Source: Minutocellus sp. GHC0000111
Taxonomy: Eukaryota
Direction: 5' to 3'
Length of the DNA stretch: 64,000 bases
Assembly (NCBI GenBank): GCA_977018835.1
Contig: OZ361256.1
Coordinates: forward strand, 6,324,001-6,388,000
In this document: positions 1 through 64,000 of the stretch, in pieces
Layout: every line of letters starts with the position of its first letter
How positions within the stretch are numbered: the stretch's first letter is position 1
Translations under genes and position numbers: made by a program
Notes under the pieces: generated by a model
What the model saw: only the letters and a program-made list of their open reading frames with translations
Told to the model about the DNA's origin: nothing
Database searches by the model: none

Positions 1-1152
1 CTTCTTGGCTTGATGCTGACTGACGATGGCATCGACGTCGAGGGAGGCGAACACATCGTCATCAAAGGCGTCGTTGCCACCTCCCATTCCACTCCCATGG
101 TTGCCCCCATCGTTCGCAGACTCGGTGTGCCAATTCAGAGTCGACGGGGCGAATGTAGGAGGTGGAGCGGACGAAAAAGTTGCCGAGGAGGTCTTTCCAC
201 TGGTGGCCAGAGCACTGCCACCACCTGCGCCCCCTGCACCAGCACTGCCAGCACTGCCACCGATACTGCCGTAATCGAACTGGATCGGGCCGGTGTCATA
301 CTCGTCGTCATCTCCAATCTCAATGACGCCGTCGTCATTACCAGTATTGCTCTTGGCACCGCCGTTAGCGCTGCTGCTGCTGCTGCCCATCAGCAAGGCC
401 CTGCATCGATCCCGGTCCTTCTTGTGTCGAACATTTCCCTCGGTCCCACTGCCACCGAGGTTATTGTTGTTGCCACTGCTGCTGTAGGGATTCCTCGGAC
501 TCGTCACGGTTGCACCAGCAGTGCTGGAAGAGCTGGAAGTTGCGATCGGAGCTGCTGCTGCACTGGCCGGCTGGCCGCCACCACCAACTCCCGCCGCAGC
601 AGGAGCCGTCGAAGCTGCCACATCTGGCGCCGCCGCCGCATTGTGCTGTTGCTGGGGTTGGGGCTGTTGCTGGGGCTGAGGCTGTCCAGTAGTAGCAGGA
701 GGCGCCTGCGGTGGCGTCGGCGGCGGGCGGTCCGGCAGCTTCTCCCCTCTTTGGTACGCACCCGCCGACCGCTCCACCTCCTGCCGGACCTGCGCCAGGC
801 TGGTAACGATGGAGCCACTCCGAGACGATCGGCCGCGATTGTTCGGTCTGCCAGCGCCACTCCCACCGTCGGCGGCGGTGTGGAAGGTGTACCGTCTCGA
901 AACGGAACCACTGGTCGACGATTGCTGGCCCGCCGCCGCTGCCGCTGCTCCTGCAGTTCCTTCGGCATTGCTGCTGCTGTTGCTGCCGCGTTCGGCCCAC
1001 AGCTTCTCGGCCAGAGAGGACAAACCGTCGGACTGGATGGCGTACTCGAACCCGGCATACCGCTCGGCGATGGCGGCGGTATTGGTGGCGGTGCTGCTGC
1101 CGTTGGTGCCGCCGGCCTGCCGCTGGACGGTCGAGAGGTTGGTCTGCGTCAT
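1..1152 (-). CDS. Hypothetical protein, low-complexity (G/S/A/Q-rich) N-terminal part; runs off the left edge of the window
   Basis: Frame read manually from ATG at 1152 (MTQTNLSTVQRQAGG...DAFDDDVFASLDVDAIVSQHQAKK); absent from the ORF track because it has no stop inside the window; AT-rich leader upstream. Confidence 0.55.
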   Translation of the reverse strand, partial: MTQTNLSTVQRQAGGTNGSSTATNTAAIAERYAGFEYAIQSDGLSSLAEKLWAERGSNSSSNAEGTAGAAAAAAGQQSSTSGSVSRRYTFHTAADGGSGAGRPNNRGRSSRSGSIVTSLAQVRQEVERSAGAYQRGEKLPDRPPPTPPQAPPATTGQPQPQQQPQPQQQHNAAAAPDVAASTAPAAAGVGGGGQPASAAAAPIATSSSSSTAGATVTSPRNPYSSSGNNNNLGGSGTEGNVRHKKDRDRCRALLMGSSSSSANGGAKSNTGNDDGVIEIGDDDEYDTGPIQFDYGSIGGSAGSAGAGGAGGGSALATSGKTSSATFSSAPPPTFAPSTLNWHTESANDGGNHGSGMGGGNDAFDDDVFASLDVDAIVSQHQAKK

Positions 1153-1587
1153 TTCTCTCAATCAAGCAAAAATAATTCCCTCACTTCAAAACCTTTTTCT
1201 ATTTTGTTCGTGCAGCGGCGTTAGGCAAGAATAAAAGACCAGGCGCCGCAGCTACCAGACACCAGCTGCGATGATAACGCCTCTGCGCTCCTTGACTGCA
1301 CTGGAGAGCGCAGCAGCGAGCCGGCGGTGCGGGGGACCGATCGATACGATGGCCCTGTCCAAGACGCAAGGTCAGGTTTGAGTTTGAACGCGGTCCGAGT
1401 CGGTCCGGGGGCAAGATCGCGCCTGCCGGCTAATAAATGACGCAGAAACAACGACACAGAAACTCTTGAAACATAAACCGAGAGGCTGGGATGCATGCTG
1501 AACAGCCACAGCCAAATGGCCTACATACAGGCAATCTCAGCAGATCTAAATCTACTGGTAAAGGAATTCCTACGACGTACTTTATGC

Positions 1588-4177
1588 TCACATAACAACA
1601 CAACAGACAACGCCAGGAGGACATCCCAGTGCACCAGCAAGTCCCCCAGCGCTTCCTCCGACAGCACCTGCAGCCGGGGTGTTATGGCCACCACCACCAC
1701 CGCCACCCTCTTGAGCATCTCCGCCGTCATCGGGCGCATACCCTAGTTTCACCACTTCCACCAGCTTGGTTAGGGTCGTGTCTTCACGGAACAGATACTC
1801 GTCCGAAAGCTTCGTGGCATACTCCTGCTCCAGCATGCCCTTGAACTGAGATATTGATAGACTATCCAGCATTGTGATGAGCGCTGCCGACTTGTCCACC
1901 ATATCCGGTGACATGGAACCCAGACGATATACATCCTCCAGCAGCTTCTTAAGGATCGCCTGCTTGTCCATGTTGCGTATCGTCTCTGGATCAACGGACT
2001 TTGCTGCTGCAGTGGGGGGAGCTGCAGTCGCTGAAGTAGGAGCATTGCTCGTACCAGACTACGACTCGGCACCGAAGGAAGGTGTCGCACTGGCCTCGAC
2101 CCGAAAGGATTTCCTATACACGGCATCCAAAGTTCCTCCAACGTAGGCCTTTCGGCACCACGAGCGAGCAATTTTACCGCTCGTCGTTTTGGGGATCGTC
2201 CTCGGCCGAAGCAGAACAATGTGCGCCACTCCGAGGGAATGTTCCTGATTGATCGCAGCCCGAATTTGGTTCGCAATCGGGCCACATATAGCCTCAGCAT
2301 CCTGCAGGGAGTCAGAGTGGCACAAATAAAATGATAATTGAAAAGATTTAGCAATAAGTGAAATCCACAAAATTGAAATGAAAATCATGATCGAAAAGAT
2401 TCTTTCAGAGACTCATTAGTCAAGCATGTGTGTATCTTACCTTTGCATTCGGAGCTTCACGTAGCTCAGCGACCAGGGCAACATCATCTCCACTGGCACC
2501 GACAGGATCCACCGAGAAAGCCGCGATACATCCAGGGCGTAATGAATCAACAACCGACTGAGCTGATGCCTCGATATCTTGAGGATAGTAGTTCCTACCG
2601 CCAACAATGATGAGATCCTTGATTCGACCACAAATAAAGAGCTCGCCATGATGGAGAAAGCCAACATCTCCGGTACGCAAATATCCAAAAGATGGATCAT
2701 CGCTCGTGATTCCCTTATCACCGTCTCCAAGCGAAGCTCGAAAGGCCTCCCTGGTCTGTTCAGCATTGTTCCAGTACCCTGCCGCCATACTTGGCGAACG
2801 TATCCATATTTCACCGACTACATCCTCTCCGACATCTTTGCAATTTGATTCGTCAGAAGCATTGGCACTTTCTGTCTCATTTGCATCGGTCTGAACTATT
2901 CGGACATCAACACCTTGGTTGCCGGGATATCCACATCCAATAAGGGTGGTTGTTGCATCATCATCTCCATCATTCTCATCTGAAGGCGCAGCCAACTTGA
3001 CCACGCCATCAACTTCTAATTCTTTCTTAAACACGTTGAGTCTCTGCTTACCACCGGAACAGACAAATACGGTGTGCTCAGCAAGTCCATACGTTGGAAA
3101 TATTACCCGGTGGTCAAATCCAAAAGGACCAAACGTATCCAGAAACGAGTCGATACTGTCCGCTGTCACAGGTTCAGCACCATTGATTACATGCCGCACC
3201 GAAGAGAAATCTAGCTTTGATGATGCTGCCTCCGACGACGAGCCAAATTTTCTTGATGTCAGTTTGAACGCAAAGTTGGGAGCCTGTAGGTGCGTGCCAT
3301 TGTATTTTGATACGGCCTCCATCCAAATCATTGGCCGTTGCAAGAAGGATAGGGGAGACATGTAGTATCCCGATCCACCGCAATATAAAATACCGAGGTA
3401 CGAACCAATCAAACCCATGTCATGGTATTGTGGAAGCCATGAAACCACGACTGTGTCCTCGCCGGCTTGCAACTCATTGGTGATGATGGAAAGATTGTGC
3501 GATAGATTGCCATGGGTGATCATGACTCCCTTGGGATCGGACGTCGATCCCGAGGTGTACTGAAAAAATGCCAAATCTGATGCCAAGGGCGTTTCGAATG
3601 TGCCAGCATCATCTTTCTTCCCACCTCCTAGCGACTTATCATCCGTTACAATCCACTGCAACTGATCGGGCAACTTGGCGTCGTCCTTGCCACCCGCCGA
3701 TCGTTTCAATTTGCCAAAATTGTCCTTGATGCTGCCCAATTTCTTCATATGGTTGTAAGTCTTGCTCGTCAGGGCAATGCGAGCCCCACATCCCTTGACG
3801 ATGCGAGTGAAGGCCACCAACGTATCCTTCCGGGCCGGGTGAGGCGGGAAGACGGGGACGGCCACGACGCCACATTTCAGACAGGCGACGAAGGCAACCA
3901 TAAAGTCCAGGGAGGGCGGGTAGACCAGTACCGACACATCACCCTTCTTCAGTCCAACTCCTCCTGTACTCGTCGCTGCCGACCCCACCAGTGACGAGGC
4001 CACCCGATCCGTCTCGTCTGCCAGCTGACGGTAGGTGAGGGTTCGTTCCACCTTGCCACCGTTCGGCCCACTTCCAAGGAAGGTAAATGCGATCTTATCG
4101 GGAGTGCTCTGGGCGTGGCTTGCCAATCGGCCGAGAAGGCTCGCGGGGTCAGTGGAATTGGTGGTGCCGGCAGTCAT
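1588..4177 (-). CDS. Fatty acyl-AMP ligase (FAAL)-like adenylation domain fused to an acyl-carrier (PP-binding) domain, C-terminal CaaX; one in-frame TAG at 2059-2061
   Basis: Motifs QYTSGSTSDPKG, SWLPQYHDMGLIG, YGLAE, LRTGD, GRNYYPQDIE, IPKTTSGK; GT-AG intron 2302-2440; ACP motif LDSL; ends CCVVM. Confidence 0.85.
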
Positions 4178-4849
4178 GGTGATGCAATCTACTGAGCTGC
4201 GGCAGCAGCAAACGTACCAGCTTGTGGTCCTCCTTGATGGTATCGGCACTTTTTGTGCGTGTGGCGGGCCCGTGTTGTGACCATTCTGTGATCAAAACAA
4301 TCTGCAATCATTTTCTGTTGACGGTCAGACCATGTCGGCAGATTTCGCTCCCGTCTGGCAGATGTGTCACTCTGACGTGGTGCAATTCTGCCGTTACCTT
4401 TTGCCGGCAGATTTCTCATGACCAAACTGCTCACAGCCGTTCATTTTTGCCAGTCAAAATTCGTGTCTGGAATTGTCGTTGCACTCAGAATGAGATGCTG
4501 CGACCTTTGTTGGCTTGCTTGCTGCTGTGATCTTGCACCGAGCATTGGCGACAGGGCGCAAAGCAGATTCATTTTGTTCAGGTCTCTGTGTCGGTAAATG
4601 TTCTCAAACCTCTGTCGAAAACAGTTGCAAACACTAGGCAATTTTTTCTGTTGTGCATTGTGTTCGGCGACCGCTCAACTGCCGTTTGGCGACAGCCTTT
4701 TGCAACCAGCCACGAAGACGAGCATTGACTCATCCACCACGGCCACGACCGATCAGCCCTTTGAGATCATTTTCGCACCGCCAGTTCGTCTCACAAATCG
4801 CCATCGATCCGATCCCAAAGCTTCGACATTGCTCTCCCCCCTCCTCGTC

Positions 4850-5359
4850 ATGTCTCCTCCAAGCAGCACTTCCGTTCCTTCGTCTTCTGCCTTTGGCCTC
4901 TCCTCCGAGCCCAGCAGTGCCTCTTCGTCTCTCAGCGTCGCTTTTCGTCGCAAGAAGTCGTCCTCTCGCGATTCTCGTCGTGCCAAGGGCAAGCCATCCT
5001 CCCGCGACTCTCGTCGTGCCGAGGGCAAGCCATCCTCCCGCGATTCTCGTCGTGCCAAGGACAAGTCTAAGGTCCGAGGTAACGGCAGTGGCAAGCGTCG
5101 CCAAGGTGAGGGTGGCAGCAAGGGTCGCGGCATCGCTTCCGAGGCCCACCTTGTAGGCAAGCGCCGTCACGCCCGTTCTTCCAAGGGCGATGGACACCAC
5201 CTCCACTCGAAGGGCAAGGACCGGACCGTCGCCGTCGCCCTGCCAAGGACGCAGTTCGCCGCCCAAAGAAGCACTGCTACGACACAGCACCTCTGTGAGG
5301 CCCCAGGAGAGAGAATCACAGAACAACACCTGGGAAACAAGGGCGGCGGATGCAAGTGA
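4850..5359 (+). CDS. Ser/Arg/Lys-rich basic hypothetical ORF inside the TIR element
   Basis: ATG at 4850 (MSPPSSTS...), in-frame 12-aa repeats KPSSRDSRRAxG; no recognisable domain. Confidence 0.4.
   Translation: MSPPSSTSVPSSSAFGLSSEPSSASSSLSVAFRRKKSSSRDSRRAKGKPSSRDSRRAEGKPSSRDSRRAKDKSKVRGNGSGKRRQGEGGSKGRGIASEAHLVGKRRHARSSKGDGHHLHSKGKDRTVAVALPRTQFAAQRSTATTQHLCEAPGERITEQHLGNKGGGCK
4955..5062 (+). repeat. 3 x 36-bp tandem repeat
   Basis: Units starting at 4955, 4991, 5027 (aagccatcctcccgcgattctcgtcgtgccaagggc consensus). Confidence 0.9.
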
Positions 5360-6017
5360 CAAAAAAGCACGAATGATGTGCAAAAAATGAACAGCACGAA
5401 AAGGTGCACAACAGTTGTGCCGGGAACATCAGCATGGCCGACCCAGCGATCCATCGTGGCACGAAGACAATGTGAGGCAGTGGCCACAAGTGAACATGAG
5501 GCCGACAGCAGACACGGTGCCGTGTCTGCTGTCAGGTGACACCCTTCTGTGTGGCGGGCTAGCGGCGCTGTGCTAAAGGTGCCGTCGGAGGAAACGGAGA
5601 CGCAAACAGCGCAAAACCGCCAAGACAGATGTGCAAAGAACAGCGCATGTGATGCGCTTGCGCCCTTGTTTGGTGAAAGGGCGACGCAGGATAAGTGTAA
5701 TCGTGGAGCACGGCAGCACAGAACTCTGCCAGCAAAAAGTCGAAGGCAAGCAGAAATCATGGCAGATTGGGCGTCGTTCGCGCACCGTCTGTCACAGACG
5801 GCGTACGCAAATCTGTACCTGGTCCCGTTTGCTGGCAGATTGTTTTGATCGCAGATTGGTCACAACACCCGCCAAGCCCAAAAACCCGGAGTTCATGTCG
5901 CTGATGCGCTTTTGCTGGTGGCCGCTCGCTCATTCAATCAAAGTCAGCCTTTGCCGAAACTGGTGAGAGAGTACCACTACGAGCTGCTGCCTTCGTCGCA
6001 TGCAGCGCTATTGAGAG

Positions 6018-6032
6018 TTAGGGTTAGGGTTA
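6018..6032 (+). repeat. Short interstitial telomere-like repeat (TTAGGG)2TTA
   Basis: ttagggttagggtta directly abutting the start of acyl-CoA oxidase homology. Confidence 0.6.
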
Positions 6033-7619
6033 CTGACGTCGAATAAGTTTTGGCCCGGTACGCTGGGTCGGACGGCTAATCATGCCATGGTCATTGCACA
6101 GCTGATCGACGGTGATGGTAAGCACGGAGGCATTCACAACTTCCTCGTTCCGCTCCGTTCGATGGATGATCACACCCTCCTCCCTGGTGTCATTACCGGC
6201 GATATTGGACCCAAAATTGGACTCAACAACTACGACAACGGCTTTGCCCGCTTTGACAACGTCAAGATCCCCCGGCGGAACATGGCGATGCGATTCGCCA
6301 AGGTCGACGAGCAAGGCAAGTACACCAAGATCAGCATGTCCGATGCTACCAGCAAAATATCGTACATTACCATGATGCTCGTTAGGGCTTACATCGTCAA
6401 TGAGGCTGGTAAGAACCTGGCTCAAGCCTGTACCGTATCGATCCGCTACTCGGCCGTCCGTCGTCAGGGATTTGATGAGTCCAACAAGCGAGAACTGCAG
6501 ATCTTGGACTACAGGCAGCAGCAACATAGACTCTTGCCTCATCTTGCCGAATCCTACTGCTTCTTCTTTACAGGGAAGAAGCTGCTCGAGCACTTGTTTT
6601 CCATAGAGAATCGCATCGTTTCAGGTTCGGACAATGTTCTCAAGACGGAGGTGGCCGACCTTCATGCATCGTCTTCAGCCCTGAAATCGTTCACGACAAC
6701 GGTTGCCGCGGATGGCATCGAAGATTGCCGCAAGGCGTGTGGTGGTCATGGCTTCCTCCAAGCGTCGGGTCTTCCAGAATTGGCATGCACATATCTACAG
6801 AACCCAACTGTCGAGGGGGACAACCAAATGCTTCCTCAGCAGGTGGTAAAGGTACTGTTCAAACTTGTGAACGCCGTTCAAAGTGGTGATGCCGATGCCA
6901 TTGATCAATACAAGCGTTGCGATTCTCGTTACTTGATCCCTTCACTGAAATCTATCCTCAGTGGCGATAACGCGGAGGAATGCAGGGCCACAAACAAAGA
7001 AACGATGATGGATCTTGCAACTCTCCTCGCGGCCTATCGGCACCGTGCGGCCCGTCTTTTGGTGGGCGTTGCCGCGCAGATCCAGGGGGCAGTATCAGAA
7101 GGTGTAGCCATGCAAAAGGCGTGGAATGATGCCCTCATCCAAATGGCACGTGTATCGAGAGCTCATGCCATGTATCTGCTGCTGGAGAACTTTGCCACCA
7201 GCCTCGATGATGAGCGGCAGTCCAAGCCAGGTAGCCAACTCGGTCCGAAGGAAATCGAGGTGATGACGGACCTTGCTCGTCTCTTTGGATTGTATTGGCT
7301 GGAGCGAGAGATTGGTGATTTCCTTGAAGACGGATACCTAAGCTCAGAGCAAGCGAACATGGTGCGCTCTGGTGTGCTCACGATGCTGGACAAGATCAGG
7401 CCCAACGCAGTAGCATTGGTCGATGCCAGAGATTTCTCTGACTTTCGTCTCAAGTCTGCTCTCGGGCGGTATGATGGCAATGTTTATCCTGAAATCATGA
7501 AGACTGCGAAGAAAGATCCACTGAACCAAACAGAGCCCGGTCCTGGTTATGCGGAACATCTGAAGAGACTCATCGTCGGTGGCGTTGGTGCCTATACTGG
7601 CACTCAGTCGAGACTTTAA
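6033..7619 (+). pseudogene. ACOX: Peroxisomal acyl-CoA oxidase, 5'-truncated
   Basis: LTSNKFWPGTLGRTANHA, GDIGPK, IRYSAVRRQ, CRKACGGHG, TVEGDN, SALGRYDGNVY; PTS1 -SRL; N-terminal domain not found upstream. Confidence 0.85.
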
Positions 7620-7930
7620 ATTAATAGAAAGTGAGTAGATCTAAAGCACTGCCTACAGGTACATGTACGGGTTTAGTAGATCTCGAATCTTGCTCGAATC
7701 TTGATTGCTTTTGTTGTCGGTTCGAGCTTTCCCCTGAAATGCTTCTGCATACCCCCGTCGCTACTCTTGCCACGCATTGAAGCCGCGAAAATGAAATCCA
7801 AAGCAGGCCAAAAATGATCACAACCGCAAACTGATCGGCGCTGCTGCGCGGTCACCGCGGAAATCAATCGATACAGCGAAGAGAGAGAGGCGGCGGATAG
7901 CAGTGGGAGACGTTAGACATAGGCAACAGC

Positions 7931-10005
7931 ATGTCTGATCCACGCATCGCTCCTCCTCACCAGCAGAACACGACGATGAAGCCAGGAACAGGTTCCGTTC
8001 TCGCTCCGCTGCGACTTCTTCCCAGCCGACGGCACTGCGCCGAGCATCATACATCCGAGTGGCTGACCTTGTCAAACCTTTCAATGTCGACGAAGAGAAG
8101 CTGAAGGACGAACTCGATAAGTTGAACGACCCAGATGCCAAGGATGCACCCGCAAAGTTGTCGGCGGGCGATGAAGGATCTGACGATGGCGTCGCCTCTG
8201 GGAAAGAAAAAAATGCCACCGAGGTAGAAGCAGGGTCGGAGGGGTCAGATACTAGTACGCCCGAAAATGTGCCAGAAATATCTGATGCATCTGCAGCCCT
8301 CTCCAAACTCCAACTAGGAAGTTCGAAGGAGAATGTTTCTGTCGAGCAATTCCAGCAGCGTGCGAAGACATTCCGGAAAAAGCTACAACCGCCCAGCAGT
8401 GGCTACAATCTTTGCTTGTAAGTGAAAAGTCCAAGTCTGGAACACTCCCTAGTCTAGTAGAGCACAAGTGCCATAGAAGAGTTGCAAAGTGGTATGGGAT
8501 TCAGCTGCTTTGATACTGAACGTGCATTTCTTCTCCTTCTAATCTCATCTTTCTTTCTTTTCTAACTTTCTTACATATTTGGATAAAGCTGGTGGGATCT
8601 GTTGATGTCGTTGTTGATAAACTCCGAGTTGATCGATCAAGGGTCCGCCTTGCAGAAGTCATGGTAGGTGATGAGTCTGGCTGTGCCTACCTCCGCGCGA
8701 GAGACAATCAGATTGATATATTGAAAGAAATATCCGACCGTAAAGGTGCAGTTGTCCTAAGAAACACAACGATCGAGGTGTTCCAAGGTCGGTTTCTGCG
8801 ACTTGCCATTACCAAGTGGGGAAAAATCTCTTCGTTTCCGGATCAAGTTGCCAGCACTCCCTCCCCGCCAAAGGCCATCAACGAATCTTTGAATTATTCG
8901 GCTGTCAATTTGAGTCTAATCGTCAAAGAGATTTCAGTCCCCTCGTCTCCAGAAGGTGGCGAAGATGACGATTCTCCGTCCTCCACATCGCATCAGAAGC
9001 TTTCAATGGGTGAGAGCAGTCGATATCGTAAACCAAGTTTCGATGACTCTCGTTCTTCTCGATCCTACACCTCTGGTGCGTCCAGGTCCAAGGGACGCAG
9101 GGGACCGCGGAAGCAGAACCAGCAGTATCAATACCACCGGACTCATGGAGGAAAATCTGGCGTTGTCCACCCACAAGGCAGCCCAACGAGCCAGCCATAT
9201 CCTGCCCAATATCCAGGCGTTTACGCTGCTATTCCAATCCAGGACATGTCATCGTTTCCGACAGCCATGTATTCTCATACCGCCAGCCAAGGTGGGTCTC
9301 CCGAGTTACCACAGTATGCTTATCCAGCGCAAAAGGCCGGTCAAGGTCTAACTGCACACGAAGCAGAGCACCATCGTAAGCACCAGGCTCTGATAGCACA
9401 ACAGTATGAGCTTCAACAAAGACACCATTATCAGCAAATGCAGCTCTTCCAACAGCAACAGGAGAATCACCAACGATTACTGCAAGCACAGCAACAGCAA
9501 TTTTCGTCACCGAGATTATCATCAGGAACGAGAAAAGGGAGATGCAACATTGATGCCGCCCTCCTCTTTGCCTCCAAGTGCCTTTCCCCCGATGGAGGGG
9601 TCGCCGACCCGGACCATGCCAATGTTCGAACAAGGTGTACCTCCTCATGCTACACCGGTTTCGCCTCCCACATGGCCAGGTGCTCACGATCAGACGCCTC
9701 CTACGTCGCCGATGAATCCTCGCGCAAGAACGTTTGCACCTACACACGACCAGATCCAATCGCCTCAGATTCCTTACGCGATGTACGATCCTTCACTGCA
9801 ACACCACGCCCCTGGAACATCATCGACCACGGCAGTCGCTGCAGCTGCGTACGCTTCTCCATTGAGTAATCATCAGCTCTATTCTCAAATAGCAGCCACG
9901 GTGCCACCATACATGCCGCCAATGCAGGATGGCTCTCCTCCGGACGAATCTCAGCAATACAACCCTCATCATTCTCACGGCGGTGGACCACCGAAGTCAA
10001 AATGA
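7931..10005 (+). CDS. OB-fold nucleic-acid-binding protein with Q/P-rich tail (frameshifted as assembled)
   Basis: VRLAEVMVGDESGCAYLRARDNQID...VVLRNTTIEVFQGRFLRLAITKWGKI is OB-fold-like; intron from 8418 (acceptor near 8581 unclear); 1-bp frameshifts near 7940 and 9535. Confidence 0.65.
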
Positions 10006-10664
10006 AACAATGAATTATGAATTTACAGTGTATTAAAATGAATGTCTAGGGGTACTTGTTGACTAGAAGCTATACATTTAGATAAACCTACCTTGCACAT
10101 GCTTCCTAATGATATGGTGGCGACTTTTCACTGGCTTCTTCTTTTTGGACACCCATTCCAACCTGGCACCCATTCGAGATGAAGTGGGATACCTTCGATG
10201 TAAAAGGTAAACGCGGGCATTATCGCGCCAGGCATTGATGAAATATTAGTCTAACTCCTTGATCCTCTTTAACATTACATTTATACATATACTTTGCAAT
10301 TCATTACTGTGATAGCTCCCGCCGTGATCTACATCCCTAACTATGAATCCTACGTAGCAGCGAATGGTCTGGCTGAATCTCCTCATATTACAAGGAATGC
10401 ATTCCTGGGACTATACTACTAGTGCCTTTGTATGAAATGTATTCAACGCTATTATTTATTGTTGTTAATTTACACTTGCGCAAGGTGCAAGGAAAGGGAA
10501 AAGACGTCTCCTTTGTTCCAGCTGAAATCGGTAGATGCGGAGCGATTAATGATCATCCTCCAAATCTCCCATTGCTGCGTTCGTATCGAATATTCGTCTC
10601 CAACCACGGCATCAGATATATAAGAGAGAGAACCCTCTGGGCACGTAGCTATGCAGCCACGCAC

Positions 10665-11246
10665 TTAGGGAATGTCATCAACAATCCGATCAGGAACGTA
10701 CACGGTCATACCGTCCATCTCCTTGGTCAGGGTGATGCACGAGGCAAGTCGGCTCTCGCGGAAGATCTCATCGTCATCCCAGTAGTGGCTGAGCATGCGC
10801 ATCTCGATGTGGTCGATGGGCTTGGCGGTGTCGGCGCCATTGCCGACGAGGAGGACATGGTCAAAGCCAGAGGTCGGACCCTCCCCGTAGAGGGGCTCCT
10901 CCCACGTGCTGGAGCGGATGGCCGAAACGGCACCACCAACGCTGGCGGGACCGAGCTCAATCCCATGCAGCTCGCTGATGTCGTGCAGGTTCTTTCCGAC
11001 AATACCGGGAACGACTCGACGGGCACCGGACGGGTCGACGAAGGTGAGCTTAATCATGACGTCCTTGACGGACGGCATGGAGGAGTCGTCGGCAGTCGAG
11101 GGGGCCGGAGCGGTGGTGGTGCTCATCGGTCTGGACACGGATACCGCCGACAACGGTGCCGACACCTGCGCCGACCGAACGGAGCGGCCCACCCCGGCGG
11201 CTGCCTGGGGCATCAGACGCTTCGAAACAAGACGGATAGCGTTCAT
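10665..11246 (-). CDS. Mitochondrial atypical ferredoxin-like protein (complex I-associated ferredoxin type, lacks most 2Fe-2S cysteines)
   Basis: Arg/Ser/Ala-rich presequence; LTFVDPSGARRVVPG, ESRLASCITLTKEMDGMTVYVP; only one Cys. Confidence 0.8.
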   Translation of the reverse strand: MNAIRLVSKRLMPQAAAGVGRSVRSAQVSAPLSAVSVSRPMSTTTAPAPSTADDSSMPSVKDVMIKLTFVDPSGARRVVPGIVGKNLHDISELHGIELGPASVGGAVSAIRSSTWEEPLYGEGPTSGFDHVLLVGNGADTAKPIDHIEMRMLSHYWDDDEIFRESRLASCITLTKEMDGMTVYVPDRIVDDIP

Positions 11247-11573
11247 TTCCTCTCTTTATCTCCGCTACCCTGCTCGCTCGCTGGTTAGGCTACATGTTCT
11301 ATTCTTCCGACGGTACAGCGAGCGACGGACGACGGCCAAAAGCTCTCCGATTTCTACATGGATCTGTTCGACGCAAGATGACGCAAAAGAGAAAGTTTAG
11401 CAGAGGTTGGTACTAGTACCTGTCGTACAGACTGTTACCGCAAACTCGTCGTAAGGATTATTCCTACATTGTATGTACTCTAGAGCTAGAGATAGTCCAC
11501 ATCTATTACCGATAGATGCGTAGGAAGCGGTAGGTTCATCCAATGTGTGGCGGTGGTCTATGTTAGCCCCTTT

Positions 11574-13280
11574 TCAGATACCATTTTCCAAGGTCTTCAG
11601 AGCAGCTCTCAATGCTTCGTCAAGATCATCCACTAGATCTCGGCAGCTTTCAATGCCAACAGATAGACGGATGAGTGTATCATCGATGCCCAATTTTGCT
11701 CGCTGCTCATCCGGAACGGAGGCGTGTGTCATAAGCGATGGGCATTCGGCAAGGCTCTCCACTGCACCGAGAGATTCAGCAAGAGCAAACACCTTGAGAT
11801 TCTCCAGGATCGCAGCCGACTGAGCCTTCCCCCCAACGCAATAAAATGTCACAATGGCACCTCCACTACCATTCTGTTGCTTCATAGCCAGCTCATGCTG
11901 AGGATGAGAGGAAAGTCCCGGATATAGAACACGGGTTACTCCCTCAGGCTTTTCGAGAAACATTGCAATTGCCTTTGCATTTGCCGCTGCAGCTTCTAAG
12001 CGCACATGCAGCGTTTTGAGGCCACGGTGAGCAAGGAAGCAATCGAATGGCGAAGGGACAGCTCCGATGCCATTCTGAATGAATCTAAGCTTGGTAAATA
12101 CATCATCGGAGTCCGTACAAACGACGCCCATTACGCTGGGAGCACAACACATGCAAGGGAAAGTAGAAATAAAAAGAGAAAGCCAGTTTTAAATGTGTTC
12201 CATGTGTTAGATCGCATCGATTGTTGCAAAGCAAACTCTCATGTAGCAAATCAACATGCAAGTAATCTACCGGTAATGTAAACCATCGAATCTTACCAGT
12301 CGCTATGCCCAGATATGTATTTCGCTTGGAGAAAATAGCACGTAAGAAATAAAAAGAGAATACAATGTTGAGTGATATAACATCGCATTGATAGATGATA
12401 TGATGATCAATACTAGAACTCTTACGAGAAAGGTCAACATGCGCACACAATCAACGAATCAAATCTCACTAACTGAATGGACTACGGCATCAGCGCCCAT
12501 TTCAAGTGGATTCTGAGTATATGGACTACAAAAAGTGTTGTCTACAACCAGCATGGCTTCATGTTTATGAGCAAGGCTGGCGGACGCGGCAATGTCGGAC
12601 ACTTTTAAAGTGGGATTGGTTGGCGTCTCCAGCCAGAGCAGCTTTGTTTTGCCCTCCATCAGCTTGGACTCGAGCAGTCCCAGATCAGAGAAGTCGACGA
12701 AATCAAAAGTCTGAAACATGTAAAGAAAAGGAAAGAATTTGGATCGATTGGATTTGATATCGACAAAATATACGGAATTGGTTGTGAGATTTTTATTGCC
12801 TACATGAATCACACTTCACATGCATCAACTCACAATGTTCATGCAGGGCGATACAATGCGGCGGAAGTATCGTTGGGTTCCACCGTAGACGTCGTCAATG
12901 ACAATCACATTGTCCGTAGGTCGGAGCAAGTGAAGTACTGCTGCGGTCGCGGCACTTCCAGAAGCATACGCCGCGCAATGCTTGGCGCCCTCTGCTTGTG
13001 CCATTGCTCGCTCAAAAGCTCTGGCATTCAATTAATGATGACGGAAGAAATTGAGTTGTTGGTGATGAGAATAGTCAAATTCGAATGCAATCATTGCATC
13101 ATTGAGACAACACAAAAGTAGACCAGAACTCGCTCACCCTCGAGTTGGATTGCCAGTTCTACTGTACTCGTAACCAAGGCCAAAGCTGTTGGGATCCGAG
13201 AGTCCCATCGGGACGCCGGGACTGCGCTGGACGAAGGTTGTTGCCAGGGATATAGGCTCAACGACGGCACCGGTCGGATT
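11574..13280 (-). pseudogene. CTH: Cystathionine gamma-lyase, lacking its native N-terminus
   Basis: TGAVVEPISLATTF, YSRTGNPTR, ASGSAA, DDVYGGT, LETPTNPTL, VDNTF, HSVTKYISGHSD (PLP lysine, on a micro-exon ~12297-12324), LAESLGAVESL, IRLSVGIE; four introns. Confidence 0.85.
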
Positions 13281-13356
13281 TGATGTGGCGATGCTGCTGC
13301 TGGCAGTGGTGTCATCACTACTTCCGGTCGTATCTTTTGTCGTCGTCTTTGTGTGA
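12380..13356. repeat. 977-bp segment duplicated in inverted orientation at 24469-25445
   Basis: Identical ORF translations on opposite strands; coordinates sum to 37825. Confidence 0.95.
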
Positions 13357-13409
13357 ATGAACGAGGTGCCGCGCCCGTGAACACAACATAACTTAAAAGC
13401 ACCGCAGGA

Positions 13410-15134
13410 CTAATTATCCATGGTTGGATCAGCAGGAGGAGGAGCGATAATTTTCCCATCTATCCGAACCATGCCATTTTCAGTCGGCCTGAAATCCTTT
13501 CGCACCCCAACATGAATGCCTTTACCGTTTCCAAGAAAATCATTGTTGCCTTTTGCAACGATTACCTTCTTTGCAATTCTATGAGCCTGGATGTATGCCG
13601 ATGCGATCTTCCAGTTTTCCAGCCCCATCCAAACTTCCTCCGCTGCATCCCAAGTCTGATCCTCTGTCAAAACCTTCAGCCCCTCCCGATCGCGGCTCAA
13701 CATTGTATGCCGCTTTGACATGCAAGGGAAAACAGACAGATCAAGAACATTCATATGGGGCATTTGCGGGGACTGAGGTTCCCAACGCCATCCCTTGTCC
13801 CGACAGCATCCTTCCACATATTCCACAAATTCAGTCTCGGCATGGGGCCCAGCATTGTCGCCCTGGAAAATAGGGACATAGCCTTCAAACTTTCCGCCAG
13901 GTCCGACCAAAGCCTCAACATCCGGAAATATCTTGTTCTCAAACAAAGCTTTCAGTGGGAACTTGGGATTGTCAAGGGTGCCATGGCTGCATCCAGTCAC
14001 CGCGCAATCCACAAGGTATAGATCGTCTTTCTTCCGAACCACCGGGCCGCAATATTTGATTCTACCATCTGCCTGCCGCACCGCCTCCCTTACCATCTGC
14101 CTCGCAATTTTATGCGCCTGAGCCCGAAAAAGTCCAAGCTTGAACGCAATGCCGCCATTCTCAATGCTGTCAACAAAAGCCAAGGCAGTGACAGCCACCA
14201 CCATGCACTTGTTGATGTGATTTCGGTGATATGCCGAGAAGGACCGAGGATCAATACCCAATTCTGCAACTTGCTTGGCATACGATCGAAGAACCAAGCC
14301 CCCAAACCACTTCTCATCGAACATAACAGGGAGAAACTTGCCACCGCCGAGCCCCCAATTGTTTCGGAATTTCCGCGCAAATGCCAAATGTTTCTCCATC
14401 TGATGGGTAGTAAGGAGAGGGATGATCCTTTCGGCATAGTACCGGAACCCTTCCCGCGACATTATCCACCGCCGTATTGCCGAGTAGGAACACCAAAAGT
14501 TGACATCCACCTCCAGCTCCCGCCAAGATTCCCGAGGATTTCGTATCAGAGCATCAACAATAACATCTCGAATGTATGGCTGCATAGCCAGATGAGATCT
14601 CCTCTTCATCTCCCACATCGCCTTCTCAGATGCAGGTAGAGCACCATACGCCTTCATCCATCCCGAAAATCGTGCACCATGCTCTGCGCTGGACAGCACC
14701 GAATAGTCCACCTTTGCCTGCTCCCTGCACTTGGCAATTGCAAAGAGACATGGTGCAGTATACCGCCGGGTCGCCGTTGCAAGATCGTCAATGACAGAAC
14801 GGAAGGCGGCCGAATCAGATGAAACATCGGCACTCGTTGGGAAGCAGTATGCCGGTCCAAGTATGCCGATCGCGTCATCGAAATGCTCAGCTTCGACTTC
14901 CGCCCGAGACACAAATGGATTGAACACATGCTCACCGCTGTCTTGGCCATCATCATTGACCAGGAGAAAACTCTCAAGATTGACGGGCCCGAGGATTTTG
15001 AGAAGCACATGCTCCTCAATGTCGTCAGTCGACTCGTCTGCCGGGCGATAAGGGCCGAGAACATGCCCCTCGACATGGATGATGTCGTGGCAATAACTGA
15101 ATCGGTGTACGACAAGGCCGCGGAGATGTTCCAC
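13410..15134 (-). CDS. Tc1/mariner-type transposase (DEKWF class, DD38D spacing); true start uncertain
   Basis: MFDEKWF, FQGDNAGPH, PQMPHMNVLDLSVF; 38 residues between second and third Asp; HTH-like segment upstream; uninterrupted frame. Confidence 0.9.
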   Translation of the reverse strand: MEHLRGLVVHRFSYCHDIIHVEGHVLGPYRPADESTDDIEEHVLLKILGPVNLESFLLVNDDGQDSGEHVFNPFVSRAEVEAEHFDDAIGILGPAYCFPTSADVSSDSAAFRSVIDDLATATRRYTAPCLFAIAKCREQAKVDYSVLSSAEHGARFSGWMKAYGALPASEKAMWEMKRRSHLAMQPYIRDVIVDALIRNPRESWRELEVDVNFWCSYSAIRRWIMSREGFRYYAERIIPLLTTHQMEKHLAFARKFRNNWGLGGGKFLPVMFDEKWFGGLVLRSYAKQVAELGIDPRSFSAYHRNHINKCMVVAVTALAFVDSIENGGIAFKLGLFRAQAHKIARQMVREAVRQADGRIKYCGPVVRKKDDLYLVDCAVTGCSHGTLDNPKFPLKALFENKIFPDVEALVGPGGKFEGYVPIFQGDNAGPHAETEFVEYVEGCCRDKGWRWEPQSPQMPHMNVLDLSVFPCMSKRHTMLSRDREGLKVLTEDQTWDAAEEVWMGLENWKIASAYIQAHRIAKKVIVAKGNNDFLGNGKGIHVGVRKDFRPTENGMVRIDGKIIAPPPADPTMDN

Positions 15135-15332
15135 TCCTCAGTTACCTTCATCTACAAGTTCAACGGCGTGAAGCGGGAGCTAAAGAAGCTCAAGCTCATC
15201 CCGGATTGGCTGTGGTGCGAGATCCGGGACGAATGCATCGTACTGCCGATCCGAGGCGAGTATCATGCCATCATTCAAGATGAAGACGAGATGGAGGCCG
15301 AACCGTCGCGTCGCACGAACGCGTCCATTTGA
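14883..15332 (+). CDS. Antisense accessory ORF (149 aa) inside mariner A copy 1
   Basis: Globular-like composition, strong C/G third-position bias, followed by an AT-rich UTR-like tract before the TIR. Confidence 0.5.
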   Translation: MLSFDFRPRHKWIEHMLTAVLAIIIDQEKTLKIDGPEDFEKHMLLNVVSRLVCRAIRAENMPLDMDDVVAITESVYDKAAEMFHSSVTFIYKFNGVKRELKKLKLIPDWLWCEIRDECIVLPIRGEYHAIIQDEDEMEAEPSRRTNASI

Positions 15333-15572
15333 TTAGAGCCGCTGAAATCTAAAGTCTTATCCGAATTATTGTTTCACATGAAGATAAATCAAAATTAGAG
15401 TAAAATTAGCCATTTTCTTAAATATTTCAGCATGACTATTCTTCGAGGCGCTTTTCAATCCCCTCGAAAGCAGTCAAAAACCGGGCGCTCGATTTCTCGC
15501 GAATCTGACCTCGTACACGTAACAGCGTGGAGGCCGGCCAAACTGCTGCTGCCATAATAACCCATCACCACC

Positions 15573-18448
15573 ATGAGCACTGGGGCGATCCATCCCGGTG
15601 GCATCGTCGGTGGTGGGCCGGTGGGTGGCCAGAATGAGGGAGGGCATGATCAGCATGAGCCTACCGGGTCTGGTTTGATATCACCGAGAGGGCCGCAGGA
15701 GCAGCAAAATCAGTTCGCAGCGGCTGCGGCTGCTGCGGCCTCTCCCTCGTCGACGGGTTCGGGTCCGCCGGGGTTGCCGCTGGCCCGACCGACGAGGGAG
15801 AGCGTCCTCCGAAGGCTGTCGGAGGCGCTGATGCGCCGCTCTTTGACCATGATCGACCTGTCGCAGCGCGGTTTGCAGCCCTCCGACGCGCGGTTGGTCA
15901 AGCTCGCGCTGCTGCAGAACTCCTCCCTGGCCGTCCTGAAACTCGGCTACAACAACCTGGCCGACGACGGGGCCGAAACGCTGGCGTCCGGTATAGCCGC
16001 GCACGGGGCGCTCAAGTCGCTCGACCTGGGCTTCAACAACATCGGCAACGTCGGCTGCGCGGCGCTGGCGTCGTCCCTGCTGTCCACCCGCGGGACGCTC
16101 CACACGCTGTACTTGTCCGGGAATGCCATCGAGGAGGACGGAGCCCGGGCGCTGGCCACCGTCGTGCGGCAGGGCTGCGGCCTCCGTCGGTTGCACCTGA
16201 CGGGCAATCGCATCGGTGCCGAGGGTGTGAAGGAGCTGATCGGGGCCATCACGGACGTTGAGTCGGGCAACGTTACCACAGCCAACAATACCAGCCTCGA
16301 CGCCACCGTGGTATCGGGCGGCGATGGATCGTCGGCTGGTGCGGTCGCATCCCCACCGTTCCCCTCGCAGCAACTGACGAGCTCATCCGGTGGTTCCGTA
16401 GCATCGGCTTCGACCACACAGGCACAATTGTATGGTGTGCAGGAACTTTTCCTCGGTGGTACCGGTATGGGGCGAGATGGATGCATCGCGGTGGCACGAT
16501 TACTGGAAACCAGCAAGTCTCTGCGGGTGCTGTCCCTGGCCAACTGCGATCTGACGGACGAGGATGCAAGCATATTGGCGGAAAGCATCAAGCGCAATAG
16601 GAAGAAATTGCCCTTGGAAACACTGCAGCTATCGTTCAATGAGCTGTCTTGCAAGGGCGTTGAAGCGCTGATGAATGCCGTGTGGGGATCACAAACGCTC
16701 AAGGAGCTTCGCTTGGACAACAACGTTGTGAGTGATCGAGGCGCGCAAGTGGTATCGGCGGTGCTGGGGGCGGTTAAGACATTGACCCATCTCGATCTGG
16801 GCTTCAACAAGATATCCTCGGGAGGGATGAAAGTTCTGATGAAGGCGCTGGCAGAGAATCAGAACCTGTTGTCGTTGTCAATATCTGGCAACCCGATCGA
16901 CACTGGATCGGCAAAGGCTGTGGCTTATGCGTTGGCATACAACCGCTCCCTCAAGTCGCTGTTTTTGGACCACTGCTCTGTCGGTCACGAAGGGCAGAGG
17001 CATGTAACTGCTGGCATTGTGTCCAACAGCGGTACATGCTTGCAAACACTGACTGGGTTCAGGATCGGTAGTAAGTAACATCTCATGCTTTGATTGACTC
17101 CCCTGCCCACCTCAATGTCATCCTTCTATATTCAAGTCATACCTCACCATTTGTGTTTACACGCCGCTTTCTTCCCCACTTCTTAGTAACGGCTGTGTCA
17201 TTGGGACTGCCTTCGGCACTCGAACATTGGACCAACGAGCAAGTTCTGAAATTTATTCATCTAATGTGGGAACAAATGCGCAATGAGCAGGAGCAAAATT
17301 CGATGGAGAAGGAGGTCGATCCTCTTCATCTGCTGCCTTCTCTTCCCAACGACACGGCCAAGAAGTCCTTATCATCGGGTCCTCTTGATCCAGCTACGGT
17401 TGTTGCGGTTGCCAAGAGATCCTTTGCATCTCTTGGCCAAAACGGAAACGAGATATTATCACGGCATCGTGGTAGACCGCTCGAGCCTGTTTTTGAGTCG
17501 CCCATATCCGAAGACGCCGTCATGCTCGAGGATGGTGACTTTGGATCAGGAGAGACGCCACCGATGCCCACTATTTCGGCTTACGCAGGTACGATGGAAG
17601 TCGGAGAGAGCAGCGACGAATCAACGTCAGGACTTCATACGCCCAACTCCGGCGCCGCAGCCAAAACTACTCCTCCAAAGTCGCCCGCCACTGAATTCTC
17701 TTTCGACGAAAGAAGGAAGAAGATTGTGGAATGGCTCTGTCACAACATACAGAATCTGAACGAGCTCTCACACCTACCCTTCAATTCATCCGAATTGTGG
17801 AGACTGCATCAGCACTTCTTTTCTCCTCTAATTACTGCCGGCAACGGAGGAAGTCGGAGGGACTCACCACAGTCCATGGATGGAATGAAGAATGTAGATT
17901 CTACGCCGAGTGCTCCATATGCAGGTGATTCAATCATCTCTGCCCCTCGCGCAGTTTCAGCGTCTACCCAGTCAAGCGATTCCCACCTTTCCGTCCCTGT
18001 GAGCGAACCGTCGCTTGCTCTTGCCCAAGGGGTGGGCCGGTACAACATCGGCACACTTCCAATGTTGAAAAGAAAAGTATCATACAGAGCGCTTCACGAC
18101 GCGATGAAGGCTGACGCCTCCAAGTCAGAGGCGAGACTGGACAATGCCAATGGTGCATCCATTTCCAAACTTATCGAAGACATGAATGGTCACTCAATGC
18201 AGCCCAAGTCGAAGCGAGCGAGGAAGAACAGAACCCGCATTTCCTTTCTCCCAAGAGTGAAGAACAAGCTCGATTCGTATTTGGATTCCTGCCATACCAA
18301 GGCGCTTGTTCTAATGAGGCAGCTCCAGTATGTAGAACGAGCCCTTCTCAAGGGCGAGATATATGCTTTTGATCAGGCTGGTTCGGCCACGCATCTTTCC
18401 GGAGTTTTGGCCGCCGATGCAGAAATTATTCTTGTTGATATGATGTAG
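15573..18448 (+). CDS. Leucine-rich repeat protein (RNI-like/NLRC3-like repeats)
   Basis: Repeated LxxLxLxxNxI motifs; intron 17071-17186 joins the two ORFs in frame. Confidence 0.85.
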
Positions 18449-18704
18449 ATCTAGTTTAGTAGATTCTTTCGAGTGCATGTAACGTACTGTGAATTAATCA
18501 TCCCTGTAAATTAACTCATACAATAGCTTATGTGCGTACACGATAAGTGAGAGTAAATCTTCCGACGTAGAGCACATTACATAGCTACAACTACTAGCTA
18601 GTAAGGGTGAAATTCAAAGTCAGAAAGTAGAATCAAAGAATAGCTTACTAATAGGCTTACTATTCAGCGACGAAAATCAGTCTATGGCGGGAACTTGTCT
18701 ACTT

Positions 18705-19562
18705 TCATGAACCATAACTTGACCTATCGTAGGACAGGCCGTAATCCATGAAAAGCTCAGTTCCGGCTGGAATATCAACACTTGCATAGAAGGTGACTGT
18801 TCGAGAATCAAGGTCTTCTCGACTAAAAACGTTGCATCCAGGCCCTCCAATTGGCGGCTCATTGATTCTTGCTAGTAATGTGGGTGTAGCCAACCCACTC
18901 AATAAGTTTTCATGGATCCACACTGACCCTGGAACAGCACTAGATCCACCGTAGCATAGCTCTCCGATGTTCCCCAAGGCATCGGTAGGATCAATATATG
19001 ATGCATTGTCGGTAAACCTCCAGGCATAGCTACCACATTGTGGGTATTGGCCATACTTATTCAAATAAGCGTTTGCCTCTCGGACGACGCCAGGATAGGT
19101 CCCCAAAGCTGTTCCCTCTGGTATTGATTGAGTTGTATACAATCCCAGACCAGCACCTGGTACCTGAGTCTGCCGAGCAACGAGGATGCCATCCTCCAGG
19201 GCCAAATTGCCCTGCGGACGGTCATACGCAGCCACGAGAGCAAAGTACGACAAGAAGGATGTTATGGTCGGTGTTACATACCGCGTGAGTGCTGAAGAGG
19301 TGGAGGAGGCAACCGATAACGATGAAGCTAACAATTCATTTGATGGTACCGCTGCAGTTGTTGTGGAAGAGCGGCACCGTCGGCTACTGTTAGTGTTGCT
19401 CGTTTCTGCTCTACTCGAAACTCTCGCCTGGTGGAGATGAAATGCGTCAACTCTGTCTGACTCTATCAAGAGCAAAATCACAACCAACAGAGGAAAGAGG
19501 CATCGATGGCGACGTGCAAACAACGGGAGCGGCACCATGCTGCCGTGAGCCATGGGCGCCAT
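18705..19562 (-). CDS. SET-domain protein with N-terminal targeting peptide
   Basis: GAGLGLY, ARINEP, DIPAGTELFMDYG; hydrophobic leader ending VDA-F. Confidence 0.8.
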   Translation of the reverse strand: MAPMAHGSMVPLPLFARRHRCLFPLLVVILLLIESDRVDAFHLHQARVSSRAETSNTNSSRRCRSSTTTAAVPSNELLASSLSVASSTSSALTRYVTPTITSFLSYFALVAAYDRPQGNLALEDGILVARQTQVPGAGLGLYTTQSIPEGTALGTYPGVVREANAYLNKYGQYPQCGSYAWRFTDNASYIDPTDALGNIGELCYGGSSAVPGSVWIHENLLSGLATPTLLARINEPPIGGPGCNVFSREDLDSRTVTFYASVDIPAGTELFMDYGLSYDRSSYGS

Positions 19563-19859
19563 GGGGCTAAAAATGAAAAAAAATGGGACCGAGCCGATAC
19601 GGCCGATTTCGGATACGTGGCGATGACGCTAAAAATGCCGCCGGGCCGGCCTACGCATACGAGGTCCGAGACAGCAATTTCGGGGACCCGGTTTTTTGGG
19701 TCTTTGGACTTTCCGACACGGCGGTTTGCGCGCACCTTGAAAAACACGCGGCAAAGCAAGCAAATCAAAACACATCCGTCAACAACCGACCTCCAAGCAA
19801 TTACCACAAATAGACTGGGCAACTTCTGCCGACTGGCGCTTCAAGAAGCTTCCATACTC

Positions 19860-20998
19860 ATGGATACTCCAAAGGGACACGTCTTCAGTCCACCGCGTCC
19901 ACCGAAACGCGCCGAGGCGACTGCATTCAGCCCCTCGCGCCATGAGAGAAGGAAACTTCCAACGAAACGCCGGAACATCCTCGGTATCGAGAGAACAAGG
20001 ACAACGATGACGAGGAGGACAACCAAGGGGTCCCACCGGCATCGTCAGACCTCACATCTCCTCGTGTGTTGAAATATCGACGCGAGTACAACGAAGAGGA
20101 TGGCTTCGCCGCCGAACAAGCCCAAGCAAGGAAGTACTTGCATCATGACATATTGCGTGCCGACTTTCGCGGTACCGCTACCGTTTCATCTCATTCTGAT
20201 GAAGATGATTCATTCTCAGAGATGAGCATAGCAACCGCCGACGCAAAGCCAAGCGGCGAGAGGAGAAAGCCCGTGAGCTCATTCGACCTTCCCTCCGCCA
20301 CGCCCATGGTAACAAGTCCAATGTCAGTTCATACTCAGTATGCTCTTACCCCAAGCCGCTCATGCCCGTCGTTCAGCAACCTTCAATTGTCATCCCCTAC
20401 CATCTTGGAGCCCTTGCCTCCAACCGAACCAACCGAACGACAGATTGAACGAGAGGTTGAGGAACATCGGAGGCTTGCGTGCTTTTTGACGTACGGAGAA
20501 GCACCACTACCACAAGATATAAAGAACTACAAGTCACCCACATGTAGTCAGAGGCCCGAACCAAGAAGAAAAGAGAAAGGGGTCTACCTCCCCTTCAAAC
20601 AAGTTCCTGGTTGGGGTAGCGAGGTCGCGGTCACCACAGTGCTAGGCATGATCGAAGTCGATCGCCAAGTAAGAGAGGGTCGTGGTGCCTACCCGAAAGG
20701 GTGGAGAAGCAGAGAACTCGGATTGTATGATAACAAGACAATAGAATTCTCTATTGCATTATCTACTGACAAGATTGCATTAGATGCATATAAGTTGGGA
20801 TATGAGGATGGGAGTAAACAACCAACTGCTCACCCTGCCCTCACTGACAATAAACTTGCCGATGCATATGGTGTGAAGCGCGGAAAGATTCGTCAGTCCC
20901 TCCACGCTGTGTGGCTTTCTAATGATCATAAGAAGGCCAAGGAGGCAAAAAAGAATACCGGTAGAAATAGAAGAACAAAGAAGCCCACCGTGACATAA
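19860..20998 (+). CDS. Mariner B accessory ORF, convergent with the transposase; possible C-terminal HTH; frameshift near 19990
   Basis: MDTPKGHVF... joined by one frameshift to ORF 20066-20998; LTDNKLADAYGVKRGKIRQSL is HTH-like; lies inside the TIR. Confidence 0.6.
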
Positions 20999-21093
20999 AC
21001 AAACCAATGCTGCTGCATCTTACATGTAGATCTATAAATAATTTGTAGACGTGTAACATTTATTTAATACATGTGTAAAGACATTAATACTAT

Positions 21094-22671
21094 CTATTTA
21101 TTAGAAGGATGACGAGCTGAGGGCTCCATCCCCTTGGCCGTTTCGTTGAAGTCGATCCTAATTCCAGTGTGCAAGTTTTCGTCACCCAACCTTCCAACAA
21201 ACTCATTGCTACCACCGGCCTTAATCACCAGGCCCATTATCCTCCAGTACTGAATGAAGGCCGAAGCAATTTTGCAGTTAGGCATGCTATCGTAAACGTC
21301 CTCGGCAGTGTCCCAGATCTGGTCGGTGGAAATGACGGAGGTGCCTACCATTTTTCGTGCCCATTCCGAGTGCCGCCGGCTCATCGCGGGGAACACGCTC
21401 AAGTCAAGGACGTTGGCGTGAGGCATCTGCGGTGCCTGTGGCTGCCACGTCCAGCCTTGCTCAGCACAGAAGTTAGTAACAAATTGCGTGAAGGTTCCGT
21501 CCTCGTGAGGCCCGGCCTGGTCGCCCTGGATAATAACATGGCAATCTTCGTATTGCTTGCCCGGACCGACAAGGTTGAGAATCGCTGGGAAAATAGTCTC
21601 CTTGAATACGAGGAGCAAAGAGCATTTCGGATCCTTTTTGGTGCCTTCGTTCGATCCAGTAACGCAACAATCAACAAGAAACGACTCTCCTTTCCGGCGA
21701 AGAGGTTCCTTTGGTGTCCCATCGGGGTTGGTATTTGGGTACCGTATTGAACCATAAGGCTGTGATACTGCTTCGTACTGAGCTCGCTCCGCTATTTTAG
21801 GAGCTTGAGCTCGTACCAGTGGCAGTTTTACAACCTCGCACCCACTCTCAAGAGAACCGTCAAAGACAGCGGCAACAAATGCAATGGCCATGACCTTGTT
21901 GATGTGGCTCCTGTGAAAGGCCGCGTAATCTCGCTTTTTCACGCCGATTTCCTCGCAAGCCTTCGCAAAAGCTCGGAGGACGAGACCCCAGAACCATTTC
22001 TCATCGTAGTGCACGAGGAGAACTCGCTTCTTTCCATTCGGTAAATTGCCGTCCGTTTGCGCCTGTCCTTGGCAATTGAATCGGTATTGAGGCCGAGTGG
22101 GATCGGGGTGATGGCCTTGAGAGGCACATTCTTCTTATGCATCATGCCACCAAAAGGCTTCTCATGCTGGACATCGCAAAGAGTACCTCCACCGACACCT
22201 CGACTGACCACAACAAATCCCTTGCCCTCAGGCCGATTCATGTTGGGACTGAAGTCGGCAGACACAAGGACACATTCCCCAGTGCTGATGGCAGGTCGCA
22301 TGTTATCTTCTTCCATTCTCATTGCTTTCTTGCGTTCGGGTGGTGCATCCGTCGGCATCCTGTGCGACCGAAGATGTTCACGCATTTGCACCCTCTGCTC
22401 CAAATGACGCATCGCCTCCTTCATTTTGTTCCTTTTCTTCTCGGCATCGGCCATGGCCTTTTCATCCTTCCTTCCGCTTTTCTCGTTTCAAGGTGTCCCT
22501 TAGCCCTTTCAAAGCCTCCTCTGCAGCTTTGTGTTGCGCTTCGGCCTCAACCAGCAGCACATCCAAGTTCTCCTCGGTCGATCCACCAGAGTTGGCGGTG
22601 CCGGTAGCAGAAACACCGACACTGGCAGGATTGCCAGATTCTTCACTGTTGCCGCTTCCATCCACCACCAT
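21094..22671 (-). pseudogene. Mariner B transposase, internally deleted and frameshifted (DD38D)
   Basis: VHYDEKWFWG, IQGDQAGPH, PQMPHANVLDLSVF; region expected before the catalytic domain is missing (junction ~22045); N-terminal pieces in other frames. Confidence 0.85.
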
Positions 22672-23207
22672 GGACTCTCGGCGATGCCCCCAGCTTCGAC
22701 ATTATCATCACCAGGACGAGCAGCGATGCCAGCATTGTCCTCGACCGTCGGCTCAGGGCTGGCATCGGCGTTGTTGGATGACGAATTGCGCCGAGCAACG
22801 CGGTCTGGCAGAAAATGTCAATGATCCTGCCTCATCCAATCCCGGCCGACGTCGAGGACGATCTGTCTTAAAGACAGATCTCGAGGTATTTGCGTGTCTT
22901 TCGACGTGGAAGCTGCGTTGCTCACATCCTCCCTTCGGCGTCCGGATTGTTCACTTCCGTCAATCACTTCTCAACACTTCACCCGGGGTGCCGTGGTGTA
23001 GAATTCATTGCACTTCAGCTTTTATGGCCAATGCATCCAGGCAAAGTAATACAGAAATTATCGGCGGTCCCCAACGAATTACTCTCCTCTGCGAAGCCAG
23101 ACCCATCCTCCTGACCACGCGTGCTCAAAAGGAAATCTCTCCTTCTCTCCATCATCACCCTTGCCGCAACCGCCACGTCCCCTTGCATTCACCGACTATC
23201 GAACTCA

Positions 23208-23461
23208 CCCTCATAATATTCCTCAGCCTGTGCCCCGCCGGCCACCATACTGAGCTTGCTCTTCAAATTCTGCGCGTACGGGTTGGCATCGTCAATCTGA
23301 GCCAAAAGGTTCGAGCAACTGTTGCCGCTGCTGGTGGTGGTGGTCTCCACCGTTCCGACCAATCCCACCGCCGAGCCCGAGGGGACGTTGAAGCCCTCCA
23401 CACCGCTCGACCAGGCCGCCGTGCCGACGAGGAGGGATGCGATGGCCGTCTTGAGGTTCAT
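23208..23461 (-). pseudogene. First exon of a probable plastid-targeted protein; rest of gene not found
   Basis: Signal peptide ending VEG-F plus Ser/Thr-rich transit-like peptide, then donor GTGAGT near 23207; no downstream exon recognised. Confidence 0.5.
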
Positions 23462-23849
23462 CGTCTTGCTCTTCGTTCTACTACTGAGATGATGATGGGA
23501 GATGGGAGCGCAAGTTGCAGTCCGGTGCCGAAACTCAAAATCGGCACGTCAGAGACGTACAAAGAAAAGACGTTCTTATGGAAGAGTGCAAAACAAAGCT
23601 GGCCGCGCTTTTCTGCCGTCCGCCAATCACGGAATCGGCGATACTGAGGAGACGGACACCACTAAACCTATAACGTGCTTGTTTTGCTGCGTTAAGCCCA
23701 GTAGAAAGGCGGCGATAGTTATTCCTCTTGCGCATTCCGAGTGGCGCCGATCGCTTGTGCTGCCTTTTGTGCTAGAGTAGACTTACGCCTGAATGACGAC
23801 ACAGTCGGAGAGGGGTCGTCCACTCCACCAAATCCTCCACTTCGCCAAC

Positions 23850-24507
23850 ATGACCATCGAAGAGCTCCCAGGAACACCAATCCCCCCCTTCACCGAGCGC
23901 CAAGGCAATGCTTCGAGACGTCTCTGATGCCGCCAAGACGACAATGACTCTTTGGAAGAACAGGCTGTACGGAGGACAAGGAGAAAAGAATGCGGCCGCA
24001 TCATCATATTCGTCAGAAGAAGAGATGCAAGAGAGCGAGAGCAACAGGGAAGACCAAAAAGAAGAGACAACCACCACGGAAGGGAGAGAAGAATGCAATT
24101 ACGTTCAGTACAGAATCATCACTAGGCGCATGTCTGCTGTCATCGAAATTGGCGAAGATGGTGGTTACAAATCTACAGTAGCCGCCGATTGTCAACTCAT
24201 CCCCGGATCTCCACTTCCAGTCGTCAAGCAAGATGAGGTTATTATCATGAAGCACATCGCATCGGACACTTCAGATATGACCATTGAAACCTCACAAGAG
24301 ACGTGTGCGGAATCGGTTGCCTCAATTACCCAAGAACTCGTCTCCATAGAGTCTAATGGAGAAGATGACGCTGCCTCACAGGACAAACTCACCCAGGAGT
24401 CCGCCGAGGAAGCTGCAGAAAGTTCAGAAGAGCAAGGCAACGAGTATGTGCCCGCAGCGTATTCAATGTCACACAAAGACGACGACAAAAGATACGACCG
24501 GAAGTAG
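23850..24507 (+). CDS. Acidic hypothetical protein fragment fused upstream of the cystathionine gamma-lyase fragment
   Basis: ATG 23850 with 1-bp shift in the C7 run to ORF 23908-24507; E/S/D-rich. Confidence 0.45.
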
Positions 24508-24544
24508 TGATGACACCACTGCCAGCAGCAGCATCGCCACATCA

Positions 24545-25445
24545 AATCCGACCGGTGCCGTCGTTGAGCCTATATCCCTGGCAACAACCTTCGTCCAGCG
24601 CAGTCCCGGCGTCCCGATGGGACTCTCGGATCCCAACAGCTTTGGCCTTGGTTACGAGTACAGTAGAACTGGCAATCCAACTCGAGGGTGAGCGAGTTCT
24701 GGTCTACTTTTGTGTTGTCTCAATGATGCAATGATTGCATTCGAATTTGACTATTCTCATCACCAACAACTCAATTTCTTCCGTCATCATTAATTGAATG
24801 CCAGAGCTTTTGAGCGAGCAATGGCACAAGCAGAGGGCGCCAAGCATTGCGCGGCGTATGCTTCTGGAAGTGCCGCGACCGCAGCAGTACTTCACTTGCT
24901 CCGACCTACGGACAATGTGATTGTCATTGACGACGTCTACGGTGGAACCCAACGATACTTCCGCCGCATTGTATCGCCCTGCATGAACATTGTGAGTTGA
25001 TGCATGTGAAGTGTGATTCATGTAGGCAATAAAAATCTCACAACCAATTCCGTATATTTTGTCGATATCAAATCCAATCGATCCAAATTCTTTCCTTTTC
25101 TTTACATGTTTCAGACTTTTGATTTCGTCGACTTCTCTGATCTGGGACTGCTCGAGTCCAAGCTGATGGAGGGCAAAACAAAGCTGCTCTGGCTGGAGAC
25201 GCCAACCAATCCCACTTTAAAAGTGTCCGACATTGCCGCGTCCGCCAGCCTTGCTCATAAACATGAAGCCATGCTGGTTGTAGACAACACTTTTTGTAGT
25301 CCATATACTCAGAATCCACTTGAAATGGGCGCTGATGCCGTAGTCCATTCAGTTAGTGAGATTTGATTCGTTGATTGTGTGCGCATGTTGACCTTTCTCG
25401 TAAGAGTTCTAGTATTGATCATCATATCATCTATCAATGCGATGT
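24545..25445 (+). pseudogene. CTH: Cystathionine gamma-lyase fragment (exons 1-3), broken in intron 3
   Basis: Inverted duplicate of 12380-13280, joined to mariner B arm at 25446-25455. Confidence 0.9.
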
Positions 25446-25454
25446 GTGATGGCA

Positions 25455-26638
25455 GAATATGTCCTTGTGTCTGCCGACTTCAGTCCCAACATGAATCGGC
25501 CTGAGGGTAAGGGATTTGTTATGGTCAGTCGAGGTGTCGGTGGAGGTGCTCTTTGCGATGTCCAGCATGAGAAGCCTTTTGGTGGCATGATGCATAAGAA
25601 GAATGTGCCTCTCAAGGCCATCACCCCGATCCCACTCGGCCTCAATGCCGATTCAATTGCCAAGGACAGGCGCAAACGGACGGCAATTTACCGAATGGAA
25701 AGAAGCGAGTTCTCCTCGTGCACTACGATGAGAAATGGTTCTGGGGTCTCGTCCTCCGAGCTTTTGCGAAGGCTTGCGAGGAAATCGGCGTGAAAAAGCG
25801 AGATTACGCGGCCTTTCACAGGAGCCACATCAACAAGGTCATGGCCATTGCATTTGTTGCCGCTGTCTTTGACGGTTCTCTTGAGAGTGGGTGCGAGGTT
25901 GTAAAACTGCCACTGGTACGAGCTCAAGCTCCTAAAATAGCGGAGCGAGCTCAGTACGAAGCAGTATCACAGCCTTATGGTTCAATACGGTACCCAAATA
26001 CCAACCCCGATGGGACACCAAAGGAACCTCTTCGCCGGAAAGGAGAGTCGTTTCTTGTTGATTGTTGCGTTACTGGATCGAACGAAGGCACCAAAAAGGA
26101 TCCGAAATGCTCTTTGCTCCTCGTATTCAAGGAGACTATTTTCCCAGCGATTCTCAACCTTGTCGGTCCGGGCAAGCAATACGAAGATTGCCATGTTATT
26201 ATCCAGGGCGACCAGGCCGGGCCTCACGAGGACGGAACCTTCACGCAATTTGTTACTAACTTCTGTGCTGAGCAAGGCTGGACGTGGCAGCCACAGGCAC
26301 CGCAGATGCCTCACGCCAACGTCCTTGACTTGAGCGTGTTCCCCGCGATGAGCCGGCGGCACTCGGAATGGGCACGAAAAATGGTAGGCACCTCCGTCAT
26401 TTCCACCGACCAGATCTGGGACACTGCCGAGGACGTTTACGATAGCATGCCTAACTGCAAAATTGCTTCGGCCTTCATTCAGTACTGGAGGATAATGGGC
26501 CTGGTGATTAAGGCCGGTGGTAGCAATGAGTTTGTTGGAAGGTTGGGTGACGAAAACTTGCACACTGGAATTAGGATCGACTTCAACGAAACGGCCAAGG
26601 GGATGGAGCCCTCAGCTCGTCATCCTTCTAATAAATAG
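25455..26638 (+). pseudogene. Mariner B transposase, copy 2 (5'-truncated, same internal deletion)
   Basis: Catalytic ORF 25718-26638 identical in translation to 21094-22014. Confidence 0.9.
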
Positions 26639-26733
26639 ATAGTATTAATGTCTTTACACATGTATTAAATAAATGTTACACGTCTACAAATTATTTATAG
26701 ATCTACATGTAAGATGCAGCAGCATTGGTTTGT

Positions 26734-27872
26734 TTATGTCACGGTGGGCTTCTTTGTTCTTCTATTTCTACCGGTATTCTTTTTTGCCTCCTTGGCCTTC
26801 TTATGATCATTAGAAAGCCACACAGCGTGGAGGGACTGACGAATCTTTCCGCGCTTCACACCATATGCATCGGCGAGTTTATTGTCAGTGAGGGCAGGGT
26901 GAGCAGTTGGTTGTTTACTCCCATCCTCATATCCCAACTTATATGCATCTAATGCAATCTTGTCAGTAGATAATGCAATAGAGAATTCTATTGTCTTGTT
27001 ATCATACAATCCGAGTTCTCTGCTTCTCCACCCTTTCGGGTAGGCACCACGACCCTCTCTTACTTGGCGATCGACTTCGATCATGCCTAGCACTGTGGTG
27101 ACCGCGACCTCGCTACCCCAACCAGGAACTTGTTTGAAGGGGAGGTAGACCCCTTTCTCTTTTCTTCTTGGTTCGGGCCTCTGACTACATGTGGGTGACT
27201 TGTAGTTCTTTATATCTTGTGGTAGTGGTGCTTCTCCGTACGTCAAAAAGCACGCAAGCCTCCGATGTTCCTCAACCTCTCGTTCAATCTGTCGTTCGGT
27301 TGGTTCGGTTGGAGGCAAGGGCTCCAAGATGGTAGGGGATGACAATTGAAGGTTGCTGAACGACGGGCATGAGCGGCTTGGGGTAAGAGCATACTGAGTA
27401 TGAACTGACATTGGACTTGTTACCATGGGCGTGGCGGAGGGAAGGTCGAATGAGCTCACGGGCTTTCTCCTCTCGCCGCTTGGCTTTGCGTCGGCGGTTG
27501 CTATGCTCATCTCTGAGAATGAATCATCTTCATCAGAATGAGATGAAACGGTAGCGGTACCGCGAAAGTCGGCACGCAATATGTCATGATGCAAGTACTT
27601 CCTTGCTTGGGCTTGTTCGGCGGCGAAGCCATCCTCTTCGTTGTACTCGCGTCGATATTTCAACACACGAGGAGATGTGAGGTCTGACGATGCCGGTGGG
27701 ACCCCTTGGTTGTCCTCCTCGTCATCGTTGTCCTTGTTCTCTCGATACCGAGGATGTTCCGGCGTTTCGTTGGAAGTTTCCTTCTCTCATGGCGCGAGGG
27801 GCTGAATGCAGTCGCCTCGGCGCGTTTCGGTGGACGCGGTGGACTGAAGATGTGTCCCTTTGGAGTATCCAT
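26734..27872 (-). CDS. Mariner B accessory ORF, copy 2
   Basis: Translation identical to 20066-20998; same frameshift. Confidence 0.6.
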
Positions 27873-28176
27873 GAGTATGGAAGCTTCTTGAAGCGCCAGT
27901 CGGCAGAAGTTGCCCAGTCTATTTGTGGTAATTGCTTGGAGGTCGGTTGTTGACGGATGTGTTTTGATTTGCTTGCTTTGCCGCGTGTTTTTCAAGGTGC
28001 GCGCAAACCGCCGTGTCGGAAAGTCCAAAGACCCAAAAAACCGGGTCCCCGAAATTGCTGTCCCGGACCTCGTACGCCTACTAGTACGCCTGCTGATGGC
28101 TTGCCCCGACCCACCGCCCACCGTCCATCGCGTACTGCGTCAACTACAAACAAGCGGGCCATTATTTGCTGTTACT

Positions 28177-29001
28177 ATGCGACCGCTGGAGTGTGGCATA
28201 GTCGACCAATCAGAGGATGATGGGTTCGAGAATTACGATTCGTCCCAGCGACAACCGTCGTCATCAGCGGGACATCGACAAAGATTTCCATCGGTGCGCG
28301 CTTGGATTCTCTTTGGTGCTGTTGTGGCCATTGGTGGTGTTGCAATCAGGAAAATGAAATCACAGGAGCTTGTCAATGATAAAGCGGAAGATGATGATTT
28401 GCAATCGCCTGGTAATTCGTTGGCTTCTTCGGGTGAAGGAAATGAAATCGCCGGCAACGGCAGTGCTCAGGACGAGGTCGTAGACGAGGACGAAGACGAG
28501 AACGACACGGATGCACCAACACCAGTGCCAGTGGCTTTACAGGACATCACAGCCACAGAAACTACCACATCAGGGCAAACTTGTGACAAACTATTTGATT
28601 GCATATCGGATCGTTTGGGCCAAAATGAGTCCATGTTTGCCGGGCAAGCTATTTGTAGCCGAGATGGTAGGTATGCGTTCGCAATGCAAATGGACAATAG
28701 TGTTTCATTGGTATGGAAAGATTGTACCACTGGGGAGACCAAAAAGTACTACAGGAAGGGAGAGGCGGATGATTTTTTTATAATGGATGAGCATGCAAAG
28801 TTTGCGGTTCATGGCGGTGAAGGGCAAATAAAATGGGAGAAAGATTGTCTGGTGTCCGTCAAGAGATATTCTCAATGTCTCTCAAAACCAATGTATGATT
28901 GTCCATATCTGCACCTTCACCGAGGCGGAGTTGTAGTGCTCAACTACATTGATGGATGGGATTGGATAAGTAGGAACATAAAGAAGATGTATGATTTTTG
29001 A
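28177..29001 (+). CDS. Single-pass membrane protein with possible bulb-type lectin-like domain
   Basis: TM segment AWILFGAVVAIGGVAI; AGQAICSRDGRYAFAMQMDNSVSLVW resembles B-lectin repeats. Confidence 0.6.
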   Translation: MRPLECGIVDQSEDDGFENYDSSQRQPSSSAGHRQRFPSVRAWILFGAVVAIGGVAIRKMKSQELVNDKAEDDDLQSPGNSLASSGEGNEIAGNGSAQDEVVDEDEDENDTDAPTPVPVALQDITATETTTSGQTCDKLFDCISDRLGQNESMFAGQAICSRDGRYAFAMQMDNSVSLVWKDCTTGETKKYYRKGEADDFFIMDEHAKFAVHGGEGQIKWEKDCLVSVKRYSQCLSKPMYDCPYLHLHRGGVVVLNYIDGWDWISRNIKKMYDF

Positions 29002-30348
29002 TTCTCTCTGCTTGCAATGAATGCAGGCAAAAGAATACAGTCCGGACTGTATTCTCCAGCGGCGATGGCCCGTCGTGAAACGACGGTGGCTCCTAAGCCA
29101 GATTTCAACTGCACTAAATCTAGCTACATGTAGTTCGCAGTTGGGCTCCGGCTCTGATCGGTGTAATTCACAGTCGGACGTGTCTTCTTCTGTATGGTAT
29201 GTAATACATGTACATGTAACTGCATGCATAACGTCCCACATCGAAGGACCAGGAAGAAGCGCTGGTTTCCGCCCAGTCATTTCTTTTTGACAACCTTTCA
29301 TTTCTTTTTGACAAACATGCGATTTTGCCACATCAGAGTACGGGCAAACAAGTGCGAGCGAGGTCATCGTCAAGCAACCGCCGCCTTTCCGCTTTTGCCC
29401 CATCGCCATTTCTCCTCCACCACGTGCTCAACCATGTCCTCTTCTACTGAACCAACCCCCATGACGAAGGTCCTGATCTTTGGCGGCAAGACAGGATGGA
29501 TCGGCGGTTTGATGGCCGATCTCGTTAACAAGCAAGAGGGTAAGTCCGAAGTGGCGCATCGCCGATGCTGAATGCGATAGATCGCTCGGGCATTGGTGCG
29601 CATGTATTGTGGAGGATTTTGTTTGTCCAGCGTTTGTTTCCCTGTACCCCGTAACTAGATTGATCATTTGACTTCAAGAATATCGCCTGGTCGAGTCGCC
29701 TGCAAAATGTTGTGCTCGGTCTCGCATGCTCCTTCTCTCTTGCTCATGCTCACATTTGGTCCGATGCAATTCACATACATGTATCCACAATAGGAATGGA
29801 ATGTTTCCTTGCGGAATCGAGGATTGAAAACAGGGCTGACGTAGAGGCTGAGCTCGAAAAGATCAAGCCAAGCCACGTCCTCATGTCGGCGGGCATTACT
29901 GGCCGCCCCAACATTGATTGGTGCGAGGATCACAAGCCAGAGACGATGTCATTGGCACTCTCAATGTCATTGGCACTCTCAACGTAGCGGACCTTTGTAG
30001 TATGAAGGGCATCCACTGCACCATCTACGCCACCGGCTGCATCTTTGAGTACGATGAGAAGCACCCCATGGGCTCCGGAATCGGCTTCACGGAGGAGGAT
30101 TTCCCAAACTTTGCCAAGTCGTTCTACAGCGAAACCAAGGGTTACATGGAGCAGATGCTCAAGTGCTATCCCAACTGCCTCACTCTGCGTGTTCGGATGC
30201 CCATCTCGGATGATCTCATCCACCGCAACTTTGTGACGAAGATCGTCAAGTACGAGCGGGTTGTGAACATTCCCAACTCCATGACTGTGTTGACGGAGAT
30301 GCTCCCCACATCACTCGCCATGGCACAGAAGGGCCTCACCGGTGTGTG

Positions 30349-33300
30349 CCTTTCGGTTTCAGAGGATTTGTAGAGGGTATACCAATAACCCCTAAAAAAG
30401 GTCATTCTTGCACCCATTTCTCATTTCCCACCACGTGTTTTGTTAGTCGACATTCTCTTCGGGAGGAACGCAAATACTCCTCAACTCGTGGATATCTACT
30501 GGACCTGCTCATTCAGTAGGTTGCCACCGACCAGTAGCATCCACTGAATTCGCAGGTCCAGTAGATTCTGGCAGGAACACACATGTTTTTTAGTCCCCCG
30601 CACACCCTCTCACCGCAACCCGCAAATTTTGTGACGATGACGACGACCAACCAGACCACGCCCAAAAAATACAAACGCAGCAGAACTTCGTTCTCAGGGA
30701 GCAAGAGAGGCAACACCAAGGCATCCAGGAAGGTGGCAAAGGCGGCAGCTGAGCCGAAAACACCATCGCCGAGCGCAAACACGTCGAAGAAGCGGCCACG
30801 GTGGTCAAATTCGCGCCCGCCAAACCGTCACCGTCGTCGGCGAAGAAGAGGACGGCCCCTCCTCCTATCCCCATGGCCTTTCTCCTTGCAGCAGATGTCA
30901 TTCGAAGGGCTGGTAAGGATCTGTGGTGGAGAGTAACCCCCGATTCCTGCGGCAAAGATGACATTTGTGTTGGTTCTCGGCAGAAATGGGAAGAAGAAGA
31001 CGTCCTCCCTGCTTTCATCGAGGCCGACTTGTTGCGTTCCAAGTCCGTCGGTGGAGGAAAGTATGAGCTACAGTGCAACGAGGAAAAATGGAAGGACATG
31101 CAGCAACATCTCAAGGAGCATTGTGGTTTGAAGTTGCACTTGTCGACGTGTCGGCCGAGAGGGAAGACAAGACGCAGGGAGCTTTGTGTTTGTGCTCACA
31201 GGTTGCGTAAAAAGAAGGAGGACAACCACCCGAAATTCTCTGGACCGGAGGGACAGAAGGTGCACGAGAAAAGAAATCCCGATGAAGTTCTGTTCTCTGG
31301 GCGCTCGACTGTCTTAGCTGCTAAGCTAGGTGAGAGGTTGTCAGCTCACAGAAAGGAGGCACAGTCAGCGCATTGCGAAGCAAGAGTGAAGTCACTAGTC
31401 GACGAGGCCAAGAAACTGGGTTGGATGCCAGCAAGTCTCCTCAGCATGCTGAAGGGAACTGGTGATACTTCCGCCACTGAAGCAGCTGCAGCCTCCCCCA
31501 ATGATGAAGGTTTAGGAGGAGCCGATGCTTCCGTTGTCTGTGCCACCTCCAGTGACATTGATGAACAGGTAAAGGTCGCTCTCGGCCTCGACTTTGTTGT
31601 TCGGATGGCCGGCCAACGATGACATGCTCCGTCCTCCTCGTCCCAATGCAACCGTCACCGAACCAACACCAATCAGAAAAGAAAAGCAGGCGAATGAAAG
31701 AATGCGGTTCAGCGCCGTGGCTCTCGCGGATTGGTGGGGGGATGCGGCGACCCAACTCGCACGTGTGAAGACAGGCAACAAATTGCAACTGCCGCGTGTC
31801 GGCAAGTTGCGTGCGATCACGGCCATGCCAAGTCAACCGGTGGTCCTCAGCTTTACAAGTTGAGAGACCAGCTCTACAAAAGCCTTGCTGATGGCATCAT
31901 TAATCCCATCGGCAGAAAGGAGGTTCGTGGAAGGAAGGCACACACGGACATGATCGAGGAGAAGGAGCCAGGATGTCTCCGCGAGCTGCATCGGCATGCC
32001 ACTCGGATGAAGGGTGCGATGGCAACCTTTAAGGAGCTAGCTGACTGTATGAGCGCAAAATCAGCTACTCCAGATGAAGATAGGCTGACAATTAGTCTCC
32101 ATCGTCTTCAGCTTTTTCGCTGGTGGAAAAAGCAAGGCGGCAAGGAGAAGTCGTCGATCGAGAAGCCGAGGCTCACCCCCGAACATTGCAGGAAGCGACT
32201 TGATTGGATCGAAAAGTGGGAGGACATTGCGACCGATCCCAACATTCCTGTAGCGCATCTTGATGAAAAGTGGTTTTACACTGCTACTCGGCGACGAAAG
32301 ATCAAGATGTTGCCACTTTCTGACGAAGAACTAAGCAGTCCGAACCTCGCGTCCATCCATGCTTCCGAGGCAAGCCCGAAAATTCGATCCAGAAGACACC
32401 CTGTCAAAGTTATGTGTCTTGGAGTTGTTGGCCGACCAATGAAGGATGAAACCAAAGACGTTGATTTCAATGGGCGCATCATGATCAAGAGAGTCGCCAG
32501 GGAGCAGAAGGTGGAAAAGCTTACGCGCAATCAGATTTCTCTCCAGATGCTAAGGTCAACGATGCGCTAAAAAATGACAAAGATTGGCGCGACATTTACG
32601 ACGAGAATGCTGACATGACCGCCGGCCATCTTTGCGACCACATTGCCGAAATCTACGGCCTTTCTGAGTTTGTTGCAGAGCGATTGGAACTTCAATACGA
32701 GGACTATAAATCCGACGGTCAGGCAAAAAGTCGCAAGCATGCCGCTGTTGGCTACAATCAAAAGATCTCGAGTCTCAAGCGACACACTCCTGATAGCAAT
32801 GGAGAGAAGGTGAAGGTTGAGATCGACGACCTTGAGCTCGGGGTGCGGTATCAACGGGGCGATAAGGTTACCAAGGACTGTAGCTGCGACTCCAAATGGA
32901 TGTTGGAGACTATGAATGAGGTCGGGAAGGCGATTCGAGACGCACATCATTGGGTGAAGTGGGATCCACAAAATGTTCAGGAGTCTGATGTTGTGTATCT
33001 CATGATGGACAATGCCGGCGGTCATGGGTCCAATGAAGCAGTTGAGAAGTACACCGAGGACCTCAAAAACAAACATAAGATTGAGATAATCCAGCAGGTT
33101 CCTCGGTCGCCCGAGACAAATGATCTCGGCATCTGGATGTCTTTGCAGTCGGCCGTCGAAAAGGAGCATCGCGGTCAGAAGAATGATGCGAATGCTCTTG
33201 ACAAGACTGTGATGAAAGTATGGGCCAATGTCGCATCAAAAGAGGCCTTTCTCAATGTATTTGGAAAACTTCCAGTGATATATAACAACATCAAGAGAAG

Positions 33301-33789
33301 TCGTGGCGGTAACAATCTTGTGGAGACCAGACGGGGAAAGGCTGGTCTCGCAAAAATTGCCGAGGAAGAAGCTGAAGAGGATGGTGAACCACTCTGGCCA
33401 ATTGATGCTCCCGGCGAAGATGTTGACATTGAGGACGACATAGATGAAGACGATGGAGTCATTGATTTGCTATAACTTATCATAGCATGTCCATTTCTAT
33501 TCATTACATTTTGATTTGGTGCTTCCAAAAATGTATTTTTTCCCGGGGTGAGGAATGCAAATGTCGAAAAAAATCATCACATAATGTACATTTATTGGTT
33601 CTGGTGCACAACATCTCTCGACTACATGTAGAAATTGGTGACCATAACTTGGTTCTTGCCCCGACTTCCATCTTGGCCGTCATTTATTCCTCGGAGTTAG
33701 AAAAAGTGAGCTTGGATTTTTGGTCTGGTGTGGTCGTGTTTCTAATACGTCATCATCACGTCACTTTCAAATCCTCTGAACTCGAAAGG
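30349..33789 (+). mobile_element. Mariner family C, full length (3.4 kb), both TIRs present
   Basis: 22-bp TIR CCTTTCG(GT/AG)TTCAGAGGATTTG; inserted in the TAC codon of GVYNF; flanks read TG and CA instead of TA. Confidence 0.92.
30637..33475 (+). pseudogene. Large mariner C transposase with several frameshifts
   Basis: AHLDEKWFY, KVMCLGVVGRP, MMDNAGGHG, QVPRSPETNDLGIWMSLQ; spread over five overlapping frames. Confidence 0.88.
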
Positions 33790-34660
33790 CACAACTTCAC
33801 CAACCCCGGGCGTTATCTCTCACAATGAGGTTTTGGACCTGTACAAGAAGTGCATCGACCCGACCTACACTTACACCAACTTCACGGTCGAGGAGCAAGC
33901 CAAGGCAATCAAGGCGGGCCGTTCCAACAATGAGCTGGACACCACCAAGCTCATGCGCGATGTGCCCGAGGGTGTTGTGATCAATGACATCAAGACCGCT
34001 TGCGATCTTTGCTTCCAGCGAATGAAGGAAAACCTGACGAAGCAGCACTACGGCGAGCTTCCCGATTCTCTCCCTGCTGCCGAGTTCAGGCGTTCTTAAG
34101 TGGCACATGCGCATGAAAGCTCGGCGGCGAAGGTTGGCACAGGAATGTACATCTCTTGGCCATAAACTTGACTTCATCGTCGACGCATCGGGTAGACCAT
34201 TGGTAGCAGATGCCGCCGGTGCCGGCACATGCATGCACCGTGCTCATCATCATCAGGCAGGATGAGACACATGTAGAGAAATGTCGTGAGGGAACGGATT
34301 GAGGTAGAAAGCAATAAGATGAACAATTTTGATTCCCTTTGGCGCAATTTAGTTGAGTGGTAGATTTCTAGCTAGATCTACGTTTCTTGATACGTTACAT
34401 GTAGTCTACCGGTAGCTAGCTTGATTTCTGCATTTTTCGAGAGTTTCGCTGGAGTTTCGAGGCTTTCGCTCGAGGGCGCGGGGCGGCGGACAGACATACT
34501 AGTAATTTCTAAATTACGCGAAGCGAAGATGAGAAAGCGCGCCTGCCGCAAACGGCGCACCTCCCCCAACCCAACGGCTCATCGACCGATACCGAACGCC
34601 GGCGAATGTATGTGAAAGCAGTCCGAGTTCTACGCAATTTCTACATAACAGAAGGGCACG

Positions 34661-36460
34661 ATGCCATCTGATCCCTTGCTGACCAACTCCATGATGGAAA
34701 TGGAGTTGGGAAGAGAATCGCGAATGGCGAAGGACATGCGTATGCGAGGCCGCAAAAATTGCGGCCATCACCAAGACAGGGTGAGCACTCAAGAAGGAAA
34801 ACATCAACGCCATGTCAGCTATGATAGTGGGGCTGGAGAGACAAGATCAACGTCGAGGATGACAGGTATCTCGACGGCATATGAGTATTGCGATACTATG
34901 GCGCCATCAAGGAGTGTCCACGACTATTCATATCCTTCTCATCCGACCTCGGCCGGATCGTCGGGCATCCCCCGTCACATTGTCGGTGGCGGCAGGAGGT
35001 CATCGGCGGCGGCCGCCGCCGATGATGGCTACAGAGATCCGCCTCCCCTTTCTTGGAGACTCGATCCAGATGAAAGCCTTAGCGATTGGACCCTAACCGT
35101 CGCCAGCACCGACAGTGTTCCCTGCAGCCCGCGAAGGAGGACCGAAACAGAACGTGCATCAGCTGCTGGCTGCACCTCTGACACCAACGAAGAAGCAGCA
35201 GATTGCCAATTGGATGACCTGGCCGATTCCATGCAACCGCCCGCAATGAAGTATCATGTACACAGGGCCCAGCTTTCGGTTGGGCCGCGTCGATCGGACT
35301 ACTTCGCCACGTTGTTCAAGAATCGACGACGAATGATGATTCGTGACGAAAGTGACCAAAGGCACGAGAAAGGGGCCGATGCATCCACTGATGGCACCTA
35401 CATTGAGCTCAAGGCATCGGCAGCTGCTGCATTTCCCATTATGTTGGATTTTATGTACTCTCCAATCGGAACGCCGGTCGAAGCAACGACTGAGTCGGCA
35501 GTCGCTCTTCGACATCTGGCATCTTGCTTCGGCATCAGAGAACTCTTCAATTGCGTGACGGACTTTATCAAGAGCGATCTTAGGCCAGAGACCGCACCAA
35601 CCTACTTGTTGGAAGCAGCGACATACAAGCACGACAAATTGGTTGCAGCGTCTCTGAAAATATGTGCAGAGTCGTTCAAAGATATCAAACTGAGTGCCAT
35701 GGTACTGCTCCCTCCAGATCTATTTGAATTGGTCGTTCAATCTCCTCATCTGGTTTGCGATAGCGAAGCGCTCAGTGTCAGAGTTGCCGCCTATTGTCGA
35801 TGCCGACCCGATGGAATCAATTTGGAGACGATCAAGTCGTTGACAGACGCTAAGATCATGCCACGCATTGCCCCAGATGAGGCTCTATTCTACATTCACA
35901 TGTTGTCCCTGCTCGGTGTTGACCTTCCGGATCCATCGAAGGGTGGTGCGGCGCCTACTCTTTACGATCGATGTGTTGCGGCATCGCCCAATGTCATTAG
36001 GGGAGCATTGCAGGTGAAGAGCTCTGCTCTGTGCACTCACACGTCAAACTTTCATGACCGCCACCGCCAAACCATCAATGACGACTACGATGATTTGCCT
36101 TCTGGAGTGAAAGTGGATTTGTTGGAATCTACCATCGCCGACACAGTTCACACGGCTGAGAAACGCACTATCTATATGGAAGAACAATCAGACAAGGAAG
36201 ATATCAGCATTGTGCAATATCCAGCAACAGACGATTTAAGGGATGAATTGTCGGCTGCGAAAGAAGTCATGACGGATCTACAAAGCGAGATAAAGCGCCT
36301 AAAGAGGAAGATGGAAAGGACCATAGAAAAGTATGAGACAAAGTTAAATGCTCGAGAGGATGAAGTGCAAAGGTGCAAGGAAGAATTGTCGAGATTTGTG
36401 CGCGTACCAAATGACTACGGTGTTTCTTTTTCACCGGCGTGCGCATACCAGGAGGACGTT
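34661..36460 (+). pseudogene. BTB/POZ-domain coiled-coil protein, 3'-truncated at the duplication junction
   Basis: LSWRLDPDESLSDWTLTV, YHVHRAQLSVGPRRSDYFATLF, AFPIMLDFMY; sequence switches to TadA duplicate at 36461. Confidence 0.8.
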
Positions 36461-36863
36461 GAATTGGCGTCTGCTCAATGCCACGCTATACAGTACCCTT
36501 GAGCCATGTCCCATGTGTCTGGCCGCGGCGCAGGCCTTTCGGTGCAAGTCGGTAGTGTATGGGGCACCAGATATGAGACTTGGAGCAGTGGAAACGCACA
36601 TTCGACTTCTGGATAACAAGCATCCATATCACGATGTTGAGGCCATTGGTGGAGTATTGGCGGAAGAGAGTGCGGCAATGCTGAGGGACTTCTTCCGCAG
36701 GAGGAGGACACAAGGGCGAAAGAAGGCTTCAGAATTTGGCAGGAGTACCTCAGGCGCAGTGCAGGTACAGAATGGCAACACAAAGAGGACAATAAGAAGT
36801 ACCGTACTTGGACGAATTTTTCCTTTATTCAAACGAATATTTTCCAATAGAAGGCGCGGGTAA
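36461..36863 (+). pseudogene. tadA: 3' half of tRNA adenosine deaminase (duplicate)
   Basis: NWRLLNATLYSTLEPCPMC...; lacks HAE motif. Confidence 0.9.
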
Positions 36864-36984
36864 GGGTAGATCAAATCGGCTAGCTAGCTGGAGCAATACG
36901 TGGCTAACTGACTATAATATAAACGCCCCTTTGTTTTTGTAGGAAGAAACATATCTTTAGGGTAAATTCCAACCATTTGTCTAG

Positions 36985-37983
36985 CTAGGCTGCGGTATTT
37001 CTCAGTTTTGCTTCCTCAAGCTCCAACCTGTTCCTCATCTGATTGCGTAGGGCACGCAGCTGTTCTTCCCTTCTCATCCATTCATTCTTCATGTTTTGCA
37101 GAGCATCCTCCTCTTCTTTTGAAGATTCAAATTTCTTCGACTCAAAACCTGACATGTCGCGAAGGAGACTTCCTCGTTTGCCACTTCCTGGTACCTTCAA
37201 CTTGACCAGTCCAAGTCTACTCACTGACTGAAGATGACGTGAGCTCTCCTCGAGAGTGCGCTTCTGTTCGAGTAAGTGTCGGCGGTAATCTTGGACGATG
37301 TGTTGTTGTTCTTCTTCTTCGGCCTCGAAGCTTTCGTTGATGGGGTCAGTCGCGGGACAATTGCAATCCTTATCAACCTTGTTCTGTGCTGCTTGCTCTC
37401 GTTCGACCTTGTCCAAGATGCGTTGCTGATACGCCCGTAACTCTTCCATCTTCTTTTCATTTTCCTCCCTTTCCCGTTGGATTTCATCGAGCATTTCCTG
37501 CTGCATGGCAATATGTTCTTTGAGCCGTTCTTCGAGCAAGGCTGCCTCATACTCGTCTTGGAATTCTTCCTGGTGTTCCTCTTCGGCAACTCCTGCTAGA
37601 AATTCCTTTCCTCCTTTATTCACGGATGTGGTGGCCATGGACGTAGTACTAGGCTCGGCGATGATGTCTCCTTCGTAACCACTTGTAGATGGGGCCTTGC
37701 CCTCATTTCGGGTGGTACCGCATGCTGCACAAGTCAAGTGGCGAGGGTTGTCATTGAGATAAGTGCAGAGTGTGCATGTCCAACTTGTATCATCGGCAAG
37801 GGACCAATTAGCGAATGACATATTAATCTCGTTGGAGGTCAGCCCGCCGTCGTCCTCAGTACCAGAGGAGGTCGTTCTGGTCCCTTTCATTTGCGCTAGA
37901 GCACTTCTCCTGTTCTCGTTCGGGTGCATGGTCGATGGAATATCACCGCCACTTGAGTCGACGAAAGCATTGGGATCTTCCAT
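36985..37983 (-). CDS. RanBP2-type zinc-finger coiled-coil protein, copy 1
   Basis: WTCTLCTYLNDNPRHLTCAACGT; E/K/Q-rich helices. Confidence 0.8.
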   Translation of the reverse strand: MEDPNAFVDSSGGDIPSTMHPNENRRSALAQMKGTRTTSSGTEDDGGLTSNEINMSFANWSLADDTSWTCTLCTYLNDNPRHLTCAACGTTRNEGKAPSTSGYEGDIIAEPSTTSMATTSVNKGGKEFLAGVAEEEHQEEFQDEYEAALLEERLKEHIAMQQEMLDEIQREREENEKKMEELRAYQQRILDKVEREQAAQNKVDKDCNCPATDPINESFEAEEEEQQHIVQDYRRHLLEQKRTLEESSRHLQSVSRLGLVKLKVPGSGKRGSLLRDMSGFESKKFESSKEEEDALQNMKNEWMRREEQLRALRNQMRNRLELEEAKLRNTAA

Positions 37984-38353
37984 GTCGTATCCTGACAGTC
38001 TACAATTAGCAAAAGTAAATGAGTGTGATGATAGTAACGAGTTTGGTCCTCACCCCAAATGATATCCGTGAATGCAGAGCGGATGTGGGAAGTTCCACAG
38101 AAAAGCCAAAGATAAGCCTGCATGTACGACCAGGCAAGATGCGACAAATTGCGGTCATGTCCTAATTGATCGAGATTTTCCGAAGGGAAAGTGGTCGTAA
38201 AGGTGCTTTTGAGTAATTATTTTTTGCCTTGTTGTGTCACATTCAAATAAGTCGATCGAGTCGATTCGAGTCGAGTGAGTCCAAACACAGCTATGTCGAG
38301 TCGAGTGAGTCCGAGTGAGGAGTCTTGGCGTCTTGGTGGTTGCGCGACTTGTA

Positions 38354-38448
38354 CGAGGTCAGATTCGCGAGAAATCGAGCGCCCGGTTTTTGACTGCTTT
38401 CGAGGGGATTGAAAAGCGCCTCGAAGAATAGTCATGCTGAAATATTTA
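38354..38448 (+). mobile_element. Solo left end of mariner A
   Basis: TA|CGAGGTCAGATTCGCGAGAAATCGAGCG, broken after 95 bp. Confidence 0.9.
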
Positions 38449-39818
38449 GCTCTTCGTTAAAGCGGAACATGAATTCATTAAAGAAGTCTTCCGATCCACA
38501 GAACCGATATTAATACATTGGACAAACGATATCTGTAAGAAAGGATCATTGAGACAAAACATAGAACACCAATCCATTTGAAAAGAACAGTCATTTGGCA
38601 TCGACCTATTCTCTTTGCGCCACGTTGTGCAACAATAGATAGTGGTATCTGGCAAACGACCGATGAGAAGAAGAGTATTTGAACTATAACTGGATTCAAC
38701 CGTAGATTGGATAAGAAAAAGATGGGGAAGTAACGTATTGACATTCCAGCGGCGATACTTTTAGGTGGAACGATATTTCATGTCCGATAAGAATGAGCAA
38801 GTACGATCGTATAAGACAGAGGTGGAATGAGAAATGGTGAGGACAGCAAAAAGATGGTTGCTGTTTACGTTTGTAGACATAATATGAGCAGGGCTCAATA
38901 TCGAGACTGGACTCACCCGGATAGAATGTCTGCGCAAGCAACCATTCGTGGAATGAATCTCTCTTTTGAAAGGCAGAAACAGAGTGGGACTGATTGTATC
39001 TCCTCATCCACGGCACTTGCTTCTTGCGAAGCATTTGCTTCTGTACCAGTGCTTTCATCATCCACATTTGGCAATAAATTTTTGGATTGCTCGGGATCAT
39101 TACTGTGAGACATTGTTGAATCATTTTCTTCATGCAACTCAACATCCTGCATCCAACACAGCAGTAGCAAAGGAATGACGCAGACAGTTTGCCCAACCAT
39201 CATCACAATCGAGCACTCGTTTGCCGTCCACTCATTTCCCAGGAAGTAGAACATGACAAGCACTACAATGGGCCCCATGGTATTTCCCAGCTTGATCAGG
39301 ATCACCCGTCTAGTAAACCAAAGGCTTCTCCTTCCTTCCGGAATCGAGTCTGCGTAGAGGGCACTGATCGTGGTGTAGATGATTCCCCAGAATGATCCCC
39401 ACAGCGCCAATGCCAGCGCAAGCAACATATAACTTCGTCGATATACCGCCACGAGAGTTGTAGAGATCGCCACGAACCCAAAGCAAGAGGCTGCTTTGAG
39501 CAACGAATCGCGCCGGTATTTGTCCGCCAGGTACCCTGTTGGGAACGAGAGCAGAAGTTGACTGATTCCCATTATTGCAGTCAGTAACCCCACCGCTTCG
39601 GCATTGTTGTCACGCAGCAAGTAAACGTATGCCGAAAGTACTGTCTGCGACCACATGGACCTCCCAGCAAACATCAGCAACGTGTACACGAGAATAAAGT
39701 TGACGTTGCGAGATTGACGCGGTGAGAGGGAGGGAGGAGAGGCGGCTGAGACTACTGATGAGTCATTTCCTTCCCGGAGGAGTGGCTCGGTGAGCACCGA
39801 GGGACCTTGATTGCTCAT
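38449..39818 (-). pseudogene. MFS transporter, multi-exon, 3'-truncated
   Basis: GYLADKYRR motif, hydrophobic helices, ALYADSIPEGRRS; further exons GMSIRYFPIFF and TSLMNSCSALTKS, cut at 38449. Confidence 0.8.
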
Positions 39819-40138
39819 CGGTAGATCTAATGTGTCGTCTCAGTGCTCTATACTGTTGTGGTCAATACGGCGAGTGCCGAGGGACCTTGAGGGCACGAGA
39901 TTGCGACTGTGCTGGCTGAAAAGACGATGATGGCGATGATGATGATGATGATGATGATAAACGCCTACGAGGTAAGAGGGTAGGTGATTGGCATCAGCCT
40001 CTGGTCGCTGCACTTCTTCGCCGCAAACCAGGAAGTCAACTGGAGTCACAGGAGTCAACCAACGAACCAACCACCACTCGTACAGGCAACCTTCGGGACG
40101 ACTTCGGGCTTGACGAAAGGAGACCCCCTTCGCTACCA

Positions 40139-41044
40139 ATGTTGGATATTTCCGTTCGAGCGGTTGTATTTGTTCTAGCCTGTCTGATCTGTGCCAGCAG
40201 TCATGTTGCGTCCGGCTTGACAATGATGACCAAGGATGGCCCTCCCTCGTCGAGTGTGAGATCAAGGCCTCGGCATCATTCAATATTTCATCGCATACGG
40301 AGATCTTCCCCGCCTCCAACAATCGAACCACCACGCATAATATCGATGCTAGATGATGTGCCAGAACGAGATGTTCACACCAAGATGATGGGGTATGCAT
40401 TAGAGGAAGCTCGAGTCGCTGGTCAGATGGGTGAAGTACCGATTGGAGCGATAGTTGTGAGAGAAATACAACCAGGGGAAACAGTGCTGTCGTCGGGGAA
40501 TAGAAAATCGCAAAACACCACAAGTACAAACACAAGGCAGTTTGAGTTGATATCAACGGGCCGTAACCTGGTGGAAACCAACATGGATGCATCGGCTCAC
40601 GCGGAGCTCGAAGCAATTTTGAAGGCCGCTTCTCGTGTTGGGAATTGGCGTCTGCTCAATGCCACGCTATACAGTACCCTTGAGCCATGTCCCATGTGTC
40701 TGGCCGCGGCGCAGGCCTTTCGGTGCAAGTCGGTAGTGTATGGGGCACCAGATATGAGACTTGGAGCAGTGGAAACGCACATTCGACTTCTGGATAACAA
40801 GCATCCATATCACGATGTTGAGGCCATTGGTGGAGTATTGGCGGAAGAGAGTGCGGCAATGCTGAGGGACTTCTTCCGCAGGAGGAGGACACAAGGGCGA
40901 AAGAAGGCTTCAGAATTTGGCAGGAGTACCTCAGGCGCAGTGCAGGTACAGAATGGCAACACAAAGAGGACAATAAGAAGTACCGTACTTGGACGAATTT
41001 TTCCTTTATTCAAACGAATATTTTCCAATAGAAGGCGCGGGTAA
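40139..41044 (+). CDS. tadA: tRNA-specific adenosine deaminase, bacterial TadA type, with N-terminal targeting peptide
   Basis: GEVPIGAIVV, AHAELEA, WRLLNATLYSTLEPCPMC, LRDFFRRRR. Confidence 0.92.
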   Translation: MLDISVRAVVFVLACLICASSHVASGLTMMTKDGPPSSSVRSRPRHHSIFHRIRRSSPPPTIEPPRIISMLDDVPERDVHTKMMGYALEEARVAGQMGEVPIGAIVVREIQPGETVLSSGNRKSQNTTSTNTRQFELISTGRNLVETNMDASAHAELEAILKAASRVGNWRLLNATLYSTLEPCPMCLAAAQAFRCKSVVYGAPDMRLGAVETHIRLLDNKHPYHDVEAIGGVLAEESAAMLRDFFRRRRTQGRKKASEFGRSTSGAVQVQNGNTKRTIRSTVLGRIFPLFKRIFSNRRRG

Positions 41045-41165
41045 GGGTAGATCAAATCGGCTAGCTAGCTGGAGCAATACGTGGCTAACTGACTATAATA
41101 TAAACGCCCCTTTGTTTTTGTAGGAAGAAACATATCTTTAGGGTAAATTCCAACCATTTGTCTAG

Positions 41166-42164
41166 CTAGGCTGCGGTATTTCTCAGTTTTGCTTCCTCAA
41201 GCTCCAACCTGTTCCTCATCTGATTGCGTAGGGCACGCAGCTGTTCTTCCCTTCTCATCCATTCATTCTTCATGTTTTGCAGAGCATCCTCCTCTTCTTT
41301 TGAAGATTCAAATTTCTTCGACTCAAAACCTGACATGTCGCGAAGGAGACTTCCTCGTTTGCCACTTCCTGGTACCTTCAACTTGACCAGTCCAAGTCTA
41401 CTCACTGACTGAAGATGACGTGAGCTCTCCTCGAGAGTGCGCTTCTGTTCGAGTAAGTGTCGGCGGTAATCTTGGACGATGTGTTGTTGTTCTTCTTCTT
41501 CGGCCTCGAAGCTTTCGTTGATGGGGTCAGTCGCGGGACAATTGCAATCCTTATCAACCTTGTTCTGTGCTGCTTGCTCTCGTTCGACCTTGTCCAAGAT
41601 GCGTTGCTGATACGCCCGTAACTCTTCCATCTTCTTTTCATTTTCCTCCCTTTCCCGTTGGATTTCATCGAGCATTTCCTGCTGCATGGCAATATGTTCT
41701 TTGAGCCGTTCTTCGAGCAAGGCTGCCTCATACTCGTCTTGGAATTCTTCCTGGTGTTCCTCTTCGGCAACTCCTGCTAGAAATTCCTTTCCTCCTTTAT
41801 TCACGGATGTGGTGGCCATGGACGTAGTACTAGGCTCGGCGATGATGTCTCCTTCGTAACCACTTGTAGATGGGGCCTTGCCCTCATTTCGGGTGGTACC
41901 GCATGCTGCACAAGTCAAGTGGCGAGGGTTGTCATTGAGATAAGTGCAGAGTGTGCATGTCCAACTTGTATCATCGGCAAGGGACCAATTAGCGAATGAC
42001 ATATTAATCTCGTTGGAGGTCAGCCCGCCGTCGTCCTCAGTACCAGAGGAGGTCGTTCTGGTCCCTTTCATTTGCGCTAGAGCACTTCTCCTGTTCTCGT
42101 TCGGGTGCATGGTCGATGGAATATCACCGCCACTTGAGTCGACGAAAGCATTGGGATCTTCCAT
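41166..42164 (-). CDS. RanBP2-type zinc-finger coiled-coil protein, copy 2
   Basis: Identical translation to 36985-37983. Confidence 0.8.
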   Translation of the reverse strand: MEDPNAFVDSSGGDIPSTMHPNENRRSALAQMKGTRTTSSGTEDDGGLTSNEINMSFANWSLADDTSWTCTLCTYLNDNPRHLTCAACGTTRNEGKAPSTSGYEGDIIAEPSTTSMATTSVNKGGKEFLAGVAEEEHQEEFQDEYEAALLEERLKEHIAMQQEMLDEIQREREENEKKMEELRAYQQRILDKVEREQAAQNKVDKDCNCPATDPINESFEAEEEEQQHIVQDYRRHLLEQKRTLEESSRHLQSVSRLGLVKLKVPGSGKRGSLLRDMSGFESKKFESSKEEEDALQNMKNEWMRREEQLRALRNQMRNRLELEEAKLRNTAA

Positions 42165-42534
42165 GTCGTATCCTGACAGTCTACAATTAGCAAAAGTAAA
42201 TGAGTGTGATGATAGTAACGAGTTTGGTCCTCACCCCAAATGATATCCGTGAATGCAGAGCGGATGTGGGAAGTTCCACAGAAAAGCCAAAGATAAGCCT
42301 GCATGTACGACCAGGCAAGATGCGACAAATTGCGGTCATGTCCTAATTGATCGAGATTTTCCGAAGGGAAAGTGGTCGTAAAGGTGCTTTTGAGTAATTA
42401 TTTTTTGCCTTGTTGTGTCACATTCAAATAAGTCGATCGAGTCGATTCGAGTCGAGTGAGTCCAAACACAGCTATGTCGAGTCGAGTGAGTCCGAGTGAG
42501 GAGTCTTGGCGTCTTGGTGGTTGCGCGACTTGTA

Positions 42535-44426
42535 CGAGGTCAGATTCGCGAGAAATCGAGCGCCCGGTTTTTGACTGCTTTCGAGGGGATTGAAAAGCGC
42601 CTCGAAGAATAGTCATGCTGAAATATTTAAGAAAATGGCTATTTTTACTCTAATTTTGATTTATCTTCATGTGAAACAATAATTCGGATAAGACTTTAGA
42701 TTTCAGCGGCTCTAATCAAATGGACGCGTTCGTCGCACTTGGACCGGTATACTGCTTCCCAACGAGTGCCGATGATTCATCTGATTCGGCCGCCTTCCGT
42801 TCTGTCATCGACGATCTTGCAACGGCGACCCGGCGGTATACTGCACCATGTCTCTTTGCAATTGCCAAGTGCAGGGAGCAGGCAAAGGTGGACTATTCGG
42901 TGCTGTCCAGCGCAGAGCATGGTGCACGATTTTCGGGATGGATGAAGGCAGGCGTATGGTGCTCTACCTGCATCTGAGAAGGCGATGTGGGAGATGAAGA
43001 GGAGATCTCATCTGGCTATGCAGCCATACATTCGAGATGTTATTGTTGATGCTCTGATACGAAATCCTCGGGAATCTTGGCGGGAGCTGGAGGTGGATGT
43101 CAACTTTTGGTGTTCGTTCCTACTCGGCAACACGGCGGTGGATAATGTCGCGGGAAGGGTTCCGGTACTATGCCGAAAGGATCATCCCTCTCCTTACTAC
43201 CCATCAGATGGAGAAACATTTGGCATTTGCGCGGAAATTCCGAAACAATTGGGGGCTCGGCGGTGGCAAGTTTCTCCTTGTTATGTTCGATGAGAAGTGG
43301 TTTTGGGGCTTGGTTCTTCGATCGTATGCCAAGCAAGTTGCAGAATTGGGTATTGATCCTCGGTCCTTCTCGGCATATCACCGAAATCACATCAACAAGT
43401 GCATGGTGGTGGCTGTCACTGCCTTGGCTTTTGTTGACAGCATTGAGAATGGCGGCATTGCGTTCAAGCTTGGACTTTTTCGGGCTCAGGCGCATAAAAT
43501 TGCGAGGCAGATGGTAAGGGAGGCGGTGCGGCAGGCAGATGGTAGAATCAAATATTGCGGCCCGGTGGTTCGGAAGAAAGACGATCTATACCTTGTGGAT
43601 TGCGCGGTGACTGGATGCAGCCATGGCACCCTTGATAATTCCAAGTTCCCACTGAAAGCTTTATTTGAGAACAAGATGTTTCCGGATGTTGAGGCTTTGG
43701 TCGGACCTGGTGGAAAGTTTGAAGGCTATGTCCCTATTTTTCAGGGCGACAATGCTGGGCCCCATGCCGAGACTGAATTTGTGGAATATGTGGAAGGATG
43801 CTGTCGGGACAAGGGATGGCGTTGGGAACCTCAGGCCCCGCAAATGCCCCATATGAATGTTCTTGATCTGTCTGTTTTCCCTTGCATGTCAAAGCGGCAT
43901 ACAATGTTGAGCCGCGATCGGGAGGGGCTGAAGGTTTTGACAGAAGATCAGACTTGGGATGCAGCGGAGGAAGTTTGGATGGGGCTGGAAAACTGGAAGA
44001 TCGCATCGGCATACATCCAGGCTCATAGAATTGCAAAGAAGGTAATCGTTGCAAAAGGCAACAATGATTTTCTTGGAAACGGTGAAGGCATTCATGTTGG
44101 GGTGCGAAAGGATTTCAGGCCGACTGAAAATGGCATGGTTCGGATAGATGGGAAAATTATCGCTCCTCCTCCTGCTGATCCAACCATGGATAATTAGTCC
44201 TGCGGTGCTTTTAAGTTATGTTATGTTTAAAATAATACTAGATTATTTAGATTCGAGCTATATTTGTGCTACTACACACACATGCCGTACATGCATGTGT
44301 AGTGCTCTCTTGTCAGTTTTGATGGTTCCGGCTTTACATGCATGTGTCCGTGTCCGGGTTGCGGGCCCAAAAATCGACAATTTTTGGTCCCGGCCCTGCG
44401 CTCGATTTCTCTCGAAACGGACTTCG
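42535..44426 (+). mobile_element. Mariner family A, copy 2, both TIRs and TA TSD
   Basis: tgTA|CGAGGTCAGATTCGCGAGAAATCGAGCG ... CGCTCGATTTCTCTCGAAACGGACTTCG|TAca (24/28 match). Confidence 0.93.
42720..44197 (+). pseudogene. Mariner A transposase, copy 2, frameshifted
   Basis: Near-identical to 13410-14862; two 4-bp duplications (~42947, ~43112); lacks 452 bp present in copy 1. Confidence 0.9.
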
Positions 44427-45059
44427 TACATGTTGCAATGTACATACATGTATGCCAGTAGAGAATATGGTTACTACGAGCAGTTTAGAGGATTTAGAAG
44501 TGGACCTGAACGGCGCTATGAGTAATTATTTGCGGCTGGTTTTGCTTGTTCTAACCTACTTTCTCCACTTTCCAACGCCTGAGCATGTCAACATGATAAA
44601 ACGACTATGTAGAAAATTGTTATACATGTATGCCAGTAACAAGGCAAATACATGTAGATACATGTAGATGTAAGGGAGCCGGTTTGTACAGCCTTTGTCG
44701 TTCGTTCATCAGCACTGTGTATGTATGAGATATCGGTAAATGCAGGAATTCCTACGCGGCGATCAAGGCAAGGAAAAACAAAAAAATAACATGCATTTTA
44801 AATATCAAACAAAGATCTATCTGTCTGTCTTTTGCTTCTGAGGGTGCATCAGTCCCTTGCTTGCCTCATGGGCTAATAATAACCATGGATTGCCTCTCTT
44901 GACGAAACGGCAGTATGCTTTGTTACCCATGCGTGATGTGTGTGTCCGTTTCATTGAGATGTTCGGCGGTGTTGCAGTGTGTTCGTATTGACTTTTGGGA
45001 GAGCCTGCCACCACAATGAATATCAAGCCATTGCGACCAGACTCGTCCTATTTAGACAA

Positions 45060-46588
45060 TCATTCAATGCCTGGAACCCACCCAGCACAAACCGAGTCAT
45101 GATTTCTGCACAATTGATACTGGTCGCAAGCATTTTCGAAGGGATAGCAGTCTCCGGAACCACAGAGGCATACCGGACGCGTGTACGGACATCCAACAAA
45201 CTTTGGTTCGGCTCGATTGACCATCTCCAGGTACGCTGGTCCACAGCAGCCAGGCAACTCACAGCTGGTGACAGTGCAGTATGTTTGCGATACTGTTGGA
45301 CAAGAACAGCCAGGAGTAACGCCGCAGCATTTGCCCGAGCCATCGCAGCAATCGTCAGAGGATGCACTACAATCATTCTTTACATCCGAGATGACGGCAG
45401 CGCCAGTTGCTGGAACTCCAGCGGTATTAAGAAGAGTGACGAGACCACTCCGATCCTCACCGCCTTGTAATCTTCGAAGGTCCAATTCCTCTCCGCGACG
45501 AAGATTCCGTCCTCCTAGGGCATCATTTTCCTTCGGCAGGGATTGTTCGGCGCACCGACGGCGGCAGTTGCCCATTGTATTATAGTTGTACCTAAAGGAA
45601 TAGTAGAGAGAGAGAGAGAGAGAGAGTAGGAAAGGGTGAGGAAAATGATTGCAAAGCAAAGAACAAAACGAGAGAATATCTATCCACATTGTGCTGAAAC
45701 TCACCTAATCTTGGCGCTATTTATGCTAGTTGTCTGCAGCCGTCTCTCTTCTTCCGACCCGCAAACCTCTGCAATATCGTTAACGCATTCGCCTGATTCG
45801 TTCAGGACGCAAACATTGGTGACCACCGCGGCACTGTAACGGATCTCATCGTCGCAACCATACTGCATGAGGAGGTTATTCTGATAATCGACCATCACTG
45901 ACTCAATGGCGCCGTTATTCGGCCCAACAGTCAGGTCGGCACAACTATACACAAAGTCGACCTCGTTGGTGAAAGAGAAAGGGGTCCCCGTCACGCTTTC
46001 ACCAAAATAGTCTTCGTTGACGCTCGTGAAGGTTGATGCCTGGCACTGATCGGTCGGTGCTGGTGTGGGGGGAGGGGGGATCACGAGCTCTGTAACACAA
46101 TCAGGATGTTCTGGCGAAGACTTGCAGCTCACCTTCTTCTTCCCACCGACAGAAACGAACTCTCCCCCGATTAATCGGCCACCGCCTGCACCGTCCCTGC
46201 TATTTTCATCTTTTGCCTCGTCGTCATTCTTATTCTTCTTTTTCTTGTCGTCGTCTTTCTTCAGAATTCGGCCCTCTTCTTTGCTGTCTCTGTTTGCGTT
46301 CTGCATCTGGCGCACCCGGCGCAGCGGGCTTATAACGCCCTGTTCGTAATCACCATCCGTTGGAAGCTTTCTCCGCTCGTGATGTTCATGCTGTTCATGC
46401 TGGCTAATTGCCGAGACAAAGAATGGTTTGCTACCAACTGCAATGTCCGTCAGCACCGCTACACATGCCACTTGGAGAGCCCAGCAACAGCCAAGCGCCG
46501 CCCGACGACGAAGGATGAGACCGAGGCCCCCGGGCACAAGTGTTGACTCGGAGAGTGATGAGGACGATGACGATCTGGTCGATGTCAT
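45060..46588 (-). CDS. Secreted/cell-surface protein with RXL motifs and Cys-rich C-terminus
   Basis: Hydrophobic leader, RRKL/RRLQ motifs, PPPPTPAPT linker; intron 45592-45704 (contains an (AG)n microsatellite) joins ORFs in frame. Confidence 0.7.
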
Positions 46589-47170
46589 GGTTGGTGAGAC
46601 GGCTTTGGATAGGCGAGCCACGATGAGTTTTGGCAGAAAAGGGGGGCAGGTCGCCGAAGCTACGTACTTTCTCGCGTCCTTCGTGCAGGGTATCGGCCGA
46701 GTGGCTGGGTGCCCACTATCAAAGAGTTGATTGATTGCCTTGCTACTAGTATGCTGGCCACCCGCACGAAGCATGAAATCGGCCCATAATTTATTGATCT
46801 TGTTCCTCGCAAGCACCATGTCATGTGTGGATGGTTTGTGATCCCGTTTCCGTTGGGCCGTACTAAATTGTTCGCATTACGATTTGATGCAGCAGCTTCC
46901 CACTCATCAGCCATTTTTTTACATGTAGAATTTTGATCCGCACTCTTTGGAACACCGGTAGATCTACTAATGCCAAATTAGGTTCCTACATCATGTGTCT
47001 ACTAGCATCTCTTCTTCTTGAGCTAGACTCTTCCTGGTACATGTACGTCTAGTAGGTCCTAGATTTGTACGTACCGGTAGATCTACATGTAGTTGCGCGC
47101 ATGTATGGTAAAAGAAAGGCAACCCAGCCACCAGCCAGCAGCCACCCTTCCGTCCGCTTGTTCAGAATCC

Positions 47171-48427
47171 CTACACCACATAGATATCCCATCTATTGAT
47201 AGAACCGTTGATGATGTTCGATGGTTTCTTATCGACCAAGTCTCCTCCCAAAGGTGGCGCCTGGGATGGACGTTTGACTACCACCTTTTGTCGTGCTGCG
47301 CCAAGAGCTGCCTTTAGTAGCTCTGCTTCCTGCCTTAGCCGTTGATCTGCGTCTTCTTCCGATTGCGTTTCAAGCAGACCGTGCAAAATATTCATATTTT
47401 TCTTGACGAGAGCGGACTTTGTCCTTGGTGGAAACATTGGGTCCAGATAGCAAATATCTGGCCTATCTGCTCCTGAATCATCATCAATGTTGTTTTTCAA
47501 TTGAGCAAATCTTTGTGCAACCAACAATGCATCATTCTCTTCGAACGAAAGTTTTTTAGACAGATCTGTAGCTCTTGAAATGAGTTCTCCGTCACTATTG
47601 ACGCTATCTAAGTCGCTTTTTACAATCATCTCCATGCGTCGAAATGCATCCTGCAACAGAACAGCGACAATTGGATCTTTCTCTATCATGAGAACTGATG
47701 CTGCTCCACCGGATGCCATGATACAAGAATCACTGGCTAACCCCGCCGTGAGATCACAAACCGTGGAATCCTTATTCTTCCCCAGAGACGTTGCTTTGAT
47801 CAGTAATTCTCCACCCTTTTGCCCCCCACCGGCCAATCGTTTGCCCATTTTTGTGTTGGATTGGGGGCAAAAGTCCACAAAAAAAGGCTTTGCGAGATTA
47901 CGTTGCTTTCCCGCCTTTTTACTCCGTTTGGCCTTCCTCCTTGCAGAATTATTACCGTCCGTTGGTGATGAAAGAGATTGGATTGCAACCGCATAGGACT
48001 CGATGTCCATTATTTGGTATGGTTCCAGACAAAAGTAGTGAGTAAAAACCGGCGACGCTCCCCCTTGAGCTTCCTGGTCAACGAGCATGTCGATTTCGTC
48101 CTGCGTATGTATCGGCAGAGACAGGCGAGCAGATAGCTTATTCACTTCTTCTTTGAAATCACTACTGGGTGGAGCTAATATACAAACTCGATCGCCGTAT
48201 TGCACTTGTCTTGCTGCTGCTGTCAATCCTCTCTTGCGCATACGATTTGCCCCTGTTGGCGTAATTGCCGAGCAACTGTTGCCGGTCTGAAATGAAGGCG
48301 GCGGCACAAATGCGGTGGGTACCACTCGCCGGCGATCTCCACAGGCACTCGAAATGCTCACAGATATGCTTCGTGGCACTGCCAGCGACCGTTGGCTGAG
48401 GAGAAAGAAGACCATTGTGCCCTTCAT
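47171..48427 (-). CDS. rsmJ: SAM-dependent rRNA methyltransferase, RsmJ/YhiQ-like, probably organelle-targeted
   Basis: DLTAGLASDS, YLDPMFPPRTKSALVKK, KVVVKRP. Confidence 0.85.
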   Translation of the reverse strand: MKGTMVFFLLSQRSLAVPRSISVSISSACGDRRRVVPTAFVPPPSFQTGNSCSAITPTGANRMRKRGLTAAARQVQYGDRVCILAPPSSDFKEEVNKLSARLSLPIHTQDEIDMLVDQEAQGGASPVFTHYFCLEPYQIMDIESYAVAIQSLSSPTDGNNSARRKAKRSKKAGKQRNLAKPFFVDFCPQSNTKMGKRLAGGGQKGGELLIKATSLGKNKDSTVCDLTAGLASDSCIMASGGAASVLMIEKDPIVAVLLQDAFRRMEMIVKSDLDSVNSDGELISRATDLSKKLSFEENDALLVAQRFAQLKNNIDDDSGADRPDICYLDPMFPPRTKSALVKKNMNILHGLLETQSEEDADQRLRQEAELLKAALGAARQKVVVKRPSQAPPLGGDLVDKKPSNIINGSINRWDIYVV

Positions 48428-48593
48428 CGTGGCCGATTTCTGCTTTTACTTTGACGTGGGTGGTGGGTTTTGCAGTTTGCGCAGTCCTCGTAGTATCTGT
48501 CTGTCCGTCTGTCCGCATGCCCTGACTACGACTGCGCTGCTGCTGCCGCGCGCCGCCTTGCAGCAGCCATGGCACTGAACCCGTAGACGATAT

Positions 48594-49676
48594 ATGGTAG
48601 ATGTGATGGCGGTGCAATACTTTGATAGCGACTTTAGTTTTGAAGAGCATGCGAGGGAGTGTGCACCTGATTTTGAACATACGCTGACCGAGGCCTCGGA
48701 ACTGGCGCTAAGAGACGGTGCAATCAACTCGTCCTCAGAATGTATCAACTCTGATGTCGAAGACATCGATGCACCAGGGAATGACCGACAAAGTGGCCAT
48801 CTCCATCCAACCGTACAGTCGGAATGTTGGGGTGCCTTTCACTCCTCCCACTCCCACGGGAACTTTTTCAAGAGTCGGCGGTACATCACGAAATGCTTCC
48901 CTTGTTTGTTAGATCATCCCTCCACTTCTTCTTTTTCTCCGAGAATTATTCTCGAGATCGGTTGTGGTAGCGGGAGTTCGTGTCTTCCTATTATCAAGGG
49001 ACTCCTATCAGAGAGTCCAGAATTCACAGAATTGCCACCATTTGCTCTTCTTGCATGCGATTCGAGCCCGGTGGCAGTGGAAACCACGAAGAGATGTGTA
49101 CAAGAGGCAACAAAGACTGCAGTGCCCCTGGCGCAATGCTTCAATGCTTTTGTAGCCGACCCCAGCATTTACTCAGAAGACACCAGTACATCTCTTTTGG
49201 AAAGAACGAAGGAAGCATATCAACAAATAGTACCAAATGATGATAGAGCCGTTGGTAATGATGATAGAGAAGGAGGAATAGCAGACGTGATTCTCTGCGT
49301 CTTCGTCTTGAGCGCAGTTGACCCAGCTCATGCGAAGATATTCATTCGTCAGGTTTACGAGAGCCTTTTACCAGGAGCCTATTGCTGCTTTCGAGACTAC
49401 GGGATGTTTGATCTGCCAATGATGCGGTTTCCCTCCAAGTCATACCGATTGAGTGTAGAGCGCGACTTCGATGATTGCCCGCCAAGGCTATTTGTTCGGG
49501 GCGACGGGACTCTCAGTCGATTTTTTCACTGCGAAACTGTTCAAAAGCTTTTCGAAGAGGCAGGTTTTACCACAGAAGAGTTGAGATATGCCACAGTATT
49601 CAACATCAATCGCAAGACAAAACAGAAACTAAAGCGTGTCTTTGTTCATGGGATCTTTCGCAAGCCAGTCGCATGA
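48594..49676 (+). CDS. tRNA N3-methylcytidine methyltransferase, METTL2/METTL6-like
   Basis: NFFKSRRY, ILEIGCGSG, VFVLSAV, FRDYGMFD, VRGDGT. Confidence 0.85.
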   Translation: MVDVMAVQYFDSDFSFEEHARECAPDFEHTLTEASELALRDGAINSSSECINSDVEDIDAPGNDRQSGHLHPTVQSECWGAFHSSHSHGNFFKSRRYITKCFPCLLDHPSTSSFSPRIILEIGCGSGSSCLPIIKGLLSESPEFTELPPFALLACDSSPVAVETTKRCVQEATKTAVPLAQCFNAFVADPSIYSEDTSTSLLERTKEAYQQIVPNDDRAVGNDDREGGIADVILCVFVLSAVDPAHAKIFIRQVYESLLPGAYCCFRDYGMFDLPMMRFPSKSYRLSVERDFDDCPPRLFVRGDGTLSRFFHCETVQKLFEEAGFTTEELRYATVFNINRKTKQKLKRVFVHGIFRKPVA

Positions 49677-49971
49677 AGCATAATTATTCAGCCCCATTTT
49701 CCTTCGCGTCCTTAGTTAGCTATCGTTATTAACAGTCACGCCTGTATGTTGCTGATGTAATGACACTAATATTTATGAACGCTAAATTTGCACTTCGATA
49801 TGACTGTCTTTGTCATCCCTGGCCAATTGATGGGTCAAGAAGACCAAATTAAATTCAAGTACATGTACAGGAAATATTGTGAGCGTTCATTTACTCCCCT
49901 GTTGATATGATTGATCAAATAAATTGTTCCTTGCTTCAGCAAGCTTCTCATTAGACGACTTCGAGGTCTGT

Positions 49972-52900
49972 CTAGTAGGGATCAAAAGTCTTGGCCGAGC
50001 GCTGGCTCTGACTACCGTACCCGCGGCTCTTCCTTTTGGGCTGGGAGAATTCCTCGTCGCTGTCGTCGTCACTCTCATCCTCCTCGGGATTCTCCTCGGC
50101 CTCTTCATCTTGTTCCTCTTCCTCTTCACCGGGCTCCTCGGCGATGCTTCCTTTGATGGAACCACCTTCCGTGTCAGAGCCGTCTCCAGAGCCATCTGGG
50201 GAGGCCTCATCACCATCCTTCTCGTACAGAGGGGAGAGACTGCGCAGGCCGCTGACACTGCTCATGTGAGAGCGATTGGTACTACCGCCACGAGAGTACT
50301 TTCCGCCGGTGGAAGGACTTGGAGTCATATGGTCATCGGCATCATTTACTGCCATGGGCGTATCGAGCGTACCGTGAGTAGCACGGCTAGCTCCATCATC
50401 GTCTACCGAGATTGCGGTCGGCTCGAGACCCAGAGCCTTCCGAAAAGTTTGAAGCGCTTCGAGATCTTCTTCGAGCACTTCATTGAAGTCGGGATGGTCG
50501 TGAAGCACAATCTCATTCTCGTCGAGAAATTCCTTGAGCGTCTGCTTCTGAGCTTTGTTCTTCTTGGCCCAGTTGGCATACTTGACGAGGATTTTGAGGA
50601 AGCTTAGGCGAGTACCCAGGGCCCACTCGTCTTCTTCGTCACCATCGCCACCAGTGTTAGAGAAGGCAAATCTGATACCTTCCTGGACGAATCCAAGAAG
50701 CGCGGGAGCCAGTTCCTTGTTCAATTTGCCAACGCCGAGGGATTGGGAGAGTTTCCAGGCCTGCTGCTCGAGATCAAGGAACTGCTGCTTGTGAGCCTTC
50801 TCGGCATTCTCGAAGGCAGTCATTTCAGCATCAGTTGGCATATCACCAGGCTCCTCTGGTTCATTGTCGATCCAGTCTTGAAACTGAAAAAGCAGATCGC
50901 CAAGAGGAAATGAAAAAATGGAAAGTATAAGCAATGGTGTATCAAGGAAAGCACCAGAGAAGAGAAGATGGAAAGAAGCCCGCTGTCCATTACCAATTGC
51001 TAAATCCTTACTTACCGACTGACGCAAGCTAGCCATCTGGGCCTCCAGATAGCGGACTGGATCGTTCTTCTTGAGGACTTTCGAGAGAGCTGACATGGCG
51101 GAGTGTGCGGTGTCGCCGCTTCCGGTCAAATGAGCGAGGGCAACGCCAGCTTCCCGGCGATTGCCTTCCTTCCAATTAAAGGCGAGGACCCTGGCAATGG
51201 GAAGAAGCAACGTGTCGTTGCCCACCATATCCTCTTCCTCGGCCGCATCGTTGGCACGAAGCATTTCCTCTTTAGACCGGAGGCAACGTACAAACCCACC
51301 GATCAGTCTGCCGTCATTTACAATCGCAAAGGCGCGAAGGAGTGGGGAGGCGGCATGGGCCCACTCCTTGGGGAAGAGAGAGCGCAGATCCGTTGCTGCA
51401 CGAGAGGCCACAATTTGCACATATGTCGCAAAGGTCTTCTGGTCGTCGGTGTAATGAGTCGCGATGCTTTCGTCGTCATCGCCGATAGGTGAGTCTTCAA
51501 CGAATTGCTCATAACAAAGCTCGATAAGGGCAATTGCCCGATCGCGGAGGCGAAGGACGACATGATCTTCACTTTCATCGTCGTCGTCATCGTCGTTAAC
51601 TTCCTCCATGATATCGTCGTCATCGTCATCAAGGACAAGGCTTTCCTCTTCCATTACCTCATGTAGCCTCCAGCTGGTAGCAGTTTTGATGAGTTGTAGG
51701 CCCTGTTCGACGGCCCGGGCAGTAATCATTGCCATATTCTTCTCGTCTTTATCCCAGATCGAGGTGTGTTTGGTACTGGTCGATGCAACGGTGCTTTCAC
51801 CCTCAGTTACGTCGTCCTTGGCGGCGGAAGGCTTGCGAGCGTTGAGACGCTTCGCAAGTCCATCGGCAATGACAGAGCAAATGGCTTCTACACCATCGTC
51901 ATCATCAGAAGCGTCCCCATCGTCGTCTTGCAAGTATGGTGATAGGTTGCAGCGCTGGAACAAGATTCGGAATCGCATGAGGTTGAGGTAGACACCATGC
52001 TCGATCTCAACAGCAGTGCTTGATTCATTGATACCGTCATCTTCATCATCCGTCACATTCGCAGTTGACGCCCGGCTAGATGGAGACTCGCCTCTGCGTC
52101 TCTTGCTGGGCGTCTTGCCGGTCGAGCGTCTCTTGCGCTTGGAGCTGGCTTCGCTCTGGCTGCCATCAGAGGGCATGTCGGCGAATAGATCGACAAGTCG
52201 ATCTCTAAGCACTTGAGAGATGTTCTTGAGCTGTAGGCTCCCATCGGGCGCACGGCTATGGTCGCCATCCGAGAGGTATCGGAGTGATAGCGACACATTT
52301 TCCAACACAGTTTCGTCCGATGATTGGAGGAAGATGTCCGAGAGCCTCTTGACGAGGGAAATGAAGTCACCCTTTCTTTGTGGTAGGCTGAAAACGGTCG
52401 GAACTGTATGATGAAAAGGAAAAGCATATGCATTTATGAGCAAAACAGATGAGAAGAAGTGTTTCAGCAGCAAACCACAAAATCACATGTATCAATTCCA
52501 AATCGATGTACGAAGAGAAATAACAGAAACTTACGCAAATAACGAGGGAGAGTTGTGAGGCTAGCAGTGACTGCTGGATCCGTCGTGAATTTGACAAGCA
52601 AGTCGGGCAGGACCTTGAGTAGGGCGATGGAGAGGTTCTCGTGCTGAATGTCGGCGGAACCCTTCTTAGTTGTACCCTTGCTCCCGGTCTTGGCGACCTC
52701 ATCCTCGTCGAGGAGAGCTGCTTCTGCGGCAAGCACGTCGGGGTCGATACAGTTCTCAAATAGAGAAGAATCGCCGACAGCACCGACCTCTGCCTTGACG
52801 GCGGCAGCCATCATTTGAACAAGAATCCGCTGCTTGGCCACGTCTACTCGGTCACCTGCAACGTTGCCATTGCCGTTCATGGTAACAGCATCGTCACCGA

Positions 52901-55847
52901 TGGCTCTTAGCATGGCGGACCATGTGGTGACGAGGGCTCTATTCTCGGGCATAGCGCGAAGGGAATGGACAAGATAGTCCGACAGGTTGACGCGAATTTT
53001 ATCGATAGGAATATCTCCATCCGTCAAGAGAACGGCACACCACGAAGCGATGGCGTCAACGCGCTGGGCGATACGACGATCGGACGAATCAGAGGCGCTG
53101 GTGGATTCCTTACCACGTCGGCGTCTGGCGGCAGCGACGACATCTTCTTCATCGCTATCTTCCTCCCCTTCATCGAATGCCTCGAGCTGCTCCAATACGA
53201 AGTAGAGAGCATCGCGACGTACGGAAGGGGACGTGTCTGCGGCAACAGCACGATTATTGATTTGACTCCAACTGTGTGTGTAGAGCATAATTGACAAAGA
53301 AATAAATAAGATTTGGTGAGTCATATAGCCAGTGTGTGAGAGATGTGGCCTTATGTAGAAGTAAAGCGCATTGAGTACCGGTAAGCTTCACTTACAGATT
53401 GTCATCTTCGCACTCATCGAGGAAGCCCTCCCGAAGCAGACTGAGAAGGAGGGCCATGGCCTTCTCCTGAACGCGGAGGTCGGTGTCGATGACCGCATCT
53501 GCCAACCGGGGCAGGAACTTCGTGACGACGTGCTGCAGCAGAGTAAGATCAATGCGCTCGGCGGCCTTGAGGACGGCAGAGTCGGACGACGTCGAGGCCT
53601 TCTGGATGGCATCGAAGGGTGCCAGTAGTCCACCAATAGCCGCTAAACGCACGGTGACGTCCTTGTCGGACATCATCCAGCCGAAGTACTTGAGGTACTT
53701 GTCGCGAAGGAACATTTCCGGACGCTGGAGGGTCATAACGGAGAGGGCCTGGATAGATACGGCACGGATATGAGGCGACGAGTCGCGGTAACGATGGACA
53801 AAGATACCGTTGATCGTGGTATTCTCAATAACACTCTCGTCGAGATTGGCAAGGGTCCTCTTGAGAGAATCGACTTGATGCTGGAGCGATTCGACCTTGT
53901 CACTGCCGCCGGATCGGCCTCCCTGCTTCTTGGCGGCCTTGAGCTGGCGCTGCGCTACTTCCAGGCGCGTTGACAGGTGGACGGTCTTGTCGAGGACGGC
54001 CTGGCCGACCTTGTAGGCAGCAACGACGGCAGCAGCCCGAACATCCGGCTGACCGACATTATTGATGTCCTGAAGACGGTTGATGAGGTTGTTCACCAGC
54101 TCGGCATCGTACCGAACAGTGGAGGAAATCGGGAAGGATGCCTTCTTTTCTTCTTGGACTTGACTCCCTTCTTCGACGACGTAGTCTTGCCATCGGTGGT
54201 ATCTTCCTCGTCGGAGGAAGACATCTCATCATCATCCTCTTCGTCCGACGAACCATCTTCCTCCTCGTCGGAGGATACCTGCGCGGGAGCGTTGGCCATC
54301 CCACCCTCGGTAAGGGCCACGTCGCCAAGGACGTACCAGAACTCCTCGTAGATCTTGCGGAATTCCCGCACCCCGAGGGAGCCGGCGGTGATCTTGGACG
54401 GGTCCCTGGAGGTGGAATGGACCGCCCCGAGCGGGTCGGCGCAGATGAGGATCTCGTCGGGCTTGGCCATGCGTATTTCGTCGACCAGGTTGGTCACCTT
54501 CTCGTTCCAGTCCTCGTCGTTCATGTCCTCGAGGTCGTCGTGGGTGGAATCGAACAGTACCTCGGTCGTACCGCCGACGGAGCGGAAGATGAGGTTGAGC
54601 AGATGGATCTGCGCCGTGTTGGGGTCGGCGTTGTGGATGGAGACGATCTTCTTGGCCAGGAGGGTTAGGTTGGGCGTGTAGATGGAGTGGGGTTGGGAGG
54701 TAACGATTCCCGCCGGGGCATTGGTTTTGGACAGGGCGGCGGCCATCTTCTTCCTCTGGGCCGCCGAGGCCGGACCGAGGAGGTTGGGCTGATGGGCATG
54801 GAGGAGGCTGGCCACGAGGGACTTGCAACAATCGGCACCGCCCGGCACCTCCTCCTCCTCCAGGACCTTCTTGGACAGATTGGCGAGGGCATTGTTGATC
54901 CCCTTGCGGCCCGAGGCTCCGCCCTTGGCGGCCTTGGTCGCTGACTTCCCCCCGCGTCCGCCACCGCCGCCGCCCTTCTTGGACTTGGCATTGCTATTCT
55001 TGACTTGGACGGCAATCTTCTTCCCGCCCCCGACGGCGGTCCGTTTCTTGGCGGCCGAAGTCGGCTTCTTGGACTTGGAACTGGACTGTCCCTTGCGCTT
55101 GCGGGCCGAGGTGGGCTCCACCTCTTCCTCAAAGTCCTCGTCGTCATTGTCATCTTCCTCCTCGTCGTCATCGTCCGACTCGTCATCGAGCATATCCTCG
55201 TCGGGCTCCTGATCGTCCGATACGGATGCCGCCTCTTCCTCCTCGGCATCGGAACCGGCGTCCTGCTCCTCATCTTCCGAGCTGTGTGTATGCAAATCAA
55301 ATCACATGACATGATATTTTTGTGGAGGCGAGTGAATGAGGATGCGGAACATGCATGGGATGGGTTGGGTCAGGGTGTGAATAATTATTGAACGTACTGA
55401 TGTGATTGCCATTAGTGCATACAGTAAGCACTTGCACGCGTATAAGAAGCCCGCCGGCCCCGACACATCGCATAACAATGCATTGGCAATTCGGTTCGGT
55501 CCCACACGCCCATGTGCCGACCGACCGGATACGCAAAGGAAATTGAACACAAACAAAGAATTAAAAACTTACGCATCGGACAACATTTCCTCATCCTCGT
55601 CCTCCTGCTTCTTCTTCTTTTTGGTGCTGGCGGTGCTCTTCTTCTTGCTCTTTGTCGCTGCTGCCCGACCACCCTTGGCCTTCTTCTTCTTCTTGGCGGA
55701 AGAGCCGGCGGAGGCCCGTCGGGCCTTGGCGGCCTTGGCGGCGGCGGCCGCGGCCTCCTTCTCCTCGGCGGCCTTCTCCGCCGCGGCCTCGGCGTACACC
55801 GACGTGGCCTGCTTCCGCTCCCGGCCGGAGCGGCGGATGGCGGTCAT
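49972..55847 (-). CDS. SCC3: Cohesin subunit SCC3/STAG (stromal antigen), about five exons
   Basis: IFVHRYRDSSPHIRA, FLRDKYLKYFGWMMSDKD, FLPRLADAVIDTD; introns near 55282-55571, 53273-53394, 52405-52534, 50884-51014; 1-bp shift in an A-run near 54148. Confidence 0.88.
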
Positions 55848-56215
55848 GGTGGTTGGATTTGGGGTTGGGGTTGCGGGAATTCTCCTGCGCTTGCCTTTGC
55901 GTATCGTTCGCAGCCAAGTTTTGTGTTGGTTTGTTTTGGGCGAAAATGAGGCTAGGAAAGTTGAGCCCGATTAGGCAGGTGCAGAGTCCCCTTGGCCCGA
56001 TACTTTTGATAAACCAAAAGCTCTTATTTGTTACAAAAATTGTATTGTTTTGTCCTTTTTCCGAGGCTCTGAGGGAGTAAATATTTGTAAAAATGTGAAA
56101 TTTACGCAGTTTATTGAGATTTTTGGCGGCTGGCTGGCTCTCCCCGGGTTCAAAACAATTCTCATCATTCGACGACGTTGAATTCAAAGTCGAGCAGAGA
56201 GGCAGCAACCGCACG

Positions 56216-59200
56216 ATGCTGCTGGAGGACCTGGACAGCCTGGTTGCGGCGTTCTCCCCGGTCCCCACCGCCGCTGCCGCCGTGGGCGCCTCCGGACGCA
56301 AGCAAAAGGCGTACGGGGCCAAAGACAAGGCCGAGCGGAAGGACGCCCGACGGCAGGCTCGCAAGATGGACACCTGGAAACAACAAGGAGCAGCAGCAGC
56401 AAGAAGCAACAGCAGAATGAGGAGCACGCCCAGGCCAAGGGCATTGGCGAAAATGGTGAAGATAACGACAACAGCACCGATGCAGTTGTCGACGGCAAGA
56501 GTGGCAGCGGCAGAAAGGCCGGTCGGTCCAGAAGCAGCAGCGCCAGCGCCAGCAGCGCGCTCGAGTCGCTCGTCGCTACAACTAGGGCTACGGAAACGGG
56601 TGCGATCGGTAGCAGGAGCAGCGGTAGTAGCAGTCCAATGCCCAGCCGTCGGCAGCAGCCCAGCACCAAGAGCGCCAAGAGCCGCAACAAGAGGGTGATG
56701 GATGAGGATACGAATGATACTGATATGAAGATGGCCCACCAGAATGATGATGGTGATGATGATGGGCCAGAGGTTGAGTCCGAGTCTGAGGCCGAACCCG
56801 AGATGGACCTGGGTCGGCAGAAGCAGCAGCAGCAGCGTATCCAGACCAATGGAAACGACCGAGAAGCCAATTACGATGATGAGGAGGAGGAGGAGGAAGA
56901 GGATCAAGGATTCGGCAATATTATGGACGTGGATAGCGATCAGGATGAAGACGAAGAGTACGTAGAGGAGGAAGAAGAGGATGGCGATGAAGAGGATGGT
57001 GATAATGATCACCATGGCGGTGTTGCTGCCGCCCAGACCCAAGCCGCCGCGGAGAAGAAGAAGGAGAAGGAGGCCGAGGTCTTCAGCCCGCCGATCCAAT
57101 CCACCAGGACCAGACCGTACGTCCGGGGGCGAATCAAGAGGACGATCGACGACGAAGATGATGATGACGATGAAGATGGCGACGAAGATGAGTCCGATGC
57201 CGATGCCAGGTCCTCTGGTGGTGATGACGAATCCTTTCCGAATGAAGAGGAGAATGATGATGATGAGCTGATTGCCCGGCAGAGTACCGCGAAGAAGGTC
57301 TACCAAGAAGCCAATGACGAGACCGAGGGCAATGACGGCCAAGATATTATGACTGATGCGGATGAGAAGAAGGAGAAGGATGGGCAAGTACTCGATGAAG
57401 ATGATGAAGTAGAGCAGGCTCAAGCATCCCTCGGCGGTGTGCTCGCCGTTACTTCGACCAGTGCGACCGGTACGGCTGGAAGGAGAACGCATCCGATGCT
57501 CCCGTCGCCCAGCCGTCGCCGAAGCCACAGCCGTGGTGGGGGAGATGCCCTGGCACTGATGCAGTATGCCGAGGAGCAAACGATGGAAAATGAGAAGGCG
57601 GACGACGGAAATGTCCCTGAAAGCCAAGGCACTCTAGAGAGTTTCTTTTCGGGCAAGAGTGACGAGCATCTCACTGATCCGGACGGAGATTTGGGCAATG
57701 GTGGGTTACTGACTCAGGGTTTTGATATTACCGGCGATAATCAGTCTGTGTCGGTGGCGGCCAAGAAGGCAAAGCGCAGTAGTGGTATGGATAAGCACCG
57801 GGTGGTGGAATCTCCATACAGCACCAACAGTCGGCTGTCTGATGCCGAGAGCTTCCAGACCAGTACTGGCATTGGTGGGAAGAAGACAAAGAAGGCGGAG
57901 AGAGACTCAAGTCTGAGCAAGAAGAAGAAGGGACGGCGCCATAACTACAGCGACGATGATTACCAGTCCGAGACCGATCACAACGTCCAAGACAGCGATA
58001 CTGATGAACCAGCCCACAAGCACCGCCGTCGCAGCTCTCGTCAGAAGCAGCAGAGGGGAAATTCCGCCTGGTACGCCGGTGACGTTGAAACTGATGATGA
58101 CGAGGAAAATGAGTTCATTGATGAGGAGGAGGAGGTGGAGGGCGCTGGTGATGCGAATAATGGCGGAGAAGAAGTGGTGGCTGCGTTCAAAAGCCGACGC
58201 CACCGTGGCAGGGAAGGCGCCAAACGCCGGGCTAGGTCCTCTACCAAGTCGCAGAGAACGGGCAGGTCCAGCGCAGTCTCGAGTGAAACCACCAGTATCG
58301 GTGACGAGAGTGATAATCAGGTCGACCGAGAAGGCAAGCCCCCCGAGGATAGTAGTACACCCAAGTCTACTGGTAAGAAGCGGAAGGGAAGCTCGGTCGA
58401 GGAGACGCCCAAGGCAGACAATCGTTCCCTCACGCAAATGGGACGAGATGCCAAGAAGGAGAAACGGCAAAAGTCTTCTACCTCTTCAGCTTCCTCTTCG
58501 AAATACGGCACCAACACCAAATTCAGCGATGATGGGCAGCACGACTCTTTGTCGTTCCCTTCTCAGAGTCAGACGGAAGGCAATGCCTCAAAACAGCGAT
58601 CGATATCGATTTCCAAGAAATCCAAAGGTGGGCCTCCCGGTGGTACCAAGAAGAAGAAGGGGAGAGGTGGTCAGGATTCTATTTCCAGAAGTATTCCCCG
58701 GGTCAAGGCTGGTACCTTATCCAAAGCATCAGCCTCAAACACAATCGAGGATCCGTTCATGGATAAGGATCCCTCCCTTGAAGCTGAGAAAGAGGATCCA
58801 ATCGATGAATTCGAGGACAGCTTCGGGGTAGGTCATGTGGATTCAGACGATGACAATGAGCTAAACTCAACGAACTTTATCGACGAACGTTGGGCTCCTC
58901 ATTCGCCCGAAGAGAACGATGCGGTACTTGACGGTAGCACAGGTACCACCGAGGTTGACAAGGCTGAATTGTCGTCTCCATCGACTGAGATAATGGGAGA
59001 AGCCGGACGGAGGCGTCGTCGGAGACTTCAAAGCGGAGGTCCTTCATCATTTACCAGTACATCTGTTTTGGAGACAGGAACGAAATTGCACAAGCCCACC
59101 ATCCGGTGGAGTCCTCAGGTCACCGGTAACCATAGCAAAGCGTCTTCCAGTAAAAAGAAGGCCCGTTCCGGAGAGGATCGCCATAGCTTCGCCGATGATG

Positions 59201-62200
59201 ATTCAGATCGTACTCATAGTGACAGCGACGATGACGATATGAATGCACTAAAGACGCAGCCAGAGGAAGGGCTCAGTCAACGGCATCTCTCTGAGTCTGG
59301 GTTGAGCTCTGCGAGCGAGAGCGGCGGTGATGATGATGATGATGGTGACTCAGATTACCAAAGCTCCCAACCGGCGAATAAGTCAGACCAGCAGCCACGG
59401 CAAAAGAAGCGAAGAATTGCAGCTAGGGCGTCGGAAGCAGCGTCAGGGTCAACGCTCATGACAACCGCAGGGGATACTTCAGATCTCGCCTCTGCTGCTC
59501 CTGCTGCTCCTGCAGAAGGCAAATGCCGAGCGCCATCCAAGCGGGTTCTAGCAGCTATCACGAAGAAACTGCGTGCCTTGTCAAGCCAGAATTCTCAAAA
59601 CCAGAAGGATGTCACAGAAGAATTGAAGAAACTGGCTTTGTTGTACTCGGAGCTGCATCAGATGCGCTCTCTGATGGAGTCTCCGGCTAACTTTGATTCC
59701 ATTCTCGGATCAGTTGAAGTTGGCACCAATGTGACGATTGGTACCTTCTCTTCCTCTCTCAAGTTTATGTTGAGTACGACCATAGACTCGAGCGCCAAAA
59801 TCGATGCAGAGGGACGACGGAAGCGACTCTCGGTGCTCTGTACTTGTTTGAGATTCTTTGTGGACGTTCCAGACGTTGCAGATGGAAATGTTGCGACAGA
59901 TGTCTTCAATTCCTTCTCTCGATATGGAGGTGGTCGCCCGAAATTCCCAATTGTTTCAGAGGATATGCGTGAGGCTCTCTCGGATCCCAAAATTGTATCT
60001 CAGCTCCTAATTTCGGTGCAGTGTCAGGATTCCATTCAGAAAAGGTCTAGGCCGAATCAAGTGGAGATCAAGTTACGGGCGCAGGCATCATATCTTTCGT
60101 GTGCGTGCCTCTCTTTGGTAGATCCTGGACAAGCCATTGACCAAATCCTTTCGTCCCCGTCGTCGTCATCATCCGAATCTACCAGTATCAAGAATGCTAT
60201 TGGCAATCTGCACAGGTTGGCGACATCTTTGGACACCATGGATTCGTACTCGCAAGTTGAGATGTCGCTCCTATTCCTCATTCGAATTCGGAGGATTTTG
60301 CTCGCTGTTTCTCGTGAAGGTACGAACGAACGCCGAAAGAAGATCGCTCTGAAAACTCTGAAAAAGTTGGATGAATCACTCCCATCTGTCTACCGAAACA
60401 AGATATCTCGTTTGAACATGCATCCACCTTCTACCTTGGACATGAAAGGAGGCGTTGGGCTGCCCTTTACTGCGTGGGCTCGTGAATGTAGCAAGCAAGG
60501 AAATGGACATGTCAGGACTTTCGGGTGTAAGGCAGTATGTGAGTATTTCAATCGGATTGTCTTCGAGTACTTTCTCGCCTACTGTACTTTTTCTGCTACT
60601 AATTCTTTCATTTTTGGCAACACCACAACCATTCATAGTCAACCCCGAAAACAAGGATGTTTGGGGACCAACCATCAAAGTCAAGTGCATACACGTCAAT
60701 AAGTCTTCTCTTTCCTTCTTCGTTGGTGATACTGATATCGGAGACGAAATGAATACCTTCCGATCTACCGACTCGTCTATAACCGAGGAGGATACCGATG
60801 GCGAGAATGCGTCGACAGCCGCGGCCTCGTTTCGACGCGATCGCTTGAGCATTGAGCGTCTCTACGGTACTACCAAGCTCGTAGAGACGTACTTTGATGA
60901 TTGGGAGGATCACAGCGCTTACATTAGAGAGTCCGGGGCAATCACAATTCATCTCTCTTCCGAAGGGATGAAGAGGTCGAATTTGGCACGGGCCCTCGAT
61001 GAAAAGCTACGGTCCAATGCGATTCACATTGAACTCGAAAATAGCGAATTTGCAGAATTTACCGACTTGCTCAAAGCTCGTTGTGTGGTCTTGGTTGATG
61101 GTGTTAATCAGGATGGACAGCCAGCGTCTCAGGATAGTATGGGCAGTGTGACGACCGCCTCATACAGGGAAGATGACGAATCCCGCGTATTCGAACAAGT
61201 TGAATACAATACAAGCAAGATTAGAGGTGCTCGCCGGCCTCAAGATAATACTGAGCAGTCTGATGACGATGCTGACATTGCCTCGCAGGATGATGGTATC
61301 GACGACGAAGACGGTCGCACTGATGTAGGCCTAGGGGAGGACCATGAAGGCATGGCCGTTGATCAGGAGGATTCTCCCGATAAGCGCAAACCATCGAGGC
61401 CTTCCGGGGATTCAAAAGATGCTGACATTTGCAAGCAGGCTTCCGTACCCAAGGGGAAGAAGAAGTCCTCATTGGGCAAACGGAAGGAAATTCCCGTTGA
61501 TCATAACGATGGCGATGACAATAATGACGACGATGACGCTCAAAACGAATTTGGTCTTGATACCGCCACTTCAAAGGGGGGGGGAAGGAGCAAGCACAAG
61601 AAGATTGAGGTTGATCAAGGATCTGCAAGGGCAACGAAAAAGAGTCGCCAGCAGAAGAAGCAACCGCAAATTGTGCGTGCACAGACACGGGAGGTCACTC
61701 CTCTGCCGGAATCAAATGCAAGTGGACGCAACGGCAAGCAGCCATCGAATTCCCCTACGCCCTATCGATCAAGCTCCACCAAAGGGACGTCTCAGAATCT
61801 CGACACTTCGTTTGCTCGGGTGGACGGCATGAAAAAGCCTCTGGCATCAATTTCTGCTAGTTGCTGTGCTATGTCAGTTGTCGGTGGATCGTCGACCGCT
61901 TTCAATGTGAAACAGGCCGTTTCAGATGATCTCGCGGGAGATGTCATTGAGTATGACGCAGCTCTCGGCCAAGCAGTGGCTGCTCTCAGCCATGTCAGAC
62001 ATCTGGCAAAAAAGATTGAAGATGGAGTTGGAAGATGCAAGTCAATCGATGCTGGTGGTCTTGGTAGATCTACCGAAGCTGGATATGATGAAGGAGATCA
62101 AAGCTCTTCGTCACCGGCGTTCGGGTGGATCGATGAATCGTACCATCAGGTGGCAGAGAAGCAGAAGGAATGGATCCGACAAAGAGAGTCGGTGGAGAAG

Positions 62201-62269
62201 GAGCTGATTGAATGGACTTCAGCCCGCGTCCAAAAATCAGAGCAAGAAAAAAAAGAAGAAATGAACTGA
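56216..62269 (+). CDS. Very large mostly disordered protein with a central helical + beta-rich domain and C-terminal coiled coil
   Basis: ATG 56216, 1-bp shift near 56380 into ORF 56638; intron 60539-60638 joins ORF ending 62269 in frame. Confidence 0.75.
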
Positions 62270-63783
62270 CAGTATGGTTGCATACGGCCTGCGCATGTGA
62301 TAGAATCTAGTAGTAGTTACCGCACTTGGAGCCAAGAGCGATATACGGTACAATGTGGTCTTTCTCTGATGTGTCGAGCACGGTACACACGTTGCAACGT
62401 ACCGGTAGAGAAAGCTACAGAGTGATTCCACGAGACCGCCGACAAAATCGCCGTAAATAGTAAGGCACTAGGAAATTTTTTTGTGCGATACTTTATGCAG
62501 CGCAAAAATGAACCCACTAAATGGCCTCTCTCAACACGGCGAAAGCAAGGAGAATTCATCTCCACAAGAAGGCCACCAAATGATGGTATAACGATAAATA
62601 ACTCCAAGCCAACCGATGTATACGCCAACTACATGCGTTAGGTGAGTATTGCATACTTGAAAGCAAACTCATTCGTACATCATGTGCTATTTTAGCAACA
62701 TCTCCTCATGCCCAGAAATTTTCAATATTTTTTTACCCTCAAAATGGCAAAGAATGATGGCTGATGCTTGTCTACATCCATTTCAATCCTCCCTGACCGG
62801 CATTACTTTCACTTGGGTAATATTGGGAGCAAGTTTGCGCCAGAGGGTCGATATTGGGCCCCATCTTTGTATCATTGTGGCCGTCACCATGGAAAGCAAA
62901 AACATCTGAAAGTAGCAAATCCCCAACTACAACCCCCTTCAAGCCTCAACCACTGTTCCTTCACGCAATATCAGCACGCACGATGCTCATTCTATATTAC
63001 ATCCATCGATCTCACGTGTTGGTTTGGCCGCTTTCTCCGGTTTCGTTCCTCTCGGGCGGCAGAAGCAATGAAGGTGAAATCTGGTGCCGACATCAGACAC
63101 GGGACTTTGGGAATAGTTTTCTCTATGAATTGTCAAGAAATGCCACCACCCCCCACTCAAATGCGCTTGGTATATATATGGGTGAAGCGTCGACGGCTCA
63201 GTGCAACGGAAGTGGTGCATGGACCGCATAAAAGCATCCGGACCAACTTTCGGATGGGTGGTGTAATGGGGGTGGTAATGGCGCTGGGCCACATTTCGCG
63301 GTACAGGCACGCACCGACGCACCGCTATCGCCCAAAAATCCCTTCCAGTAATATTCAGGAAGGCATCTAGGTGGTCAGAGTGTATGCGATGGCCGGGGTG
63401 GTGCTGTACATCGGGCGAACATGGTCGTGATGGAACGTCGGAAACTGTCGAAAAAATCGGGTCTAACGCGAACGAATTTTTCAAGGCTCAAAAAAGTAAT
63501 TGCAAGTCTCCTGCTGCACCACAGTGTTGTGAAAGGCTATTACAAGGGTATGGTGCCCCGTAGTCTTGATTGTTCTCAATGGGAGGCACGTCGGCGACAC
63601 ATGTTGTGGCCCCATTCGTTGAACGAAATGGGTTTTGTTTCGTTATAAAGTTTGATGTATTTTTTCTTTCTTGAAACAGCACAAGTGTATTCTACGACAT
63701 AAAAATAAATTTTCAAACAATAATGTACCAAAAGAAACACTCTAATACCGTATCTATATCATGTGCTAAAAGAGCACCAAGAT

Positions 63784-63870
63784 CATTGTACCAACTTCCT
63801 TTTATTGTTGATTATGGTCTACAATACCCTTCTGAGTAAGGATCATCAATAAAAGGAAGTTGGTACAATG
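63784..63870. repeat. 24-bp perfect inverted repeat; possible miniature TA-flanked MITE (63791-63863)
   Basis: CATTGTACCAACTTCCTTTTATTG at 63784-63807 and its reverse complement at 63847-63870. Confidence 0.75.
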
Positions 63871-64000
63871 TTTACGAAACATCGCGGAGGGGGTGTCTGC
63901 TCTCTCGTGAAATCACTCTACAAATGTAGAATCGATCCTACTAGCTAGACTATGGTCTACATAACGGGAGAGTGAATACCGGTATTCTAGATCTAGTAGC

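Follow-up and report, generated by a model that had tools for sequence, protein, structure and literature searches.

The block of 8,413 bp at positions 19660-28072 of the window analysed (64 kb of Minutocellus sp. GHC0000111, contig OZ361256.1) is built of two inverted copies of the same mariner end placed around a patchwork of host gene fragments. The structure seems to have formed once only, likely through faulty transposition and DNA repair. The reading that we prefer, with a probability of about 0.47, is a low-copy insertion by same-end transposition of a single donor element, followed by template-switching repair; fold-back repair of an element already resident at this site accounts for the same data nearly as well. 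The unit, its arms and its flanks are composed as follows:

18705-19562, minus strand: SET-domain gene on the left flank (PF00856)
19658-19659, no strand: left TA, putative target-site duplication, from the sequence
19660-22799, minus strand: left arm, 3,140 bp, the greater part of a non-autonomous Tc1/mariner derivative (family A) including its 3′ TIR, from contig ends and protein alignments
19860-20998, plus strand: family-A ORF2, which converges on the transposase and has a length of 378 aa in other copies; no Pfam family
21094-22053, minus strand: catalytic part of the transposase, DD38D, open frame, no HTH, 98% to P0001
22054-22799, minus strand: sub-family-A sequence in place of the transposase N-terminus, a coiled-coil-like ORF frameshifted here, from protein comparison
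25455-28072, plus strand: right arm of 2,618 bp, repeating the family-A 3′ end of the left arm, from self-alignment
28073-28074, no strand: right TA, putative target-site duplication, from the sequence
28177-29001, plus strand: right flanking gene, no Pfam family, from the ORF and a Pfam search

The original prediction, that one mariner TIR faces outward at both ends next to TA and that neither arm has an inner TIR, was borne out: the two termini agree at 29/30 positions, while the best inner match to the 30-nt terminus was 17/30. The terminal 9-mer occurred six times, always at element ends, but six occurrences were also reached in 7 of 100 shuffles. The inverted repeat (19652-22277 / 25455-28080) aligned without gaps at 99.6% identity. 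Within the element (19660-22277 versus 28072-25455) the arms differed at 8 of 2,618 positions, all of them transitions, five of which fall at most about 190 bp from the inner breakpoint of the right arm. The predicted arm length of 2.6 kb fits the right arm but not the left, which reaches 22799: loose ends of family A lie at 22798/22799 in contigs of X10 and X17, and P0002-type proteins align up to 22802. Positions 22278-22799 were considered as cargo and rejected, since the element sequence carries on to 22799. Missing from the left arm are 209-300 nt or more at the 5′ end of the element (209 nt were read in X10), a stretch that would include the 5′ TIR. The arms match P0001 only from residue 154 onward, and the HTH of P0001 spans residues 78-142, so the unit contains no complete transposase. 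Searches of the Atlas gave no usable match for ORF2 and, for the N-terminal replacement ORF, only matches at 0.80-0.81 (DUF3104), not usable either; with Pfam, seven of nine window frames had no match below E 0.03, the SET and cystathionine gamma-lyase (CGL) frames giving the only ones.

Both arms share private mutations. The transposase carries D99Y in each of them, the residue being D in all 44 other motif-bearing proteins (62 were examined). ORF2 is broken near 19949 by a 2-bp duplication, in which the right arm is identical; among 39 ORF2 proteins, 22 had the unduplicated frame and none the duplicated one, and the duplication was absent from the main contigs of 4/4 runs. A further letter shared by the arms is the G at 26650/21082, a position with A in the main contigs of X3, X10 and X17. 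Because these mutations are common to the arms and absent from other family copies, comparison of the sequences indicates that both arms likely stem from one donor, and two independent donor copies were rejected on the same grounds.

The sequence between the arms is made of the following pieces, to which the parent of one of them is added:

22800-23461, minus strand: piece 1a, from a plastid ClpP/ClpR-family gene (P0100, PF00574), with its exon 1 (23461 to about 23208) and a portion of intron 1, 22800-22860 being putative
23462-24471, plus strand: piece 1b, 5′ part of a truncated acidic-protein gene together with the divergent promoter, from contig and homologue comparison
24469-25445, plus strand: piece 2, 977-bp inverted copy of CGL (5′ UTR, exons 1-3 and into intron 3), from self-alignment and PF01053
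25446-25454, plus strand: 9-nt templated filler, from local sequence matches
12380-13356, minus strand: parent of piece 2 inside the host CGL gene, from self-alignment

The contents expected for the cargo (a ClpR-like plastid exon, an acidic ORF and CGL exons, PF01053) were all present; its expected limits, about 22880-25445, were displaced, as the cargo starts at 22800 and the filler takes it to 25454. It is a chimera with three inner junctions, and the chimeric junction at 24469 together with the CGL copy excludes a single contiguous host segment. Exon 2 of the ClpR gene was looked for in the 64-kb window and is absent from it. The acidic frame reads on into the CGL 5′ UTR for 11 foreign residues and then stops; the X1 contig, unlike the window, proceeds 299 nt past the acidic-gene breakpoint, and the homologue P0105 extends about 180 aa further. 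Contigs and homologues running on in this way imply a parental locus for piece 1, which lies outside the window. The parent of piece 2 is 6.3 kb to the left of the unit and 11.1 kb from its own copy, and the remaining exons of the parental gene go on to about 11560. Since this parent adjoins the insertion site, the CGL piece was likely picked up while this site was being repaired, instead of arriving with the unit. Parent and copy show no difference in 977 positions (100% identity), which means that the locus is very young and its junctions can still be read.

These junctions carry marks of repair. Pieces 1 and 2 overlap by 3 nt (24469-71), the filler has two local templates, and the arm differences are clustered near the breakpoint. 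As to the templates, one is 22286-22294, to which 25447-25455 is identical; it belongs to the opposite strand of family A and lies a short way upstream of the breakpoint in the right arm. The other is 22806-22819, with which 25450-25463 agrees at 13/14 positions. Random controls did as well in 45/20,000 and 1/3,000 cases. Folding of three junction stretches gave z-scores of -0.28, -0.80 and -1.64, i.e. no evidence for structure.

In the preferred reading, same-end transposition followed by repair, a transposase acting in trans would bring together the identical 3′ ends from the two sister-chromatid copies of one donor element and join them to a single TA; HTH-bearing members of family A exist and could provide that enzyme. 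A 5′-truncated copy of family A may have served as donor; if it was already fused to the ClpR intron, piece 1 would be the donor flank. Re-replication or copying would have stopped early, 4.8 kb along one side and 2.6 kb along the other. Template-switching repair, copying host DNA on the way, would then have linked the two inner broken ends, error-prone synthesis collecting 977 bp of CGL near the target and the 9-nt filler. Transposition by alternative ends had been one of the options in the original prediction, and it is supported, as is a block bounded on both sides by one mariner end. Solo-end bimolecular transposition has been reported for Sleeping Beauty. For the unit to move once more, a pair of 3′ ends separated by 8.4 kb would have to form a usable substrate. 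Counting against the preferred reading, neither a donor site nor an excision footprint nor a large linked duplication or deletion was seen in the 64 kb analysed.

A possible alternative, to which we give less credence, is in-place gap filling with fold-back of a normal family-A element at this TA. The 5′ end of the element would later have been cut or broken, the right flank would have started new synthesis at the 3′ TIR, either of the resident copy or of its sister, and after 2.6 kb had been copied inward the synthesis would have switched templates via CGL and the ClpR locus before rejoining; the product would be a single-copy Pack-TIR in which a second 3′ end has taken the place of the 5′ end. 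This accounts for the common private mutations, the nearby capture, the microhomology and the filler. A cis bias (56.9% under 15 kb) and microhomology are known from single-copy Pack-TIRs, and a second templated insertion is found in the window at 36461-38448, its template being 2-4 kb distant. Mariner elements in which one end has taken the place of the other are described from Drosophila, although the cases there swap the 3′ part for the 5′ part, the reverse of the situation here. Against in-place repair, four template switches are required, in one or more events, and both the second, apparently distant template and the elevated depth at 22975-23052 are left unexplained.

Contig depth bears on the assembly as well as on the spread of the unit. 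Cargo contigs had 1.17-1.71 times the flank depth, one extra haploid copy being expected to give 1.34-1.49 times. As most of the cargo is thus unamplified (1.2-1.7 times) and the family is amplified about 100-fold, the unit appears not to have spread; one arm contig stood at about 114 times the flank depth, contig depth being no direct copy number. A chimeric assembly or wrongly phased haplotypes, given a genome that contains over 100 near-identical elements, would agree with the lack of any contig spanning an inner junction among 31 listed of 11,121 pieces, and with the CGL contigs of X1 and X3 passing both cargo breakpoints unbroken. Such an artefact is unlikely, however: the inner junctions join unique to unique sequence, with a 3-nt overlap or templated filler and no collapse of a long repeat, and the arms differ at 8 sites yet hold private mutations in common. 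Besides, cargo depth was raised in 2/2 runs with enough cover, the window-type sequence at the ClpR intron reached a depth of 100 in X3 versus 41.6 for the other allele, and in X1 the window variants close by are represented by both letters (6.77 of 12 at 33952).

The original prediction described an apparent Tn10-like composite. On that view two independent family-A insertions, inverted relative to each other around a host segment, would have been stripped of their inner ends and transposed together. In Tn10, inverted IS10 modules surround the cargo, each with an inner and an outer end, and the outer ends lie at the target duplication; at least one module has a complete transposase and the cargo is the segment between the two insertions. 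The outward TIRs and the TA at each end fit that scheme, which has also been put forward as a model for plant Pack-TYPE elements. Here, unlike Tn10, the arms are truncated and HTH-less, inner TIR remnants are lacking, the arms share their private mutations and one donor, and there is no sign that the unit has spread, its cargo being unamplified. Nor did the cargo lie between two insertions, as 24469 is chimeric and piece 2 copies 12380-13356 from beside the target. The composite is already largely refuted and has very little probability left.

It is equally improbable that the two TA ends come from separate insertion sites and that the unit marks a larger rearrangement. TA makes up 3.4% of dinucleotides and its presence at both ends is by itself weak evidence for a target-site duplication; moreover, flank searches of JGI metagenome contigs gave nothing (no exact match to a 24-nt left-flank word; 596 pattern stretches for relatives of the 28177 gene, none confirmed). 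Against this, removal of the unit in silico leaves the SET gene and the 28177 gene divergent and 199 bp apart, as had been anticipated from a spacer of about 200 bp, and a TAC-initiated hexamer period runs on across the excised block. Its phase was equalled by 3,737 of 200,000 random TA-site pairs (1.9%), or by 2.4% or 4.9% with one real flank fixed, the statistic having been picked after the pattern had been seen. The X3 contig (record 27) that extends 81 letters to the left of 28085 without aligning to the window also counts against separate sites. Support for an empty site is indirect, and the 8.4-kb unit probably sits at a single TA, as predicted.

Same-end transposition has its closest counterparts in maize, where sister-chromatid transposition gives unequal inverted copies of one Ac end flanked by target-site duplications, and where composite insertions can contain non-TE DNA (bioRxiv 10.1101/2020.01.07.897926; PMC4270019). 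The unit resembles the Ac “killers” p1-ww-id1/id4 and Mu killer in its unequal inverted one-end copies with inner ends joined, here likely, by repair; the copies measure 2-4 kb in the maize Ac type and 3,140 and 2,618 bp here. It differs in being a Tc1/mariner case in a likely diatom, in having 3′ ends instead of 5′ ends, and in a cargo from at least two loci, one of them beside the target; the maize model, in addition, pairs a 5′ with a 3′ end, and two 3′ ends are present here. With single-copy Pack-TIRs (PMC8277862) and plant Pack-Mariner elements (PMC8903248) the unit has in common TIR ends with a (here probable) target-site duplication around copied host gene fragments, a parental copy that was kept and lies less than 15 kb away, microhomology or filler at breakpoints, and low copy number. 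Pack-TIRs are bounded by the 5′ and 3′ ends of their parent, whereas both ends are 3′ ends here, with 2.6-kb inverted arms and most of the element retained twice. Drosophila mariner MITEs (PMC4161770) likewise have long inverted repeats derived from one mariner end, but they are short, amplified, of the 5′-for-3′ type and free of host cargo, while this unit is 8.4 kb long, 3′-for-5′ and unamplified. Literature searches, most subscription journals being outside their scope, returned no matching title for a diatom counterpart or for TpA-to-TpG hypermutation; a search for templated inverted inserts after Tc1 excision returned none either.

The transposase of the arms is related to diatom Tc1/mariner proteins near PlantMar/DD39D (PMC7325037), its relatives including P0020 of Cylindrotheca closterium (46%) and P0048 of Bacillariaceae (44%). 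It shares with them the DDD triad, the TA target and, in full-length members, HTH_Tnp_Tc3_2. Membership of DD39D by spacing was rejected, since 38 and not 39 residues separate D2 from D3; a convergent second ORF of no known family and an amplified HTH-replaced sub-family are further differences. Among 62 family proteins, 20 were of the replaced-N-terminus type and 16 of the HTH type. Elsewhere in the window, element B (13380-15509) is without its 3′ end; it is a further one-ended element fused to host DNA, which speaks for the preferred reading. Copies of the mariner family are strongly enriched in TpA-to-TpG/CpA changes.

A broader reading, which we regard as doubtful, is that a transposon-associated mutagenic process of this diatom acts on mariner copies and the DNA next to them, producing tandem duplications of 2-6 nt as well as TpA-to-TpG/CpA changes, in the reverse direction to fungal RIP. 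Such a process would erase TA targets and tyrosines, and the fold-back unit would have come from the same error-prone repair, serving as a natural “mariner killer” hairpin that would also target the captured CGL and ClpR genes. One unamplified rearrangement is of moderate interest, and the family-wide TpA-directed bias may matter more. Composite insertions and killer-type inverted duplications have been described mainly for maize Ac and Mutator; a mariner case in a microalga would mean that the same route of gene-fragment shuffling and formation of silencing triggers operates in stramenopiles.

The inverted arms (19652-22277 and 25455-28080) aligned without gaps at 99.6% identity. The element proper runs from 19660 to 28072 with a TA immediately outside each end. 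As originally observed, the same terminal repeat faces outward on both sides. Both arms terminate outward at the 3′ side of the transposase, and neither has an inner terminal repeat of its own, no inner copy of the 30-nt element terminus being found within the unit. With the unit removed, the SET-domain gene and the gene at 28177 lie 199 bp apart, which agrees with the divergent spacer of about 200 bp anticipated; two other spacers of the window, compared roughly, are 173 and 320 bp long. The TAC-initiated hexamer period of 19652-19657 runs on in phase into 28075-28092, a match reached by 3,737 of 200,000 random TA-site pairs (1.9%, a post-hoc statistic), or by 102/4,334 (2.4%) or 213/4,334 (4.9%) with one real flank fixed. 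A 2,376-nt contig of sequencing run X3, aligned from 28085 and preceded by 81 unaligned letters whose content was not read, fits an empty allele. The unit likely occupies one insertion site, and two separate sites are very improbable.

The predicted 2.6-kb arms hold for the 2,618 bp common to both, but the left arm is longer. Contigs of runs X10 and X17 depart from the window at 22798/22799, and proteins of the sub-family with a replaced N-terminus can be aligned as far as 22802; therefore, the left arm measures 3,140 bp, without a 5′ end, and the cargo starts at 22800 rather than near 22880. The cargo consists of two pieces:

Cargo pieces of the unit
22800-24471: piece 1; the first exon of a plastid ClpP/ClpR-family gene (ClpR) with some of its intron 1, then a divergent promoter and an acidic gene cut down to its 5′ part
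24469-25445: piece 2; 100% inverted copy of 12380-13356

The plastid first exon, acidic ORF and cystathionine gamma-lyase (CGL) exons expected were thus all present, but as a patchwork with a chimeric junction and with piece 2 copied from elsewhere in the window. The ClpR part has a relative at 86% (P0100, PF00574) and a presequence that, from its motif, we take to be of the diatom plastid type; ClpR exon 2 is absent from the window. P0105, a relative of the acidic gene, extends about 180 residues past the truncation point, and the X1 contig of this gene goes 299 nt further, in sequence unlike the window. Piece 2 has as its parent the 5′ half of a CGL gene that lies 6.3 kb to the left of the unit; the later exons are still found there. 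The two pieces share a 3-nt overlap, and a 9-nt filler connects piece 2 with the right arm. The filler corresponds to the opposite strand of family A, the Tc1/mariner element of both arms, just upstream of the breakpoint (chance, 45/20,000 random trials), and filler plus arm start agree with sequence at the start of piece 1 in 13 of 14 positions (chance, 1/3,000). In X1 and X3, cargo contigs had 1.17-1.71 times the flank depth, close to what a single additional haploid copy would give (1.34-1.49), although depth is not copy number. Within the ClpR intron, 22975-23052 reached 230-240 versus 100 in adjacent sequence in X3 (~2.3-fold; ~1.9-fold in X1), and may have additional copies elsewhere. 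A perfect hairpin with 9-bp arms (22861-22881) is located in the cargo, 60 bp from the left inner junction; its folding was not significant.

The arms code for the catalytic region of a Tc1/mariner transposase (triad DD38D), which is 98% identical to residues 154-472 of its relative P0001. The HTH region (PF01498; residues 78-142 of P0001) is exchanged for other sequence, as in a family-A sub-family: among 62 close proteins, 20 were of the replaced type and 16 of the HTH type. Of the named transposase relatives, the best belong to Cylindrotheca closterium (46%) and to a species of Bacillariaceae (44%), and together with the plastid-type presequence they make a diatom the likely host. The runs matching the window best bear the labels sponge metagenome or coded organism A. 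ORF2 (19860-20998 and 26734-27872), convergent with the transposase, matched nothing in Pfam or Atlas; copies at 99-100% are numerous (clusters of 150 and 35), and its single non-self relative is P0114 (43%). An arm contig stood at ~114 times flank depth in X3. Predicted proteins of other family-A copies (P0110, P0111, P0113, P0115, P0141, P0154, P0165, P0170) switch abruptly to foreign sequence, opposite-ORF strand or internal duplication. This hints at frequent internal rearrangement within the family, though gene-call artefacts may be the cause.

Three changes are common to both arms: transposase D99Y (the other proteins with the motif, 44/44, have D), a 2-bp duplication in ORF2 (unduplicated frame in 22/39 proteins, duplicated in 0/39, although gene calls would hide frameshifted copies) and a G at 26650/21082. 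Because two independent insertions drawn from more than 100 copies are unlikely to share all three, the arms likely come from one donor, and two independent donor copies are improbable. The arms differ at 8 of 2,618 common bases, always by transitions, and five differences fall within ~190 bp of the right-arm inner breakpoint, a clustering that error-prone repair synthesis would be expected to leave.

TpA-to-TpG/CpA changes account for 5/8 arm differences and 8/21 differences between two copies of element B, a further mariner-like element. They could explain 88/216 residue changes in the transposase (51/60 copies) and 22/63 in ORF2 (35/35 copies), relative to the column majority. These counts refer to sequences rather than events and derive from protein, ambiguous changes being put in this class. 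Of the possible single-base missense changes, the class makes up 42/2,090 and 59/2,252, respectively. At listed positions they made up 5/5 in the element, 6/10 in the flanks of element C and only 3/15 in the ClpR intron, a tally taking in 34 of 40 rows shown, with 182 further rows outside it. All nine listed left-out indels repeat adjacent bases. Transposon copies, and likewise the gene that flanks element C, show a strong excess of such changes and of 2-6-nt tandem duplications, and Tyr-to-His/Cys replacements dominate among the protein changes; a general mutation bias could also lie behind the excess. A literature search found no report, by title, of such a process in diatoms.

Window sites of TpA changes or tandem duplications, in transposon copies and the gene beside element C
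26650, 29725, 31097, 31320, 32675, 33612, 33906-34147

Element C (~30346-33790), a third, high-copy Tc1/mariner-like element, interrupts a presumably nucleotide-sugar reductase-like gene. Its two sides show TG and CA in place of the expected TA, and the contigs of X1 and X3 lack it (joint 30347-33791). Element B, related to family A, has two copies. That at 13380-15509, with an open 474-codon transposase frame and an extra 438-bp segment bearing an ORF of unknown family, lacks its 3′ end and joins host sequence 23 bp before the CGL 5′ UTR; that at 42535-44426 keeps both ends and has two 4-bp duplications. Sited within another gene, 36461-38448 is a 1,988-bp, 100% identical copy of 40642-42629, carrying a deaminase gene (3′ part), a zinc-finger gene and 96 bp from the end of element B; in X1 and X3 the empty join occurs as well as a contig that breaks at 36461.

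The inverted-arm feature is real. For its origin we tentatively favour, at a probability of roughly 0.47, same-end pairing of one donor: two identical 3′ ends of a single 5′-truncated donor would pair on sister chromatids, transposase supplied in trans would insert them at one TA, copying would abort, and template switches would join the inner ends. Somewhat less probable, though close behind, is fold-back gap repair in place, acting on a resident element. Under both, the unit would be a repair-assembled, unamplified product. An assembly artefact is unlikely but keeps some probability, because none of the 31 contig pieces listed (of 11,121) crosses any of the inner junctions and in both X1 and X3 the CGL contigs continue unbroken through both cargo breakpoints; assembly-graph simplification could delete such links. 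The Tn10-like composite originally proposed is highly improbable against the known features of Tn10, given the donor-specific changes common to the arms, the missing inner terminus, the patchwork cargo and the lack of amplification.

The unit is instead a variant of known composite-insertion and Pack-TIR structures. Published work describes composite insertions that include flanking DNA and are joined by microhomology (PMC4270019), single-copy Pack-TIRs with cis bias and microhomology (PMC8277862), Pack-Mariner elements and a two-neighbour model (PMC8903248), mariner end replacement of an origin termed elusive (PMC4161770), bimolecular transposition from solo ends for Sleeping Beauty and piggyBac (PMC3952818), alternative transposition of VANDAL21 (PMC12312487) and PlantMar mariner elements (PMC7325037). 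No diatom example appeared by title in the literature search, though supplementary element tables could list cases. In maize, sister-chromatid transposition yields inverted copies of a single Ac end, 2.1-2.5 and 1.8-3.9 kb long and bordered by TSDs; these copies produce siRNAs (bioRxiv 10.1101/2020.01.07.897926). In the present unit, the divergent cargo promoter is predicted to send transcripts outward into both arms, and read-through RNA would fold back across 2.6 kb.

Follow-up and report, generated by a model that had tools for sequence, protein, structure and literature searches.

Hypermutation of TA to TG or CA in a diatom mariner transposon and in the host exon downstream of it

Can the DNA of a transposon be rewritten in the direction opposite to that of fungal repeat-induced point mutation (RIP)? 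This question is raised by a 64,000-nucleotide stretch of contig OZ361256.1 from Minutocellus sp. GHC0000111 (hereafter, the window), in which a dead Tc1/mariner copy splits a host gene encoding a Cymatosiraceae-type diatom NRS/ER (3,5-epimerase/4-reductase) (Table 1). The dinucleotides just outside the 22-nt terminal inverted repeats read TG on the left and CA on the right, and the initial annotation proposed that both had been TA. An empty allele agrees with this proposal: there, position 30347 is joined to 33791 and a TAC codon is restored, in all of the sequencing runs with contigs spanning the site (4/4), and this codon lies within the motif GVYNFTNPG, which is present in 103/108 orthologues of the host NRS/ER. 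Other copies of the element (L001 and those among the matches listed) are flanked by TA, the target duplication of Tc1/mariner elements. Thus, TG and CA are mutated target-site duplications, and the base changes arose after insertion. The annotation had also named an opposing case, in which copies ending in G...C are inserted at T^A without a target-site duplication; the TA flanks of the other copies rule it out. At the left junction, one contig of run X2 matches the window with 0 differences, reaching just 26 letters past the junction; run X16 yielded no contig matching the host flank, which is no proof of absence.

Table 1. Features of the split NRS/ER locus in the window
Feature	Positions	Strand	Remarks
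NRS/ER 5′ part	29462..30346	+	Intron 29539-29792; spared flank
Left target-site duplication, TA changed to TG	30347..30348	+	Empty allele has TAC
Dead Tc1/mariner copy, family C	30349..33789	+	22-nt terminal inverted repeats; frameshifted transposase; TA observed/expected 0.39
Right target-site duplication, TA changed to CA (minus strand TG)	33790..33791	+	
Hypermutated host tract: NRS/ER 3′ exon and 3′ UTR	33792..34300	+	Compared with the uninterrupted allele
Beyond the tract: TA-rich intergenic DNA and BTB gene	34301..36442	+	

Over the 500 bp to the right of the element, the two alleles differ at 18 positions, comprising 15 changes of TA to TG or CA, one other A-to-G change and two transversions; A:T to G:C transitions make up 16/18 of these differences. 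The 15 changes are spread from 33852 to 34268 on the insertion-bearing allele, at sites where the uninterrupted allele keeps TA, and they represent 58% of the TA sites in the tract (15/26, with 11 kept), as against 1 of approximately 213 other A/T bases (TA bases versus other A/T bases, p = 5e-11). The per-base rate excess estimated from the allele pair is at least roughly 40-fold (15/52 versus 3/457), and the alleles differ by approximately 1% outside the tract. The predicted excess of TA changes over other transitions, polarised from A:T to G:C, was therefore found. Two codons of the host exon had been attributed to TA from the NRS/ER consensus, and the attribution holds for both: TGC at 33851 corresponds to Tyr in 107/108 orthologues and the other allele has A at 33852, and GCA at 33905 corresponds to Val or Ile in 108/108 orthologues and the other allele has T at 33906. 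CpG as the ancestral state is ruled out, because the other allele, the 108 orthologues and intact transposases show TA.

The affected domain is bounded. In the left flank, only 1/24 TA sites is changed (29725; versus the tract, p = 5e-5), and a CG-to-CA change is present at 30308. Beyond the tract, 75 TA are kept, with a single TG-versus-TA difference at 35656 (one run, unpolarised), and the tract stops close to 34303, the end of the RNA contig from the intact allele. The insertion-bearing allele is a pseudogene, carrying a 17-nt duplication near 29948 that shifts the frame, and an extra base at 33808. Within the window, hypermutation is focused on transposons, is absent from the left flank and the BTB gene of the same haplotype, and affects approximately 500 bp of the host gene; its leak into host DNA is one-sided, downstream of the element, and confined to the insertion-bearing allele. 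The earlier description of the process as repeat-targeted is too narrow, because single-copy host DNA was changed at 58% of its TA sites. A downstream-of-transcription rule is drawn from this one clean tract, and between the two family B copies the TA changes gather at the opposite, truncated end.

Within the element, 13/24 conserved Tyr residues of the transposase (those common to two intact reference transposases) are now His or Cys, compared with 4/93 Lys, Asn and Phe residues changed (p = 6e-8). The suspicion that His and Cys had replaced Tyr was therefore well founded, although two of the examples given, DAHHWV and residue three of PGCLRELHRHA, did not enter the count because the two references disagree there. 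At five sites, an ancestral TA is resolved oppositely in the window and in read contigs, and intact relatives have Tyr, Thr or Ile at these positions. In each of three further mariner families, Tyr to His and Tyr to Cys are among the three commonest substitutions (44/473, 13/124 and 29/131 Tyr cells), which bears out the view that the process is common to several transposon families; a control cluster gave 0/260, a weak control, since copies may have been collapsed in its short metagenome contigs. Among in-window copy pairs, 13/23 transitions are of the TA class, versus 21% expected (p = 2e-4), and 5/23 are CG to TG or CA. Intact relatives of the family C transposase belong to the DD39D type, the spacing between the second and third Asp being 39 residues in the two closest intact relatives and in 15/23 relatives overall (38 in 3, and 5 unscored). 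The window copy resembles DD39D Tc1/mariner elements in its TA target duplication and short inverted repeats, but it is frameshifted and two residues short before the third Asp. A terminal repeat scan of JGI metagenomes returned one distant element.

What acted on TA? The sequence context offers several clues. R-TA-Y is preferred, with 11/13 such sites changed in the tract, and at 43 non-Tyr sites a 3′ pyrimidine is found at 37 and a 3′ G at 3. TadA-type enzymes act on a U-A-C substrate, which the 3′ pyrimidine preference resembles, whereas the 3′ G preference of ADAR is unmatched. The products are balanced between the strands: 8 CA and 7 TG in the tract, with 8 strand runs versus 8.5 expected and thus no strand coordination, and 22 CA and 21 TG over the non-Tyr sites, with both orientations of asymmetric sites affected (11 versus 6). 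No strand bias is seen, which speaks against the simple editing of a single displaced strand, and the palindromic context together with both orientations suggests that an enzyme or mark of double-stranded DNA would suit as well as a single-strand deaminase.

The reading that we tentatively prefer, with a probability of roughly 0.45, is that a host DNA adenine deaminase is aimed at transposon-marked or transposon-transcribed DNA. After the mariner inserted, such an enzyme would have converted A to inosine, which replication then made a permanent G; several such rounds would have affected both strands of the element, both duplications and 500 bp of the downstream host gene. Read-through transcription that starts in the element might define the target domain, as might silent chromatin halting at the next gene. 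The transposase would be permanently damaged and excision slowed. The direction from A:T to G:C and the TpA specificity, both part of the adenine deamination first proposed, stand, but the base does not follow from them: at a palindromic TA, A-to-G on one strand and T-to-C on the other lead to identical products, and sequence alone cannot separate the two.

A credible though tentative alternative is that TpA in silenced DNA carries a modified base, which then mispairs, deaminates or is repaired to C:G, as 5-methylcytosine behaves at CpG; oxidised thymine (5-hydroxymethyl- or 5-formyluracil) and 6-methyladenine (6mA) are candidates. Marking of thymine or adenine would fit the sequence equally well as adenine deamination; the palindromic R-TA-Y context, symmetric products and bounded domain are mark-like, and CG to TG or CA changes occur in the same places (at 30308 and 30734, and in the copy pairs). 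However, 58% of sites were lost while the alleles diverged by about 1% elsewhere, a quick pace for decay of a passive kind, and eukaryotic 6mA lies mostly at ApT. Phaeodactylum, the sole diatom in a 6mA survey, was reported there to harbour 5mC only. Patch synthesis over transposon regions by an error-prone polymerase of the eta or iota type, inserting G opposite T, is an unlikely cause. Gap filling with G misinsertion would be expected to leave symmetrical TG and CA at the two duplications, and many short duplications are present in the allele and the element. Polymerase eta, however, produces A-to-G at both TA and AA, and 0/55 AA/TT steps were changed in the tract compared with 15/26 TA (p = 6e-6); this and the nearly unchanged Lys, Asn and Phe codons weaken the error-prone repair that the initial annotation had entertained, as do the lack of strand-coordinated runs and the reach of the changes 480 bp past any integration gap.

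We give very little credence to explanations that need no targeted process: selection relaxed once the allele was dead, gene conversion biased towards GC, or the usual decay of CpG. The allele is indeed a pseudogene and TG/CA pairs are a classic product of CpG decay, but the ancestral state was TA, drift and conversion are not TpA-specific, and the equally dead left flank was spared. A base-calling or assembly artefact at modified bases is similarly improbable. The library type of runs X1-X3 is unrecorded, these runs may share the source DNA of the window, and contigs rather than raw reads were compared; on the other hand, a single run (X3) yields a distinct contig for each haplotype (depth about 51 versus 70), the window letters are present in run contigs at 14/15 tract sites, a second genomic copy of the element has His where the window copy has Cys, and, in two other studies, Illumina RNA contigs show TG or CA where the element ancestrally had TA.

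The phenomenon is real and has a precedent. In Bigelowiella natans, integrated viral DNA undergoes TpA hypermutation; the spectrum arose de novo in mutation-accumulation lines, with the rate raised about 1000-fold in some lines only, restricted to foreign DNA while the remaining genome was normal, and TpA-poor genes were enriched in DDE-endonuclease and reverse-transcriptase domains (Mettrop et al., bioRxiv 10.64898/2026.01.13.699255). As in the window, A:T to G:C changes confined to TpA yield TpG or CpA on either strand of foreign DNA. By contrast, the host there is a rhizarian alga bearing single-copy viral inserts, and here a diatom in which multi-copy DNA transposons, together with a neighbouring host gene, are affected. 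The leak to one side and the preference for R-TA-Y, both seen here, were not found in the main text of the preprint, which makes no mention of diatoms, stramenopiles, flanks, spread, context or purines; its supplements may hold context data. The authors of that preprint proposed an ADAT2-like enzyme, and Asn at the Asp position of E. coli TadA is linked to DNA editing (bioRxiv 10.64898/2026.01.13.699255). A TadA-type gene lies 6 kb away in the present genome, but it retains Asp as in E. coli TadA, and its candidacy as the mutator receives no support.

More distant likenesses can be drawn with other systems. TadA/ADAT2 and ADAR deaminases likewise convert A to G beside a 5′ T/U, but mainly in RNA; the changes described here lie in DNA, on both strands of a DNA transposon and of a host exon. 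RIP of ascomycete fungi, which is homology-triggered, premeiotic and RID-dependent, also wrecks transposons through dinucleotide-specific transitions and leaks into flanking single-copy DNA. However, RIP converts C:G to T:A and creates TpA, and the process here destroys it, in the tract and the transposase alike, as the claim of opposite polarity required. CpG decay through 5-methylcytosine resembles it in turning a palindromic dinucleotide into TG or CA in silenced repeats, and a weak CpG signal is present here too, but the source dinucleotide is TA and GC is raised.

The contribution of this locus is a leak into a host gene that can be followed between paired alleles, took place after insertion and runs to one side. 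Natural A:T-to-G:C hypermutation of genomic DNA was previously described in one preprint on one alga (bioRxiv 10.64898/2026.01.13.699255), and a literature search of titles and abstract starts, covering few subscription journals, found no report from a diatom; its occurrence on diatom DNA transposons points to a wider system. Because a heterozygous insertion stands beside an unmutated allele, the locus shows directly that the changes came after insertion, that they reach to one side and end near the transcript end, and that they favour R-TA-Y; composition scans cannot supply this. Should the agent prove to be a DNA adenine deaminase, engineered adenine base editors would have a natural counterpart; should it prove to be a base mark, the chemistry would be a new epigenetic one. 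The process also biases the consensus sequences and the dating of transposons in these algae.

It is also tempting, if doubtful, to speculate that an ancient defence is common to diatoms and chlorarachniophytes: a DNA adenine editor would rewrite R-TA-Y across transposon-transcribed DNA and past the element to the next host terminator, erasing Tyr codons and the TA sites that mariners require for excision and insertion, with host genes as collateral. Symmetrical TG flanks delay excision of Hsmar1 without abolishing it. The earlier claim that the process destroys the TA needed for excision applies to both flanks of this copy but was overstated; the loss is a by-product, and TA is kept at every one of the remaining mariner ends in the window (6/6). 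TpA observed/expected, which had been proposed as a test, separates elements poorly from genes in the window: it is 0.39 in family C, 0.41 in the tract and 0.43 in the spared left flank, compared with 0.48-0.62 in families A and B and 0.5-0.6 in most host genes. Families A and B are barely TA-depleted and kept multiplying, which counts against a defensive role.

The cleanest evidence for the hypermutation process comes from the host DNA immediately to the right of the family C element, a dead Tc1/mariner copy in the NRS/ER gene. In a full table of differences between the window and the uninterrupted allele over 33791-36460, the tract 33792-34300 holds 18 differences, of which 15 are TA>TG/CA (7 TG, 8 CA), one is GA/GG and two are transversions, with 11 TA retained; the directional TpA->TpG/CpA change put forward in the initial annotation is thereby confirmed. 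Bases within TA were altered far more often than other A/T bases (p = 5e-11), and the same holds against the 55 AA/TT steps (p = 6e-6). The last altered position is 34268, transcript coverage of the intact allele by its RNA contig stops at 34303, and all 36 TA steps after the tract, up to 35245, are unaltered in the window. The window letters recur in the compared contigs at every tract site except 34147 (14/15), although the runs were compared as contigs and are possibly the window's own source; in run X3 both haplotypes are present as separate contigs.

The changes depend on context, since 11 of 13 purine-TA-pyrimidine (R-TA-Y) sites in the tract were altered, compared with 4 of 13 in the remaining contexts. 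When tract, element and copy pairs are pooled, leaving out sites ascertained through Tyr, R-TA-Y makes up 26/43 changes versus 70/236 surviving TA (p = 2e-4), a contrast exaggerated by the use of surviving TA as background, and Y-TA-R makes up 0/43 versus 31/236. TG and CA outcomes alternate along the tract in a random-like manner (8 runs; 8.5 expected).

The left flank was spared. Among the differences listed, to which up to four more may be added, the sole TA change is at 29725 against 23 TA retained (p = 5e-5, or 3e-4 if one further difference were of the TA class), and the exon adjoining the element on this side retains 6 of 6 Tyr. Recent gene conversion was rejected as a cause of this asymmetry, because other kinds of site on this side show an ordinary rate of difference between the two alleles.

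The nearest orthologue clusters of NRS/ER are 95-98% identical and include proteins of Extubocellulus spinifer and Arcocellulus cornucervis, which places the window in a diatom, most probably a member of the Cymatosiraceae. The GVYNFTNPG motif is read in 103 of 108 orthologues. A contig joining 30347 to 33791, with TAC restored, is present in all four sequencing runs compared (four studies). Among 24 of 194 loose ends listed, junctions of other family C copies read TA four times, left TG twice and right CA once; a distantly related element on a JGI contig likewise has a TA flank. The empty-allele TAC and these TA junctions indicate that the element duplicates TA; thus both target-site duplications (TG at 30347-48, CA at 33790-91) were altered after insertion, as originally proposed.

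The family C transposase is frameshifted and in its C-terminal frame is 90% and 85% identical to the intact relatives P0001 and P0002, which have DD39D spacing. At the 630 positions where these two agree, 13 of 24 Tyr have become His or Cys, compared with 2/60 Lys, 3/22 Asn and 0/11 Phe altered, part of the non-Tyr changes being frameshift artefacts; the His/Cys residues first noticed at expected Tyr positions are thus borne out. P0023, another genomic copy, has lost 10 of 14 Tyr, and at two sites it carries His in place of the window's Cys. Among 40 of 77 rows listed and classed by reading, the TA class accounts for 22 of 28 element rows differing from read contigs: 15 are altered on the window side and 2 on the side of the read majority, and the other 5 are partner rows, where two lineages resolved a single ancestral TA differently, as CA and as TG. 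CG as the ancestral dinucleotide was ruled out, as intact relatives give TA.

Coordinates of elements and neighbouring features in the window
Feature	Position	Remarks
Families A and B, mariner copies	12380-15520, 19652-28080, 42528-44436	truncated, inverted, near-identical
Family C element	30349-33789	terminal inverted repeats 22 nt
Exact 977-bp duplication, families A/B region	12380-13356 / 24469-25445	
Element without recognised protein	4272-5868	imperfect terminal inverted repeats; TA observed/expected 0.16, lowest in window
Segment adjoining family B copy end	22200-22800	TA-poor, 0.06-0.23
TACATGTA-like motif clusters, intergenic	34370-34420, 44240-44680	TA steps retained; first cluster directly past mutated tract end, could mark its boundary
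Bacterial-type TadA (tRNA adenosine deaminase) gene	40361-40993	Asp at E. coli TadA position
Exact 1988-bp duplicate	36461-38448	interrupts BTB frame
Short duplications/extra bases	29948-29981, 30607-31736, 33808, 34040-34090	17 nt in host exon; 1-6 nt in element and 3' exon

When the copies of families A and B within the window are compared in pairs, 13 of 23 transitions are of the TA class (21% expected) and 5 of the CG class. In three other mariner protein families (42, 15 and 15 sequences among the matches listed of larger clusters), Y>H and Y>C are the top two substitutions in the first and third family and take ranks one and three in the second; these copies lie mostly on megabase ENA contigs, possibly the window's own assembly, and share descent rather than being independent events. 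Families A and B are hardly depleted in TpA, and their ends in the window retain TA in 6 of 6 cases, which counts against a strong defence. Between two family B copies, TA differences gather in the last 200 bp (5/5 differences, both directions; 22085-22800). The 977-bp duplication suggests transposon-driven rearrangement, and the 4272-5868 element is probably an older, almost saturated target.

Direction, specificity, symmetry, post-insertion timing and a one-sided, bounded leak are established by these observations, and a hypermutation process is, with high confidence, real at the level of sequence. A host process may act on a domain defined by transposon transcription or by silent chromatin. 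Adenine deamination is our leading candidate for the chemistry, at a probability of roughly 45%. A mutagenic base mark is a tentative second reading (6mA background: bioRxiv 10.1101/2024.10.28.620566), error-prone synthesis is improbable, and neutral causes or an artefact are each very improbable. Mettrop et al. (bioRxiv 10.64898/2026.01.13.699255) counted 231 mutations in two viral inserts of B. natans; 230 were A>G/T>C, all in a TpA context, and the authors suggest ADAT2-like editing. The present case is a form of this recently described, unexplained kind of hypermutation that occurs in a diatom and is directed at transposons; a literature search judged at listing level found no report of it in diatoms. 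What makes this locus valuable is the pairing of the mutated allele with an uninterrupted one and a boundary that is sharp and on one side only.

The initial annotation also suggested that the TA needed for excision is destroyed. In Hsmar1 (PMC2800235; further background in PMC4344528), symmetrical 5'-TG flanks, the configuration found here, slow second-strand cleavage, although much of the substrate is eventually cut. By analogy with this member of a different mariner group, excision of family C would be slowed rather than abolished.

A possible second case lies at 35302 (TA at 35300-35302, inside the BTB gene), where three runs contain a joined element end, assigned to family B by eye from its match to the 28072 end. 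The insertion is probably on the other haplotype, because the window lacks it. To its left, downstream of the transposase if oriented as the in-window copies are, three clean R-TA-Y sites (34591, 34609, 34741) read TG/CA in the X3 contig that does not match the window, as do two more in a badly aligned patch, and this contig also has CG>CA differences. Since the X1 and X8 contigs lack these TG/CA changes and the contigs are unphased, a one-sided leak here is only a hint, from X3. The 1988-bp segment, which lies 4181 bp upstream of its counterpart, repeats the 3' half of the TadA gene, the gene that follows and one end of a family A element. Compared with other alleles and copies, the insertion allele and its element contain numerous short duplications or additional bases.
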